Source of the DNA: an uncultured Desulfatiglans sp.
Lineage (GTDB): Bacteria > Desulfobacterota > DSM-4660 > Desulfatiglandales > Desulfatiglandaceae
Direction of reading: 5' to 3'
Assembly: GCA_900498135.1 (NCBI GenBank)
Contig: LR026961.1
Location: 836,373 to 868,372 of the forward strand
Length of the DNA stretch: 32,000 bases
Part shown: positions 1-32,000 of the stretch, in pieces
How the letters are laid out: each line of letters starts with the position of its first letter
Numbering within the stretch: the first letter of the stretch is position 1
The notes under the pieces: generated by a model
Databases searched by the model: none
The model's input: the letters and a program-made list of their open reading frames with translations, nothing else
Told to the model about the DNA's origin: nothing
Translations under genes and position numbers: made by a program

Positions 1-106
1 GGCCGAGATCCTTTGAAATGGGATCTTCGGCCCGGCGTCGAAACGCGGCGACGAGACCTTTTCCGGATGGACACCATTCAACCCTGGAGGAAGGAGGAGG
101 GACACC

Positions 107-1372
107 ATGAAATTTGAGTTTGTAGAGGAAAAAGAGCGGTATCAGGCCAAAATCAAGGTCATCGGCATCGGGGGCGCGGGTGGAAACGCCATCAACAACA
201 TGATCGCCGCGAAATTGAAGGGCGTCGACCTCATTGCAGCCAATACGGACTGCCAGGACCTCGACCGTTCATCCTGCCCATACCGCATTCAACTGGGCCC
301 TGAGACGACCAAAGGACTTGGCGCCGGCGCCGATCCGGAAATCGGAGCCGCCTCTGCGGAGGAAAGCATCAACGAGGTCAGGGAGGCCGTCGAAGGCGCT
401 GACATGGTGTTCATCACCGCAGGGATGGGGGGCGGAACCGGGACGGGCGCTGCGCCGATTGTTGCCCGGGAGTGCAAGGACACCAAAGCCCTCACGGTCG
501 CTGTGGTCTCGAAGCCTTTTGAATTCGAAGGGCGCAAACGTATGGCACGGGCCCTTGACGGGCTTGAAAGACTCAAGGGCGAGGTCGACAGCCTGATCGT
601 GATCCCGAATGAACGACTGAAGGCCCTCGGTGGTAAGAACGCCAGCTTCAAGGATCTGATCGTCAGGGCCGACGATGTCCTGCTGCAGGCCGTCCGCGGC
701 ATCTCCGACCTCATTATGAGCACCGGTTTCATCAACCTCGACTTCGCCGATGTCAAGAAGGTCATGGAGCAGAACGGCACGGCCATCATGGGCATGGGCC
801 GGGCGACCGGTGAAAACCGCGCCATCGAGGCCGCACAGATGGCTATCAACAGCCCCCTCCTCGAAGACTTGTCCATCCGCGGCGCAAGAGGGCTACTGAT
901 GAACATCACTGGCTCCTACGACATGACGCTGGACGAAATAGAAGAAGCCTCCAAGTACATCAAGGGTGAAGCTAACGACGACGCCGATATCTTTTTCGGC
1001 GTGGTTTACGACGAGAACTGCGGCGAGGAGGTTCACGTGACCGTCATCGCGACCGGCATCGACAGCGCACCGGCGGAAGAAGAGGCCCTGCCCAAGAGCG
1101 GGCCAACCACCTCCGGCAAAAGGGAATATGCGAATGTCGTCAAGATTCGGGATATCAGCCCCGAAGAGGCCGGCGAAACCTGGACAGTGCGACTGAATGG
1201 AGAAAGACTGGACCTCGACACGCCGACCTTTCAGCGGATCGGCAAATCCCTGCCGGACGAATCGGAGGACACCGTCCAGGACAGACAGAAAAAGAAGAAA
1301 GGGCTTTTCGGTAAACTGGGCTTCAGGGAGAACCTGGAAATCCCGACCTTTATGCGCGTCAAAGCCGATTGA
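107..1372 (+). CDS. ftsZ: Cell division GTPase FtsZ
   Basis: 421-aa ORF. It has the N-terminal IKVIGIGGAGGNAINNMI nucleotide-binding loop, the tubulin/FtsZ signature GGGTGTGAAP, and the conserved C-terminal peptide LEIPTFMRVKAD. A GGAGGAGG Shine-Dalgarno lies just upstream of the ATG. Confidence 0.97.
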   Translation: MKFEFVEEKERYQAKIKVIGIGGAGGNAINNMIAAKLKGVDLIAANTDCQDLDRSSCPYRIQLGPETTKGLGAGADPEIGAASAEESINEVREAVEGADMVFITAGMGGGTGTGAAPIVARECKDTKALTVAVVSKPFEFEGRKRMARALDGLERLKGEVDSLIVIPNERLKALGGKNASFKDLIVRADDVLLQAVRGISDLIMSTGFINLDFADVKKVMEQNGTAIMGMGRATGENRAIEAAQMAINSPLLEDLSIRGARGLLMNITGSYDMTLDEIEEASKYIKGEANDDADIFFGVVYDENCGEEVHVTVIATGIDSAPAEEEALPKSGPTTSGKREYANVVKIRDISPEEAGETWTVRLNGERLDLDTPTFQRIGKSLPDESEDTVQDRQKKKKGLFGKLGFRENLEIPTFMRVKAD

Positions 1373-1417
1373 TCCGGACCAGGGCCGATCAGAGATGCTC
1401 CGGAGAAGGAGACCGCC

Positions 1418-3172
1418 ATGGCGGACCAGTTGATTTCCCTTTACCGCCAAAAACTCGCAGGGGAAAAGGGCTGGATCCGAAAGGAGTGGGGAGGACGCTG
1501 CGCCATCGCTCTGGCCTTCCCCAATGCCTACCGCCTTGGCATGTCCAACCTCGGATTTCAATCGGTCTACGGGCTGATGAACCTGAGACCGGATGTGTTG
1601 GCGGAACGGGTCTTCCTGCCGGAGGACCCGGAGATCAGGCTTTACCGTCAAACAGGCAGACCGCTTCTTTCGCTCGAATCGCAATCACCGGTCAGGGACT
1701 TTCAGCTCCTGGCCTTCTCCCTCCCGTTCGAAAATGACTACCCGAATATTCTGAAGATCCTCGATCTAGCCAAGGTGCCATTGGCCGCCGAGGACCGGCT
1801 CGACACCGACCCTTTCGTGATGGCGGGAGGCGTCACCACCTTTCTCAACCCGGAACCGTTGGCGCACTTCATCGATTTCTTCCTCCTCGGGGAGGCCGAG
1901 GAGACCCTCCAACCCTTCCTGGACCTGTTCGTGGATCTGCTGCGCAAAGGAACGCCCCGTGGCGAAATCCTCAGGCGGCTCGCCGCCCAGGTGCCGTCCC
2001 TGTACGTCCCTTCTCTTTATGACGTGGCCTACGCCGAAGATGGGCGCATCGCATCATTCAGCCCAAAGCACGAAGCCTTCCCGTCTAAGATAGCCGTCGG
2101 CAGGCCCAGGCGCCTGACACCGCCCCCTGCCAGGTCCCGGATCTCGACAGCGGAAACCGAGTTCGGCGGGCGCCCCCTCGTTGAACTGGGCCGGGGCTGC
2201 GGGCGCTCCTGCCGCTTCTGCGCCGCAGGTTATGTCTATCGCCCGCCCCGCTGGCACACGCTCGAGGACCTCCGCACCTGTATCGACGGATTGCTCACAG
2301 AGCATGGGGAGATCGGCCTTTTAGCCCCGTGCGTCAATGACCTGCCCGAGATCGAGGCCCTTACAGCGCTCATTTTGGAGCGAGGCGGCTCGTTTTCCGC
2401 TTCTTCGCTGCGCGCCGATGCATTGACCCCCGTTCTACTGGCGCATCTCAAGGCTGCCGGCCGGAAAACCGTGACCATCGCTCCCGAAGCGGGCTCAGAG
2501 CGGCTTCGCCGGGTGATCAACAAGCATCTCTCGCGGCAGGCAATCCTCGACGCAGCGCGCTCGATCGCCGAAACCTCCGATTTTGCCTTGCGGCTCTACT
2601 TCCTGATCGGCCTGCCGACCGAAACCCAGGAAGACCTCTCCGAAATGGTACGCCTGGTCAAGGCCATCAAGCACCAGATGATCAAGGCCTCCGCGCCGCG
2701 GGGCACCCTGCGTCCGATCCGGCTGAGCATCAACTGCTTCGTCCCCAAACCATTCACACCCTTTCAATGGTTCAACCTCCAAGAGGTCCGTGAACTGAAG
2801 AAAAAACAGGCATGGCTGAAAAAGGCATTTGCACGCGAGGGGGGCGTGAAGGCGACGTTCGACGTGCCCCGCTGGGCCTACATCCAGGCGCTGCTGGCCC
2901 TGGGGGACCGACGGGTATCGCGTATTCTCATGGATGTGCATCTTTCGGACGGCAACTGGAAAAAGGCTTTGAAAGAATCGGAAATCAACCCGGACTTCTT
3001 CGTGTCGCGGGAGAAGGCCCTCGATGAGATTCTGCCCTGGGACTTCATCGACCACGGCATCAGGAAGGAGCACTTGCTCCGTGAGTACCGCCTGGCACTG
3101 GTGGAGGAGGAATCCGACATTTGCGAGGTCGGGAAATGCCGCCGCTGCGGCGTTTGCAGGCCGCCCGAATGA
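1418..3172 (+). CDS. Radical SAM protein with N-terminal B12-binding-like domain (TIGR03960-like uncharacterised family)
   Basis: 584-aa ORF with the CxxxCxxC cluster motif GRGCGRSCRFCAAG. The N-terminus (FPNAYRLGMSNLGFQSVYGLMN ... FSLPFENDYPNILKILDLAKVPL ... FLLGEAEE) matches my memory of that family. A GGAGAAGGAG ribosome-binding site precedes the ATG. Confidence 0.85.
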   Translation: MADQLISLYRQKLAGEKGWIRKEWGGRCAIALAFPNAYRLGMSNLGFQSVYGLMNLRPDVLAERVFLPEDPEIRLYRQTGRPLLSLESQSPVRDFQLLAFSLPFENDYPNILKILDLAKVPLAAEDRLDTDPFVMAGGVTTFLNPEPLAHFIDFFLLGEAEETLQPFLDLFVDLLRKGTPRGEILRRLAAQVPSLYVPSLYDVAYAEDGRIASFSPKHEAFPSKIAVGRPRRLTPPPARSRISTAETEFGGRPLVELGRGCGRSCRFCAAGYVYRPPRWHTLEDLRTCIDGLLTEHGEIGLLAPCVNDLPEIEALTALILERGGSFSASSLRADALTPVLLAHLKAAGRKTVTIAPEAGSERLRRVINKHLSRQAILDAARSIAETSDFALRLYFLIGLPTETQEDLSEMVRLVKAIKHQMIKASAPRGTLRPIRLSINCFVPKPFTPFQWFNLQEVRELKKKQAWLKKAFAREGGVKATFDVPRWAYIQALLALGDRRVSRILMDVHLSDGNWKKALKESEINPDFFVSREKALDEILPWDFIDHGIRKEHLLREYRLALVEEESDICEVGKCRRCGVCRPPE

Positions 3173-3217
3173 TTCCTGCGCGGACTCGGCCGCTGGCCGG
3201 GCCGGCAGGCCCGCGGA

Positions 3218-3760
3218 TCACTCATTGTGTGAAACGGTCTCGGCGTTCTCGATGCCTGCCGGCCCCAACGTCAGACGGATCACCAGATCCGTCTCCTGCA
3301 AGGACCTGCGAAGCATCCAGCCTTTCTTGATCTCGACGAGGGGGATCTCGAACAGACGAACGGTAGCCGATTCACCCAGACCCGCATAACCGGCCACCAA
3401 GCCAACGAAGCGCGAGCCCTCAGCTCGATCCAGGACAAAGGTGTAGTCCTGTCCCGGCCGAATGCCGAGTTCCTTGACGCAAACACCCCCCGGCGGCATC
3501 AGGACGCACTTCTTTAGGGTTTCGAGGCCGTGAGGTTCATCGGCATACCGCTCGAACGCCCCGGTCTCATTCAGTTGATGCACGCAAAGGCTGAGGAGGG
3601 CCTCACTGTCCCACGAAGGCGGGATTTCTTTGGCGGTCTTTACGTGTATGACGAGGGCATTCTTTCCGAAGTCGTAGCCTGGCGGCAACGGTGGCTGCCC
3701 AGCGCATCCCGCGGCCAAGATGATCCAGGCTGTCACAAGTCCAAACAGCGTCTTTTTCAT
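3218..3760 (-). CDS. Putative lipoprotein (weak TssJ/SciN-like resemblance)
   Basis: 180-aa ORF with a signal peptide and lipobox (MKKTLFGLVTAWIILAAGC) and a GGGAGAAGG ribosome-binding site. The mature part (LSLCVHQLNETGAFE ... IRPGQDYTF ... FVGLVAGYAGL) loosely follows the pattern of type VI secretion lipoprotein TssJ. No other T6SS genes are nearby. Confidence 0.6.
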   Translation of the reverse strand: MKKTLFGLVTAWIILAAGCAGQPPLPPGYDFGKNALVIHVKTAKEIPPSWDSEALLSLCVHQLNETGAFERYADEPHGLETLKKCVLMPPGGVCVKELGIRPGQDYTFVLDRAEGSRFVGLVAGYAGLGESATVRLFEIPLVEIKKGWMLRRSLQETDLVIRLTLGPAGIENAETVSHNE

Positions 3761-4073
3761 GACCTTCTCCCGCCTTCAGACTGGGACCAAGATGAACACC
3801 GGAAGCAAATCGCTCACCAGGAAACAAGAGGCCCTTTAGTCGGTGAGATCATCAGGACATACCCTACGACGGCTTCAGCAACCCTTCCAGAGACAAAGCA
3901 ATCCCCCGGGCCTTACTGCGTGACGCAAGTTCTTGAAGGATCAGGGGTTCGGATTTGCAGCGGCAAAGAAACCATCATTTCATCAATGAAATTAGCACCC
4001 ATATCGGCACAAGTCAACCGACCGTCGTTGGATCGCACCTGACGCATGGGATTCGCCATACGCCCAAGCAACT

Positions 4074-4883
4074 CTAGAGAAGAAATTTTTCCGGATCAGC
4101 CGCTATCTTTTGAAGAGATTTGCCTATTTCCTGCATGTGCAAACCGTGCCCTATCCGATGGTCCACCGTCACGCTAAACAAAGCGACCTGTTTTTCTCTC
4201 ACATGACCGTTTTCCAGAAAAAGATGTGGAACCGGTGAGTGTGCATGTATTCTAACGGGCACATTGCCAATCACCGGCTTAATGAAAATGAAAGTGGAAG
4301 GATTTTTAAACGTGTGATTTAAAAAGAAAATATTTGAAACCAGCCCCTTTTCAAACCCCATCTCAAACAACTTCTTCTCACCGATCAATCGAGTAAATCC
4401 CAATCTGATCATCATCCCCATGATCTGCACATTCAATTTTTTGGGTGGCGTTGAGAATTCTTTTGCCTTTGAGATCATCGTACGTTTCAGCTCTCGTTGA
4501 ATCGTCTCCAATGACTTCAACTGGCAGTTCTCCATGATTAAAGGGGCTAGGACCTCATTACTCCCCGGCAGCAAAAATCCATTCGCAATATGAACGCCTT
4601 CCTTCTGGTAAACCTTGTTCCCGAAAACTATTTGATTGGCAATTGGATTTTCAGAAATAACAATCGACAACATTTTATTGTATATTGCATGAAGACTGAT
4701 AGATTTTCCTGACTTTTTAAATTCATCTATCAGTTTATTAAAAGGATCAACATCAATCGGGTACATAATCGTCGCATAAGGATCCGGTGAATTATACAAC
4801 ATATTCATCATTATCATCCGGAAAATGCCGATTTCTTCCGATCTCAATCTTCGCATCTGCAGCGTTTTTTTCATGATAATCAT
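4074..4883 (-). CDS. Stand-alone 2-oxoacid dehydrogenase E2-type acyltransferase catalytic-domain protein (CAT-like fold)
   Basis: 269-aa ORF. The C-terminus VTVDHRIGHGLHMQEIGKSLQKIAADPEKFLL matches the DHRxxDG active-site region and C-terminal end of the E2 catalytic domain (Asp replaced by His). There is no lipoyl or E3-binding domain. The likely true start is the in-frame ATG at 4874 (MKKTLQ), about 10 nt downstream of a GAGGAG. The gene is strongly AT-rich compared with its neighbours. Confidence 0.6.
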   Translation of the reverse strand: MIIMKKTLQMRRLRSEEIGIFRMIMMNMLYNSPDPYATIMYPIDVDPFNKLIDEFKKSGKSISLHAIYNKMLSIVISENPIANQIVFGNKVYQKEGVHIANGFLLPGSNEVLAPLIMENCQLKSLETIQRELKRTMISKAKEFSTPPKKLNVQIMGMMIRLGFTRLIGEKKLFEMGFEKGLVSNIFFLNHTFKNPSTFIFIKPVIGNVPVRIHAHSPVPHLFLENGHVREKQVALFSVTVDHRIGHGLHMQEIGKSLQKIAADPEKFLL

Positions 4884-4923
4884 ACTCCTCAGAAAATCAC
4901 CAATGGATATACCCCATTACTGT

Positions 4924-5146
4924 CCATCCGGAAACACAATCCCGGCAGAACCCGGTTTCCAATCCGGAAATGAAGATTTTTCGTCTCACGGTGTGCGTGC
5001 TCGGTCCCACCCCTGCTGTGCGGATCCCGTTTTAACCAATACCCATTAAATCAAGCGTTTACAAGGCAACGACCAGGTGATCGCCGCACAAGCAAACGTG
5101 CAGATTGCCGCCGAGATTGGCCAAAAAACCCTTTCCGGATGGAAAC
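4924..5146 (+). repeat. Modular intergenic repeat, locus A (plus orientation)
   Basis: Contains three parts. First, the 5' boxes ccatccggaaa and ggtttccaatccggaaatg. Second, a GC-rich module (gctcggtcccacccctgctgtgcgg). Third, the core aatcaagcgttt...gcaaacgtgcagattgccgccgagattggccaaaaaaccctttccggatggaaac. It aligns by eye with loci B, C and D. Confidence 0.8.
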
Positions 5147-5629
5147 TGCATTTTCGCCAGAAAATGAAGCTCATCCAGAGTATTGAGGAGCCAATTCGTG
5201 GATCCTATACAAACGACGCGCCCTCCGCTTGATTTAAAAGGACAGGAAATCCATAAGATACAGATAACCCCTCCTTTCCTACATCCCGTTCCTAAACGAT
5301 ACCACCAGGATAAGAATCCACAGAAAAACACATACGCCGCTTCGGCGCCGTTGAGGGCCGGAAAGGGAACCCCCATTCCCGCTTTTCCTTGGGAAATAGT
5401 CCAGTGACAGGAAAAAGGGTCTCTGAAATGGCCGCAATGCACCTTGATTTAAACCTTTCAAGGCATATTTTATTTATTAGATGTCGGAAACCTTCGCAGT
5501 TCGCCAGGAGACAAGGGCCGGCTCTATACAGAAAGAGACCCGGGCCAAAGCCTGTTTTCGGCAGAGAGGCGGCTCCTGCTCCAATCGATCATTGGTTTCC
5601 ACCTGCAAAAGATGGCCCATGACGACCAC

Positions 5630-5884
5630 GTTTGCAATCCGGAAATGGTCTTTTTGGCCAATCTCGGCGGCAATCTGCACGTTTGCTTGTGCGCGACCAC
5701 CAGGTCGCCTCCGCGCAAACGCTTGATTTCCTTGATATTGGCCAAACCGGGACCCGCCGCGAAGCGGTGGGACTGAGCGCCCGAAGGGTGTAAAGGAACC
5801 GGGACCCGCAGGGGTAGGACTGCACACGCGCAGCGTGTAAAGAAAAATCCTCATTTCCGCATTGGAAACAGAGTCCTACCGCGA
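5630..5884 (-). repeat. Modular intergenic repeat, locus B (inverted orientation)
   Basis: The reverse complement reads ...gtttccaatgcggaaatgaggatttttctttacacgct..., then two GC-rich modules (cagtcctacccctgcgggtcccggtt and ctcagtcccaccgcttcgcggcgggtcccggtttggcc), then the core aatcaagcgtttgcgcggaggcgacctggtggtcgcgcacaagcaaacgtgcagattgccgccgagattggccaaaaagaccatttccggattgcaaac. Confidence 0.8.
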
Positions 5885-5910
5885 AATCATACGAATTAGA
5901 AAGGGATCTC

Positions 5911-6486
5911 ATGTTGAAAAAGATGGCGGTCGGCGCCTATCAGGCAAACTGCTACATCCTCGGATGTAAGAAAACGTTTCAAGGCGCAGTGATCGATCCA
6001 GGGGACGAGGTTTTCAGGATTACAAAAGAAATTTCGCAGAGCGGCCTGCAAATTACTGCGATTCTTCTGACCCACGGACATTTCGACCACACCGGAGGGG
6101 CAAAGGAGCTCAAAGAGATCACCGGCGCCCCCGTCCTGATCCACCCCGCGGACGCACCTGCGCTCGAATTCCCTCCTGACGGCCCGCTCCGTGAAGGTCA
6201 ACAGATAGGGGTGGGCACGTTCACGCTTTCCGTAATCCATACCCCCGGTCATTCACCGGGCGGGGTGTGTTTTCTGGCCCCCGGCGCCGTTTTCACCGGC
6301 GACACCCTTTTTGCGGGCTCCATCGGCCGCACCGACTTCCCCGGCGGGGATTACGCCGGCTTGATCCGTGGCGTCACCGAAAAAATCTTCCCCTTAGGGG
6401 ATGATCTGCGGGTGTATCCGGGCCACGGCCCCCAAACCACCATCGCCCAGGAAAAACGTTCCAACCCCTTTTTCAGAAGCGCATGA
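5911..6486 (+). CDS. MBL-fold metallo-hydrolase (hydroxyacylglutathione hydrolase/GloB-like)
   Basis: 191-aa ORF with the THGHFDHTGG (HxHxDH) metal-binding motif, a later HTPGHSPG, and a typical N-terminus (GAYQANCYILG). Confidence 0.85.
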   Translation: MLKKMAVGAYQANCYILGCKKTFQGAVIDPGDEVFRITKEISQSGLQITAILLTHGHFDHTGGAKELKEITGAPVLIHPADAPALEFPPDGPLREGQQIGVGTFTLSVIHTPGHSPGGVCFLAPGAVFTGDTLFAGSIGRTDFPGGDYAGLIRGVTEKIFPLGDDLRVYPGHGPQTTIAQEKRSNPFFRSA

Positions 6487-6566
6487 CAAAGACCACCCAC
6501 AGGGGGGAAGAGCCGACGGTTTCAGCACAGGACGCATACAGACAGGCCATCTTCCCGCCCAACGGA

Positions 6567-7496
6567 TCAGAGCGGGCGGGACAGGCCGTCGAAAGCCACG
6601 GTCACACGGGACGGCAGTCCATAGTCCGCCGTAATCCGGTCCACCACCTGCTGCCACTCGGCCTGGCAACGCGGAACAGGATAGGGATCCCCTCCGTTCG
6701 GGGCCCGAAGAGGGTCTTTCGGGGCAACTTTCTTGGCCATGTCGTTGGCCGGGTCACCCGGGACAAAATCCCCGTCACCGATGTGCACCAGGAAGGTCTC
6801 CCGCCGCGGGTTCAGAAGCCGAATGTAATCCAACGCCCTTTGGAGACTCATGTGATGGGGGCGATTGCGGATGGGTTCATGCAGCCAGAAAGACTGCATC
6901 ACCAGATAGTCCGGCTGCAGCAGTTCGGACGGCACATCCGGGAGCGTCATGAAATCGGAGGGATAGACCACACGCAGGGGCGGGCCGCCGGATTCCGGCA
7001 CCTCGATCAGGTACCCGACTGAACCCGCCGCGAACGCCCCATGCTCCGTCTTGAAGGGGAAAATGGCACAATCCGCCGCCCTTTCCCAGCATCCCGGCAC
7101 CACGATCACCGGCCGTATGACCTCCAAATCCACCAGATAGCCGAAACGCCGCGATATGATCTTCCAGGCGGGGGCCGTCATATAAACGGGAATGGACCGG
7201 TACCCCCCCTTCGGCACCGTTCGCTTGTAAGAAAACAGTTCATCGAGGCCTAGATAATGATCGCCGTGCTCATGGGTGATCAGGACGGCATCCAGACCGC
7301 CGATCTCATGGCGGGAAAGCTGTTCGGAGATATCCGGACCGCAATCGATCAGGAGACGTCTTTCTCCCTTCAGGAGCAGAGCGGTCCTTCCTCGCGATTC
7401 CCCCCTTCGCCGCATCTCCCGGCAAATGAAACAATCGCAGTTCAGCTCCGGCACCCTCCAGGCGCCCCCTGTCCCCAGAAAGAGCAGTTCCGTCAC
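6567..7496 (-). CDS. MBL-fold metallo-hydrolase, PhnP-like phosphodiesterase family
   Basis: 309-aa ORF. N-terminal LFLGTGGAWRVPELNCDCFICR (Cys-rich Zn site as in PhnP-type enzymes) and the ITHEHGDHYLG HxHxDH motif. It is the last gene of the minus-strand typA-rhomboid-MBL string. Confidence 0.8.
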   Translation of the reverse strand: MTELLFLGTGGAWRVPELNCDCFICREMRRRGESRGRTALLLKGERRLLIDCGPDISEQLSRHEIGGLDAVLITHEHGDHYLGLDELFSYKRTVPKGGYRSIPVYMTAPAWKIISRRFGYLVDLEVIRPVIVVPGCWERAADCAIFPFKTEHGAFAAGSVGYLIEVPESGGPPLRVVYPSDFMTLPDVPSELLQPDYLVMQSFWLHEPIRNRPHHMSLQRALDYIRLLNPRRETFLVHIGDGDFVPGDPANDMAKKVAPKDPLRAPNGGDPYPVPRCQAEWQQVVDRITADYGLPSRVTVAFDGLSRPL

Positions 7497-7589
7497 AGCC
7501 CCCTCCTCCCCGAAAAGGTTCTCTCCGGCAAATTAACAGGCACCCTGATATCTCCAGTCGCGAAAGAGGATTTGTCCCCGGGAGCGAAA

Positions 7590-8558
7590 TCACGCGATCT
7601 GAACCTTCAGAAAAAGATCGCCGCGGCGTTCGTCGTCGATTCTTTTCCCGAGTCCGGCAAGACGCAGATAGGTGCCGGCCTGCACACCCGCGGGGATCGT
7701 CACCCTGAACGGACGTTTTTGATAACCCCACGGGATGTTGACGATCTTGTGGGCCCCTTCTTCGGCCTCTCTCCCGGTAATGGTGATGGTCCCATAGAGA
7801 TGCGGCTCCTCTCCCGAACCGACGGGATGAATGACCTGCAAACGATGGCTGGTCTGCTTCGCGGTCTTGCGGCGCACCTCCTCGCTGAACCCCGTCGCTG
7901 GCAGGCGCTGAAAAATTTTCAACAGAATCATCCCGAAGACAAAACCGCCGATGTGCGCCCACCAGGCGATCCCCCCGCCGTGGGCTGGCGTCCCGGCGGC
8001 GCTGACGAACTGGATCAAAAACCAGATCCCCAGAAAGAAAAATGCCGGTATTTCAATGAAATAGGGAATAAAAAAAATCGGGATCACCGTCAGGATACGG
8101 GAGCCCGGGAACAGCAGAAAGTAGGCCCCCATCACCCCTGCTATCGCCCCGCTTGCACCGACGGTGGGAATCTGGGAATGGAAGTTGATGAACAAATGAC
8201 TCAGGCCCGAAGAAAGCCCGCAGAGCAGATAGAACAACAGATAACGGAACGGCCCCAGGTTGTCCTCTACGTTGTCCCCAAAAATATAGAGGAACCACAT
8301 GTTGCCAAGCAGATGCCAGAAACCGCCGTGAAGGAACATGAAGGAGAGGAAGGGCAGGGCCTGTTCAACGAAGGTGAAGTGGGCACTCACCTCCGGAATA
8401 GAATAGCGCGCCGGTACGAGCCCGTAGAGGAAGATGAAACGGTCGAGCCAGGGCCCCTGCGCCATCTGGACCAGGTACACCAATACATTGGCTGCGATCA
8501 GCAGGCTGTTGACAACCGGATAGGTCCTGGAACGGATGTTGTCCCTGATCGGTATCAT
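7590..8558 (-). CDS. Rhomboid-family intramembrane serine protease with C-terminal DnaJ-C-like domain
   Basis: 322-aa ORF. Rhomboid motifs present are HGGFWHLLGNMWFLYIFG, the catalytic GASGAIAG and the catalytic His in AHIGGFVFG. The roughly 85-aa cytoplasmic tail (LYGTITITGREAEEGAHKIVNIPWGYQKRPFRVTIPAGVQAGTYLRLAGLGKRIDDERRGDLFLKVQI) follows the DnaJ C-terminal domain pattern. Confidence 0.85.
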   Translation of the reverse strand: MIPIRDNIRSRTYPVVNSLLIAANVLVYLVQMAQGPWLDRFIFLYGLVPARYSIPEVSAHFTFVEQALPFLSFMFLHGGFWHLLGNMWFLYIFGDNVEDNLGPFRYLLFYLLCGLSSGLSHLFINFHSQIPTVGASGAIAGVMGAYFLLFPGSRILTVIPIFFIPYFIEIPAFFFLGIWFLIQFVSAAGTPAHGGGIAWWAHIGGFVFGMILLKIFQRLPATGFSEEVRRKTAKQTSHRLQVIHPVGSGEEPHLYGTITITGREAEEGAHKIVNIPWGYQKRPFRVTIPAGVQAGTYLRLAGLGKRIDDERRGDLFLKVQIA

Positions 8559-8706
8559 GCACTGCCTCCGGTTCCCATTGGAGCCTTCTTCCGGACGCGG
8601 TCCAACCCCGCCCTTTCAGGCACAGAGGGGTGCCTTTCTCCATGGATGGGAAACGCGACCCTGGATCCGCTCGCAGGTCGCCCCCGGGAAACGTGGGCCT
8701 CCGGCC

Positions 8707-10578
8707 TCAGGCGGCCCGGTTTTTTTTCTCCGCCGCCCGGACCAAATGCCGATCCTGGGCCGAAAGCATCCATTTCCGGAGGCGGATGGACTTGGGGGTC
8801 ACTTCGACCAATTCGTCATCCCGGATGAAATCGATCGCCCTTTCGAGAGGCATGGGAGTCGGCGGCGTCAGGATGATATTTTCGTCCTTGCCCGCCGCAC
8901 GCACATTGGAAAGCTTTTTCTCCTTGCACGGATTCACATTGATGTCGTTCTCGCGGTTGTGTTCCCCGATAATCATCCCCTCGTAAACCGCGACCCCAGG
9001 CGGAATGAAGAGGCGGCCGCGCGGCTCCAGGTTGAACAGGGCGTAAGCCACCGAAATGCCCTGACGGTCCGAGACGATAGAGCCGGTGAAACGGGTGGGG
9101 AAAACGCCGCGATAAGGACCGTATCCATCGAAATAGGCGTTCATGATGCCCGTCCCCCTCGTATCGGTCAGGAATTCATCCCGGTAACCGATCAGGGACC
9201 TCGAAGGGACGCTGAATTCCAGACGCGCGCGGCCATGACCGGCGTTGGCGAGATCCACCAGGTGCCCCTTCCGGATGTTCAGCTTTTCCGTCACGACGCC
9301 GATATACGCCTCGTCGCAGTCAATGAAAAGTCGCTCCAGGGGCTCGAGCCGCTGTCCCCCCTCCGTCTTGAAAATCACTTCCGGCCGCCCGACACAAAAC
9401 TCGAAGCCCTCTCTTCGCATGGTCTCGATCAGGATGGCCATCTGGAATTCCCCACGCCCCTTGACGATGAAGCTTTCCCTGTCTTCCGTCTCTTCCACCC
9501 GGATGGCGACGTTGCGCAGGGTTTCCTTGAGGAGGCGTTCGCGGATCTTGCTGGACTGCACGTACCGCCCCTCCCGGCCGGAGAAAGGAGAGGTGTTGAT
9601 GGTGAATTTCATGCTCACCGTCGGTTCGTCCACCCGGATGCGAGGCAGGACCCTCGGAGCCTCACGGGTGCAGATGGTGTCGCCGATCTTCACCTCTTCG
9701 ATCCCCGAGAGGACGATGATGTCTCCCGCCTCGGCCGACTCCGCCTCTTTGAAACCCATTCCCTGATAGGTCTGCAGGGTCACGACTTTGAGGGCCTTCT
9801 CCTTTCCGTCTTCGCCGATGCAGACCAGGCTCTCCTTCTGACGCACTACGCCGTGAACCACGCGGCCGACCGCCAGGCGCCCAAGATAATCCGAATAGCC
9901 GAGATCCGCAACGAGCATCTGGAAAGGCTGTCCGGCACCAGTGGCCGGTGCGGGGATCTCTTTCAGTATCGTGTCGAAGAGAATGTGCAGGTTCTCTGCC
10001 TGATCCTCCAGCCGCTCCTTGACCACGCCCTCCCGGCCGACTGCATACAGAAGGGGAAACTCCAACTGCTCCTCACTGGCCCCGAGGTCGATGAAGAGGT
10101 CGTAGATCTGATCCAGAACGGTCTTCGGCCGGGCATCCTTCCGGTCGATTTTGTTGATGACCACGATCACCTTGAGACCCGCCTCCAGGGTTTTCTTGAG
10201 CACAAACCGCGTCTGGGGAAGTGGTCCTTCGGAGGCGTCCACCAGCAGCAGCGCCCCGTCGGCCATCGAAAGGGCGCGCTCGACCTCCCCGCCGAAATCA
10301 GCATGGCCGGGGGTGTCGATGATGTTGACCTTGACACCCTTCCACTCGACGGAGCAGTTCTTGGCGGCGATGGTGATGCCGCGTTCCCGCTCGAGATCCA
10401 TCGTGTCCATCATCCGCTCGTCCAGGAGCTGCCCTTCGCGGAAGAGGCCGCTTTGCTTGAACATGGCATCCACCAGGGTCGTCTTGCCATGATCCACGTG
10501 GGCGATAATGGCGACATTGCGTATCCGTTCGTTTTTCAAGACCGTCCTCATCTCCCCGATGCTCAGCAACGGGGTCAT
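8707..10578 (-). CDS. typA: Translational GTPase TypA/BipA
   Basis: 623-aa ORF with G1 AHVDHGKTT, G3 DTPGHADFGGEV and G4 NKIDR. The length and domain order are typical of TypA/BipA. An alternative start is the Met 9 codons downstream (10551). An AT-rich promoter-like region lies upstream (10579-10650). Confidence 0.95.
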   Translation of the reverse strand: MTPLLSIGEMRTVLKNERIRNVAIIAHVDHGKTTLVDAMFKQSGLFREGQLLDERMMDTMDLERERGITIAAKNCSVEWKGVKVNIIDTPGHADFGGEVERALSMADGALLLVDASEGPLPQTRFVLKKTLEAGLKVIVVINKIDRKDARPKTVLDQIYDLFIDLGASEEQLEFPLLYAVGREGVVKERLEDQAENLHILFDTILKEIPAPATGAGQPFQMLVADLGYSDYLGRLAVGRVVHGVVRQKESLVCIGEDGKEKALKVVTLQTYQGMGFKEAESAEAGDIIVLSGIEEVKIGDTICTREAPRVLPRIRVDEPTVSMKFTINTSPFSGREGRYVQSSKIRERLLKETLRNVAIRVEETEDRESFIVKGRGEFQMAILIETMRREGFEFCVGRPEVIFKTEGGQRLEPLERLFIDCDEAYIGVVTEKLNIRKGHLVDLANAGHGRARLEFSVPSRSLIGYRDEFLTDTRGTGIMNAYFDGYGPYRGVFPTRFTGSIVSDRQGISVAYALFNLEPRGRLFIPPGVAVYEGMIIGEHNRENDINVNPCKEKKLSNVRAAGKDENIILTPPTPMPLERAIDFIRDDELVEVTPKSIRLRKWMLSAQDRHLVRAAEKKNRAA

Positions 10579-10894
10579 GCTGAAATTAAGATTAAATATT
10601 TCATTTTATTCTTTTTCGGAAGATTATCAATAAAAAAATCGGATTCCAGAGGCGCATCCAGACAGCACTCCAACCCCTGCACCAGACGGAACCCCAGGAC
10701 AGGCCCGGTCCATCCTGCCAACAGAGCCCAAAGAGCAAAACGGTCGCACATCCGCCTGTCAACGCCGCCCTGACGTCGTGCGCTTTTAACGCTTGATTCC
10801 CGGTGCGATAGGCGCTACCTTCGTTCCCATCTCTAAGCATCTATCGAGCCCAGGGGCCTCCTCGATCCGGATACAAGTTCCGTTCCTTCAGTAA

Positions 10895-11265
10895 GTTTCC
10901 ATCCGGAAATGATTTCCCGGTAGAACCCAGTTTCCAATCCGGAAATGAGGACTTTTCTTCACACGCTACGCCTACTCAGTCCCACCGCTTGGCGGCGGGT
11001 CCCGGTTTGGCCCATACTAAAGGAATCAAGCGTTTGCGCGGAGGCGACCTGCAGGTCGCCGCACAAGCAAACGTGCAGATTGACGCCGAGATTGGCCAAA
11101 AAGACCATTTCCAGCAAAACCCGGTTTCCAATCCGGAAATGAGGATTTTTGGCCAATCTCAAGGAAATCAAGCGTTTGCGCGGAGGCGACCTGCAGGTCG
11201 CCGCACAAGCAAACGTGCAGATTGACGCCGAGATTGGCCAAAAAGACCATTTCCGGATGGAAACC
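10895..11265 (+). repeat. Modular intergenic repeat, locus C (two tandem units)
   Basis: Two direct copies share an identical 89-nt stretch (11024-11112 and 11166-11254, 142-bp period). The second unit (11123-11265) is a compact nested palindrome. The first unit carries an extra GC-rich module (ctcagtcccaccgcttggcggcgggtcccggtttggcc). Confidence 0.9.
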
Positions 11266-11299
11266 AATAAACCTAATCGTCAAGAGGTGCGTCGAGGTC

Positions 11300-12214
11300 A
11301 TGATTACTCAGATCTACGAGATTCAAACCCCTGCAGAGGTAGAAGGTTGCCTCGCAGCAGGCGTCGATCACATCGGCACGGTCATCCTCTCGCAGGAGGA
11401 TTTCCAGGACCCCGTCCTGAGGGAAGTCACCCGCATCACCCGGGCGGCGGGCGCCAAAAGCAGCATCATTCCGCTGTTCGATCACGAAGAGTCCCTCCTG
11501 CGAACCATCGACTACTACCAGCCGGATTATCTCCATTTCTGCGAGGCCTTGGTAAGGCCCAGCTTGGAGATCGTTCCACTCGAACCCGTCATGGAGTTGC
11601 AGACACGCATCAAGGAATATGCGCCCCAGGTCGCGATCATCCGCTCCATCCCCGTTCCCCTGCCAGGGCGGTCCGGGGATTTTCCCACGCTCGAAATCGC
11701 GAGGGAACTGGAACCCTCCTCGGATCTCTTCCTGATCGACACCTGGCTCGGCCGTCAACCGGTCGAAGGGTTCATCGGCATCACGGGGCGGGTGCCGGAC
11801 TTGGAACTGTCGCGCTACCTCGTCTGGCAAAGCGCCATACCGGTCATCCTCGCTGGAGGACTCTCGCCCGAAAACGTGTATGACGCCGTCATGGGCGTAA
11901 GTCCGGCAGGCGCCGACAGCTGCACATGGACCAACGCGGCCGGCAAGGACGATAGACCTGTCCGGTTTCAAAAAGATATGGAAAAAGTCCAGCGGTTCGT
12001 CCAGGAAGTACGGAGGGCCGCCGACGCTTTGGCGCAGAGGAGATCTGCGATCGAGAATGAACTGGAACGCCTGAAGGAGGAGTTGGAGGAAAGGGAAAGG
12101 GCCCTGCCCGCCCATTCCGTAAGGCCCCATCAACTGCTCGCGATCGAGGCCGTCGAGGAAGAGATCGCGGCCAGAGAGCGCGAATTGCATGGACTGAGAT
12201 TCATCGACCTCTGA
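11300..12214 (+). CDS. Phosphoribosylanthranilate isomerase (TrpF)-like TIM-barrel protein with C-terminal coiled-coil extension
   Basis: I moved the start to the ATG at 11300 (MITQIYEIQTPAEVE...), which has GAGG ribosome-binding-site candidates upstream. The track start at 11222 lies inside the repeat. PRAI-like pattern: GVDHIGTVI ... FLIDTW ... PVILAGGLSPENVYDAV ... GADSCTWTN..GKDD. The last roughly 70 aa are charged heptad-like (ENELERLKEELEERERAL...). Confidence 0.6.
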   Translation: MITQIYEIQTPAEVEGCLAAGVDHIGTVILSQEDFQDPVLREVTRITRAAGAKSSIIPLFDHEESLLRTIDYYQPDYLHFCEALVRPSLEIVPLEPVMELQTRIKEYAPQVAIIRSIPVPLPGRSGDFPTLEIARELEPSSDLFLIDTWLGRQPVEGFIGITGRVPDLELSRYLVWQSAIPVILAGGLSPENVYDAVMGVSPAGADSCTWTNAAGKDDRPVRFQKDMEKVQRFVQEVRRAADALAQRRSAIENELERLKEELEERERALPAHSVRPHQLLAIEAVEEEIAARERELHGLRFIDL

Positions 12215-12243
12215 AAGGCCGAGGGCGATCCACGGATCTAAAC

Positions 12244-12331
12244 AGATCATATGAAACGGACTGGTCCTCCGTTTTGGATATCTTGGCTGGGGTGTATTTT
12301 ACACCCCGGACCAGCCCGTTTTATATGATCT
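12244..12331. terminator. Long imperfect inverted repeat between convergent genes (candidate bidirectional terminator or structured element)
   Basis: The arms are agatcatatgaaacgg+actggtcc (12244-12267) and ggaccag+cccgttttatatgatct (12308-12331). They pair with one G:T and one bulge. A central hairpin ggggtgt-atttt-acacccc sits between them. The right arm overlaps the stop codon of the CGGC gene. No classical U-tract. Confidence 0.4.
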
Positions 12332-12674
12332 AATGATAGTCGTGCGTCCCGAGCTTGACGGGGATGCCGGTCTTGCCCTCGATCGCCTCCGCCATCTCTT
12401 CGGCACTGGCATAGGGACAACCTGGCTTGGCATTGACCAGGCATGAACTCAAGTAGATTTCATCCGGCTTGATCTCCGAGAGCTTCATGGCCATTCCGAT
12501 ATTCGGGACGATTGTGCGGCCGGGGCACTCGCATTTGACGAATCCGACCACCTGCGATGGCTCATCGAATTTGCCTTCGCCCATCACGGCAGCTTTCAGG
12601 CAACGCCACTCCCCTGGACAGCCATAGCCACTGTCCATATAGGCTCCACACCCGACCACCATCACTTTCTTCAT
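12330..12674 (-). CDS. CGGC-domain-containing putative metal-binding protein
   Basis: 114-aa ORF with Cys-rich motifs VVGCGAYMDSGYGCPGEWRC and FVKCECPGR, typical of the CGGC domain family. A strong AGGAGG ribosome-binding site lies upstream. Confidence 0.7.
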   Translation of the reverse strand: MKKVMVVGCGAYMDSGYGCPGEWRCLKAAVMGEGKFDEPSQVVGFVKCECPGRTIVPNIGMAMKLSEIKPDEIYLSSCLVNAKPGCPYASAEEMAEAIEGKTGIPVKLGTHDYH

Positions 12675-13111
12675 CTTGAACCTCCTATCTGGTTATACTG
12701 TTTATGGAATCATTCGGACGGAAGGCTCCGCCCCGTATTCCCGTTTGGAGAGCGGGTCGACCCCGGAAAACCGTTCCGATTTTCCGCCGCCCGAGGAGAT
12801 AAATTACGCCCCCCTTATACGCCTTTACGGCCGCCATTGGAAGACCTGGAAAGCCGTTCACAAAGGCTCCAGCTAAAAAACCTCCGCAGCGGCGGAACTG
12901 CACCCTCATGCTCAGCATTCAGCCTGCGCCCTTGCACAAAGTGGATATCTTTTATACTATTCGATTCGAGGCGTTGGCTAAAAAATATCCACACCTTGTT
13001 TCGGCGTTGCTGGGAGGTCTTTTCATCGGCTCTCCGTCCGGGATTCTGAGGAGCGTCCATCCGGAATTGAGGAACGAGGGAAGAATCCTCTTCAGGCACG
13101 GCCGCTTCCAG

Positions 13112-13154
13112 GCGAAACACGTGTATCGCTGCCCGGGGAGGGTTTCGCTTTTTT
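13112..13154 (+). terminator. Weak rho-independent terminator-like hairpin plus T6 tract
   Basis: A gcgaaac (13112-13118) / gtttcgc (13142-13148) 7-bp stem is followed by tttttt (13149-13154). The 23-nt loop is large, so confidence is low. It lies in a gene-free region. Confidence 0.25.
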
Positions 13155-13228
13155 GTGATGTTTCAAACCATTGGCCTTGAATTTGCTTGTGTTTGCAGAC
13201 AGCCCGGGGCAGCGGCCCCCATACCGAA

Positions 13229-13441
13229 GACGCCGTGCGTGCTCAGTCCCACCGCTTCGAGGCGGGTCCCGGTTCCTCCGCGCCTTTCGGTGCTCACTCC
13301 CACCCCTGCAGGGTGGATTTCAATTTGGCCAAGCTTTAGGAAATCAAGCGTTTGCGCGGAGGCGACCTGGCGGCCGCCGAACAGGCAAACGTGAAGATTG
13401 ACGCCGATATTGACCAAAAATGACCCTTTCCGAATGGAAAC
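13229..13441 (+). repeat. Modular intergenic repeat, locus D
   Basis: Has two GC-rich modules (gctcagtcccaccgcttcgaggcgggtcccggtt and gctcactcccacccctgcagggtgg). These are followed by the core aatcaagcgtttgcgcggaggcgacctggcggccgccgaacaggcaaacgtgaagattgacgccgatattgaccaaaaatgaccctttccgaatggaaac. A related 5' box (tccatccggaattgaggaa) sits further upstream at 13056-13074. Confidence 0.8.
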
Positions 13442-13472
13442 CCATCCCATGAATACGGATTGAGGCTTCTGC

Positions 13473-15287
13473 ATGGCACTTCAACGGCCCAAAGGCGGGT
13501 TCTGGGCAGGCACGCCCCCCTGGATCATTCTCGGGGTCCTGGTGATTCTGGCCCCGCTCTTCGTCTTCTTGACCCTTCAGACCATCCAGCGGCGGAACGA
13601 ACTGACGACCGAGCTTCTCCTGGAAAAGGGGGAAGCCCTGATCCGTTCCTTCGAGGCAGGGGCACGCACCGGTATGATGGGGATGCAATGGGGTGGAATG
13701 CAGGTCCAGCGACTGCTCGTGGAAACCGCCCGGCAGTCCGATATCCACTACCTGATGGTCACGGACGAAACGGGGCGCATCCTGGCCCACAGCGATATCG
13801 CGCGGATCGGGGAAACGTACGGAGCCGGGTTGGGCCTTGCCGGGATCGCCGCCTCTGAGAAACTCAACTGGCGCCGCTTGAGCCCTCCCGGAGAGGATTC
13901 CCCCGTCTTCGAGGTATTCCGCCCCTTTTCTCCCACACGGTCGGCCAGAGGGCACTTCATGCGGCGCGGCCCCGGGGGGAACGGTCTGCGGCATCCGGAT
14001 GCCCCCTCCACCGACTGGTGCCGGCTGCACCTGGAAGGCGGCGACCCCGCTCCCGGAAGCCGCCAGATCGTCTTTGTCGGACTCGACATGGGCCCCATCG
14101 AAGCCGCCAGACAGGACGACCTGCGGCACACGGTCCTCACGGCCGGCATCCTTCTCCTCATCGGGTTGACGGCGATGTCCCTGCTCTTTCTCGCGCAGGC
14201 CTACCGATCCACCCGAACCGCGTTGTCGAGCGTTCAGGCCTTCACCGGGCACCTCATCGAGCGGATGCCCGTCGGTCTCATAGCGGTCGACCCCGACGGC
14301 CAATTCACCTCCTTCAATCAAACTGCCGGGCGTATGATCGGAGTTCAGATCCGTGACATGCTCGGCAAACCTGCCCGGGAGCATCTCCCGAAGGTGCTGC
14401 TCGACGTCGTCGACGCCGTCGCCGAAACGCATCAGCCGATGGAACTGGAGGTGGCGCTCCCCGCAGGACAAAACGGGCCCCTGCCCTGCGACGTGATGGG
14501 AACCCTGCTTCGAAGAGACGATGGCACCCCCTTCGGGGTCCTGATCATTCTCAGGGACCTCTCGGAAATCCAGCACCTCAAACGGGAGGTCGCCAGGAGC
14601 CAGCGCCTCGCATCCGTCGGCAAACTGGCGGCCGGGGTCGCCCATGAGATCCGGAATCCGCTCAGCTCCATCAAAGGGTTCGCCACCTGGTTCAAACAAA
14701 GGCACCACGACGATCCGGCGGACCGCAAGACCGCGGACATCATGATCCAGGAGGTCGACCGTCTGAACCGCGTGATTTCCCAACTGCTGGAATTCGCCCG
14801 CCCGCCGGCCCTGCATCGGGAGCCGACCGAGATCGGGGCCTTGGTGCTCCGCTCGCTCGAAACGGTGCGCGATCAGGCGGAAAGGCGACGAATCCGCATC
14901 GAAACGGACCTGGAACCGACGGACCGCCCCGTCAACATCGACCGTGACCGCATCAGGCAAGTGCTCCTGAATCTGTATCTGAACGCCATGGAGGCGATGG
15001 AGGAACAGGGGATGATGCGCGTCTCCGTCAAGCGCGAAGAGGCATCCGGGACCCTTGCCATCAGGATTGCCGACACCGGCAAGGGGATCGCGGAGCAGGA
15101 TCTGCAGAACATTTTCGATCCTTATTTCACGACCAAACCGTCCGGCACCGGCCTGGGATTGGCCATTGTGCACACCATTGTCGAGGCCCATGGGGGTGAA
15201 ACGCTGGTGCAAAGCAGCTTGGGGGCCGGGACCACCGTGACGGTACGTCTGCCTGCAGATGCGCACGAGAAAGGCTCGCCGGGCTGA
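13473..15287 (+). CDS. Membrane sensor histidine kinase (periplasmic sensor, PAS, HisKA, HATPase_c)
   Basis: 604-aa ORF with two TM segments flanking a sensor region and a PAS-like segment (LIERMPVGLIAVDPDGQFTSFNQ). H-box AAGVAHEIRNPLSSIKGF, N-box LLNLYLNAMEAM, G-boxes DTGKGI and GTGLGLAIV. Confidence 0.9.
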   Translation: MALQRPKGGFWAGTPPWIILGVLVILAPLFVFLTLQTIQRRNELTTELLLEKGEALIRSFEAGARTGMMGMQWGGMQVQRLLVETARQSDIHYLMVTDETGRILAHSDIARIGETYGAGLGLAGIAASEKLNWRRLSPPGEDSPVFEVFRPFSPTRSARGHFMRRGPGGNGLRHPDAPSTDWCRLHLEGGDPAPGSRQIVFVGLDMGPIEAARQDDLRHTVLTAGILLLIGLTAMSLLFLAQAYRSTRTALSSVQAFTGHLIERMPVGLIAVDPDGQFTSFNQTAGRMIGVQIRDMLGKPAREHLPKVLLDVVDAVAETHQPMELEVALPAGQNGPLPCDVMGTLLRRDDGTPFGVLIILRDLSEIQHLKREVARSQRLASVGKLAAGVAHEIRNPLSSIKGFATWFKQRHHDDPADRKTADIMIQEVDRLNRVISQLLEFARPPALHREPTEIGALVLRSLETVRDQAERRRIRIETDLEPTDRPVNIDRDRIRQVLLNLYLNAMEAMEEQGMMRVSVKREEASGTLAIRIADTGKGIAEQDLQNIFDPYFTTKPSGTGLGLAIVHTIVEAHGGETLVQSSLGAGTTVTVRLPADAHEKGSPG

Positions 15288-15404
15288 GTGCACGCAGCCG
15301 CCGGTCGATGCTCGACGGCCGAGCCGGCCGCCTGAACTCCGGCCGGAATACGCCGCCCGTGACAGCGGGGGCAGGACAAAGCCATCATCGAAAGGAGTCA
15401 TGGG

Positions 15405-16781
15405 GTGCAGCAGAAAGGGACCATCCTGATCGTCGACGATGATACGGCCCATCGGACGATGCTCTCGACATTGAGCGAAGGATGGGGATATACCGTCGTC
15501 GAAGCCGCCGACGGCGAGGAGGCCATCGCCAAGGCCCGTGAGCAGGCCTTCGATCTGATCCTGATGGATATCCGCATGCTCAAGGTCTCGGGCCTCGAGG
15601 CCCTGGGCGCCATCAAGGCGTTCAATCCCGCCATCCCCATCATCGTCATGACGGCCTACGCATCGGTCGAAACGGCCGTGAGCGCCCTGAAGCAGGGCGC
15701 GTACGATTATCTCACGAAGCCGCTCGATTTCGACGAACTGCAGCTGACCATGGAAAGGGCGATGGAGCATCTGCGCCTGAAGGAAGAAAACAAGCGGCTG
15801 AAGGAGACATTGGGTGAAACCTTCGATGCGCGGCGGATCATCGGCTCGAGCCCCGCGATGGTCAAATTGCTCCAGACGGTTGCGAGGGTCGCGCCTTCCG
15901 AGGCGACGGTCCTGATCAGCGGGGAATCCGGCACGGGAAAAGAACTCATTGCCGCCGCCATCCATTTCAACAGCCCCCGGAAGGACGGACCCTTCGTCAA
16001 GATGAACTGCGCAGCCCTGACCGAGACCCTCCTCGAATCGGAGTTGTTCGGTCATGAAAAGGGCGCCTTCACCGGCGCTCACCGCCTCAAGGAAGGGAAG
16101 TTCCGGCAGGCGCACGGCGGAAGCCTCTTTCTCGACGAGGTCGGCGAAATGCCCCTCTCCATGCAGGCGAAGCTCCTCCGGGTGCTGCAGGAAAGGGAGC
16201 TTGTCCGTGTAGGCGGCGAACAGGTGCTGAAGGTCGACGTCCGCGTCATCGCCGCCACCAATCGGGACCTGCCCGAGTCCGTCCGGGACGGCCGCTTCAG
16301 GGAAGACCTGTACTACCGGCTGAACGTGGTCGGGCTGGAGGTCCCTCCCCTGAGGGAAAGAAGGGAGGACATTCCCTTGCTGGCGGAGCATTTCCTGAAG
16401 CAATTTGCGGAAAAGAACCGCAAGACCCTCAAGGGATTGACCCCTCAGGCGATGGACCGGCTGCTCCGCTACCCTTGGCCGGGCAATGTGCGCGAACTGA
16501 TGAACGTCATCGAACGCGCGGTGGTTCTGGCACGCAGCGAGGTTCTGGATACCGAAGACCTCCTCCTGGAACGCGGGGCCGATCGTGTGGAAAACTCAGC
16601 CGGGCCGGCGGACACCATGGAGGTGGGGCCGGCGGACATTCCGCTTGAAGAAGTCGAACGGGTGACCATCCTGAAGACCCTTGAATCGGCGGGTGGAAAC
16701 AAGAGCGAAGCGGCCCGGCGCCTTGGAATCACCCGGCGGACACTGCATCAGAAACTGAAGAAATACGGGGTTATGCCGTAA
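15405..16781 (+). CDS. Sigma54-dependent response regulator (NtrC/AtoC/ZraR family)
   Basis: 458-aa ORF with a GTG start 7 nt after AAAGGAG. Receiver domain (ILIVDDD ... LILMDIRM). AAA+ sigma54-interaction domain (GESGTGKE, GAFTGA, DEVGEM). C-terminal Fis-type HTH (AARRLGITRRTLHQKLKKYG). Confidence 0.95.
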   Translation: MQQKGTILIVDDDTAHRTMLSTLSEGWGYTVVEAADGEEAIAKAREQAFDLILMDIRMLKVSGLEALGAIKAFNPAIPIIVMTAYASVETAVSALKQGAYDYLTKPLDFDELQLTMERAMEHLRLKEENKRLKETLGETFDARRIIGSSPAMVKLLQTVARVAPSEATVLISGESGTGKELIAAAIHFNSPRKDGPFVKMNCAALTETLLESELFGHEKGAFTGAHRLKEGKFRQAHGGSLFLDEVGEMPLSMQAKLLRVLQERELVRVGGEQVLKVDVRVIAATNRDLPESVRDGRFREDLYYRLNVVGLEVPPLRERREDIPLLAEHFLKQFAEKNRKTLKGLTPQAMDRLLRYPWPGNVRELMNVIERAVVLARSEVLDTEDLLLERGADRVENSAGPADTMEVGPADIPLEEVERVTILKTLESAGGNKSEAARRLGITRRTLHQKLKKYGVMP

Positions 16782-16862
16782 AGCCTGCCTCGCCGTGGAA
16801 ACCTCCTTGATCCGGCGGAGCGGCGGATCCTTTTCGAACGATCCTTCAGCTGAGAGGAACCC

Positions 16863-18599
16863 TTGCTGAAACGCCCGAAATTGAACTCTCTCCAGAAGAA
16901 AATCGCCGTTTTTCTGCTTCTGCCGCTGACGATCGCATTGCTCGGCCTGGGGTTTTTCGGTTTCTTTTTCGCAAAGGAAGTCATGCTGAACGAGTGGCGG
17001 GAGGCGGCCATCCTCAAGCTGCAGCGGGCCGCCCACCACATCGACATGCGCCTCCAGGCCCCCATCGATTGGATGGAGATGTTTCACCGCACGGGAAGGC
17101 TCGAGGACAACGACGCTCAGCAATGGATCCTCGATGAGCTGCGGCAGATGCCGGGCGTCCTGAATGTTGCACTGACCTGGCTGGACCCCCGGCACATGTC
17201 CGTACCCGGCTTCACGGGCCACGGCGGCATGATGGACCGGCAGCCAGGAAGCGGCATGAGCATGAGGATGATGCGTTTCGAGCAGGCCAGGATAGCGGAC
17301 GTCAGCCCTCCCACTTACAATGCGCTGACCGGTGAACAATCCGTCACCCTCACCTCGCAGCTGAACGACGAGAGGGGAGAAACGCTGGGGATCTTGACGG
17401 TCGCCATCAGCTTCGAATACATCATGCAGGACATCCTCAATCTGAGCTGGTGGCAAAGCGACACAGCCTATCTCGTCGACCGGCACGGGCGCATCCTCTC
17501 ACAGACCGTCCGGGCGCCCCTGACGCGCAAGCGGCTGGGAGAAACGGGCGACCCGCTCGAACTGGAGCTGCTCCTCGATATACAGAAAAATTCTCACGGC
17601 ACCATCCTCGGCCCGGGGCACCCGCCGGAGATGGTTTGGGGATATTACCACATCGAGGAGGCCCCCTGGACCATCGTCCTGTTTGCATCGGGGAAAAGAG
17701 TGCTTGCCCCGATCCTCACCTTCAGGCTCTACTATGGCATAGCAGCCCTCCTTTCGATCCTCGTCCTCATCGGATTCATCCGCTTCATGGTCGGCCGTTC
17801 GGTCAAGAGCATCGCCGAACTCTCCCGGGCAGCCGAAGGGGTGGCCGTCGGCGATTACCGGACTCTGGACGAGGCCGGATCCGACGAGATCGGCCAACTC
17901 GTTCGGAGCTTCAACACCATGGTGGAGGGCCTCAAGGAGCGGGACCTCATCGTGGACACCTTCGGGCGTTACATGGATCCGGACATTGCCAGGCAGCTCA
18001 TGCAGCGTCCGGAATCCCTAAGGATGGGAGGAGAAAAGCGGGAGGTGGCCATCCTCATGTCCGACCTGAGGCATTTTACGCCCATCTGTGAAACGCGCCG
18101 CCCCGAGGAGATCATCCGCATCCTCAACCGGTATCTTTCGGCCGTCATCCCGATCATCCAGGAACATCACGGCATCATCGTCGATTTTTTCGGGGATGGC
18201 ATCCTCGCCTTTTTCGATCCGCTAGACGGGCCCGTCGAGCCCTCCGCGCGGCATGCCGCCGCCTGTGCGGTCGAGATGCAGGAGGCTATGACTGCTTTGA
18301 ACCGCGATGCTTCCCGCCTCGGACTGCCGGAACTCCACATGGGCATCGGCCTGCACGCCGGAGAGGTCGTCGTCGGAAACATCGGGTCCGAGGCCCGCGC
18401 CAAATACGGGATCGTCGGGGCGCCGGTGAATCTCACCCAAAGGATCCAGTCCGAGGCCCTCCCCGGGCAGGTGGTCTGCTCCGATGCGATCGGCCGGTAC
18501 ATTTTCGCGGATCACCGGCCCGTCACCATGGTCGCCGTAAAACTGAAGGGGGTCACCAATCCGGTCAACGTGAGCGTCATCCACCAAGCAACATCTTGA
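16863..18599 (+). CDS. Membrane sensor class III adenylate/guanylate cyclase (extracytoplasmic sensor domain, HAMP, cyclase)
   Basis: 578-aa ORF with a TTG start after GAGAGGA. Two TM helices flank a roughly 250-aa sensor region. HAMP-like segment (SIAELSRAAEGVAVGDYRTLDEAGSDEIGQLVRSFNTMVEGL). Class III cyclase domain (REVAILMSDLRHFTP ... FGDGILAFF ... GLHAGEVVVGNIGSEARAKYGIVGAPVNLTQRIQS). Confidence 0.85.
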   Translation: MLKRPKLNSLQKKIAVFLLLPLTIALLGLGFFGFFFAKEVMLNEWREAAILKLQRAAHHIDMRLQAPIDWMEMFHRTGRLEDNDAQQWILDELRQMPGVLNVALTWLDPRHMSVPGFTGHGGMMDRQPGSGMSMRMMRFEQARIADVSPPTYNALTGEQSVTLTSQLNDERGETLGILTVAISFEYIMQDILNLSWWQSDTAYLVDRHGRILSQTVRAPLTRKRLGETGDPLELELLLDIQKNSHGTILGPGHPPEMVWGYYHIEEAPWTIVLFASGKRVLAPILTFRLYYGIAALLSILVLIGFIRFMVGRSVKSIAELSRAAEGVAVGDYRTLDEAGSDEIGQLVRSFNTMVEGLKERDLIVDTFGRYMDPDIARQLMQRPESLRMGGEKREVAILMSDLRHFTPICETRRPEEIIRILNRYLSAVIPIIQEHHGIIVDFFGDGILAFFDPLDGPVEPSARHAAACAVEMQEAMTALNRDASRLGLPELHMGIGLHAGEVVVGNIGSEARAKYGIVGAPVNLTQRIQSEALPGQVVCSDAIGRYIFADHRPVTMVAVKLKGVTNPVNVSVIHQATS

Positions 18600-18676
18600 C
18601 ACGGGTCGCGCAAAACGCTACGCTCCCCTGGCATCTATTTCCATCCAAGGCAGGCACTGGGAACGAGGCGGACCGA

Positions 18677-21600
18677 ATGCGAAACCTCTTGAGCAAGTGG
18701 CTCAAAATCTATCCCGACGAGTTCGGTCTGTTCATCTGGTCAACCCTGCTTCTTTTTCTGATTAGAAGCGGCAACGTCCTCTTCGACAATTTCGGCGAAA
18801 CCGCCTTCCTGAAACGCTTCGGCGTCGAATACCTTCCTGTCGTCTACATGATCAATTCCATCGCCACCTTTGTCCTCATGGGCATCGTGACGGGGATTAT
18901 GGTCAAGCTGCCGGGGAGCCGCCTGCTCGCCTACATGCAGCTCTTCTGCGGGCTCAGCGTCGCAGCGCTCAGACTGGTCATCCCCCTGGGCTTCGATTAC
19001 ATCTACCCGGTCTTCTTCATCTTGAAGGCTCAGTACGAGGTCCTGCTGGGGCTGGTCTTCTGGAACCTCGCGAACGACCTCTTCAACACCCGTCAATCGA
19101 AGCGTCTCTTTCCGCTCATTACCGCGGGGGGAGTCCTCGGCGGCGTGATCGGCAGCTTCGCGACCCCTTCTCTGGCCAAGGCCATCACCATCGACAACCT
19201 TCTCTGGATCTATCTGGCCATATCGGTGCTGGGGGCCTTCATGGTGCAGCGGATGGGGGTGCGCTTCCCCTCCATCCTGTTCATCGACAGCCCCGACCAG
19301 GAAAAGGGGAAGAAAAAGAAAGGCCGCAGTTCGCTGATCGAGGAGTTCAAAAAGGTCGGTCCGATGATCAAGGAATCGAAGCTGGTCAAGATCCTCGTGG
19401 TCCTGACGCTGATGCCCAACGTCGTCATCCCGATCATCAACTACCAGTTCAACTTCGCAGCGGATCAGCAGTTCGCCACCGAAAGCGGGATGCTCCTATT
19501 CTTCGGATATTTTCGAGGGGCGATGAACGTGATCAGCCTCGTCATCCTGCTCTTCGTAGGCCGAATCTACGGCCGGTGGGGGCTGCCGGTGGCGCTCATG
19601 TTCCATCCCTTCAACTATATTCTTGCGTTCCTGGCCTTCCTCCTCCGCTTCGACATCCTATCCGCCATGTACGCGCGTATTTCCACGACCGTCATCCGCA
19701 ACACCATCAACAACCCCGGGCGCGCCGTCCTGGTCGGACTCGTGCACCCGGCCTACCGCGCCGTCATCCGGCCCTTTCTCAGGGGCACGATCGTCCGAAT
19801 CGGCACCCTGGCAGGCTCCGGCATCATCATGCTCTGCGAGGGGCTGATCCATCCCCGCTTTCTGTCGGTCATAGCCTGTGCCTTCGTAGGCGTTTGGCTG
19901 TTTGCGACCTTCGTCCTCAAGCGGGATTACCCCAAAATCCTTCTGGACCTCATTTCGCGCAACATGCTCGACCTGAAATCCATCGAAGGCAAAGAGCTGA
20001 ACCAGATCTTCACCGACCGGAAGGTCCGCACGGAACTGACCGAGGCCTGCGCCTCCAGCCGGAACGACGATTGCCTCTGGTATGCCAGGCTTTTGAAATC
20101 CCTGGACGTGAGCGGCCTCGACGACGTCATCCTCTCGGCCCTGCCCCAACAGGATGAAAAAACCCGCATCGCCCTCCTCGCCATGCTGTCGCCCGAAGCC
20201 GGCGAGAAGGCCATTCCCGTCCTCGAGTCTCTTTCCGTCGAGGCGGGCCCCGAGCTCATGGCGGCGATTCTCCAGGCATCGAACCGGCTGCCGGCCGGAC
20301 TCTCGAGGGATTTCAATCTCAAGATCATCGACGCGCGGCAGGATCCCCTCATCAAGGCATGGGCCGTCGCGGGGCTCTATCCACAGGCGCCCTCCGACTA
20401 CGCATCGATCGTGGAGGATTGGTTCGCATCCGACCATCTCGAAGGAAAGAAGGCCGCCGCCATCGCCGCCGGCGGCTCGGGAGACGGAGCCTATCTTCCC
20501 CGGCTCCAAAAGATGCTCGCCGAGGAAGACGACCCGGCCTTGCTGGTCCTGGTACTCGAGGCCATCAGGAAGCTCGCCCCGGCCGACATCAACGCGCTGG
20601 TGGAGCCCTTCCTCGGTCATCAGGATGAAAACGTAAGGATGGCCGCCCTCCGGGCCTACGTGATCGCAGACGATACCGCCTCCCGGAGGGCCATCCGCCT
20701 GCTCGACGATCCATCCGATCTCATCCATGAATACGCCGCTGAAAAACTTCAGGAGGCCCCCTATCAAAGCGTCGAACTTTTCCTGGAATCCCTGACAGCA
20801 CCCAGCCGCCGGGTGCGGGAGGGGCTCTTCCGGGTGCTCGAGACACTCAATATCAAGGACCTCGACGTCATTCGCTTCGCCCGCAGCCAACTTCAGGAAG
20901 CTTATACCTGTCTGGTCGTGAAGGACGCGCTGTTGCAGCAGCCCGAATCCGAGCAAGGGCGGATGCTCGCCGACCATCTGGAGCAGAAGAAGGACCTCCT
21001 CGTCGAAAACATCATCCGGCTCCTCGCCGCTCAGGACACATCTGGACAGATGCGTTTGATCTGGCGGGGAATCTCCTCAACGAACAAGACCCAGCGATCC
21101 AACAGCATCGAGGCCCTCGACAGCCGCATCGATGCCTCGCTGTCGAGAATCCTGATGCCCCTGCTGGAAGGCCTCTCGGTCTCAGAAGCCCTCGAGACCG
21201 GACGGAAAAACTACTCCCTGCCGCGCTTCAACCCATCGAACCCGTCGGATCTATACCGCTATCTGCTTAGTTCGGGCGATTGGGTCAACGTGCTCTTCAC
21301 ACTGAGCCTAGTCGCCGCTCGAGAGACCCCCATCGTGGAGAAAGAACGTATCCAGGAACTGACCGAAGCGGACAACCCGTTCGTGCAGCAGATGGCGCAT
21401 CATACGCTGCGCCGCCTGGAAGGCACCGGATCTGAAAGGAAGGATGACATGGAAGAGGAAATCACCATCCCTGATAAGGTGCTGCGTCTCAAGGGGATCC
21501 AGATCTTCGAAGGCCTTTCCGTCAACGAACTGGCTGCCATCGCCTCCGTCACAGAAGAAATCGTCGTCGAACCTGGCGAGATCGTCATCCGGGAAGGCGA

Positions 21601-21913
21601 ATCGGGCGACACCCTGTACCTCATCATCCAAGGATGCGTCGCGGTCCTCAAGGGATATGCCGAAAAAGAAGAAGGCAAAGAAGGGGTCGAACTCGCGCAA
21701 ATCAGCGATGGGGACTACTTTGGTGAAATGGCCCTTTTCGAGGACGCCCCACGCTCAGCCACCATTCGCACCCTGGACAAGAGCCGGCTGCTGGTCCTTC
21801 ACAAGCGTGAATTCACCGAGATCGTCCGGGAATACCCGCAGATCGCGCTGCACATCTGCAGGGCCCTGAGCCAGCGGATCAGGGAGCTGCACAGCAAGGT
21901 CAGGACAGAATAA
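18677..21913 (+). CDS. Multidomain membrane protein: TLC/ATP:ADP-antiporter-like (MFS-type) transporter domain, HEAT-like repeats, C-terminal cyclic-nucleotide-binding domain
   Basis: I chose the start at ATG 18677 (MRNLLSKWLKIYPDEF), 6 nt after GAGGCG. The track start at 18596 is a TTG overlapping the cyclase stop. The N-terminal ~450 aa are polytopic and resemble the TLC family. The middle ~450 aa are alpha-helical repeats (HEAT-like). The C-terminal CAP-type cNMP-binding domain (about 21482-21900) contains GDYFGEMALFEDAPRSATIRT. Confidence 0.8.
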   Translation: MRNLLSKWLKIYPDEFGLFIWSTLLLFLIRSGNVLFDNFGETAFLKRFGVEYLPVVYMINSIATFVLMGIVTGIMVKLPGSRLLAYMQLFCGLSVAALRLVIPLGFDYIYPVFFILKAQYEVLLGLVFWNLANDLFNTRQSKRLFPLITAGGVLGGVIGSFATPSLAKAITIDNLLWIYLAISVLGAFMVQRMGVRFPSILFIDSPDQEKGKKKKGRSSLIEEFKKVGPMIKESKLVKILVVLTLMPNVVIPIINYQFNFAADQQFATESGMLLFFGYFRGAMNVISLVILLFVGRIYGRWGLPVALMFHPFNYILAFLAFLLRFDILSAMYARISTTVIRNTINNPGRAVLVGLVHPAYRAVIRPFLRGTIVRIGTLAGSGIIMLCEGLIHPRFLSVIACAFVGVWLFATFVLKRDYPKILLDLISRNMLDLKSIEGKELNQIFTDRKVRTELTEACASSRNDDCLWYARLLKSLDVSGLDDVILSALPQQDEKTRIALLAMLSPEAGEKAIPVLESLSVEAGPELMAAILQASNRLPAGLSRDFNLKIIDARQDPLIKAWAVAGLYPQAPSDYASIVEDWFASDHLEGKKAAAIAAGGSGDGAYLPRLQKMLAEEDDPALLVLVLEAIRKLAPADINALVEPFLGHQDENVRMAALRAYVIADDTASRRAIRLLDDPSDLIHEYAAEKLQEAPYQSVELFLESLTAPSRRVREGLFRVLETLNIKDLDVIRFARSQLQEAYTCLVVKDALLQQPESEQGRMLADHLEQKKDLLVENIIRLLAAQDTSGQMRLIWRGISSTNKTQRSNSIEALDSRIDASLSRILMPLLEGLSVSEALETGRKNYSLPRFNPSNPSDLYRYLLSSGDWVNVLFTLSLVAARETPIVEKERIQELTEADNPFVQQMAHHTLRRLEGTGSERKDDMEEEITIPDKVLRLKGIQIFEGLSVNELAAIASVTEEIVVEPGEIVIREGESGDTLYLIIQGCVAVLKGYAEKEEGKEGVELAQISDGDYFGEMALFEDAPRSATIRTLDKSRLLVLHKREFTEIVREYPQIALHICRALSQRIRELHSKVRTE

Positions 21914-22040
21914 CCGCGGATCGGCAGGAGGTCTGTTCTGGAAAAGATCGGCACCCGTGGCCTCCTTAAAGGGCCATAGGAGGCACCGGGCAAACCACGG
22001 TCGACACCGTTCCTGACAGAATGCCGCAGGCATCGTCGCG

Positions 22041-23102
22041 TCATCGGGGATTGTTTTCCCAGACCGTCGTCGAATAGTCATAGCCGAGGGTGCAGGTGCG
22101 GCAGATATCCAGGTGGCCCTCGAAAAAGCGCTCCAGCATGGTGCGCCTGGCATTGGAGTTCCAGATCTCCCGCCAACCTCTCTCCCTGAGATTCCCGAAG
22201 GCGTATTCTCCATCGTAATCGATGCAGCAGGGCACCACCGCACCGTCCGAGAGCACGAATCCCTGAAACAGCAGGCGGCAGACGGCCGTCTCCCGGTAGG
22301 TCTTATACCCCTCCTGCCGCCGCGAGTACTTTCCCTGCCCGGCGGCCGCGAACCGGCCGAAGGCTCCGGACGTTTCATTCCGGCCCCCGAAGCTCTCGAA
22401 ACTGGGCTTCTTGAACTTGATCCGATCGACCCCGAGCCCCCGAATGAACCGCTTCAGGGCCGCCTCCTTCGCTTCGTTGTATGGGAACATGACCGTCTGC
22501 ACCTGGATGAGGGGGGTGGACCGCTTCTGCCGGTTCCTTTCGCGGCGCAGGGCCTCGATGCCTCTCAGGATCTTTTCGAGATCCGCCCCGCGGCGGTAGA
22601 TCCCCAGATCGTCCTGCGTCATCCCGTCAAGGGAGATCGAAATCTTGTCGAGGCCGCTGCGGACGACCGCCTCGGCCTTCTCCTCCAGGAGCATCCCGTT
22701 GGTGGCGAAATAGGTGTAAATCCCCCTGGTTTTCAGGCTTGCCACGATGTCGAAGACGGACCCGGACAAAAGCGGTTCCCCCATCAGATGGAGGCAGGCG
22801 TAATGCATGGCAGGGTTGTCCGCGGCGATCCCTTCCACCCATTCGAGCGGCATCTCGGTATATCCCCGCCGCAGGTGGTGGGTCGAGCAGAGTGGACAAT
22901 TCAGGTTGCACCGGCTGGTGCTCTCGATCTGGAAGATGGTAGGCCGAAAGGCCATAACCAGCCTCACTTTTTCTGGCAGTGGCAGTTCTTTGAAAACGGC
23001 CTCCGCCCGGCTGTACGCCTCGTCCTGCCGGGGCCCAGCCATCGCGGCCGCAAGCCGCCCCTCGTCAGGCTGCAGCGCCTGCTGCAAAGACCCCGATCTC
23101 AT
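22041..23102 (-). CDS. Radical SAM enzyme with C-terminal SPASM/twitch-like Cys-rich domain
   Basis: Cluster motif ESTSRCNLNCPLCS. The C-terminal auxiliary-cluster pattern is C-x16-CC (CRLLFQGFVLSDGAVVPCCIDYDG..FGNL...EIWNS) plus CRTC. The start is uncertain. ATG 23102 has an AGAGGA ribosome-binding site and overlaps the upstream gene by 38 nt. The track start is 23135, and other candidates are 23042 and 22955. Confidence 0.8.
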   Translation of the reverse strand: MRSGSLQQALQPDEGRLAAAMAGPRQDEAYSRAEAVFKELPLPEKVRLVMAFRPTIFQIESTSRCNLNCPLCSTHHLRRGYTEMPLEWVEGIAADNPAMHYACLHLMGEPLLSGSVFDIVASLKTRGIYTYFATNGMLLEEKAEAVVRSGLDKISISLDGMTQDDLGIYRRGADLEKILRGIEALRRERNRQKRSTPLIQVQTVMFPYNEAKEAALKRFIRGLGVDRIKFKKPSFESFGGRNETSGAFGRFAAAGQGKYSRRQEGYKTYRETAVCRLLFQGFVLSDGAVVPCCIDYDGEYAFGNLRERGWREIWNSNARRTMLERFFEGHLDICRTCTLGYDYSTTVWENNPR

Positions 23103-25374
23103 GCCCTGTCCTCTCGTTGATATAGGTGGCGGCAAGCCGCATGTCGTTTCGCGCCGTCAAACGGAGCGCAGGCTCATTGTCCATCCGGATCGTGACATAG
23201 ATCTTCCACCCGGGAGAACGGGCCACCAACCCCTTGAGCAGCCGGTCCCCAAGCCCCATGCCGCGGTATTCGGGCCGCACCGCCGTATACCCCCTTTCGA
23301 GATAGCCGTCGAGGTTCAGCCCCGTCTTTTCTTCGATCCGGCGCCGATACCTCTCCAAAGGCCGCTTGTGCGTCATGGTGGCCACCACCCGGTCCCCTTC
23401 GACGGCGTAGCCGATCAGCCAGGCCTTTTCCAGATTCTCCCGGATCCAGCTGAGCCCCACTTCGCCCCCCAGTTCGACCAGGCGGCAAATACCATCCAGG
23501 ATGTTTTCGGGAACATCCGCCGGACATTCGAAAAAAAGCTGAATCCGCGACCCTTTGTCATATCGAGCCAGATCACCCGGCGACACCTTCCAATTCAGGA
23601 CCGCATCGAGCCCATAACGCGAGACATAGAGCATCAGGTATTCCCGAATGCGCAGATAGTACCAGAAAGGGTGACCGTACAGATCCTTCAGGCGGTAAGT
23701 CTGCGCCTCTTCGAGAAAGGTCGTGAGGGCCGCCCCGTCCATACCCTCCCGGCAGACGAAGGGGTGATCGGAGCCGAAGGGACTCGGGCTTTCGCCGATT
23801 TCGGATATGGCATAGTCCTCCGGCCGTTGCATGATGCGGGAGTACTTGAGGAGCACGAAACGAAAGAAGATCGAAGAATGGATCCTGTCAATGTTTTCCT
23901 CGAGGAAACGCAGCGTCTCGTCGGCCTCCTCACGCGTCTCCCCCGGGAAGCCGAAAATGACCGTGGCGTGGTTCCATATCCCCGCCCTGGAGGCGTCGCC
24001 AAGCACCCTCAGGGTTTCCGGCAGCCGGGTTCCCTTGTTCATGAGCTTCAAAATGCGCGGGTGCCCCGTCTCGAGCCCCCACCGCACCAGCCGGACCCCG
24101 GCCCGGGCCAGGAGATCCAGCCGATCGGCCGTAAAAGCGCCGACCGGCTTGCACCAGAGGGAGATGTCGAAGCGTAGACCGCGATCGAGGATCCCGCGGG
24201 CGACCTCCGCCAGGTAGGGGGCCGTGAGACAGTCGTCATTGACAGTGAAGCAGGGGGTTCCGTGCCGGGAGTGCAGTTCGGCCAGATGGCCGACCGCCCG
24301 TTCCGGCGGTACGGTCATAAAGCGGCGGTTGTCGTAACGCGAGCAGAAGGCGCACTTCCCCCAGTAACACCCTTCCGAGAAACGGATCGGCAGGATGGGA
24401 ACAGGCGACAGGTAGCTTCGGAGGTCGAGATCCGTGAAATCGGGTGTGGGCAGCTCCGGCAAGGGCTCATGCCCGCAGATCGGGGTCTCGATCCATTTCC
24501 CCCGACGCGAAAAGCCTAAATTGGGGGCATCATCCCAAGGCCGGCCCGATAACAGGCGATCCAGGAGGAAGGCCAGAGGCCGTTCTCCATCCTGCAGCAC
24601 CACGCTGTGCGCAAATTCAGGGAGGTAGTCCGGCTCCTTCTCGAAGGCGTCCCGAAGGCGCAGGATATGGCGGCCTCCGAGTGTAACGTGGACGTCCGGG
24701 AAACGCCGTTTGAGAAATCTGGCCAGCGTCAGACCCCCGGGGGCCTGATAGGATGTGGATATGGATATCCCCACCAGGCGAGGGGCCTCCCGCGCCACCA
24801 GGTCAGGGATGGTCCGCTCGTAGAAATCCAGGAAAGGGTTGGCACGACGGTCATCGCAGAAGCGGATCATCCCCGCGTAATCCTCGATCCCGGGATGCTG
24901 GAAGGTATTGAAGGTGAAGGAGGTCGGAAACCATGAGAGCGACGCCATCCGCAAGAGCCGGTAGAGATTGGTCTGAGCCCGGATGCAGCGCTCGGGGTCG
25001 AAAAACCCCGCCTCCTGCCTAAGATCCTCTATAAACCGGCGCACCTGAGCGGCGCGGTCCGTCCACACATCACGACGATCCCGAATATCCCGGAACAGGG
25101 CCTGCTGCGGGCCGGACATGCCTTCCGCCGGTCTTTCCAAGATCTGCGCCAGCATAGCGTCCAACCGCTCCGGCATCAGCAGGTACTCCAGAAAAAAATC
25201 GAGGCTGACATCGGTATGCCGCACGCCAAATCCGGCCTTACGCAAATAGGCCGTCAGGGCGGGGAGGGCCAGGAAAGGGGTCACAGGCGTCCAAACAGGT
25301 GGAAACATCAGGAGGATGTCGCAAACGCTTTTGATTTGCTTCAGATCACGCATTCTTTTAGAATAGCGAGCCAT
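23065..25374 (-). CDS. Cobalamin(B12)-binding-domain radical SAM enzyme fused to a C-terminal GNAT N-acetyltransferase domain
   Basis: 769-aa ORF. The N-terminus (ILLMFPPVWTPVTPFLALPALTAYLRKAGFGVRHTDVSLDFF) is typical of class B radical SAM enzymes. The radical SAM motif is GCYWGKCAFCS. The last ~150 aa are GNAT-like with motif A RPEYRGMGLGDRLLKGL. Confidence 0.8.
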   Translation of the reverse strand: MARYSKRMRDLKQIKSVCDILLMFPPVWTPVTPFLALPALTAYLRKAGFGVRHTDVSLDFFLEYLLMPERLDAMLAQILERPAEGMSGPQQALFRDIRDRRDVWTDRAAQVRRFIEDLRQEAGFFDPERCIRAQTNLYRLLRMASLSWFPTSFTFNTFQHPGIEDYAGMIRFCDDRRANPFLDFYERTIPDLVAREAPRLVGISISTSYQAPGGLTLARFLKRRFPDVHVTLGGRHILRLRDAFEKEPDYLPEFAHSVVLQDGERPLAFLLDRLLSGRPWDDAPNLGFSRRGKWIETPICGHEPLPELPTPDFTDLDLRSYLSPVPILPIRFSEGCYWGKCAFCSRYDNRRFMTVPPERAVGHLAELHSRHGTPCFTVNDDCLTAPYLAEVARGILDRGLRFDISLWCKPVGAFTADRLDLLARAGVRLVRWGLETGHPRILKLMNKGTRLPETLRVLGDASRAGIWNHATVIFGFPGETREEADETLRFLEENIDRIHSSIFFRFVLLKYSRIMQRPEDYAISEIGESPSPFGSDHPFVCREGMDGAALTTFLEEAQTYRLKDLYGHPFWYYLRIREYLMLYVSRYGLDAVLNWKVSPGDLARYDKGSRIQLFFECPADVPENILDGICRLVELGGEVGLSWIRENLEKAWLIGYAVEGDRVVATMTHKRPLERYRRRIEEKTGLNLDGYLERGYTAVRPEYRGMGLGDRLLKGLVARSPGWKIYVTIRMDNEPALRLTARNDMRLAATYINERTGHEIGVFAAGAAA

Positions 25375-25471
25375 CGCATTTAATCAAGGCTTTTTTGGGT
25401 GCATCCGAAGACGGCGATCCCTGCCCACGGCTCTTTGGGCCGCCTCGATCGACGATGGCCAAAAGGGGCGT

Positions 25472-26362
25472 ATGAACATAGGTATCCTGAGTGCCAGAGA
25501 TCGCAACTACCATCCGAACCGAAGGCTCCTCGAGGCCTCCCGTGAACGCGGACACGAAGCCCATCTCATCCATCCGAAGGACTGCCGCTCCCTCCTTGCG
25601 CGTGGAGGTATGACGATCGAAGGCCCCGGCATCAGGCCGGAGGTGCTTCTGCCCCGCATCGGGGCCACCATCAACGATTATGCCCTCGCCCTGATCAGGC
25701 ATTTTGAACTCTCGGGAACGCAACTCATCAACGGCTTTCCGGCCATCGCCCTCACTCGCGACAAATTCCTAGGGCTGCAGACCCTCGCGGCGGGCGGCAT
25801 CCCTGTGCCCCGGTCGATACTGGTCAGCAATCGCGGGAACCTCGAACGGGCGGTCGAAGACCTCGGCGGCTGTCCAGTCGTGGTCAAAACCCTCCGAAGC
25901 CGCCAGGGCGAAGGGGTCTTTCTGCTCGAACATCCTTCGGACGGCGCAGAACTCGTAGAAAGGTTCGATGCGCGAAAGCGCGGATTGCTGGTCCAGGAAT
26001 ACATTCCGCCGGCCGGCAGGATGGACGTGCGTCTCTTTGTCCTGGGAGATCAGATCCCCGCAGCCGCAGCCCTCACCCCCCAGGAGGGGGATTTCCGCGC
26101 CAACATCCATCAGAACGGCCATGCACGCATCTTTGCCCCGGAGCCCGCCCTGGTCGATCTCGCTATCAAGGCCAAAAGGGCGCTCGGGCTGAACATCGCC
26201 GGCGTGGACGTCATCATCGATCGGAACGGCGGCCCATGGGTGATCGAGGTGAACTATTCGCCGGGGTTCAAAGGGCTCGAGGCGGTTTCGGGGCTGGACA
26301 TTGCAGCTGAGATCATCCATTATGTCGAACGGGTGCATGCACGGAAGAACGGAGACCGCTGA
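25472..26362 (+). CDS. RimK-family ATP-grasp ligase (alpha-L-glutamate ligase-like)
   Basis: 296-aa ORF collinear with E. coli RimK from memory: MNIGILSARD..., PRIGATI, ARDKF, VVVKTLRSRQGEGVFL, LVQEYI, DVRLFVLGD, EGDFRANIHQNG, AGVDVI, VIEVNYSPGFKGLE. Confidence 0.9.
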   Translation: MNIGILSARDRNYHPNRRLLEASRERGHEAHLIHPKDCRSLLARGGMTIEGPGIRPEVLLPRIGATINDYALALIRHFELSGTQLINGFPAIALTRDKFLGLQTLAAGGIPVPRSILVSNRGNLERAVEDLGGCPVVVKTLRSRQGEGVFLLEHPSDGAELVERFDARKRGLLVQEYIPPAGRMDVRLFVLGDQIPAAAALTPQEGDFRANIHQNGHARIFAPEPALVDLAIKAKRALGLNIAGVDVIIDRNGGPWVIEVNYSPGFKGLEAVSGLDIAAEIIHYVERVHARKNGDR

Positions 26363-27360
26363 TGAAAATCGCCTTTCTGATGGATCGCCTGGACTCCATC
26401 GACCCCGTCAACGAGACCACCAGCCACCTCATGTACGAATGCAACGAGCGCGGCCACACGGTCTATTTCCTCGAGCCCCACGATGTCTACGTCCGGCAGA
26501 ATGCGGTCCTGGCCCGTATGCGCAATGTCACGGTCGAACCGGGTCTCTCGATCCGCCGCTACTGGAGGGCGCTCATCCGGTGCATGAAAAAGGACGAACT
26601 CATCTTCGAAAGCGTGACGGAACTCGACGCCCTCTTTCTCCGCAAGAACCCGCCCCTGGTCTACCAGACCATGGAGTTCCTGGCGCCGGTCAACAACCGG
26701 GTCTTCATGATCAACAGCACCCGCGGCCAGATCCTTGCCAACAGCAAGCTTTACACGCTGAATTTCCCGGATATCATCCCACAGACGCACATCTCCCGTG
26801 ACCCCGTCCGCCTCAAAAAGATCATCGACGACTTCGGCGGCGCCATGGTCGTCAAACCCCTGCAGCGGTTCGGCGGGGAGGGTGTCATCAAGGTCAGCGT
26901 CCGCGACCGCGAAAACCTGATCTCCCTCATCAACTACTATGTCCGGACCTATCAGGCATACCCCAACCGGGAACCGATCATGGTCCAGGAATATCTGGAT
27001 ATCGTCAAGACCGAAGGGGATGTGCGCATCCTGCTCTTGAACGGTGAAATTCTCGGGGCGATGCGCCGAAAACCCCGCCTGGGGGATTTCAGAACGAACA
27101 TTCACGCGGGGGCAAGCGCCCATAAACACGATATCACCCCGCGCGAAAGGGACATCTGTGCTACAATCAGCGAAAGGCTCAGGAGGGACGGGCTCTACTT
27201 CGTGGGGATCGACATCATCGGCGACAAGCTCATCGAGGTCAACTGTGTCAGCCCGGGTGGAATCCCGCGCATCAACCGCCTCAACAACGTCCGTCTGGAG
27301 AGGAATGTGATCGATTTTATCGAAACCGAAGTCAGCAAGATGAAACAGGACCACCCGTAG
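26362..27360 (+). CDS. Glutathione synthetase (GshB)-family ATP-grasp ligase
   Basis: 332-aa ORF collinear with E. coli GshB from memory: MKIAFLMDRLDSI..., LRKNPP, VVKPLQRFGGEGVI, GDVRILLLNGE, FRTNIHAGA, LYFVGIDIIGDKLIEVNCVSPGGI. The ATG shares one base with the RimK-like stop (TGATG at 26360-26364). Confidence 0.85.
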   Translation: MKIAFLMDRLDSIDPVNETTSHLMYECNERGHTVYFLEPHDVYVRQNAVLARMRNVTVEPGLSIRRYWRALIRCMKKDELIFESVTELDALFLRKNPPLVYQTMEFLAPVNNRVFMINSTRGQILANSKLYTLNFPDIIPQTHISRDPVRLKKIIDDFGGAMVVKPLQRFGGEGVIKVSVRDRENLISLINYYVRTYQAYPNREPIMVQEYLDIVKTEGDVRILLLNGEILGAMRRKPRLGDFRTNIHAGASAHKHDITPRERDICATISERLRRDGLYFVGIDIIGDKLIEVNCVSPGGIPRINRLNNVRLERNVIDFIETEVSKMKQDHP

Positions 27361-27439
27361 GAAACGGACAACCCATGCGGTGCAGCAGGGAAATCCGTTT
27401 ACCCGGCAAACCACTTTCGGAAGAGAAAGGACCACCGAC

Positions 27440-29167
27440 ATGAAAAACGTCCATTGTTCCAAGAACCTGACAGGTCTGGTGCTCATTCTTCTGCTGGTCG
27501 GCTTTTGCACACTCCCACCCATCTTCACCTCGCCGGCTTCCGCACGCGACATCCTGAAAATAGGACTCCTCGAGGAACCCAAGACGCTCAACATCTGGAT
27601 GGCGAGCGACACGTGGTCCAGCAAGGTGCTCTCTCAAATATATCAACCTCTATACATCCGCGAGCCGGAGAACCTGGATCTGATCCCCTGGCTTGCCGAA
27701 AGCGATCCCGTTTACAACGAGGCAGAACTCTCCTACACCGTGACCCTCAGACCGGCCAAATGGTCAGACGGCACCAAAGTCACCGCTGAGGACGTGATAT
27801 TTACGGGTGAGTTCATCCAGGAATTCAAGATCCCCCGCTATGCCTCCTATTTCAAGTTCGTCAAGAAGATAGAGGCGTTGGATCAAAGGACCGTCCGGTA
27901 TCACCTCGAGAAGCCCCAGGCCATCTTTCTCAGCCGGACCCTGACCACGCCGATCGTCCAGAAAAGGCAATGGATGCCCATCGTGAACGACATCCGGGGG
28001 AAAGACAAACCGCTGGCCGAGATTATCAATGTCAAGATCGATCAGCCGATCGGATGCGGACCTTTCGTCCTGAAGGAGTGGCAGCAGGGGGCCTATATCT
28101 TCATGGCAACCAATCCCGACTTTTTCGGCCGGAACCTCACCATTGCCGACCACAAACTCGGTCCGTACATCGACGGAATCATCTTCAAAGTTTTCGGCAC
28201 ATCGGATGCCGCGATCCTCGCGCTCAAGAAGGGCACGATAGACATGTTCTGGTGGGGGATCCAGGCGGGTTATATCGAGGACCTCAAGAGGCAGAAGACG
28301 GTGGAGATCCACACGAACGACAAAAGTGCACTCTATTACCTGGGGTTCAATGTCAGGAAGGCCCCTTTCAGCGATCCCGCCCTACGCCGGGCCATCGCTA
28401 CGCTGATCGACAAAGACTTCATCATCACACGGATCCTGCAAGGATACGCCATAGAACTGGACTCCGTCGTTCCTCCCGGCAACCGTTTCTGGCACTGCCC
28501 GAATGTCCCGTCCTACGGCAAGGGGCTGTCAAGAAATGAGCGGATCAAAGCGGCTTACGACATCCTCAAAAACGCGGGATACACATGGGACATCCCCCCG
28601 GTCGATCCGAAGGGGAAGATCAGCGCCGCCAAAGGCCTGCGCCTGCCCGAAGGCAAACCCATGGAGGGCTTCACGATCCTGACGCCTCCGGCCGACTACG
28701 ATCCGAACCGGGCGATGACCGGCATGATCGTCCAGGAGTGGCTGCGTCAGATAGGGATGCCCGCTACTTCGAGGCCTATGGCGTTCGGCGCGCTCATCGA
28801 CCAGGTCAAGAGCCGGCACGATTTCGATGCCTTCGTCCTCGGCTACGGGAAGCTTTCCCTCGACCCGGACTACATCCGGAACTTTTTCTCATCCAGCAAC
28901 GATAAGTCGAAAGGGAGCAACATGAGCGGATACCGCAACCCCGAGTTCGATCGGATCGCCGAGGAATCCGCCGCCACCATGGACGCGAAGAAGCGTCAGG
29001 ACCTCGTTTGGAAGATGCAAAGCATCATCCTGGAGGATGTCCCCTATCTCCCCATTTACAACCCGAAGGTTGTCGAGGCGGTGCGCAACGACCACTTCAA
29101 GGGATGGATCGATATGATCGAAGGCATCGGGAACCACTGGTCTTTCTGCCTCGTCGAACCCCGTTGA
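27440..29167 (+). CDS. ABC transporter substrate-binding protein, family 5 (peptide/nickel, OppA/DppA-like)
   Basis: I moved the start to ATG 27440 (MKNVHCSKNLTGLVLILLLVGF...ASA|RD signal peptide), about 9 nt after AGAGAAAGGA. Length and sequence pattern are typical of SBP family 5. Confidence 0.9.
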   Translation: MKNVHCSKNLTGLVLILLLVGFCTLPPIFTSPASARDILKIGLLEEPKTLNIWMASDTWSSKVLSQIYQPLYIREPENLDLIPWLAESDPVYNEAELSYTVTLRPAKWSDGTKVTAEDVIFTGEFIQEFKIPRYASYFKFVKKIEALDQRTVRYHLEKPQAIFLSRTLTTPIVQKRQWMPIVNDIRGKDKPLAEIINVKIDQPIGCGPFVLKEWQQGAYIFMATNPDFFGRNLTIADHKLGPYIDGIIFKVFGTSDAAILALKKGTIDMFWWGIQAGYIEDLKRQKTVEIHTNDKSALYYLGFNVRKAPFSDPALRRAIATLIDKDFIITRILQGYAIELDSVVPPGNRFWHCPNVPSYGKGLSRNERIKAAYDILKNAGYTWDIPPVDPKGKISAAKGLRLPEGKPMEGFTILTPPADYDPNRAMTGMIVQEWLRQIGMPATSRPMAFGALIDQVKSRHDFDAFVLGYGKLSLDPDYIRNFFSSSNDKSKGSNMSGYRNPEFDRIAEESAATMDAKKRQDLVWKMQSIILEDVPYLPIYNPKVVEAVRNDHFKGWIDMIEGIGNHWSFCLVEPR

Positions 29168-29281
29168 GTGCGCTTCGACCCTTTGAGTGAAGTCGATCTG
29201 TTTCAAAGTGGATGCGGCGGATTGCGCAGCCGCAGCCGGTGAAAAACCCGCGCCCTGCTGCGCAGCCGTTAGGCGAACAGC

Positions 29282-29307
29282 AAAACATCTCGGGAAACGG
29301 ATGTTTT
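29282..29307 (+). terminator. Intra-operon hairpin after the binding-protein gene (possible attenuator or mRNA-stabilising stem-loop)
   Basis: aaaacatc (29282-29289) pairs with gatgtttt (29300-29307), an 8-bp stem with a 10-nt loop. It lies in the 172-nt gap between the SBP and first permease genes. There is no extended U-tract beyond the stem. Confidence 0.3.
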
Positions 29308-29339
29308 AAGGCGAAAACCCGAGCAAATCCGGATCGAAC

Positions 29340-30317
29340 ATGGAATTGCGACGCTACGTCCTCAAGAGGCTGTTTCAGATCATCATCATCTTTTTCATCA
29401 TCCTGACGGTCCTCTTCCTGCTGTTCCGGCTGGCCCCCGGCGATCCGGTCTCCCGTATGATCGATCCAGACATGACCGCCGAGGATGCCCGGCATCTCAT
29501 GCAGCAGCTCGGGCTGGACCAACCCCTTGGAGTTCAATACCTCTACTACGTCAAAAATTTCTTTACGGGAAACTTCGGATTTTCTTTCCATTACGGGCAG
29601 CCCGTCATCCGCATCATCGCCGACAGGCTGCCCAACACCGTCCTGCTGTTCACGACTTCGATCGTCCTGGCGGCCTTCGCCGGTGTTTTTCTGGGCAAGA
29701 TCGCTTCCTGGCACAAAGGACGCAGCCTCGATACCACCATGACGCTCGGCGCCCTGGTGACCCATACCCTGTTTCTGCCCTGGCTCGCCCTGATCCTCAT
29801 CTGGGTGTTCGCCTACAAACTGGGCTGGTTCCCCATCAACGGAATGATCTCTGAGGAGATCTGGCTCGATCCCGATGCGGGTTTGTGGCTCAAAACCCTC
29901 GATGTGGCTCACCACATGGTCCTCCCTTTAGGGACGCTGTTTTTGATTCACTTCGGCAGTTATCTTCTCATCATGCGCAGCAGCATGCTCGAGACGCTGA
30001 AGGAAGACTACATCCTGACTGCGCGTGCCAAAGGACTTACGGAAAAGACGATCCGCAACCGCCATGCCGCCCCCAACGCCGCCCTGCCGGTGGTCACCAG
30101 TGTAGGCCTCAGTCTGGCGTTTTCAATCAACGGAGGAGCCTTGACGGAGACCGTCTTCACCTGGCCCGGCATCGGCCGGGAGTTGGTCTTCTCCGTCAGC
30201 CACAACGATTACCCTCTGGCTCAGGCGTCCTTCCTGCTCATCGCCACGGTCGTCCTCCTGTCCAATCTCGTGGTCGATGTGCTTTACGCCTATCTGGACC
30301 CCCGGATCCGGTACTGA
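29340..30317 (+). CDS. ABC transporter permease (DppB/OppB-like)
   Basis: 325-aa polytopic ORF with a typical N-terminus (YVLKRLFQIIIIFFIILTVLFLLFRLAPGDPV) and the binding-protein-dependent transport inner-membrane pattern. Confidence 0.9.
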   Translation: MELRRYVLKRLFQIIIIFFIILTVLFLLFRLAPGDPVSRMIDPDMTAEDARHLMQQLGLDQPLGVQYLYYVKNFFTGNFGFSFHYGQPVIRIIADRLPNTVLLFTTSIVLAAFAGVFLGKIASWHKGRSLDTTMTLGALVTHTLFLPWLALILIWVFAYKLGWFPINGMISEEIWLDPDAGLWLKTLDVAHHMVLPLGTLFLIHFGSYLLIMRSSMLETLKEDYILTARAKGLTEKTIRNRHAAPNAALPVVTSVGLSLAFSINGGALTETVFTWPGIGRELVFSVSHNDYPLAQASFLLIATVVLLSNLVVDVLYAYLDPRIRY

Positions 30318-30349
30318 ACCGGGACCCGTTCCGCAAGGATGGAATACGC

Positions 30350-31282
30350 ATGAAACGTCATCCGGATCGACCAAGAGAAACAGGGGGCATGCGCTCGGGC
30401 TGGGGCGGCCGTCTCCGTGAAAACTGGGTGATTTTCAGGCAAAACCTTCTGGGGAAGCTCGGAATGATCCTGTTGGTCTGCTTCGGGCTGATGGCGATCA
30501 CGAGCTTCATCCCGCCGCTGATCGATCCAATGTACGACCCCATGACCGGCGTCGACCCCGAAATCATCAGTTCCACCGGGCCGAGCGCACGGCATTGGCT
30601 GGGGACCGATTTCATGGGGAGGGACATCTTGAGCCAGCTTTTGGCCGGTGCAAGGGTGGCCTTCATGGTCGGGGTGTCCGCCGCCTTCATGAGCATCTTT
30701 CTCGGCACCGCCATCGGGATGGTCGCAGGGTATGCAGGCCGGTTCATCGACACCCTTCTGATGCGGGCAGCCGACATCATCATGGTCATGCCGACCCTCC
30801 TGGTGGTGTTGATCCTTTCCTCCCTTTTCGGGCAGCTGAATATCTGGACCATCGTCCTGATCATCGCCCTGTTCCGCTGGCCGGGTGTGTCGCGTGTCAT
30901 CAGGGCCCAGACCCTTTCCTTGAAGAATCGACCCTTCATCGAGGCCGCCCGTGTCGCAGGCGCATCGCACCTGAGGATCGTCTTCCGCCACATCATGCCC
31001 AATGTCCTGCCGCTTTCCTTCCTTTACATGACCTTCAGGGTGACCTCGGCCATCATCATCGAAGCCGCGCTCGCCTTTCTCGGGTTTGGAGACCCGGGGA
31101 CCGTCAGCTGGGGGATGATGCTCCAGTGGGTATGGAAGACCGGGCATATGTTCAAGGCCCCTTATTGGCTCTTGCCACCGGGCCTGTGCATCTCCCTGAT
31201 CACCCTGTCATTCTACATGCTGGGTCGTGCGATGGACGAAGTCCTCGACCCGAGGCTCAGAAAGGAGGGACAGGCCGAGTAA
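30350..31282 (+). CDS. ABC transporter permease (DppC/OppC-like)
   Basis: I set the start at ATG 30350 (MKRHPDRP...), after AAGGATGG. The longer track ORF from 29885 overlaps the previous permease. EAA-loop motif IEAARVAGASHLRIVFRHIMPNVLP. Confidence 0.9.
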   Translation: MKRHPDRPRETGGMRSGWGGRLRENWVIFRQNLLGKLGMILLVCFGLMAITSFIPPLIDPMYDPMTGVDPEIISSTGPSARHWLGTDFMGRDILSQLLAGARVAFMVGVSAAFMSIFLGTAIGMVAGYAGRFIDTLLMRAADIIMVMPTLLVVLILSSLFGQLNIWTIVLIIALFRWPGVSRVIRAQTLSLKNRPFIEAARVAGASHLRIVFRHIMPNVLPLSFLYMTFRVTSAIIIEAALAFLGFGDPGTVSWGMMLQWVWKTGHMFKAPYWLLPPGLCISLITLSFYMLGRAMDEVLDPRLRKEGQAE

Positions 31283-31283
31283 G

Positions 31284-32000
31284 ATGCCACTCCTCGAGGT
31301 CGAAAATCTCAGCATCGGCTATCATACCCGCAAAGGCTTCCGCAGGGCGGTCGAGAAGGTTTCCTTCTCCCTGGATGCCGGCCGGTCCCTCGGATTCGTC
31401 GGGGAATCGGGCTGTGGTAAAACCACCCTCGGCATGGGGCTCATGCGGCTCCTGCCGCCTAATGCCGTGATCACCGAGGGCCGTGTGACGTTCGATGGCA
31501 CAGACCTCCTCGATCTGCTCGAAGACGAAATGCGCCAAATCCGCTGGAACAAGATCTCCATGATCTTCCAGGCCGCGATGAATGCCCTCAACCCGGTTCA
31601 CCGGGTAGCCAACCAGATCGCTGAGGCCATTATGGCCCACTCCGCAGGTATGCATAAGGCGGAAGCCAACCGGAAGGTCGAGGCGTTATTCCAGTTGGTC
31701 GGCATTCCGAAAAACCGGATGCGCGACTACCCCCACCAGTACAGCGGGGGAATGAAACAGCGGGCGATCATCGCCATGGCGCTGGCCTGCAGGCCCAAAC
31801 TGATCATCGCCGACGAGCCTACCACCGCCTTGGATGTCATCGTACAGGACCAGATCCTCGAAGAGACCCGCAACCTGCAGAAGGAATTCGGCGTCGCCAT
31901 CATCTTCATCTCCCACGACATCGCCATCGTGGCGGATGTGTGCCACGACATCGGGATCATGTACGCCGGGCAGCTCGTGGAATACGGGCCAAGAACCGAG
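31284..32000 (+). CDS. ABC transporter ATP-binding protein (DppD/OppD-like), 3'-truncated by window end
   Basis: My own translation from ATG 31284: MPLLEVENLSIGYHTRKG.... Walker A GESGCGKTT, signature YSGGMKQR, Walker B LIIADEPTTALD. The frame stays open to the last base of the window. Confidence 0.9.
   Translation, partial: MPLLEVENLSIGYHTRKGFRRAVEKVSFSLDAGRSLGFVGESGCGKTTLGMGLMRLLPPNAVITEGRVTFDGTDLLDLLEDEMRQIRWNKISMIFQAAMNALNPVHRVANQIAEAIMAHSAGMHKAEANRKVEALFQLVGIPKNRMRDYPHQYSGGMKQRAIIAMALACRPKLIIADEPTTALDVIVQDQILEETRNLQKEFGVAIIFISHDIAIVADVCHDIGIMYAGQLVEYGPRTE

Follow-up and report, generated by a model that had tools for sequence, protein, structure and literature searches.

A TTTCCGGATGGAAAC box recurs upstream of genes in the window, the whole 32,000-nucleotide stretch of an uncultured Desulfatiglans chromosome that was analyzed here, and the question is why it lies so close to start codons. 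The first-pass annotation described the box as terminal in a dispersed repeat and as lying always 31–46 nt upstream of a start codon, and attributed this fixed spacing to an operator for a dimeric regulator, to preferential insertion at a 5′ feature, or to an element end that supplies the transcription start or leader. It was right about the repeat, and the TTTCC-N4-GGAAA dyad that it reported in the box is present. In our reading, to which we give a probability of about 0.88, the box is the transposase-recognized terminal inverted repeat (TIR) of a non-autonomous transposon (MITE). Its proximity to start codons in the window is a local cluster and no family-wide rule.

Box Positions and Element Copies in the Window

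Fourteen box matches with no more than 3 mismatches were found in the window, compared to 1.6 expected by chance. The elements and the genes beside them are listed below; gene starts come from our own gene caller (hexamer model plus dynamic programming, Pfam-checked) rather than from a curated annotation.

60–74, + strand: solo TIR box of the R type (TTTCCGGATGGACAC, with AGACC before it); the ftsZ ATG lies 33 nt downstream
107–1372, + strand: ftsZ, the downstream neighbor of the solo box
4074–4874, − strand: AT-rich gene with a 2-oxoacid dehydrogenase acyltransferase domain (Pfam)
4920–5146, + strand: complete 227-bp MITE of the 228 class (nhmmer, model positions 2–228, E = 1.3e-59), with L-TIR (4920–4934), subterminal N5 box (4956–4970) and R-TIR (5132–5146); the interior holds a 52-nt GC hairpin module and a core palindrome of ~107 nt
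5595–5892, − strand: inverted, degenerate MITE copy whose terminal L-TIR is missing (nhmmer), with degenerate R-TIR (5595–5609) and subterminal N5 box (5853–5869)
5911–6486, + strand: metallo-beta-lactamase-fold (MBL) gene (Pfam)
10889–11270, + strand: 370-bp MITE (10895–11264) plus flanking duplications, 228 class with a 142-bp internal tandem duplication
11300–12214, + strand: PRAI (TrpF)-like gene (weak Pfam match to PF00697)
13053–13441, + strand: degenerate composite copy (nhmmer and box matches), with L-TIR-like box (13053–13067, 3 mismatches), element-homologous body (13230–13441) and R-TIR (13427–13441)
13473–15287, + strand: PAS/HisKA/HATPase sensor histidine kinase (Pfam)
15405–16781: sigma-54 activator after the kinase (Pfam)

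Four of the five boxes first reported as start-proximal were recovered at distances of the reported order: 33 nt (from the box end) to the ftsZ ATG at 107; 46 or 37 nt from the reverse-strand box at 4920–4934 to the acyltransferase start at 4874 or 4883; 36 nt from 11250–11264 (+) to the PRAI-like ATG at 11300; and 32 nt from 13427–13441 (+) to the kinase ATG at 13473. For the acyltransferase gene the start at 4874 is the likelier one, because a GAGGAG motif lies 10 nt upstream of it and only 1 nt upstream of 4883. The fifth, the MBL box at 5853–5869, had been taken for a terminal box and is actually the N5 box at the subterminal position inside an inverted copy that has lost its end. That copy (nhmmer matches at 5635–5798 and 5797–5890 on the minus strand, without model positions 1–14) extends to ~5890–5892, only ~20 nt from the MBL ATG, and has a different structure in the congener.

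The word “always” fails within the window itself, where three more terminal boxes had been missed: the one at 5132–5146 faces ~450 bp of non-coding DNA, and the one at 13053–13067 lies 379 nt from the next start. A 6-bp target duplication borders the 370-bp MITE on both sides (CAGTAA at 10889–10894, CAATAA at 11265–11270). The R-TIR of this element (11250–11264) is the box before the PRAI-like gene, and its L-TIR (10895–10909) is 317 nt from the start of typA. The 142-bp internal duplication of the 370-bp MITE is absent from the congener; at the 13053–13441 locus the congener has ~100 additional element bases. Internal boxes of the N5 form were found, as reported, at 4956–4970, 10931–10945, and 11125–11139, and both a box scan and nhmmer agree with the earlier observation that no element lies beyond position 13441. 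No Rfam family matched in the window, and the gene caller placed no gene scoring ≥15 inside the window MITE copies.

The solo box upstream of ftsZ is probably a relic of an old copy; nhmmer detected no element body there. The region upstream of ftsZ may correspond to a degenerate 140-class copy: an inverted box matching at 11 of 15 positions lies 141 nt upstream, but the sequence between the two boxes shows no significant similarity to the element (21 of 300 shuffled sequences reach the same score).

Structure, Copy Number, and Target Sites of the MITE Family

The genome contains 593 boxes (≤2 mismatches). Neighboring boxes form 150 pairs with inverted “−+” orientation, and in 137 of the pairs the spacing is 120–300 bp. 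These 137 delimit complete elements in sharp size classes of 140, 176, 192, 228, and 280 bp, the 176-bp class alone having 62 copies with 95% mean column identity. Element-derived DNA amounts to 88 kb, or 1.84% of the genome (nhmmer). The canonical element begins with L-TIR GTTTCCATCCGGAAAT, followed after ~20 nt by a subterminal TIR-like box of the N5 form, TTTCCAATCCGGAAA, and then by hairpin modules, a palindrome, and R-TIR ATTTCCGGATGGAAAC. The body is modular, with zero to two 52-nt GC hairpin modules ahead of the long palindrome of ~107 nt. The elements are non-coding and within the ~600-bp limit for a MITE, and a 148-nt stretch containing the 143-nt unit folds into a single rod (−87.6 kcal/mol, z = −11.5), a fold that is typical of MITEs.

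Perfect direct repeats of 6–8 bp surround about one third of the complete copies, and base composition of the flanks on both sides gives the target consensus C|TARYTA|G with a 6-bp duplication. This palindromic, TA-rich target is ~10 times commoner in non-coding DNA. An empty site was also found: at G000 C1:1113644-1113819 a 176-bp element stands between two copies of GAATTC, and the otherwise collinear congener has a single GAATTC and no element, so the family has been active on the timescale of species divergence.

A Candidate Autonomous Partner

An insertion sequence (IS) with the same 16-nt TIR as the MITE is present in three copies of 1,693–1,698 bp that are 92–95% identical. It also carries a subterminal TTTCCAATC box similar to that of the MITE. 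It encodes a single 455-aa DDE transposase of the ISNCY family (445.8 bits against NF033593, for which the cutoff is 325) with Pfam domains DDE_Tnp_1 and DUF772. One IS copy (L003) has a perfect TAAATA duplication; a clean direct duplication is absent at two of the three copies. With its 1.7-kb length, single above-cutoff DDE transposase, TIRs, and 6-bp duplication, the partner resembles the ISNCY family (NF033593). The ISDol1 group, which we take to comprise elements of 1.6–1.9 kb with 6–7-bp duplications, agrees in IS size and in the 6-bp duplication and is a possible assignment.

Homologs of the transposase number in the thousands in Deltaproteobacteria metagenomes, where they are named “ISNCY” or “IS5 family transposase.” The JGI label for the same proteins is IS5 family. 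A contig search with the transposase gave only an uninformative 22-residue match, in a Desulfatiglandaceae metagenome-assembled genome.

Judged from these shared sequence features, the ISNCY-family transposase of the 1.7-kb IS probably mobilizes the MITE in trans from the same chromosome. A single MITE family whose ISNCY-type parent can be identified makes up ~1.8% of that chromosome. Insertion occurs at the TA-rich palindromic target, duplicating 6 bp. Such targets would be rare in GC-rich coding DNA, and selection would remove insertions in genes or ribosome-binding sites; elements would thus accumulate in intergenic DNA, and an element end would often be the nearest feature upstream of a start. 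We infer that insertion bias plus selection, and no regulatory role of the box, brings boxes close to starts.

Distances to Start Codons Genome-Wide

Of all 593 boxes, 298 directly face a start. Their distances range from 10 to >1000 nt, with none within 10 nt and most beyond 100 nt; 67 of the 298 are within 60 nt, and just 25 (8%) fall at 30–47 nt, which disposes of a fixed spacing. A positional bias of some kind does exist: 26 start-facing ends lie at 25–35 nt, compared to 8.5 under uniform placement in the same intergenic regions, a roughly threefold excess within an otherwise broad distribution. Together with the preference of the target for non-coding DNA, this excess lends weak support to the earlier suggestion of preferential insertion near 5′ regions. 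Counts of TARYTA and TANNTA upstream of starts show no clear peak, and a position weight matrix of the target predicts only a ~1.2-fold bump at 22–31 nt, which leaves most of the excess unexplained by target sequence. Stop-codon targeting in short operon spacers was tried as a cause of the start-side peak and discarded, because among 52 start-proximal ends just 3 had, on their other side, a stop codon no more than 5 nt away.

The window is the sole site in the genome with at least three ends 30–47 nt from a start within 14 kb. A permutation gave p = 0.008 for at least four such ends within 14 kb, for a range picked after seeing the data; once the range is widened to ≤60 nt, a choice less fitted to the data, the clustering here is unremarkable (p = 0.27).

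Conservation of the Boxes

All window insertions are kept in the congener, at 92–95% identity. Between the two species, box-to-ATG spacers are 96.8% identical, boxes 92.6%, third codon positions 88.2%, and element bodies 86.8%. With 12 changes in 150 positions, against ~13% expected, the boxes have diverged slightly less than neutral sites, and those near starts show no conservation beyond that of other boxes (p = 0.44). The ftsZ box occurs only in this genome and the congener, and in the congener a change from TTTCC to TTTAC disrupts its dyad. Upstream of ftsZ in 18 relatives from outside the genus there is no such box, and the ribosome-binding site is the only conserved feature. The dyads of the PRAI-like and kinase boxes are also altered in the congener.

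Regulation, Homing, or Co-option

An operator bound by a dimeric transcription factor, with a regulon that includes, among others, ftsZ and the genes for the PRAI-like protein and the kinase, would suit a dyad found four times within 13 kb, each time 32–46 nt before a start, a cluster unique in the genome. That cluster owes its significance to the post hoc range, however, and the same box stands in ~600 copies, in both orientations, at the ends of mobile elements. Its absence from ftsZ outside the genus, the damaged dyads in the congener, and the lack of extra conservation near starts all tell against this first of the originally proposed explanations, and we regard it as extremely improbable. 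For annotation, dyad “motifs” upstream of genes in this chromosome should not be taken for operators. That the element actively homes to some 5′ feature (a ribosome-binding site or a transcription bubble, for example) seems decidedly unlikely, even if the modest excess at 25–35 nt, a mild hump 12–20 nt upstream of Shine-Dalgarno motifs, and the over-representation of divergent intergenic regions among MITE hosts (36% vs. 16.5%) are in its favor. A MITE that homes to ribosome-binding sites or start codons would be expected to keep a near-fixed offset and a fixed orientation. What we observe is no base-pair precision (ends lie anywhere from 0 to >60 nt from Shine-Dalgarno motifs), no strict orientation rule, and an excess directly at stop codons (26 ends within 5 nt vs. 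3.9) that equals or surpasses the one at starts. Insertion at stop codons and the 25–35-nt pile-up may inform on the target choice of ISNCY-type transposases; neither pattern is surprising for a transposon that targets TA-rich palindromes in a GC-rich genome.

It is known that neighboring genes can receive promoters, transcription starts, or leaders from Correia ends and from the ends of some ISs, and a MITE end 10–60 nt upstream of a gene could likewise act as an outward promoter, set the transcription start, or form a structured 5′ leader, and be kept by selection. The 25–35-nt excess and the retention of every window insertion in the congener count in favor of such co-option. Moreover, the 32–36-nt spacers before the PRAI-like and kinase genes are too short for a whole promoter plus leader, so transcription of these genes must begin inside the element or before it, a situation in which the element could have been co-opted. 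Near starts, the share of R-type ends is somewhat raised (R:L 33:13, or 72% R, vs. a baseline of 244:166, or 60%; p = 0.10), but the same bias is present beside stop codons. Neither the unexceptional conservation of start-near boxes nor the ~78% of start-facing ends that lie >60 nt away fits this account, and typA has its own promoter-like site between element and gene. A consensus scan found no sigma-70-like outward promoter at any element end in the window, none was evident by eye in the element consensus, and no sigma-54-like match was seen by eye. We consider co-option unlikely in general. That it applies to the ~50–70 genes with an end 10–60 nt upstream, with transcription starting in the element or the element forming a long structured 5′ leader, is a shade less likely still; if true, the ends would be a shared, transposon-delivered control module, and the 25–35-nt excess beyond what target sequence predicts would be explained. 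Insertion bias plus selection remains our preferred account of the start-proximal boxes.

Comparison with Known Elements

Bacterial MITEs moved in trans by a resident IS include RUP with IS630-Spn1 in Streptococcus pneumoniae, Nezha in cyanobacteria, and Chunjie in Geobacter uraniireducens. The present family resembles them in being non-coding and 140–280 bp long, in having TIRs identical to those of a resident full-length IS and a target duplication of fixed length, and in its hundreds of mostly intergenic copies, long-palindrome fold, and insertion polymorphism between close relatives. It differs from them in its TTTCCGGATGGAAAC TIR, 6-bp TARYTA target, optional 52-nt hairpin modules, ISNCY-type partner, and Desulfobacterota host. 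A literature search on ISDol1, on MITEs of Desulfobacterota, and on ISNCY with MITE found no description of a TTTCCGGATGGAAAC MITE family.

Correia elements (CREE/NEMIS) of Neisseria and ERIC/IRU of enterobacteria are likewise abundant, intergenic, palindromic, MITE-like repeats, often near gene starts, and both are co-transcribed with their neighbors. Correia ends have documented promoter elements, an IHF site, and a TA duplication. Unlike them, the present MITE has a 6-bp duplication and an autonomous IS partner in the genome, and no outward promoter consensus was found in it.

The 140-nt core is present in 12 of 18 sampled genomes of the same bacterial family (one per genus). Being common to many genera of that family, these MITEs could be used as a marker of recent genome change.

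Boxes and Neighboring Genes in the Window

The dyad TTTCC-N4-GGAAA (about 15 nt, hereafter "box") that lies upstream of several start codons in the window is the terminal inverted repeat (TIR) of a family of small non-coding elements (MITEs) with an ISNCY-type parent. With up to three mismatches allowed, the window contains 14 box matches vs. 1.6 expected, far above chance. The neighboring genes are real: ftsZ orthologs are present in all 20 relatives searched, and Pfam identifies a 2-oxoacid dehydrogenase acyltransferase domain, a metallo-beta-lactamase fold, a weak PRAI match and a PAS/HisKA/HATPase kinase. Boxes and element copies are listed below.

Terminal inverted repeat boxes and repeat copies in the window (window coordinates).
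60-74, + strand: terminal-type box upstream of ftsZ, box end to ATG 33 nt
4920-4934, - strand: terminal-type box upstream of the acyltransferase gene, box end to ATG 46 or 37 nt
5132-5146: terminal box facing ~450 bp of non-coding DNA; new here
5853-5869: internal N5-form box, within an inverted copy that has lost its true terminal box
10895-10909: terminal box, 317 nt from the facing start; new here
11250-11264, + strand: terminal-type box upstream of the PRAI-like gene, box end to ATG 36 nt
13053-13067: terminal box, 379 nt from the facing start; new here
13427-13441, + strand: terminal-type box upstream of the kinase gene, box end to ATG 32 nt
4920-5146, 10895-11264 and 13053-13441: repeat copies bounded by inverted box pairs

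The first-pass annotation described five boxes, always 31-46 nt upstream of a start codon. Four of them are terminal-type boxes located as described, while the fifth (5853-5869) is an internal N5 form in a copy whose nhmmer matches end at model position 15. "Always" does not hold even locally, given the three further terminal boxes at 317 nt, at 379 nt, or facing non-coding DNA. For the acyltransferase, the start at 4874 is favored because of its Shine-Dalgarno spacing.

Several smaller features were seen in the same region. CAGTAA and CAATAA flank the MITE upstream of the PRAI-like gene, inside which 142 bp are tandemly duplicated (11006-11112 plus 11148-11254, within 11006-11254); a genome of the same genus (the congener, G001) lacks this duplication. 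Between two facing MITE copies, ~450 bp (5147-5594) are apparently non-coding and ~85-90% conserved in the congener; the sole ORF called there is weak (67 aa, score 5.6). A degenerate inverted box, CTTGCGATCCGGAAA (11/15), is found 141 nt upstream of the ftsZ box (window -66 to 74, chromosome positions C1:836307-836446), a spacing that fits the 140-bp length class of the family; similarity of the interior of this interval to the MITE consensus was not significant. On the reverse strand, 7590-8558 encodes a rhomboid protease with a C-terminal DnaJ_C-like domain (Pfam E = 4.6e-6).

A Classical MITE Family

The host chromosome (4.80 Mb, 57.7% GC), in which the window occupies C1:836373-868372, contains 159 exact copies of TTTCCGGATGGAAAC, 390 at ≤1 mismatch and 595 at ≤2 mismatches. 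Adjacent boxes are overwhelmingly inverted (150 "-+" pairs, 137 of them spaced 120-300 bp) and fall into sharp size classes of 176 bp (62 copies, 95% mean column identity), 228 bp (16), 140 bp (8), 192 bp and 280 bp. The consensus is modular, consisting in order of the left TIR, a spacer of ~20 nt, a subterminal TIR-like box one base longer than the TIR (the N5 form), zero to two 52-nt GC hairpin modules, a long palindrome of ~107 nt and the right TIR. A 148-nt stretch containing a 143-nt unit folds into a single rod (-87.6 kcal/mol, z = -11.5). Perfect direct repeats of 6-8 bp border many of the copies (e.g., TGGCTA, TAATCA, TAATTG, GAATTC, TAGATA), and flank composition gives the palindromic target C|TARYTA|G. 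By profile search, element-derived DNA amounts to 88 kb, or 1.84% of the genome.

When the same bacterial family was sampled with one genome per genus, the 140-nt core turned up in 12 of 18, and it also occurs in one genome from another family of the order. All of the sequence-level features that define a MITE were tested and found, so that this is a classical bacterial MITE family with a resident IS partner; a literature search for the family returned no description. Compared with Correia elements, it shows no evident promoter and duplicates 6 bp rather than TA.

The two ends of the single contig (C1:1-9811 and C1:4791295-4801105, 9,811 bases each) are 99.87% identical. They are an assembly overlap of a circular chromosome, in which features are counted twice unless it is removed.

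Mobility and an Autonomous IS Partner

Three elements of 1,693-1,698 bp, mutually 92-95% identical, are bounded by the same TIR and have a similar subterminal box close to one end; one is flanked by a perfect TAAATA duplication. Two of the three code for a complete 455-aa protein; the remaining copy is interrupted. This protein matches the NCBIfam model NF033593, "ISNCY family transposase" (445.8 bits, cutoff 325), and contains the Pfam domains DDE_Tnp_1 and DUF772; it belongs to a very large family whose members in Deltaproteobacteria metagenomes are named ISNCY by NCBI and IS5 by JGI. To judge from sequence, the box is most likely the transposase-binding site of the family, and the ISNCY-type transposase would move the MITE in trans. 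The congener aligns collinearly with the window (92-95% identity), and outside the window it offers a clean empty site: at C1:1113644-1113819 of the host chromosome a 176-bp copy sits between two GAATTC repeats, where the congener has one GAATTC in otherwise aligned sequence.

Two further differences from the congener were observed. At C1:2154756-2161367 (6257-12868 of L032, a stretch of the host genome), 6.6 kb with the interrupted IS copy and a MITE at its right border correspond to 367 bp at the syntenic site, possibly a strain-specific island. Between the PRAI-like gene and the next gene, a segment of 84 bp here (window 12246-12329) corresponds to ~570 bp in the congener (~12490-13058 of L011, its corresponding stretch), with a MITE copy forming part of the additional sequence.

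Distance of Element Ends to Start Codons

Distances were measured against 3,887 genes called with a hexamer model and dynamic programming, which agree with Pfam on the window, using the 593 boxes left after removal of the duplicated assembly end. In 298 of these, the box faces a start with no other box between. None lies closer than 10 nt, 67 lie within 60 nt, and only 25 fall at 30-47 nt, most being more than 100 nt away; genome-wide, the proposed spacing is thus not a rule. When each element block was placed uniformly within its own intergenic region, 8.5 ends were expected 25-35 nt from a start and 26 were observed, an excess that is real but modest, while the first 10 nt before starts were depleted (0 vs. 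8.4 expected). Starts with close ends look genuine, since the spacers mostly hold good Shine-Dalgarno motifs; the offset from element end to motif is broad.

Nowhere in the genome but in the window do at least three ends of the 30-47-nt class fall inside 14 kb. By permutation, finding four of them in one span has p = 0.008, with the 30-47-nt range chosen post hoc, and p = 0.27 with a 60-nt cutoff. Together these results indicate that what the first-pass annotation captured was the local cluster at the far extreme of a broad distribution.

Regulation or Insertion Preference

An operator function, one of the options originally proposed, would predict conservation of the box, and boxes in the syntenic 17 kb do show a slight, weak excess (about p = 0.04). 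Identity to the congener there is 92.6% for boxes, compared to 96.8% for box-to-ATG spacers, 88.2% for third codon positions, 86.8% for element bodies and 86.1% for other intergenic DNA, so that the spacer rather than the box is the constrained sequence. Start-proximal boxes are no better conserved than the remaining ones (p = 0.44). Comparison of orthologous regions argues against an operator at ftsZ: the box is confined to this genome and the congener, where TTTCC has become TTTAC, and the 18 other relatives have shorter ftsA-ftsZ spacers with no box, only the ribosome-binding site being conserved. The PRAI-like and kinase boxes differ in the congener as well. As for a promoter or leader supplied by the element, a scan of the element ends for sigma-70-like outward promoters gave none, and typA is preceded by a promoter-like site of its own, located between element and gene. 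Right-type ends are slightly over-represented beside both starts and stops, and therefore no end-specific role at starts emerges.

Insertion preference accounts for part of the pattern. The TARYTA target is ~10 times commoner in non-coding than in coding DNA, and the target matrix rises 1.2-fold at 22-31 nt and dips at 7-16 nt, which is in the right direction but too small for the observed excess. Divergent intergenic regions are over-represented among MITE hosts (36% vs. 16.5%). The remaining bias may reflect a residual preference of insertion for promoter-proximal DNA or, with low probability, retention of co-opted copies.

Stop-codon targeting in short operon spacers was also considered and does not explain the start-side bias. 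Stop-facing ends do pile up on stop codons genome-wide (26 within 5 nt vs. 3.9 expected), which may be partly an ORF-calling artifact, because TAG/TAA is contained both in C|TARYTA|G and in the TA|G junction formed with the first base of the element. One example is in the congener, where the gene at window 12330-12674 has a MITE directly against its stop codon.

Follow-up and report, generated by a model that had tools for sequence, protein, structure and literature searches.

The window (the whole stretch of DNA analysed here, 32,000 nucleotides long) carries copies of a dispersed repeat family, whose parts and positions are collected in Table 1. The principal copy is a composite element, and its distal part had been described in the first-pass annotation as a 143-nt nested palindrome at 11123-11265. 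As a single strand this unit does fold into one continuous rod, as that annotation proposed, with an energy of -86.1 kcal/mol on the + strand against -39.7 +/- 4.0 for 200 shuffles (z = -11.6) and of -80.7 kcal/mol on the - strand (z = -10.7), far below shuffles on both strands. The nested pairings lie where they had been placed: the outer arms (11123-11141 and 11248-11265, with one bulged A), the middle arms (11146-11160 and 11230-11244, 15/15 matches), the inner arms (CGTTTGC and GCAAACG) and the 16-nt palindrome at the tip (11186-11201). The outer arms do pair with each other, but they are not the two ends of the element. The left arm is an inner, bulged copy resembling a terminal inverted repeat (TIR) and pairs with the right TIR, whose true partner is an outer-left repeat further upstream and not this inner copy with its one extra A. 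The span is likewise corrected by one base: 11123-11264 is the rod, and 11265 belongs to the right target-site duplication (TSD).

Table 1. Members of the repeat family in the window, their parts, and loci of the divergent subfamily in other genomes
Feature	Position	Strand	Remarks
Left target-site duplication CAGTAA	10889-10894		5/6 positions match the right copy CAATAA
Composite 370-nt MITE: 228-nt element plus 142-nt tandem rod duplication	10895-11264	+	From boundaries and sister-species comparison
Left module, ~35 nt, with its own small hairpin; outer-left TIR GTTTCCATCCGGAAATG at 10895-10911	10895-10929	+	
Inner TIR-like copy (CCAATCC, one extra A), start of rod copy 1	10930-10951	+	
52-nt GC-rich two-hairpin module	10956-11007	+	Ends +/-2 nt; from size classes 176/228/280
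Rest of rod copy 1; right TIR degraded at duplication joint 11104-11122	11008-11122	+	
Rod copy 2, 142 nt, the unit of the first-pass annotation; right TIR 11247-11264	11123-11264	+	
Right target-site duplication CAATAA	11265-11270		
Family copy, right part only (cut by the window start); right TIR 57-74	1-74	+	
Older 228-class copy, degenerate module, without clean TSD	4920-5146	+	
280-class copy, two modules, degraded outer-left TIR, TGGT tip variant	5631-5895	-	
5'-truncated copy: two modules, rod and right TIR	13230-13441	+	
Divergent subfamily loci	L129-L142		Genomes G175, G109, G143, G059, G116, G160, G046, G071 and others

The repeat is dispersed, as first described, and is not confined to this region. 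A whole-genome BLASTN search with the unit, which the first-pass annotation had proposed, finds 449 separate loci in the single contig of 4,801,105 bp, hundreds of copies spread genome-wide, and the comparison with relatives adds further copies and empty sites with target-site duplications. Full-length rods are present at 147 of the 449 loci, distributed 74/73 over the two strands. Their identities run from ~70% to 100%, with 27 copies at 98% or more, and the rod matches total ~49 kb, or 1.0% of the genome.

A conserved segment of ~35 nt precedes almost every rod on its 5' side, as seen in the flanks of 105 full-length rods, and a left module like the one at 10895-10929 also stands 5' of the rod in most copies and in other genera. 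The segment starts with GTnTCCATCCGGAAATG, the exact reverse complement of the rod's right end. Distances between end motifs fall into sharp classes of 140, 176, 192, 228, 244 and 280, that is, 140 plus multiples of 36 and 52, the 140 class being the rod alone in a shifted register. The mobile unit therefore joins the left module to the rod and includes up to two 52-nt modules. Its length is 176 nt, and not that of the 143-nt palindrome that had been taken for the compact mobile unit: a ~35-nt left hairpin module with the true outer TIR GTnTCCATCCGGAAATG is followed by the 142-nt rod, which is bounded by the inner TIR-like copy and the right TIR CATTTCCGGATGGAAAC. In the longer forms the 52-nt modules, of which an element has 0, 1 or 2 (or more), are inserted directly after the inner TIR-like copy, and variants arise via tandem gain of this module or of the rod itself. 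Among 130 complete elements, which possess left module, inner TIR-like copy and right TIR alike, 68 measure 176 nt, 19 measure 228 nt and four measure 280 nt; in most of this set the 17 nt at the outer-left end are reverse-complementary to the 17 nt at the right end.

The GC-rich hairpin modules that had earlier been seen as insertions in a mosaic are real, with a unit length of 52 nt. Genome-wide there are 91 copies, all in MITE contexts. Each comprises two hairpins whose stems covary among copies (ACGC/GCGT versus ACCC/GGGT). The module folds better on the - strand than on the + strand, both as RNA (-26.1 versus -19.2 kcal/mol) and as DNA (-12.7 versus -10.2), and presents C(GNA)G triloops there, including GCGAAGC, a polarity opposite to that of the rod. 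UNCG tetraloops were considered as an RNA signature of the module and discarded, the pairing register giving 3-nt TNC loops on the + strand and GNA loops on the better-folding - strand.

The element is non-coding, any one frame being open in at most 14 of 42 family members. A scan of one canonical copy for promoters and terminators gave no promoter-like or terminator-like pattern. Rfam returned no match at gathering score over the window, and with E values up to 5 the element itself drew only two chance microRNA matches (E ~2). In the canonical copy (L007:1466-1641), the midpoint of the 176-nt element coincides exactly with a match to the IHF consensus WATCAANNNNTTR, reading AATCAAGCGTTTG, and the same IHF-like motif occurs in the window at 11166-11178.

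Insertion has left its trace in the flanks. Exact direct repeats of 6 bp border 30 of the 130 complete elements and repeats of 7 bp border 10; with one mismatch allowed, a 6-bp repeat is found at 46/130, and shuffled flanks give a mean of 0.57 exact 6-bp matches. The duplicated hexamer has 23% GC against 58% for the genome and follows the consensus T-A-W-N-T-A (TAWNTA). A sister species (G001) of the same genus, ~90-95% identical in DNA, also has hundreds of element copies in a draft of 110 contigs, and 20 sites occupied there were set against the present genome. At one of them (L058) the 176-nt element of the sister species stands between two copies of AAGAGG and the present genome has a single AAGAGG; at another (L060) (G)TAACTC is duplicated around the element and the present genome keeps one target copy, empty. 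These two clean empty sites show that the elements insert and duplicate their target. At a third site occupied in the sister species (L063), the counterpart at 4691723-4691732 already reads GAATTC followed by GTTTCCATCC, a TIR-like start; an extra 25 nt lies next to the element in the sister species, and the event was more complex than a simple insertion.

A full-length insertion sequence (IS) with the same ends resides in the genome. The search for the same end motifs spaced 0.6-4 kb apart gives three elements of 1693-1698 nt, at genome positions 2892412, 1500164 and 2157346, whose terminal 15 nt are identical to those of the MITE. The first is flanked on both sides by TAAATA, its TSD. An ORF of 455 aa is intact in two of the three and interrupted by a stop codon in the third. 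Its product scores 438.9 bits against NCBIfam NF033593 (ISNCY family transposase; cut-off 325) and also matches Pfam DDE_Tnp_1 and DUF772. The partner thus resembles ISNCY elements in its length of 1.69-1.71 kb, in its 6-7-bp duplication and in a transposase above the NF033593 cut-off; presumably it belongs to the ISDol1 group, which in ISfinder is characterised by a length of 1.6-1.9 kb and a 6-7-bp duplication. Relatives of the transposase were found in 5/40 related genomes searched (6/41 in another count), in elements of 1685-1706 nt, and in two metagenome genomes labelled Desulfatiglandaceae and Deltaproteobacteria. It was not found in the 110 draft contigs of the sister species despite the hundreds of element copies there; IS copies often go unassembled in draft genomes.

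The ends of IS and MITE agree genome by genome in three genomes, left end with outer-left and right end with right. The bases concerned are lineage-specific: CCGGAAA in the present genome, CCAGAAA in G018, and CCACGAA on the left with ATTTATGG on the right in G010. As sequence evidence goes, this joint change of the ends is the strongest support for the putative IS-MITE partnership short of an assay. The idea that the rod is itself internal IS sequence was dropped, since only its last ~40 nt resemble the right end of the IS and none of the eight IS copies examined contains the conserved core blocks. Two IS copies, L042 (genome 2157346-2159043) and L044, are bordered by hexamers that are mutually reverse-complementary (TAGGTA/TACCTA and TAGTTA/TAACTA) and are not direct repeats. 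The genome also contains Y1 transposase ORFs at C1:4251903, 4559060 and 3688539, together with three weaker sites; the Y1_Tnp matches number six, and three of them are 154-aa IS200-like Y1 ORFs at near-equal scores.

A tyrosine transposase (HUH, RAYT/IS200-like) acting on single-stranded DNA, as in REP/REPIN-type elements, would be another way to move a hairpin of this kind. The six Y1_Tnp matches would provide such an enzyme, the hairpin signal of the rod is strand-specific (see below), and the C(GNA)G triloops on the - strand of the 52-nt module are of a form typical of stable DNA mini-hairpins. Single-strand transposition by HUH enzymes produces no true TIRs, 6-7-bp target duplications or clean empty sites, all of which are seen here; a DDE-type IS with the same ends is present, and the elements have no replication-strand bias. 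Because of the TIRs and TSDs the family is not placed with REP/REPIN, and this origin is scarcely credible.

The reading we prefer, with a probability of about 0.88, is that the palindrome is the core of a MITE (miniature inverted-repeat transposable element) with an ISNCY partner, that it is transposed in trans, and that its rod is kept by selection on transposing lineages. A MITE with terminal inverted repeats had been one of three options offered by the first-pass annotation, and it is the one borne out by the TIRs, the 6-7-bp TSDs, the empty sites and the partner IS. The element has the marks of a MITE with defined ends, target and partner IS. It appears to represent a new and very abundant family of a kind that is itself ordinary; a full-text literature search, in which coverage of subscription journals is slight, found no description of it. 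As the common ends and the TSD suggest, the 455-aa DDE transposase would bind the ends that IS and MITE share and would move the element in trans, by cutting or copying it and inserting it at a staggered cut.

The rod reaches far beyond this genome. By BLASTN, 17 of the 24 other genera in the same taxonomic family contain full-length rods, with identities of 73-87%. A covariance model, for which 37 rods from 13 genomes were used, has full-length matches in 30 of 151 genomes sampled evenly from the phylum, which represent at least 19 further families, and the rod is present in at least 21 families of the one phylum. The model scores 117-144 bits on sense copies versus 23-35 bits on the antisense strand. 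Many distant copies keep the whole layout, namely a 6-bp TSD, a left hairpin of ~32 nt, four bases and the rod, and their left hairpin consists of the left TIR abutting the right TIR. A divergent AT-rich subfamily has unrelated ends (e.g., GAGACCTTTGAAAAATG) and is without the left module, and retains the rod with its conserved blocks. Its duplications are of 4-5 bp (GGGTT, AGGGA, GGATT, CTAG); together with the unrelated ends they point to a different transposase, and the subfamily is probably moved by an IS5-like enzyme. A plasmid collection and viral contigs yielded no match to the element or to the conserved core pattern.

Covariation is present across genera. Standard pairs fill 98.2% of the pair cells in the 37-sequence alignment, versus 91.7% in shuffles. 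Two-sided changes occur in 18 of 45 pairs, versus 8.0 +/- 1.6 in shuffles (0/500 reach 18) and two to ten pairs in slid controls with partners displaced by one to three columns; the copies that enter these counts are mutually related. Single pairs show three or more pair types, e.g., G-C 13, A-U 10 and U-A 10. The unpaired blocks hardly vary (CAAGGAAATCAAG in the 5' arm; CGCACAAG and GATTGACGC in the 3' arm), and the rod is therefore not a simple fold-back. The structure favours one strand. The RNAalifold consensus energy is -47.3 kcal/mol on the + strand versus -25.3 on the - strand, and oppositions of G·T versus A·C stand at 114 to 16 in the family alignment and at 143 to 13 in the phylum alignment, the latter fitted to the model. 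The 52-nt module is an exception, folding better on the opposite strand, and the strand signal therefore differs between parts of the element. In these alignments the internal hairpin is better conserved across the phylum than the presumed transposase-binding ends and covaries on one strand.

The selection on structure that the first-pass annotation sought in the arms is visible between lineages only, as compensatory changes across genera. When 135 resident rods are compared with their own consensus, they show 165 G·T and 181 A·C oppositions and 281 other mismatches, and paired and unpaired sites have changed about equally (5.5% versus 6.3%). Orientation is random: elements in tandem contexts are sense to neighbouring genes in 24 cases and antisense in 28 (crude ORF-based gene calls), and relative to the replication strand they divide 65:65. 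By their symmetric decay, equal change at paired and unpaired sites and random orientation, the inserted copies look neutral, and the structure seems to be kept only along lineages still making new copies. A tip variant at a second locus in the window, with kept arms and the loop TGGT instead of TGCA, had been read as a hint of selection. The variant itself is confirmed (5693-5708, - strand); alone it is no evidence of selection, because the resident copies in this genome decay symmetrically.

These data also bear on the view that the main role of the element is that of a cis-acting RNA like ERIC or REP, whose long double-stranded RNA rods, made by co-transcription, alter mRNA processing or stability and are retained by the host, a role that can coexist with mobility. 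Strand-specific covariation and unpaired blocks conserved phylum-wide speak for it. So does the enrichment in promoter-bearing divergent spacers, which hold 40 of 103 elements versus ~20% of spacers genome-wide, an enrichment that also fits the AT-rich target. Orthologous rods of the two species are 94.4% identical versus 90.1% at third codon positions, a figure that would favour host retention but is biased because the loci were chosen for high identity. Against such a role stand the random orientation relative to neighbouring genes and the resident changes given above, which are those that neutral decay predicts. Neighbouring genes are not conserved either: around rods in low-copy genomes, where they encode a response regulator, BacA, a zinc-ribbon protein and an outer-membrane efflux protein, no conserved neighbour was found. 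A host-retained cis-acting RNA is thus a rather unlikely main role.

History alone, in place of selection, might have produced the pattern. Recent horizontal spread, with each subfamily re-created as a fold-back of one arm, would agree with the near-perfect palindrome of the rod in this genome and with the resemblance of its last ~40 nt to the right end of the IS; MITEs often arise from one IS end, and kinship among the copies inflates covariation counts. Fold-back would, however, erase the asymmetric unpaired blocks (e.g., CAAGGAAATCAAG opposite GATTGACGCC), which are kept in all lineages. Co-resident transposases share only 49-67% protein identity, yet the rods share 74-87% at the DNA level. 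The excess of G·T over A·C, from 7:1 to 11:1, is unexpected from either fold-back or neutral change, and it is absent within one genome. We regard a purely historical origin of the pattern as distinctly unlikely.

Nor is the duplex itself a good candidate for what is conserved. A cruciform, or a double-stranded site bound by a protein such as a nucleoid protein or IHF, used by the host for chromosome organisation, would account for the consensus match AATCAAGCGTTTG at the exact centre of the 176-nt element, and long palindromes can extrude cruciforms. Neither a cruciform nor a duplex predicts a bias of G·T over A·C, yet the bias is strong, and the resident copies decay neutrally. The divergent subfamily has lost the IHF-like match, one core base of which covaries with its partner (T-A 22, A-T 13), two facts that also weaken an IHF site as the cause of the core conservation. 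A role as a DNA site is accordingly very improbable.

On the preferred reading of a MITE moved by its ISNCY partner, the rod would be retained through selection on the lineages that keep transposing and not on each resident copy. It would act as a single strand of the element's + sense, RNA being likelier than single-stranded DNA. With G·U pairs tolerated and no bias towards either replication strand, RNA is the simplest reading; the lack of a promoter-like signal in the canonical copy, the absence of orientation bias and the better fold of the 52-nt module on the other strand argue against an RNA form. Transcribed copies would form ~60 bp of double-stranded RNA, and by analogy with Correia and ERIC RNase III could cut them, affecting neighbouring mRNAs. 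More tentatively, and with the odds against it, the 142-nt rod could have a function of its own as a strand-specific structured nucleic acid, most probably RNA, with MITEs as its vehicle in at least 21 families. TIRs and TSD would then change, from 6-7 bp with the left module to 4-5 bp, including CTAG, without it, and the rod would stay; a rod kept through changes of ends and TSD length amounts to a 'cargo' more conserved than the transposase-recognition ends. Such a rod could either improve the transposition substrate in cis or make an RNA with a role of its own.

Bacterial MITEs moved in trans by a resident IS include Correia/NEMIS in Neisseria, Chunjie in Geobacter uraniireducens and Nezha in cyanobacteria. 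The present family is like them in being short and non-coding, with TIRs, a TSD of fixed length, hundreds of copies, insertion polymorphism between close species and a full-length IS with the same ends. It differs in its doubled left end, where an outer TIR in its own hairpin precedes the inner TIR-like copy, and in a core that is more conserved than the TIRs across the phylum, with strand-specific covariation. The ERIC/Correia-like label of the first-pass annotation holds for functional analogy and not for kinship, the TSD being 6-7 bp and not TA and the host phylum a different one. ERIC (127 bp) is comparable in size and likewise an imperfect palindrome, with cross-genus conservation and longer forms made by insertions at fixed internal sites, and an RNA hairpin has been proposed as its active form. 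Compared by description, it belongs to a different phylum; the present family has identified TIRs, a 6-7-bp TSD and a partner transposase. Correia of Neisseria is a MITE with a long rod fold and a central IHF-like motif (in the present family, a match to the consensus) and lies near gene starts. Its RNA hairpins are RNase III substrates, a plausible model for transcribed copies here, whereas it duplicates TA, as against 6-7 bp at TAWNTA, and its TIR sequences are unrelated. BOX of Streptococcus pneumoniae (boxA-boxB(n)-boxC) is similarly modular, with a variable number of an internal hairpin unit of ~50 nt between fixed ends, but the sequences are unrelated and BOX is without identified matching IS ends, which this family has. 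The family is thus not a member of ERIC, Correia or BOX, which are analogues in shape, conservation or modularity.

The family accounts for many of the intergenic palindromes, start-codon 'boxes' and species-to-species length differences in the window, and such repeats should no longer be taken for separate regulatory signals. In a rough genome-wide gene map, the terminal box does not keep to a fixed place 31-46 nt upstream of start codons. With the partner IS, the ends and the TAWNTA target named, it can be annotated and masked in a phylum represented mostly by draft metagenome genomes, whose assemblies are broken by repeats of this kind. If the conservation and the one-strand covariation reflect function, the rod would offer a rare and testable example of selection acting on a structured element through its transposon lineage.

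Copies within the window differ between the two species in the number of their parts. In the syntenic region of the sister species a single stretch of 107 nt (C8:75093-75199) aligns to both rods of the composite element, and that species therefore has one rod there; the second rod would be either a 142-nt tandem duplication in the present genome or a loss in the sister species. The orthologue of the copy at 13230-13441 is ~100 nt longer in the sister species, and the number of 52-nt modules differs between the two. Elsewhere in the window, the copies at 4920-5146 and 5631-5895 face each other in inverted orientation, with ~480 bp between them that hold no convincing ORF. The first of them adjoins an AT-rich gene at 4074-4883, and the GC content of positions 4001-6000 is low (0.47 versus ~0.60). 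An 88-nt three-part inverted repeat lies between convergent genes at 12245-12330. Its counterpart in the sister species is ~570 nt of different sequence that includes a MITE copy (L049, G001:C8:76189-76758). This difference was considered as an empty site and rejected as such, the two species simply differing in content there, and the spacer is, by this comparison, one that appears to turn over quickly.

Follow-up and report, generated by a model that had tools for sequence, protein, structure and literature searches.

Two adjacent genes at positions 16863 to 21913 of the 32,000-nucleotide stretch of DNA analyzed here (the window) raise the question of whether a sensor cyclase makes the cyclic nucleotide that controls a membrane carrier encoded directly downstream of it. 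An earlier note, made from the letters alone, described the pair as a self-contained, second-messenger-gated membrane module. One of the two genes encodes a signal-producing enzyme, the other a likely receptor for the product. The reading favored here, to which we give somewhat better than even confidence, is that an NTT-like carrier is regulated via its cyclic-nucleotide-binding domain (cNBD) by a cyclic nucleotide (cNMP), possibly cGMP, that the linked sensor cyclase makes.

The sensor cyclase

16863 to 18599, plus strand: membrane sensor class III nucleotidyl cyclase, 578 residues, TTG start
Layout by residue: TM1, 14–32; periplasmic dCache-like domain, 33–291; TM2, 292–310; HAMP, 308–358; catalytic domain, 392–570

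Pfam recognizes a Guanylate_cyc domain (residues 392–545, 66 bits) preceded by HAMP (residues 308–358, 41 bits). Hydropathy places two transmembrane segments at residues 14–32 and 292–310, such that residues 33–291 are predicted to be extracytoplasmic. Both analyses agree with the earlier description of a cyclase ending at 18599 with HAMP and an extracytoplasmic sensor. The sensor itself matches dCache_1 just below threshold (residues 148–272, 41.2 bits versus a gathering score of 45, E 2e-10), and some orthologs of the cyclase list PF02743 in precomputed Pfam annotation.

The catalytic domain is complete as judged by its residues, and activity is predicted. The metal-binding Asp401 and Asp445 are retained, as are Asn523 and Arg527, which correspond in the alignment to the transition-state residues of class III cyclases; all four align with Cya2 and CyaC. 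The closest solved structure to this domain among PDB sequences is that of Cya2 (E 1e-41) from Synechocystis PCC 6803 (2W01). Cya2 is a proven guanylate cyclase, for which a Glu/Gly pair with flanking Lys-Tyr is the signature (PMC6005667, PMC5995499, PMC4215837), and the single substitution E488K turns it into an adenylate cyclase (PMC6005667, PMC5995499). The two enzymes share the metal-binding aspartates, the Asn, the Arg, the Lys-Tyr-Gly segment, and the Gly at the second specificity position. They differ in that Glu488 of Cya2 is an Asp in the window cyclase, and in that Cya2 carries a CHASE2 sensor in place of the dCache-like domain and HAMP.

The base-specifying pair of the window cyclase is Asp441 (nucleotides 18183–18185) and Gly516 (nucleotides 18408–18410), and it does not vary among the 120 best homologs. 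The earlier note had proposed to read the substrate from Lys/Asp versus Glu/Cys, and the enzyme harbors neither. The adenylate cyclase pair of Lys with Asp or Thr is likewise replaced by Asp441/Gly516; thus, cAMP cannot be assumed as the product. Gly, Lys, and Tyr of the Cya2-type signature are present and its Glu is changed to Asp; no characterized precedent for Asp replacing Glu or Lys at this position was found in the literature. With Asp-Gly in place of Lys-Asp/Thr, the product is less likely to be cAMP than cGMP, another cNMP, or a mixture.

The NTT-HEAT-cNBD protein

18600 to 18676, plus strand: spacer of 77 nucleotides from the cyclase stop to the next ATG, with a Shine–Dalgarno-like GGAACGAGG
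18677 to 19957, plus strand: NTT/TLC-like 12-helix membrane domain, residues 1–427 (TLC PF03219, Foldseek, helices)
19988 to 21418, plus strand: HEAT-like alpha-helical repeat region, residues 438–914, ~24 helices (HEAT_2, AlphaFold2 model)
21467 to 21913, plus strand: CAP-type cyclic-nucleotide-binding domain, residues 931–1078 (cNMP_binding PF00027)

The second reading frame is open from 18596. Its ATG at 18677, located after GGAACGAGG and 77 nucleotides past the cyclase stop, fits 69 full-length homologs and gives the 1078-residue protein ending at 21913 that had been described before. Homologs reach down to E = 0, far past chance, and all of the 120 best combine PF00027 with PF03219 and/or PF13646. 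At E ≤ 1e-30, a search with residues 1–930 returns 283 representative clusters, and a length of ~1070 residues is common among these. In the AlphaFold2 model (mean pLDDT 79.7), 12 long helices span residues 13–427, helical repeats 438–914, and a beta-roll cNBD 931–1077; the pTM of 0.46 means that the packing of the domains against each other is not reliable.

Pfam, a profile search of PDB sequences, and Foldseek all identify the N-terminal domain as NTT-like. Its TLC match (PF03219; TCDB family 2.A.12) scores 34.2 bits, above the cut-off of 21, and is partial, covering model positions 136–370 of 491, while MFS_1, the other likeness suggested from the letters, stays below threshold. Direct phmmer search of the domain against PDB sequences gives no match, and the NTTs are recovered only by profile and fold. 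Among PDB sequences, a profile of 18 N-terminal domains matches only AtNTT1 (6e-5) and CpNTT1 (6e-4), with which it shares the motif FW..AN...[AS]K[RK][FL][YF]PL, and the best Foldseek match is AtNTT1 (9J3L/9J3M; target-normalized TM-score 0.70–0.73, rmsd 3.8–5.3 Å). The HEAT-like region, for which ~450 residues had been claimed, extends over about 480 in the model, and HEAT_2 is above its cut-off at residues 608–664 (30.9 versus 27.7 bits).

The C-terminal domain matches PF00027 with 74 bits; among PDB sequences, it comes closest to PKA-R, PKG, SthK, and CRP. The motif GDYFGEMALFEDAPRSATIRT, quoted in the earlier note as the mark of a CAP-type domain, occupies residues 1012–1032 (nucleotides 21710–21772) and contains the phosphate-binding cassette FGEMALFEDAPRSAT. 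The cassette pattern FGEMAL..R[STA]A[TS] is kept in 23 of 23 related loci with a complete protein, and G1016, E1017, R1026, and A1028 show no variation across 70 sequences. The cassette is thus intact and conserved, and ligand binding is predicted. Among related loci, no correlation was seen between the cassette residues and the type of the neighboring cyclase.

Gene neighborhood

13473 to 15287, plus strand: sensor histidine kinase, ZraS-like (Pfam sCache_3_2, PAS, HisKA, HATPase_c)
15405 to 16781, plus strand: sigma-54-dependent response regulator (Pfam Response_reg, Sigma54_activat, HTH_8)
22041 to 23135, minus strand: radical SAM/SPASM protein (Pfam), encoded convergently to the NTT gene
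23065 to 25374, minus strand: B12-binding radical SAM enzyme with a C-terminal GNAT acetyltransferase fusion (Pfam)
25472 to 26362, plus strand: RimK-family alpha-L-glutamate ligase, ATP-grasp (Pfam; TIGR00768, 198 bits versus a cut-off of 143)
26362 to 27360, plus strand: glutathione-synthetase-like ATP-grasp ligase (Pfam GSH-S_N, GSH-S_ATP; GshB equivalog, 267 bits versus 272)
27380 to 32000, plus strand: Dpp/Opp-type ABC importer (Pfam, tblastn, gene table of relative L033), comprising SBP_bac_5 (27380–29167), a permease (29340–30317), a second permease (about 30389–31282), and an ATPase (from 31284)

Contrary to the earlier proposal, the module is not self-contained. The pair is embedded in a conserved gene cluster that encodes RimK-like and GshB-like ligases, GNAT/B12-radical-SAM and FGE-like proteins, and a Dpp-type importer, and it lies downstream of the kinase and the sigma-54 regulator. 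The kinase gene, whose product scores 429 bits against NCBIfam ZraS (cut-off 479), opens a same-strand run of four genes. The gene order of the window is identical in two relatives (L033 and L035, 97% and 90% identical); it is rearranged with respect to the common order of the cluster, and the usual FGE-like gene is absent. The GshB-like ligase gene immediately follows the NTT gene in most related loci (44 of 77), and GNAT, fused or alone, recurs as a neighbor of the NTT gene. The B12 radical SAM enzyme has an NCBIfam resemblance to a RiPP C-methyltransferase, and the maturase-like NCBIfam matches of the radical SAM/SPASM protein are all under their cut-offs. The true start of the latter is probably ~36 nucleotides inside its open reading frame; in L033 and L035 it is called as 352 residues. 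The importer ATPase gene runs past the end of the window at 32000.

The one domain of the cluster that is called cNMP-binding is that of the NTT-HEAT-cNBD protein; a few loci also encode a GAF-bearing protein, a possible second receptor. Two further conserved neighbors in related loci, X380 (about 375–380 residues) and X806 (about 780–806 residues), have no match in Pfam, NCBIfam, or PDB sequences beyond a weak GAF in X806. A 1019-residue antisense open reading frame in the window is a mis-call by the greedy ORF caller.

Scans for sigma-70 promoters and terminators stay at background level, with none between the cyclase and NTT genes, and Rfam and tRNA scans of the window find nothing. A sigma-54 scan (TGGCAC-N5-TTGCW, at most three mismatches) gives 106 matches versus 110 expected, with no convincing site in the spacers 16782–16862 and 18600–18676. 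The only site with GG and GC rightly placed is at 13172–13187, upstream of the kinase gene, and is a weak lead.

Linkage of cyclase and NTT genes

The neighborhood sample comprises 108 distinct related loci with 1.33 Mb of flanks. Locus statistics were taken by tblastn, since the greedy ORF caller mis-called some loci, and the linkage counts cover relatives of 44–97%, the only ones returned when metagenomes were scanned with a diverse alignment. The NTT gene has class III cyclases as neighbors in strong enrichment, and the link is facultative both ways. The flanks hold 43 class III cyclase genes versus 11 histidine kinase genes, a density of 3.2 per 100 kb and ~4 times that of the kinases. A cyclase is found at most 4 kb upstream of the NTT gene in 18 of 49 loci, and one is present in 10 of the 14 fully covered loci with the cluster versus none of the three without it. 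The positions are conserved (just upstream of the FGE-like or NTT gene, or just after DppF) and span Desulfobacterales, Desulfatiglandales, and metagenomic relatives.

The co-occurrence on which the earlier proposal was made to depend stands as enrichment, not as strict pairing. About 30–40% of well-covered NTT loci have no cyclase, and some hold two of different types. Reciprocally, only one of six informative contigs with 50–53% identical orthologs of the window cyclase (L121) has an NTT-HEAT-cNBD gene nearby; on the other five, no NTT gene is in the vicinity, and the ortholog is surrounded by genes for copper/metal resistance or other functions. The triad of kinase, sigma-54 regulator, and Asp/Gly cyclase recurs without an NTT gene in L117, and L122 has the regulator and cyclase only. 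Because the cyclase of the window lineage travels with the kinase and sigma-54 regulator, its position beside the NTT gene may be a local rearrangement. Three cyclase subfamilies with different sensors fill this position; thus, the nucleotide may differ between lineages.

These counts bear on an alternative in which the cNBD reads the cell-wide cNMP pool of many cyclases, and adjacency reflects shared kinase/sigma-54 regulation or a chance rearrangement. Such a pool would account for Asp/Gly cyclase orthologs that mostly reside elsewhere, among metal-resistance genes, for the L117 triad, for the several NTT loci with no cyclase or two different ones, and for the rearranged cluster of the window with its missing FGE-like gene. 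It is harder to reconcile with the excess of cyclases over histidine kinases in the flanks, with cyclase positions conserved across both orders and the metagenomic relatives, and with a cluster in which, the GAF protein perhaps aside, only the NTT-HEAT-cNBD protein has a domain called cNMP-binding. We regard it as a serious, though unlikely, explanation.

Specificity of the linked cyclases

Residues were tallied over 48 aligned cyclase hits, a few of them from duplicate loci. Both metal-binding aspartates and the Arg are kept in all 48 and the Asn in 47. The Lys pair occurs in three, two of which belong to one locus outside the cluster; the remaining pairs are Gln/Ala (18), Glu/Gly (15), Asp/Gly (6), Asp/Ser (2), Asp/Arg (2), Glu/Ala (1), and Gln/Ser (1). 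The full Glu-Gly signature is found in 15 cluster-linked cyclases of related loci. By these residues, the linked cyclases resemble enzymes that make cGMP more than those that make cAMP.

This tally weighs against a cAMP-tuned exchanger of ATP/ADP or other nucleotides, whose cNBD would match nucleotide import to the energy state of the cell, a hypothesis put forward by Major et al. 2017 (PMC5381601). The hypothesis draws on homology and fold likeness to the ATP/ADP translocators AtNTT1 and CpNTT1, and the many invariant Lys/Arg residues of the membrane domain (K46, R47, K117, R139, K142, R143, R334, and R374) would fit an anionic cargo. However, the adenylate cyclase Lys pair is absent from the linked cyclases apart from the three exceptions, identity to canonical NTTs is only about 14–15%, and the conserved neighbors are peptide ligases and a peptide importer rather than nucleotide metabolism. 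In addition, the sulfate-reducer-like bacteria that carry these genes are free-living and thus have no host cytosol as a source. A cAMP-tuned nucleotide exchanger is thus considered improbable.

A transport-dead NTT-like domain, in a protein that serves as a membrane-anchored, cNMP-controlled HEAT scaffold or transceptor for the cluster enzymes, is highly improbable. In its favor, HEAT repeats are typically protein–protein interaction modules (PMC5381601), the ~480-residue solenoid is as conserved as the membrane domain, and the TLC match is partial. Against it, conservation in the protein is highest in the membrane domain, with dozens of invariant polar or charged intrahelical residues that persist at 28–46% overall identity, as for a working substrate site.

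Proposed mechanism

In the favored reading, that of a carrier regulated by its linked cyclase, the cyclase would be an inner-membrane homodimeric class III enzyme in which binding of an external ligand to the periplasmic dCache-like domain is signaled through HAMP to the cytoplasmic catalytic domain. We infer that the resulting cNMP would bind the C-terminal domain of the 1078-residue protein, that the cytoplasmic HEAT solenoid would pass the change on to the carrier at its cytoplasmic face, and that transport would thereby be switched or tuned. As for the cargo, the conserved neighbors (RimK-like and GshB-like ligases, GNAT, B12 radical SAM and FGE-like proteins, and a Dpp importer) would point to an anionic metabolite related to glutamate or peptides no less than to ATP/ADP. 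The most specific version, in which cGMP or another non-cAMP cNMP from the Glu-Gly, Asp-Gly, and Gln-Ala cyclases directly gates the NTT carrier via a HEAT lever and the cargo is a glutamate- or peptide-type metabolite that the ligase/GNAT/Dpp cluster makes or imports, is unlikely to hold in every part.

Relation to known systems

The canonical NTT ATP/ADP translocators (Arabidopsis AtNTT1, 9J3L/9J3M; Chlamydia pneumoniae NTT1, 9J3N) share the 12-helix fold of the N-terminal domain (target-normalized TM-score 0.64–0.73). They differ from it in sequence (about 14–15% identity) and lack the HEAT/cNBD extension. Canonical NTTs function in plastids and in bacteria that are obligately intracellular, as opposed to free-living anaerobes.

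In the sperm Na+/H+ exchanger SLC9C1 and the channels SthK and MloK1, a C-terminal cytoplasmic cNBD sets the activity of the transport domain. These proteins are among the Foldseek matches, through the cNBD, and are the best functional precedent for a cNMP-regulated secondary transporter. The likeness is one of logic, not of family: their membrane domains are unrelated (an NhaA-fold with a voltage sensor, or a 6-TM channel), and no HEAT linker is present. Bacterial cGMP signaling is still rare. If the Cya2-like signature holds, these loci would add a defined effector to it and a second cyclic-nucleotide-controlled secondary transporter after SLC9C1. A cGMP-gated carrier would be the first bacterial secondary transporter of its kind and would give a first function to the NTT-HEAT proteins of cyanobacteria, Chlamydiae, and oomycetes; cAMP as the product and ATP as the cargo would merely confirm the published guess. 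The linked sensor cyclase offers a concrete route to experiments on nucleotide, binding, and cargo.

By its domain architecture, the 1078-residue protein fits the NTT-HEAT-cNBD clade described, with cAMP control as a guess, by Major, Embley & Williams 2017 in Genome Biol Evol (PMC5381601). The earlier note had rightly described the architecture as known and its function as uncharacterized, and its domain assignments for both proteins hold; no functional study of these proteins was found in the literature. Deltaproteobacterial members were already in the 2017 list, and NTT-HEAT(-cNBD) proteins are also known from cyanobacteria, from Chlamydia trachomatis, and from pathogenic oomycetes (PMC5381601). 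The window protein shares with the clade the domain order NTT/TLC, HEAT, cNMP-binding and the length class. The 2017 paper assumed cAMP and gave no function and no neighborhood beyond a cNBD gene (PMC5381601); the window adds a conserved ligase/Dpp cluster and a sensor cyclase whose specificity pair is not that of adenylate cyclases. Databases list homologs under the names “Npt1/Npt2 family nucleotide transporter” or “ATP/ADP translocase”. A split form, in which NTT-HEAT is followed by a separate cNBD gene, is also found among the related loci.

Gene Arrangement

The sensor cyclase and the NTT-HEAT-cNBD gene are the third and last members of a four-gene same-strand run with spacers of 117, 81, and 77 nt; a prediction scan found no terminator between these genes. 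The run comprises the following features:

13473-15287, + strand, ZraS-like kinase, first gene of the run
15405-16781, + strand, sigma-54 response regulator, second gene
16863-18599, + strand, sensor class III cyclase, TTG start, 578 aa; HAMP at aa 308-358 and class III cyclase domain at aa 392-545 (Pfam)
18183-18185, + strand, Asp441, first base-specifying residue of the cyclase
18408-18410, + strand, Gly516, second base-specifying residue of the cyclase
18677-21913, + strand, NTT-HEAT-cNBD gene, ATG start, 1078 aa

The downstream reading frame is open from 18596, and the ATG at 18677, with GGAACGAGG just 5′, agrees with the N-termini of 69 full-length homologues. The cyclase end at 18599, the 77-nt gap, and the 1078-aa protein described in an earlier note on this DNA are confirmed by the ORF coordinates. 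Its portrayal of the pair as a self-contained module is wrong, given the four-gene run and a conserved ligase/GNAT/Dpp cluster beside it.

A sigma-54-promoter-like site, TGGCCTTGAATTTGCT (13172-13187), with correctly spaced GG and GC, lies ~285 nt 5′ of the kinase ATG inside a 530-nt intergenic region; the sigma-54 promoter scan overall was at chance level. A 1019-aa antisense ORF over the kinase and regulator genes (13344-16403, - strand), whose length deceives gene calling, has no Pfam match and was rejected as a high-G+C artefact (window G+C ~60%).

The NTT-HEAT-cNBD Protein

The 1078-aa protein matches the Pfam families TLC (34.2 bits against a cut-off of 21), HEAT_2 (30.9 bits against 27.7), and cNMP_binding (74 bits), with a sub-threshold match to MFS_1. 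An AlphaFold2 model from 70 sequences (mean pLDDT 79.7), whose inter-domain geometry is unreliable (pTM 0.46), has 12 long helices at aa 13-427, ~24 shorter paired helices at 438-914, and a beta-roll with C-terminal helices at 931-1077. The sensor/HAMP/cyclase and TLC/HEAT/cNMP architectures that the earlier note assigned to the two proteins are borne out by Pfam, hydropathy, and this model.

The assignment of the N-terminal domain as TLC-like is supported by both its sequence and its predicted fold, at an identity of only ~14-15%. As a single sequence, this domain finds no match among PDB sequences; a profile from 18 N-terminal domains retrieves only the Arabidopsis ATP/ADP translocator AtNTT1 (6.4e-5) and the Chlamydia pneumoniae NTT1, CpNTT1 (6.4e-4), and the profile alignment contains the common motif FW..AN...[AS]K[RK][FL][YF]PL. 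Foldseek against the PDB ranks AtNTT1 first (9J3M, 9J3L; target-normalised TM-score 0.70-0.73, rmsd 3.8-5.3 Å, ~470 columns) and also returns CpNTT1 (9J3N; target-normalised TM-score 0.64). Its other matches, to SthK, SLC9C1, PKA-R, PKG, and CRP, are owed to the cNBD. Many basic and polar residues are invariant in the membrane domain, including K46, R47, K117, Q119, R139, Q140, K142, R143, N248, H310, N313, Y314, R334, and R374, and fit an anionic cargo, possibly a nucleotide or a glutamyl/acidic peptide.

The cNBD is orthodox as judged from its sequence, its best matches being PKA regulatory subunits, PKG, and SthK. The phosphate-binding cassette quoted in the earlier note, GDYFGEMALFEDAPRSATIRT (aa 1012-1032), is intact, with G1016, E1017, R1026, and A1028 invariant in 70 homologues, and reads FGEMAL..R[STA]A[TS] at all related loci whose protein is complete. 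Twelve helices would place both termini on the same membrane side, and the positive-inside rule would make the Lys-rich loop at aa 196-235 cytoplasmic, so that the HEAT region and cNBD would be located where the cyclase product would be.

The protein belongs to the NTT-HEAT-cNBD clade, whose architecture, given in the earlier note as already present in databases, was indeed published in 2017. Major, Embley and Williams described NTT-HEAT and NTT-HEAT-cNBD fusions, which they found to form a monophyletic bacterial clade of broad distribution, with Deltaproteobacteria among its members and with transfer into oomycetes (PMC5381601). They stated the function to be unknown and proposed that cAMP from an adenylate cyclase might bind the cNBD and thereby tune ATP uptake (PMC5381601). 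The earlier note's proposal that a cyclase product is the cNBD ligand is a restatement of this speculation. A full-text literature search found no functional work on NTT-HEAT-cNBD later than 2017.

A word-indexed search gives 938 homologues at E <= 1e-5, the best 120 of which are all full length with 54-97% identity; aa 1-930 as query retrieve 283 representative clusters at E <= 1e-30. Database names include "Npt1/Npt2 family nucleotide transporter", "ATP/ADP translocase", and "cyclic nucleotide-binding domain-containing protein". Among the related loci and contigs, designated by L numbers, the frame apparently forms two adjacent genes in L019 (922 aa + 158 aa), L023, L073, L104, L105, L109-L112, and L114; frameshift artefacts are possible. 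Such split loci match the published state in which a separate cNBD gene follows NTT-HEAT (PMC5381601).

Base Specificity of the Cyclases

Hydropathy identifies two hydrophobic segments in the window cyclase (aa 14-32 and 292-310), and the ~260 aa between them show a dCache_1 match in Pfam that falls slightly short of the gathering score (E 2e-10, 41.2 bits against 45). Among solved structures, the catalytic domain is closest to Synechocystis Cya2 (2W01, E 1e-41) and to 6FHT, which was engineered from Cya2. Cya2 is a proven guanylate cyclase whose base specificity is afforded by Glu488-Gly562, aided by a Lys and a Tyr, and E488K by itself turns it into an adenylate cyclase (PMC6005667; PMC5995499; PMC4215837).

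The window cyclase keeps the metal-binding D401 and D445 as well as Asn523 and Arg527, and the Lys-Tyr-Gly segment of Cya2 is present as K514, Y515, and G516. In contrast, Asp441 occupies the position of the Cya2 Glu or the adenylate cyclase Lys. Neither of the pairs weighed in the earlier note, Lys/Asp and Glu/Cys, is found in the window cyclase, whose pair is Asp/Gly. All of the 120 best homologues (50-100% identity) share Asp-Gly, which is therefore a selected subfamily feature rather than a sign of decay. By sequence, the enzyme is one of the Cya2-like class III cyclases, within a conserved subfamily that has Asp-Gly; its members, including all 120 best homologues, carry the pipeline label "adenylate cyclase". 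The literature searched yielded no characterised class III enzyme with Asp at the first specificity position. An acidic residue there would speak against canonical ATP recognition; the sequence does not tell which nucleotide the Asp-Gly enzyme makes.

At NTT loci, 48 cyclase hits were aligned, some few of them from duplicate loci; they carry the pairs Gln/Ala (18), Glu/Gly (15, as in Cya2 including the Lys-Tyr), Asp/Gly (6), Asp/Ser (2), Asp/Arg (2), Glu/Ala (1), and Gln/Ser (1). Only 3 have a Lys pair (Lys/Thr or Lys/Asp), two of them in one locus outside the cluster. The NTT-linked cyclases are therefore systematically not adenylate-cyclase-like, and about a third bear the guanylate cyclase signature. 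Going by the cassettes of PKA, PKG, CNG, and MloK1, the R-[S/T]-A of the cNBD suits cAMP or cGMP alike, and no covariation of the cassette with the neighboring cyclase type was seen across related loci.

Several NTT loci have two cyclases of differing types. The cluster-linked Gln-Ala type, with a GDEIE motif, is present at L001, L007, L027, L029, L037, L040, L041, L044, L050, L073, L083, L091, L100, L101, L112, and L113; the two examples examined (L001 and L007) have a MASE10 membrane N-terminus.

Linkage of Cyclases to NTT Genes

Linkage was assessed in 32 genome loci (Desulfobacterales, Desulfatiglandales, Deferrisomatales, and Nitrospinaceae MAGs), 80 metagenome loci, and the two closest relatives, which gave 108 distinct loci after duplicate removal. 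Of the 49 loci whose flank is long enough, 18 carry a class III cyclase no more than 4 kb upstream of the NTT gene. Where coverage extends from -4 to +9.5 kb, 10 of 17 loci have a cyclase: 10/14 with the conserved cluster and 0/3 without it. The NTT-locus flanks (1.33 Mb) hold 43 cyclase genes versus 11 histidine kinase genes, or 3.2 cyclases per 100 kb, which is far above any plausible genome-wide density; histidine kinases are normally more numerous than cyclases. Cyclase positions are also conserved, either directly 5′ of the FGE-like or NTT gene or directly 3′ of the last Dpp ATPase gene.

The co-occurrence anticipated in the earlier note holds insofar as cyclases are enriched at NTT loci, but reciprocally an NTT-HEAT-cNBD gene is near 50-53% orthologues of the window cyclase in only 1 of 6 informative contigs. 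In that contig (L121), it lies 0.9 kb downstream of the cyclase with a DUF2284 gene between. In L116, L118, L119, and L120, the cyclase sits amid multicopper oxidase, OEP, YHS, HMA, P-type ATPase, and CusB/RND genes, and L117 carries genes for a kinase, a sigma-54 regulator, the cyclase, HMA, and a CopA-like ATPase. L122 (regulator, cyclase, DUF2284) ends too early to judge NTT linkage. The window's gene order is kept exactly in its 97%- and 90%-identical relatives, and the direct 77-nt juxtaposition is specific to this close lineage. The linkage is real, yet facultative both ways. The main alternative, which we consider rather unlikely, is that the cNBD reads a global cNMP pool and that adjacency reflects co-regulation or rearrangement.

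Metal_resist is also among the copper/metal-resistance neighbors of the Asp-Gly dCache-HAMP orthologues (L116-L120), which are the usual setting of this cyclase, and some orthologues form a triad with a kinase and a sigma-54 regulator. The sensor of the Asp-Gly cyclase may respond to metal or envelope stress. A gene for a predicted metal-binding protein directly follows the Asp-Gly cyclase, but in opposite orientation, at two loci:

L121 9755-10375, - strand, DUF2284
L122 3263-3913, - strand, DUF2284

The Surrounding Cluster

Downstream of the NTT gene, the window contains a convergent radical SAM/SPASM gene, a B12-radical-SAM/GNAT fusion, and a RimK-family ligase, and further downstream a glutathione-synthetase-like ligase (267 bits against a GshB cut-off of 272) and a Dpp/Opp-type ABC importer. 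Most related loci have this gene set around the NTT gene as well, more commonly ordered with X380 (a conserved protein of ~375-380 aa), RimK-like, and GNAT (with or without B12-radical SAM) on the opposite strand, and cyclase, FGE-like, NTT-HEAT-cNBD, GshB-like, SBP5, and DppBCDF on the forward strand, sometimes with a second cyclase after. An FGE-like gene is directly 5′ of the NTT gene in 46/78 loci and a GshB-like gene directly 3′ in 44/77; a ligase, GNAT, X380, or radical SAM gene occurs within 1.6 kb downstream in 57/77. No FGE-like or X380 gene was found in the window by tblastn. Accessory genes at other loci encode N-formylglutamate amidohydrolase, a histidine-ammonia-lyase-family enzyme, and a Ser/Thr kinase with GAF.

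The cluster points to the chemistry of glutamate and peptides rather than to nucleotide metabolism, which bears on what the NTT carrier may move. Its ligases, radical SAM/SPASM protein, short FGE-sulfatase-like protein, X380, Dpp importer, and GNAT, the last frequently in fusion with a B12 radical SAM enzyme, suggest an undescribed glutamate- or peptide-related pathway. Loci with the cluster include window 22041-32000, L003, L004, L007, L011, L037, L040, L041, L050, and L107, among others.

A conserved 776-806-aa protein adjoins Glu-Gly cyclases at L022 (3206-5626), L030 (3197-5545), and L031 (4618-6948). It has a weak GAF_2 match only, with no match in PDB or NCBIfam, and could be another cNMP-binding or cNMP-degrading component.

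Proposed Mechanism

On balance, we lean toward regulation of the NTT carrier by cNMP from linked cyclases. From the architecture, the dCache-like domain would sense a periplasmic ligand and HAMP would relay the signal to a cyclase that its residues predict to be catalytically competent. The product would be a cNMP, probably not cAMP in view of the specificity pair and the Cya2 precedent, and may bind the C-terminal cNBD, as the intact cassette and genomic linkage suggest. By analogy with SLC9C1 and SthK, the HEAT solenoid might link the cNBD to the carrier and alter transport. The narrower version, in which the NTT-type carrier is gated by cGMP and serves a peptide-metabolite cluster, is doubtful.

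The statistical cyclase linkage, the non-adenylate-cyclase specificity pairs, and the conserved ligase/GNAT/FGE/Dpp neighborhood of NTT-HEAT-cNBD genes appear to be new, as none was found in the literature searched. As it stands, the cyclase-NTT finding would not surprise a specialist; it provides a solid, testable handle on a widespread uncharacterised family.

Elsewhere in the window, G+C falls to 0.42 at 4001-5000 versus ~0.60 in the remainder, and this dip, which may be a foreign insert, contains an ORF:

4074-4883, - strand, partial match to the 2-oxoacid dehydrogenase acyltransferase family

Follow-up and report, generated by a model that had tools for sequence, protein, structure and literature searches.

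GshB and RimK of Escherichia coli are the described ATP-grasp ligases with which the pair reported here is most readily compared. GshB (EC 6.3.2.3; PDB 1GSA, 1GSH, 2GLT) is a glutathione synthetase. RimK, for which structures from E. coli (4IWX, 5ZCT) and Pseudomonas (7QYR, 7QYS) are available and which occurs in the RimABK system, adds α-linked ʟ-glutamate to ribosomal protein S6. The S6 ligase requires an acceptor ending in -EE, as known from E. coli. RimK, like LysX, has the C-terminus of a protein as its site of action. MptN and CofF, homologues of GshB and RimK, reportedly add α-glutamate to tetrahydromethanopterin and F420, and provide a precedent for glutamylation of small-molecule carboxylates instead of proteins by this family. 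Comparative genomics of ATP-grasp amidoligases has reportedly been carried out as well.

Further systems combine ligases of this kind with other enzymes or transporters. In mammals, NAT8L with RIMKLA or RIMKLB leads to N-acetylaspartylglutamate (NAAG) and β-citrylglutamate, and bacterial Ngg and AsnO produce the osmolyte NAGGN. In opine-metallophore loci of the cntKLM-cntABCDF type, biosynthesis genes are joined to an importer of the Opp/Nik family.

The locus described in the following was found in an uncultured Desulfatiglans sp. and encodes a RimK-type ligase, RimKL, and a GshB-type ligase, GshBL. A full-text literature search returned no account of this cluster, nor of a GshA-less GshB-like enzyme in sulfate reducers. 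With about even confidence, the cluster is read here as a system in which ATP-grasp ligases put together a small glutamate-type peptide step by step, and which also trims this peptide and takes it up. The product would not be glutathione, and S6 would not be the main target.

Organisation of the gene cluster

The window, i.e., the whole stretch of 32,000 nucleotides that was analysed, contains the first part of a string of nine tightly packed co-directional genes, which starts with RimKL and runs beyond the window end (Table 1). The gene order is RimKL, GshBL, binding protein, two permeases, two ATPases, the ligase AG3 and an FGase-family amidohydrolase. Start and stop codons overlap within the string, and from the first ATPase onwards, successive genes are separated by 4 nt, overlap by 19 nt and overlap by 4 nt. 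Base 26362 is common to the TGA stop of RimKL and the ATG start of GshBL, with a GGAG located 8–11 nt 5' of this ATG. A promoter scan gave nothing above chance, and terminator-like matches marked no clear operon boundary, except for one hairpin 3' of the FGase gene.

Table 1. Positions of the cluster genes and associated features in the window; for genes beyond the window end, positions in locus L015 are given.
Feature	Position	Strand	Basis or remark
TLC(NTT)-HEAT-cNMP-binding membrane protein, frequent cluster neighbour	18596..21913	+	homologues near GshBL in relatives
Radical SAM/SPASM enzyme, occasional neighbour	22041..23135	-	Pfam Radical_SAM, SPASM
B12-binding radical SAM enzyme fused to GNAT acetyltransferase, divergent from ligase operon	23065..25374	-	
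97-bp divergent intergenic gap, presumed shared control region	25375..25471	.	minus-strand gene start to RimKL start
RimKL, RimK-family α-ʟ-glutamate-ligase-like ATP-grasp enzyme, 296 aa	25472..26362	+	Rimk_N + RimK domains
TGATG stop/start overlap (presumed translational coupling)	26360..26364	+	seen in sequence
GshBL, GshB-family ATP-grasp ligase, distinct highly conserved branch, 332 aa	26362..27360	+	GSH-S_N + GSH-S_ATP
Family-5 (Opp/Dpp/Nik-type) periplasmic substrate-binding protein	27440..29167	+	SBP_bac_5, 231.7 bits
ABC permease, OppB/DppB/NikB type	29340..30317	+	BPD_transp_1_N + BPD_transp_1
ABC permease, OppC/DppC type	30350..31282	+	BPD_transp_1; likely start ATG 30350
First ABC ATPase, OppD type, crosses window end	31284..32000	+	ABC_tran + oligo_HPY
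Second ABC ATPase	L015 10618-11658		beyond window end
AG3, orphan ATP-grasp ligase, 485 aa	L015 11640-13097		PF02655, 29.6 bits
FGase-family amidohydrolase	L015 13094-13876		PF05013, 161.6 bits

The binding protein probably starts at ATG 27440, preceded by the ribosome-binding site GAAAGGA. Its closest solved structure is AppA of B. subtilis (1xoc), and a weak GsiB-like similarity (87 bits) was observed. The best-scoring models of the permeases are nickel/oligopeptide permeases, and the OppB-type permease is 66–83% identical in related loci. In the region of the OppC-type permease, a 465-aa ORF from GTG 29885 overlaps the preceding permease gene. AG3 found no match among PDB sequences. Its AlphaFold model is confident (pLDDT 90.5), and Foldseek retrieved generic ATP-grasp proteins only (biotin carboxylase, PurK, PurD and PurT; TM about 0.55). 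Neither an exporter nor a DUF1704 peptidase is encoded in the cluster.

The gene divergent from the operon combines the Pfam domains Radical_SAM, Acetyltransf_1 and, weakly, B12-binding. Homologues of its radical-SAM and/or GNAT part lie beside RimKL in 50 of the 80 related loci and are co-directional in some of them; the Desulfosarcina-type layout has a GNAT-then-RimKL operon. The SPASM gene accompanies the B12 radical-SAM gene in a few related loci only (L070, L075 and L089).

The original prediction had recognised two ORFs of the RimK and GshB types with a shared base at their stop and start, followed directly by an oligopeptide-type binding protein and permeases. This agrees with the exact coordinates, Pfam domains and full-length BLASTP matches to the E. 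coli proteins, with the sequence of the junction, and with the SBP_bac_5, two BPD_transp_1 and Opp/Dpp-type ATPase matches downstream. Ligases and importer stand as parts of the system, to which AG3 and the FGase past the window end and the GNAT/B12 radical-SAM enzyme upstream, omitted at the time, have to be added. Stoichiometric co-expression of the ligases had been deduced from the overlap. The overlap is present here, and RimKL and GshBL stay adjacent among relatives even without it, as gaps of 3–33 nt separate them in most related loci according to tblastn alignments. In some lineages the pair is split, RimKL being paired with the GNAT gene on the opposite strand and GshBL with the importer or FGase; a strict stoichiometric coupling can therefore not be generalised.

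Conservation and co-occurrence in relatives

The nearest relatives of the source organism are Desulfatiglandales. The cluster reappears within this order and in Desulfobacterales, strain NaphS2 and Desulfosarcina variabilis being among the carriers; metagenome contigs show the identical gene order. GshBL belongs to the best-conserved proteins encoded in the cluster, with 72–80% identity across 80 species-level loci, compared to 40–57% for its partners. This difference points to a strongly constrained and probably important metabolite. RimKL is found directly 5' of GshBL in 46 of 74 loci and anywhere in the locus in 48 of 54, AG3 in 29 of 44 and FGase in 28 of 44.

Co-occurrence was assessed in 401 genomes of the phylum, with RimKL orthologues defined by at least 41% identity. 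Among the 24 GshBL carriers, 16 possess such an orthologue, always on the same contig and at most 17 kb away, and it was not found in the other 8; since the compared genomes are related, these counts overstate independence. Outside the carriers, RimKL orthologues are limited in this sample to three genomes of the genus g22. RimKL adjoins a divergent GshB-like gene in one of them (G121) and lies on a separate contig from such a gene in the second, and the third (G008) gave no GshB-like match. The comparison group defined by identity ('group B') includes this genus, which has the divergent GshB-like gene and no GCS2 and is not countable as carrying canonical GshB. Conserved synteny and genome co-occurrence support a functional link between the two putative ligases, and of both with the peptide-type importer.

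The binding protein gene directly follows GshBL in 65 of 68 loci, which also fits a role in salvage or remodelling. Here, the importer would take up an environmental peptide-like compound, such as peptides of the γ-glutamyl or murein type or a fragment of a glutamylated cofactor, for deblocking by FGase and rebuilding by the ligases. Binding-protein-dependent ABC systems are importers, and what they take up is usually processed by other products of their operon, AppA as the best solved relative of the binding protein is an oligopeptide binder, and the lack of an exporter is in line with this. Known salvage routes are nevertheless exceeded by three ATP-consuming ligases and a GNAT/radical-SAM modifier, and no family match points to a candidate substrate. 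Moreover, GshBL and FGase are directly adjacent in L048, L051 and L053–L055, and some lineages keep these two alone, with L048 and L051 having no importer nearby. Salvage as the purpose of the cluster is therefore considered improbable. The coupling of a biosynthetic gene set with a family-5 binding-protein ABC importer in one operon is shared with the opine-metallophore loci. Their biosynthetic enzymes are entirely different and no exporter is present here; the likeness is one of gene layout.

GshBL and the lack of matches to glutathione genes

GshBL aligns over its full length with E. coli GshB (26% identity, E 7e-37, BLASTP) and has the same domain architecture, with GSH-S_N (PF02951) at 65.4 bits and GSH-S_ATP (PF02955) at 175.2 bits. 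The residues common to the ATP-grasp core are kept, as are the RKxPP motif and the equivalents of R210, R225, R233, E281 and N283. The chemistry is probably alike: an N-acylated amino acid is converted to an acyl-phosphate at its C-terminal carboxylate, and an amino acid is added subsequently. GshBL differs in several respects. It remains below the cut-offs of all GshB models (NF003573, 267.2 vs 272; TIGR01380, 249.4 vs 299.05; PRK12458, 276.3 vs 408), and carries clade signatures in loop and pocket region, namely a RimK-like GDFRTN loop, GDVR for GDKR, NSK for NEK, SPGG for SPT, and a 4-residue deletion. A phylogeny with canonical GshB, one part of the check proposed earlier, places GshBL outside the canonical clade. 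Canonical Desulfobacterota GshB and E. coli GshB form a 100/100 clade with a branch length of 1.6 that excludes 23 of 23 GshBL sequences, in a tree that leaves the rooting within GshBL open.

The genomic context of GshBL, an operon with an importer and multiple ligases, also deviates from that of GshB. The genome of the source organism is a 4.8-Mb single contig and 98% complete, and neither GshA (PF04262) nor GCS2 (PF04107) has a match anywhere in it. The noted lack of a γ-glutamylcysteine ligase in the window consequently extends to the whole genome for these two families. GGT, GST_C and GST_N_3 also have no match in this genome. PF08886 and PF03074 gave no match either, but as they matched in none of the control genomes, their silence carries no information. 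Across genomes, GCS2 occurs in 2 (plus 1 weak match) of the 23 with GshBL, compared to 22 of the 26 with canonical-type GshB only, and GshA in 0 of these 49. GshBL hence represents a separate branch that is anti-correlated with GCS2, which corroborates the idea of a GshB-type gene outside the classical glutathione pathway. The assumed strictly anaerobic lifestyle fits the dsrA match in the genome (574 bits, cut-off 393) and the affiliation of the nearest relatives.

Two genomes of the family f102 (G381 and G333) deviate from this pattern, as GCS2 is present and GshBL is the sole GshB homologue. A glutathione-synthetase activity of the clade may therefore exist. In a disguised thiol pathway, GshBL would be a true synthetase of glutathione or a close analogue, and γ-Glu-Cys would be imported or supplied by an unrecognised ligase such as AG3. 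The complete GshB domain architecture, the kept residues, the score of just 5 bits under the NF003573 cut-off and the GsiB-like similarity of the binding protein, weak as it is, would agree with this. The missing GshA, GCS2, GGT and GST, the presence of GCS2 in at most three carriers and the altered loop and pocket-region signatures of the separate branch argue against it, and to our knowledge no ATP-grasp enzyme makes γ-Glu-Cys. Such a pathway is regarded as very doubtful.

RimKL and ribosomal protein S6

RimKL comprises Rimk_N (PF18030, 56.6 bits) and RimK (PF08443, 142.6 bits) and is 38% identical to E. coli RimK over the full length (E 5e-62, BLASTP). Among solved structures, it matches RimK of Pseudomonas and E. 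coli best. The score of 198.4 bits for TIGR00768 is above the cut-off of 143.4, and RimKL probably likewise adds α-linked ʟ-glutamate. With 191.8 bits it falls below the cut-off (331) of the S6-ligase equivalog NF007764.

The original prediction had suggested inspecting the S6 C-terminus for acidic residues. In the source organism, S6 does end in an acidic tail (...GKGEE), and given this Gly-Glu-Glu end and the identity to E. coli RimK, S6 glutamylation may occur here. The 10 other genomes with linked RimKL all lack an -EE end; the last residue of their S6 is S, A, R, D or a lone E. Because -EE tails are not conserved among carriers, S6-only glutamylation by RimKL is unlikely, as judged from sequence comparison. 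RimKL could still be an ordinary S6 poly-glutamylase that stands beside GshBL through incidental operon packing, an option compatible with its structure matches and with the lack of a second strong RimK-family gene in this genome. The equivalog score and the S6 tails of other carriers do not fit, and close RimKL orthologues occur almost only in GshBL carriers, always within 17 kb. RimKL is linked to GshBL, GNAT and importer, and neither a rimA/rimB-type nor a ybjN-type context surrounds it. This option is deemed highly unlikely.

Another protein-directed function would be C-terminal tailing in a RiPP-like or LysW-like manner, where RimKL and GshBL extend the C-terminus of a ribosomally made peptide or a carrier protein that is also modified by the radical SAM enzymes. 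The activity of RimK and LysX on protein C-termini is compatible with this, as are weak matches of the neighbouring radical SAM enzymes to RiPP-maturase models (TIGR03975, 116 bits; SPASM) and of RimKL to an ATP-grasp RiPP-maturase model (42 bits). Every RiPP model score is far below its cut-off, the SPASM gene lies nearby only occasionally, and the transporter belongs to the importers instead of the leader-cleaving exporters. Among 12 small ORFs in the operon gaps and flanks, no conserved precursor or carrier peptide was found; those that are conserved are fragments of the adjacent cNMP-domain gene. Tailing consequently appears quite improbable.

Proposed assembly of a small glutamate-type peptide

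The reading favoured here, in which a small glutamate-type peptide is assembled, trimmed and taken up, builds on gene content, conservation, linkage, the absence of glutathione genes and family placement. From these, candidate substrates and steps can be proposed. The ligase pair would form the first cistrons of a conserved Desulfatiglandales/Desulfobacterales operon for non-ribosomal peptide or amide assembly and trimming. RimKL most likely joins α-ʟ-glutamate to a small acceptor at a free carboxylate; this acceptor may be N-acetylated. GshBL would activate an N-acylated amino acid or dipeptide at its C-terminal carboxylate and append a further amino acid, and a third ligation may be contributed by AG3. 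The FGase-type hydrolase is predicted to cut an N-acyl-glutamate-type bond, resulting in trimming or turnover, while the GNAT/B12 radical-SAM partner may modify a building block. The binding-protein-dependent transporter would import the compound or a precursor from the periplasm. The product may have a role as osmolyte, metal chelator or thiol. The earlier idea of a peptide made by the RimK- and GshB-type enzymes is retained in part, with regard to the non-glutathione context and the linkage of ligases and importer, and restricted with regard to strict stoichiometric coupling.

Known glutamylation routes resemble this scheme in part. The linkage of a GNAT to a RimK-like ligase recalls the NAGGN- and NAAG-type routes. 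RimKL scores 40 bits against the Ngg model TIGR03103 (cut-off 569), no AsnO-type amidotransferase is found among the operon genes, and the cluster goes beyond these routes in having two more ligases, a B12 radical SAM enzyme, FGase and an importer. Against the MptN model, RimKL and GshBL reach 121 and 76 bits and stay well under the equivalog cut-offs (350 and 300). The gene context gave no sign of methanopterin or F420, and an importer and an amidohydrolase are part of the operon.

The pair carries the public annotations "glutathione synthase" and "S6--glutamate ligase" across many genomes and metagenome bins. Such annotation wrongly implies glutathione metabolism in strict anaerobes that lack every other glutathione gene tested here. 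The metabolite would concern environmentally abundant sulfate reducers and aromatic-hydrocarbon degraders. As two carriers are cultured, strain NaphS2 and D. variabilis, the product can be sought directly. Once found, it would give functions to the new GshB branch, the orphan ATP-grasp family and the FGase branch together.

More specifically, it is tentatively suggested that RimKL, GshBL, AG3 and the GNAT/B12 radical-SAM enzyme might build a lineage-typical peptide of low molecular weight in sulfate-reducing Desulfobacterota. This could be a GshA-free glutathione-like thiol, or a glutamyl peptide that is N-acetylated (methylated) and functions as osmolyte or metal chelator, with FGase-type trimming, Opp-type recapture and possibly cyclic-nucleotide control via the TLC-HEAT-cNMP protein. 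Homologues of the latter are encoded at most 10 kb from GshBL in 24 of the 41 species-representative loci whose upstream flank is complete, and at locus L010 the homologue adjoins the GNAT and RimKL genes.

The ligase pair and its operon

RimKL, a RimK-family ligase, and GshBL, a GshB-family ligase, are encoded by ORF1 and ORF2, whose predicted positions, shared base and likeness to RimK and GshB were all borne out. One base is common to the stop codon TGA of ORF1 (26360-26362) and the start codon ATG of ORF2 (26362-26364), with a GGAG 8-11 nt ahead of the latter. In BLASTP searches of the E. coli K-12 proteins, RimKL aligns over its full length with RimK (38% identity, E 5e-62), as does GshBL with GshB (26% identity, E 7e-37). 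Among solved structures, E. coli GshB is the only sequence match of GshBL, and RimKL matches RimK entries first, then LysX-type enzymes, and no others.

The pair opens a longer operon. The oligopeptide-type binding protein and permeases of the original prediction do follow; the importer genes in the window are those of a family-5 binding protein, two permeases and an ATPase of Opp/Dpp type. Read past the window end, the order is RimKL, GshBL, binding protein, two permeases, two ATPases, the orphan ATP-grasp protein AG3 and an FGase-family amidohydrolase (FGase). Both ATPases end in oligo_HPY tails, and the binding protein is closest to oligopeptide binders. The junctions are tight (1-nt overlap, 4-nt gap, 19-nt overlap, 4-nt overlap). 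A B12-type radical SAM enzyme fused to GNAT is encoded divergently, upstream of RimKL across 97 bp. A search for conserved small ORFs that might encode a precursor or carrier peptide gave none at the cluster, and tailing of a polypeptide by the ligases is considered quite unlikely. In this otherwise tightly packed operon, an untranslated gap of 172 nt separates the binding-protein gene from the first permease. It holds no conserved ORF and may serve as a site of mRNA processing or attenuation, which would increase the output of binding protein.

The sole domain match of AG3 is a weak one to PF02655, and AG3 has no sequence relative in the PDB. Its database homologues number only 109, all unnamed, and form a small orphan family with 17 invariant residues. 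The AlphaFold model is confident (pLDDT 90.5) and resembles only generic three-domain ATP-grasp enzymes. AG3 is conserved far less (30-50% identity) than the adjoining GshBL. FGase matches PF05013 with 162 bits, and the one solved N-formylglutamate amidohydrolase available is a weak match to it.

Features of the cluster and related loci (window positions unless a locus or contig is named)
Feature	Position	Strand	Remarks
Sensor cyclase homologue	16863-18599		
TLC(NTT)-HEAT-cNMP-binding membrane protein	18596-21913		
RimKL (ORF1), 296 aa	25472-26362	+	Rimk_N and RimK domains
GshBL (ORF2), 332 aa	26362-27360	+	GSH-S_N and GSH-S_ATP domains
Binding protein	27440-29167		start ATG 27440 likeliest; longest ORF 27380-29167
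Untranslated gap	29168-29339		
Second permease	30350-31282		start ATG 30350 likeliest, not longest-ORF GTG 29885, which would overlap first permease by 430 nt
AG3, 485 aa	L015 (own genome) 11640-13097; L010 (metagenome) 14743-16200		
Weak RimK/MptN-like ORF, 328 aa	G000:C1:3908452-3909438 (L006 1033-2019, own genome)		
RimKL and GshB-like pair of G121	G121:C16:9996-11679 (L044)		

Family placement of the two ligases

RimKL scores above the RimK-family cut-off (198 vs 143 bits) and far under that of the S6-ligase equivalog (192 vs 331 bits). GshBL falls under the cut-offs of all three curated glutathione-synthase models, i.e., NF003573 (267.2 bits, cut-off 272), TIGR01380 (249.4, cut-off 299) and PRK12458 (276, cut-off 408). 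In a maximum-likelihood tree with a RimK root, which leaves GshBL monophyly undecided, canonical Desulfobacterota GshB groups with E. coli GshB in a clade that has 100/100 support and a branch of length 1.6, and all GshBL rows lie outside it. Terminal branches are 3-4 times shorter in GshBL than in RimKL. GshBL and canonical GshB have 53 columns in common, among them the RKxPP motif and the counterparts of K125, K160, R210, R225, R233, N235, E281 and N283. Sequence comparison shows consistent departures from canonical GshB at five places. The GshBL signature has NSK for NEK, GDVR for GDKR, SPGG for SPT and a deletion of four residues after RKxPP. Its large-loop motif G-D-F-R-T-N is like that of RimK (GDFRSN) and unlike that of GshB (E-T/H-R-G-N). 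GshBL is a distinct, strongly constrained GshB branch.

Glutathione genes and co-occurrence

The window sits in a single contig of 4.8 Mb that is 98% complete. The lack of a gshA partner noted in the window extends to the whole genome for these two families: neither GshA (PF04262) nor GCS2 (PF04107) gave a match anywhere in it. Gamma-glutamyltranspeptidase, GST_C and GST_N_3 likewise gave none. PF08886 and PF03074 were also silent, which proves nothing, since they matched nothing in any control genome. The presence of dsrA (574 bits) indicates a sulfite/sulfate-reducer type of anaerobe, in line with the anaerobic lifestyle first guessed. GshBL and RimKL are the only strong members of their families in the genome. 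A TRZ/ATZ-family deaminase gene overlaps at its end with a weak RimK/MptN-like ATP-grasp ORF (52 bits with TIGR00768).

In a sample of 401 genomes of the phylum, the scores of GshB homologues form two classes with a gap between them. The high class (at least 56% identity, >410 bits) comprises 23 genomes besides the own genome; carriers number 24 including the latter, with one genome, G225, counted on a fragment (62% identity, residues 218-329). In 26 genomes the only GshB homologue is of the low class (at most 47% identity, <235 bits). GshA gave no match in any of the 49 genomes with a GshB homologue (23 high-identity, 26 low-identity). GCS2 was detected in 2 of 23 high-identity genomes, with a weak match in one more, and in 22 of the 26 low-identity ones; the genomes are related, and these counts are not independent. 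Of the 24 GshBL genomes, 16 have a RimKL orthologue (at least 41% identity), which always shares a contig with GshBL and lies at most 17 kb from it. Elsewhere in the sample such orthologues are confined to one genus, g22, which also supplies three of the four GCS2-less low-identity genomes (61-67% complete). A clear pattern emerges, in which canonical GshB is accompanied by GCS2 and the GshBL branch by RimKL and the importer. True thiol or glutathione synthesis by the cluster is considered very unlikely.

In G121, a g22 genome, a RimKL gene directly adjoins a GshB-like gene that is divergent (41% identity) and shows one in-frame TAA when aligned. The genus is better regarded as a second type that is linked to RimKL and lacks GCS2, and its ligase pair is possibly an older, second form of the RimKL/GshB-like pair.

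Ribosomal protein S6 as a possible target

Ordinary modification of ribosomal protein S6 by RimKL would suit the C-terminus of the organism's own S6 (...GKGEE), which is of the kind expected for an E. coli-type RimK. The acidic end that was to be looked for is found in this genome, but no S6 ends in -EE in the ten other genomes with a cluster-linked RimKL (RD, ES four times, GE, IR, EA, ES and NE). Together with the genome-level linkage of RimKL to the cluster, these tails argue against S6 as a conserved target, and ordinary S6 modification as the role of RimKL is held to be improbable; in this organism S6 may still be glutamylated. The C-terminal extensions of S6 in the phylum are long and acidic, with variable sequence and a last residue that differs widely (L148-L176, loci of related genomes); in one genome, G306, the extension includes about ten aspartates in a row.

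Conservation of the cluster

Three metagenome contigs with close GshBL homologues have the same gene order, including AG3 and FGase. In a synteny sample of 80 species-representative loci (GshBL 72-80% identical), the binding protein directly follows GshBL in 65 of 68 loci. RimKL lies directly upstream on the same strand in 46/74 and anywhere in the locus in 48/54. AG3 is present in 29/44 and FGase in 28/44, and a radical SAM and/or GNAT homologue adjoins RimKL in 50/80. In a second layout, e.g., in Desulfosarcina variabilis, GNAT and then RimKL occupy one strand, divergent from GshBL, binding protein, permeases and ATPases. In one family, FGase directly follows GshBL, and the RimKL-importer string is a few kb off or absent. 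Two carriers have been cultured, namely delta proteobacterium NaphS2 and D. variabilis Montpellier.

Proposed pathway

The cluster is a conserved, co-inherited set in which three carboxylate-amine ligases are joined by an amidohydrolase of N-acyl-glutamate type, a peptide-type importer and an acetyltransferase/radical-SAM modifier. The general reading set out here, stepwise assembly, trimming and import of a small acyl-amino-acid or peptide compound, is given an even chance. In RimK/GshB chemistry, an amino acid attacks an acyl-phosphate on a terminal carboxylate. Because this chemistry is established, the ligases are proposed to extend a small acyl-amino-acid or peptide step by step, with RimKL probably adding alpha-glutamate. 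FGase would reverse or trim an N-acyl-Glu bond, and the importer would recapture the compound or supply its precursor. Salvage of an imported compound, another possible role for a cluster with an importer, is judged unlikely.

All cluster enzymes fall in known superfamilies, and ligase/hydrolase neighbourhoods of this general sort have already been catalogued by comparative genomics. A literature search found no published description of the cluster. It represents a real, widespread and mis-annotated pathway that is open to testing, with a small peptide or amide as candidate product.

Homologues of the TLC-HEAT-cNMP-binding protein and of the sensor cyclase recur at most 10 kb from GshBL (24 and 14 of 41 related loci, respectively); on this ground, cyclic nucleotides may control the ligase cluster.
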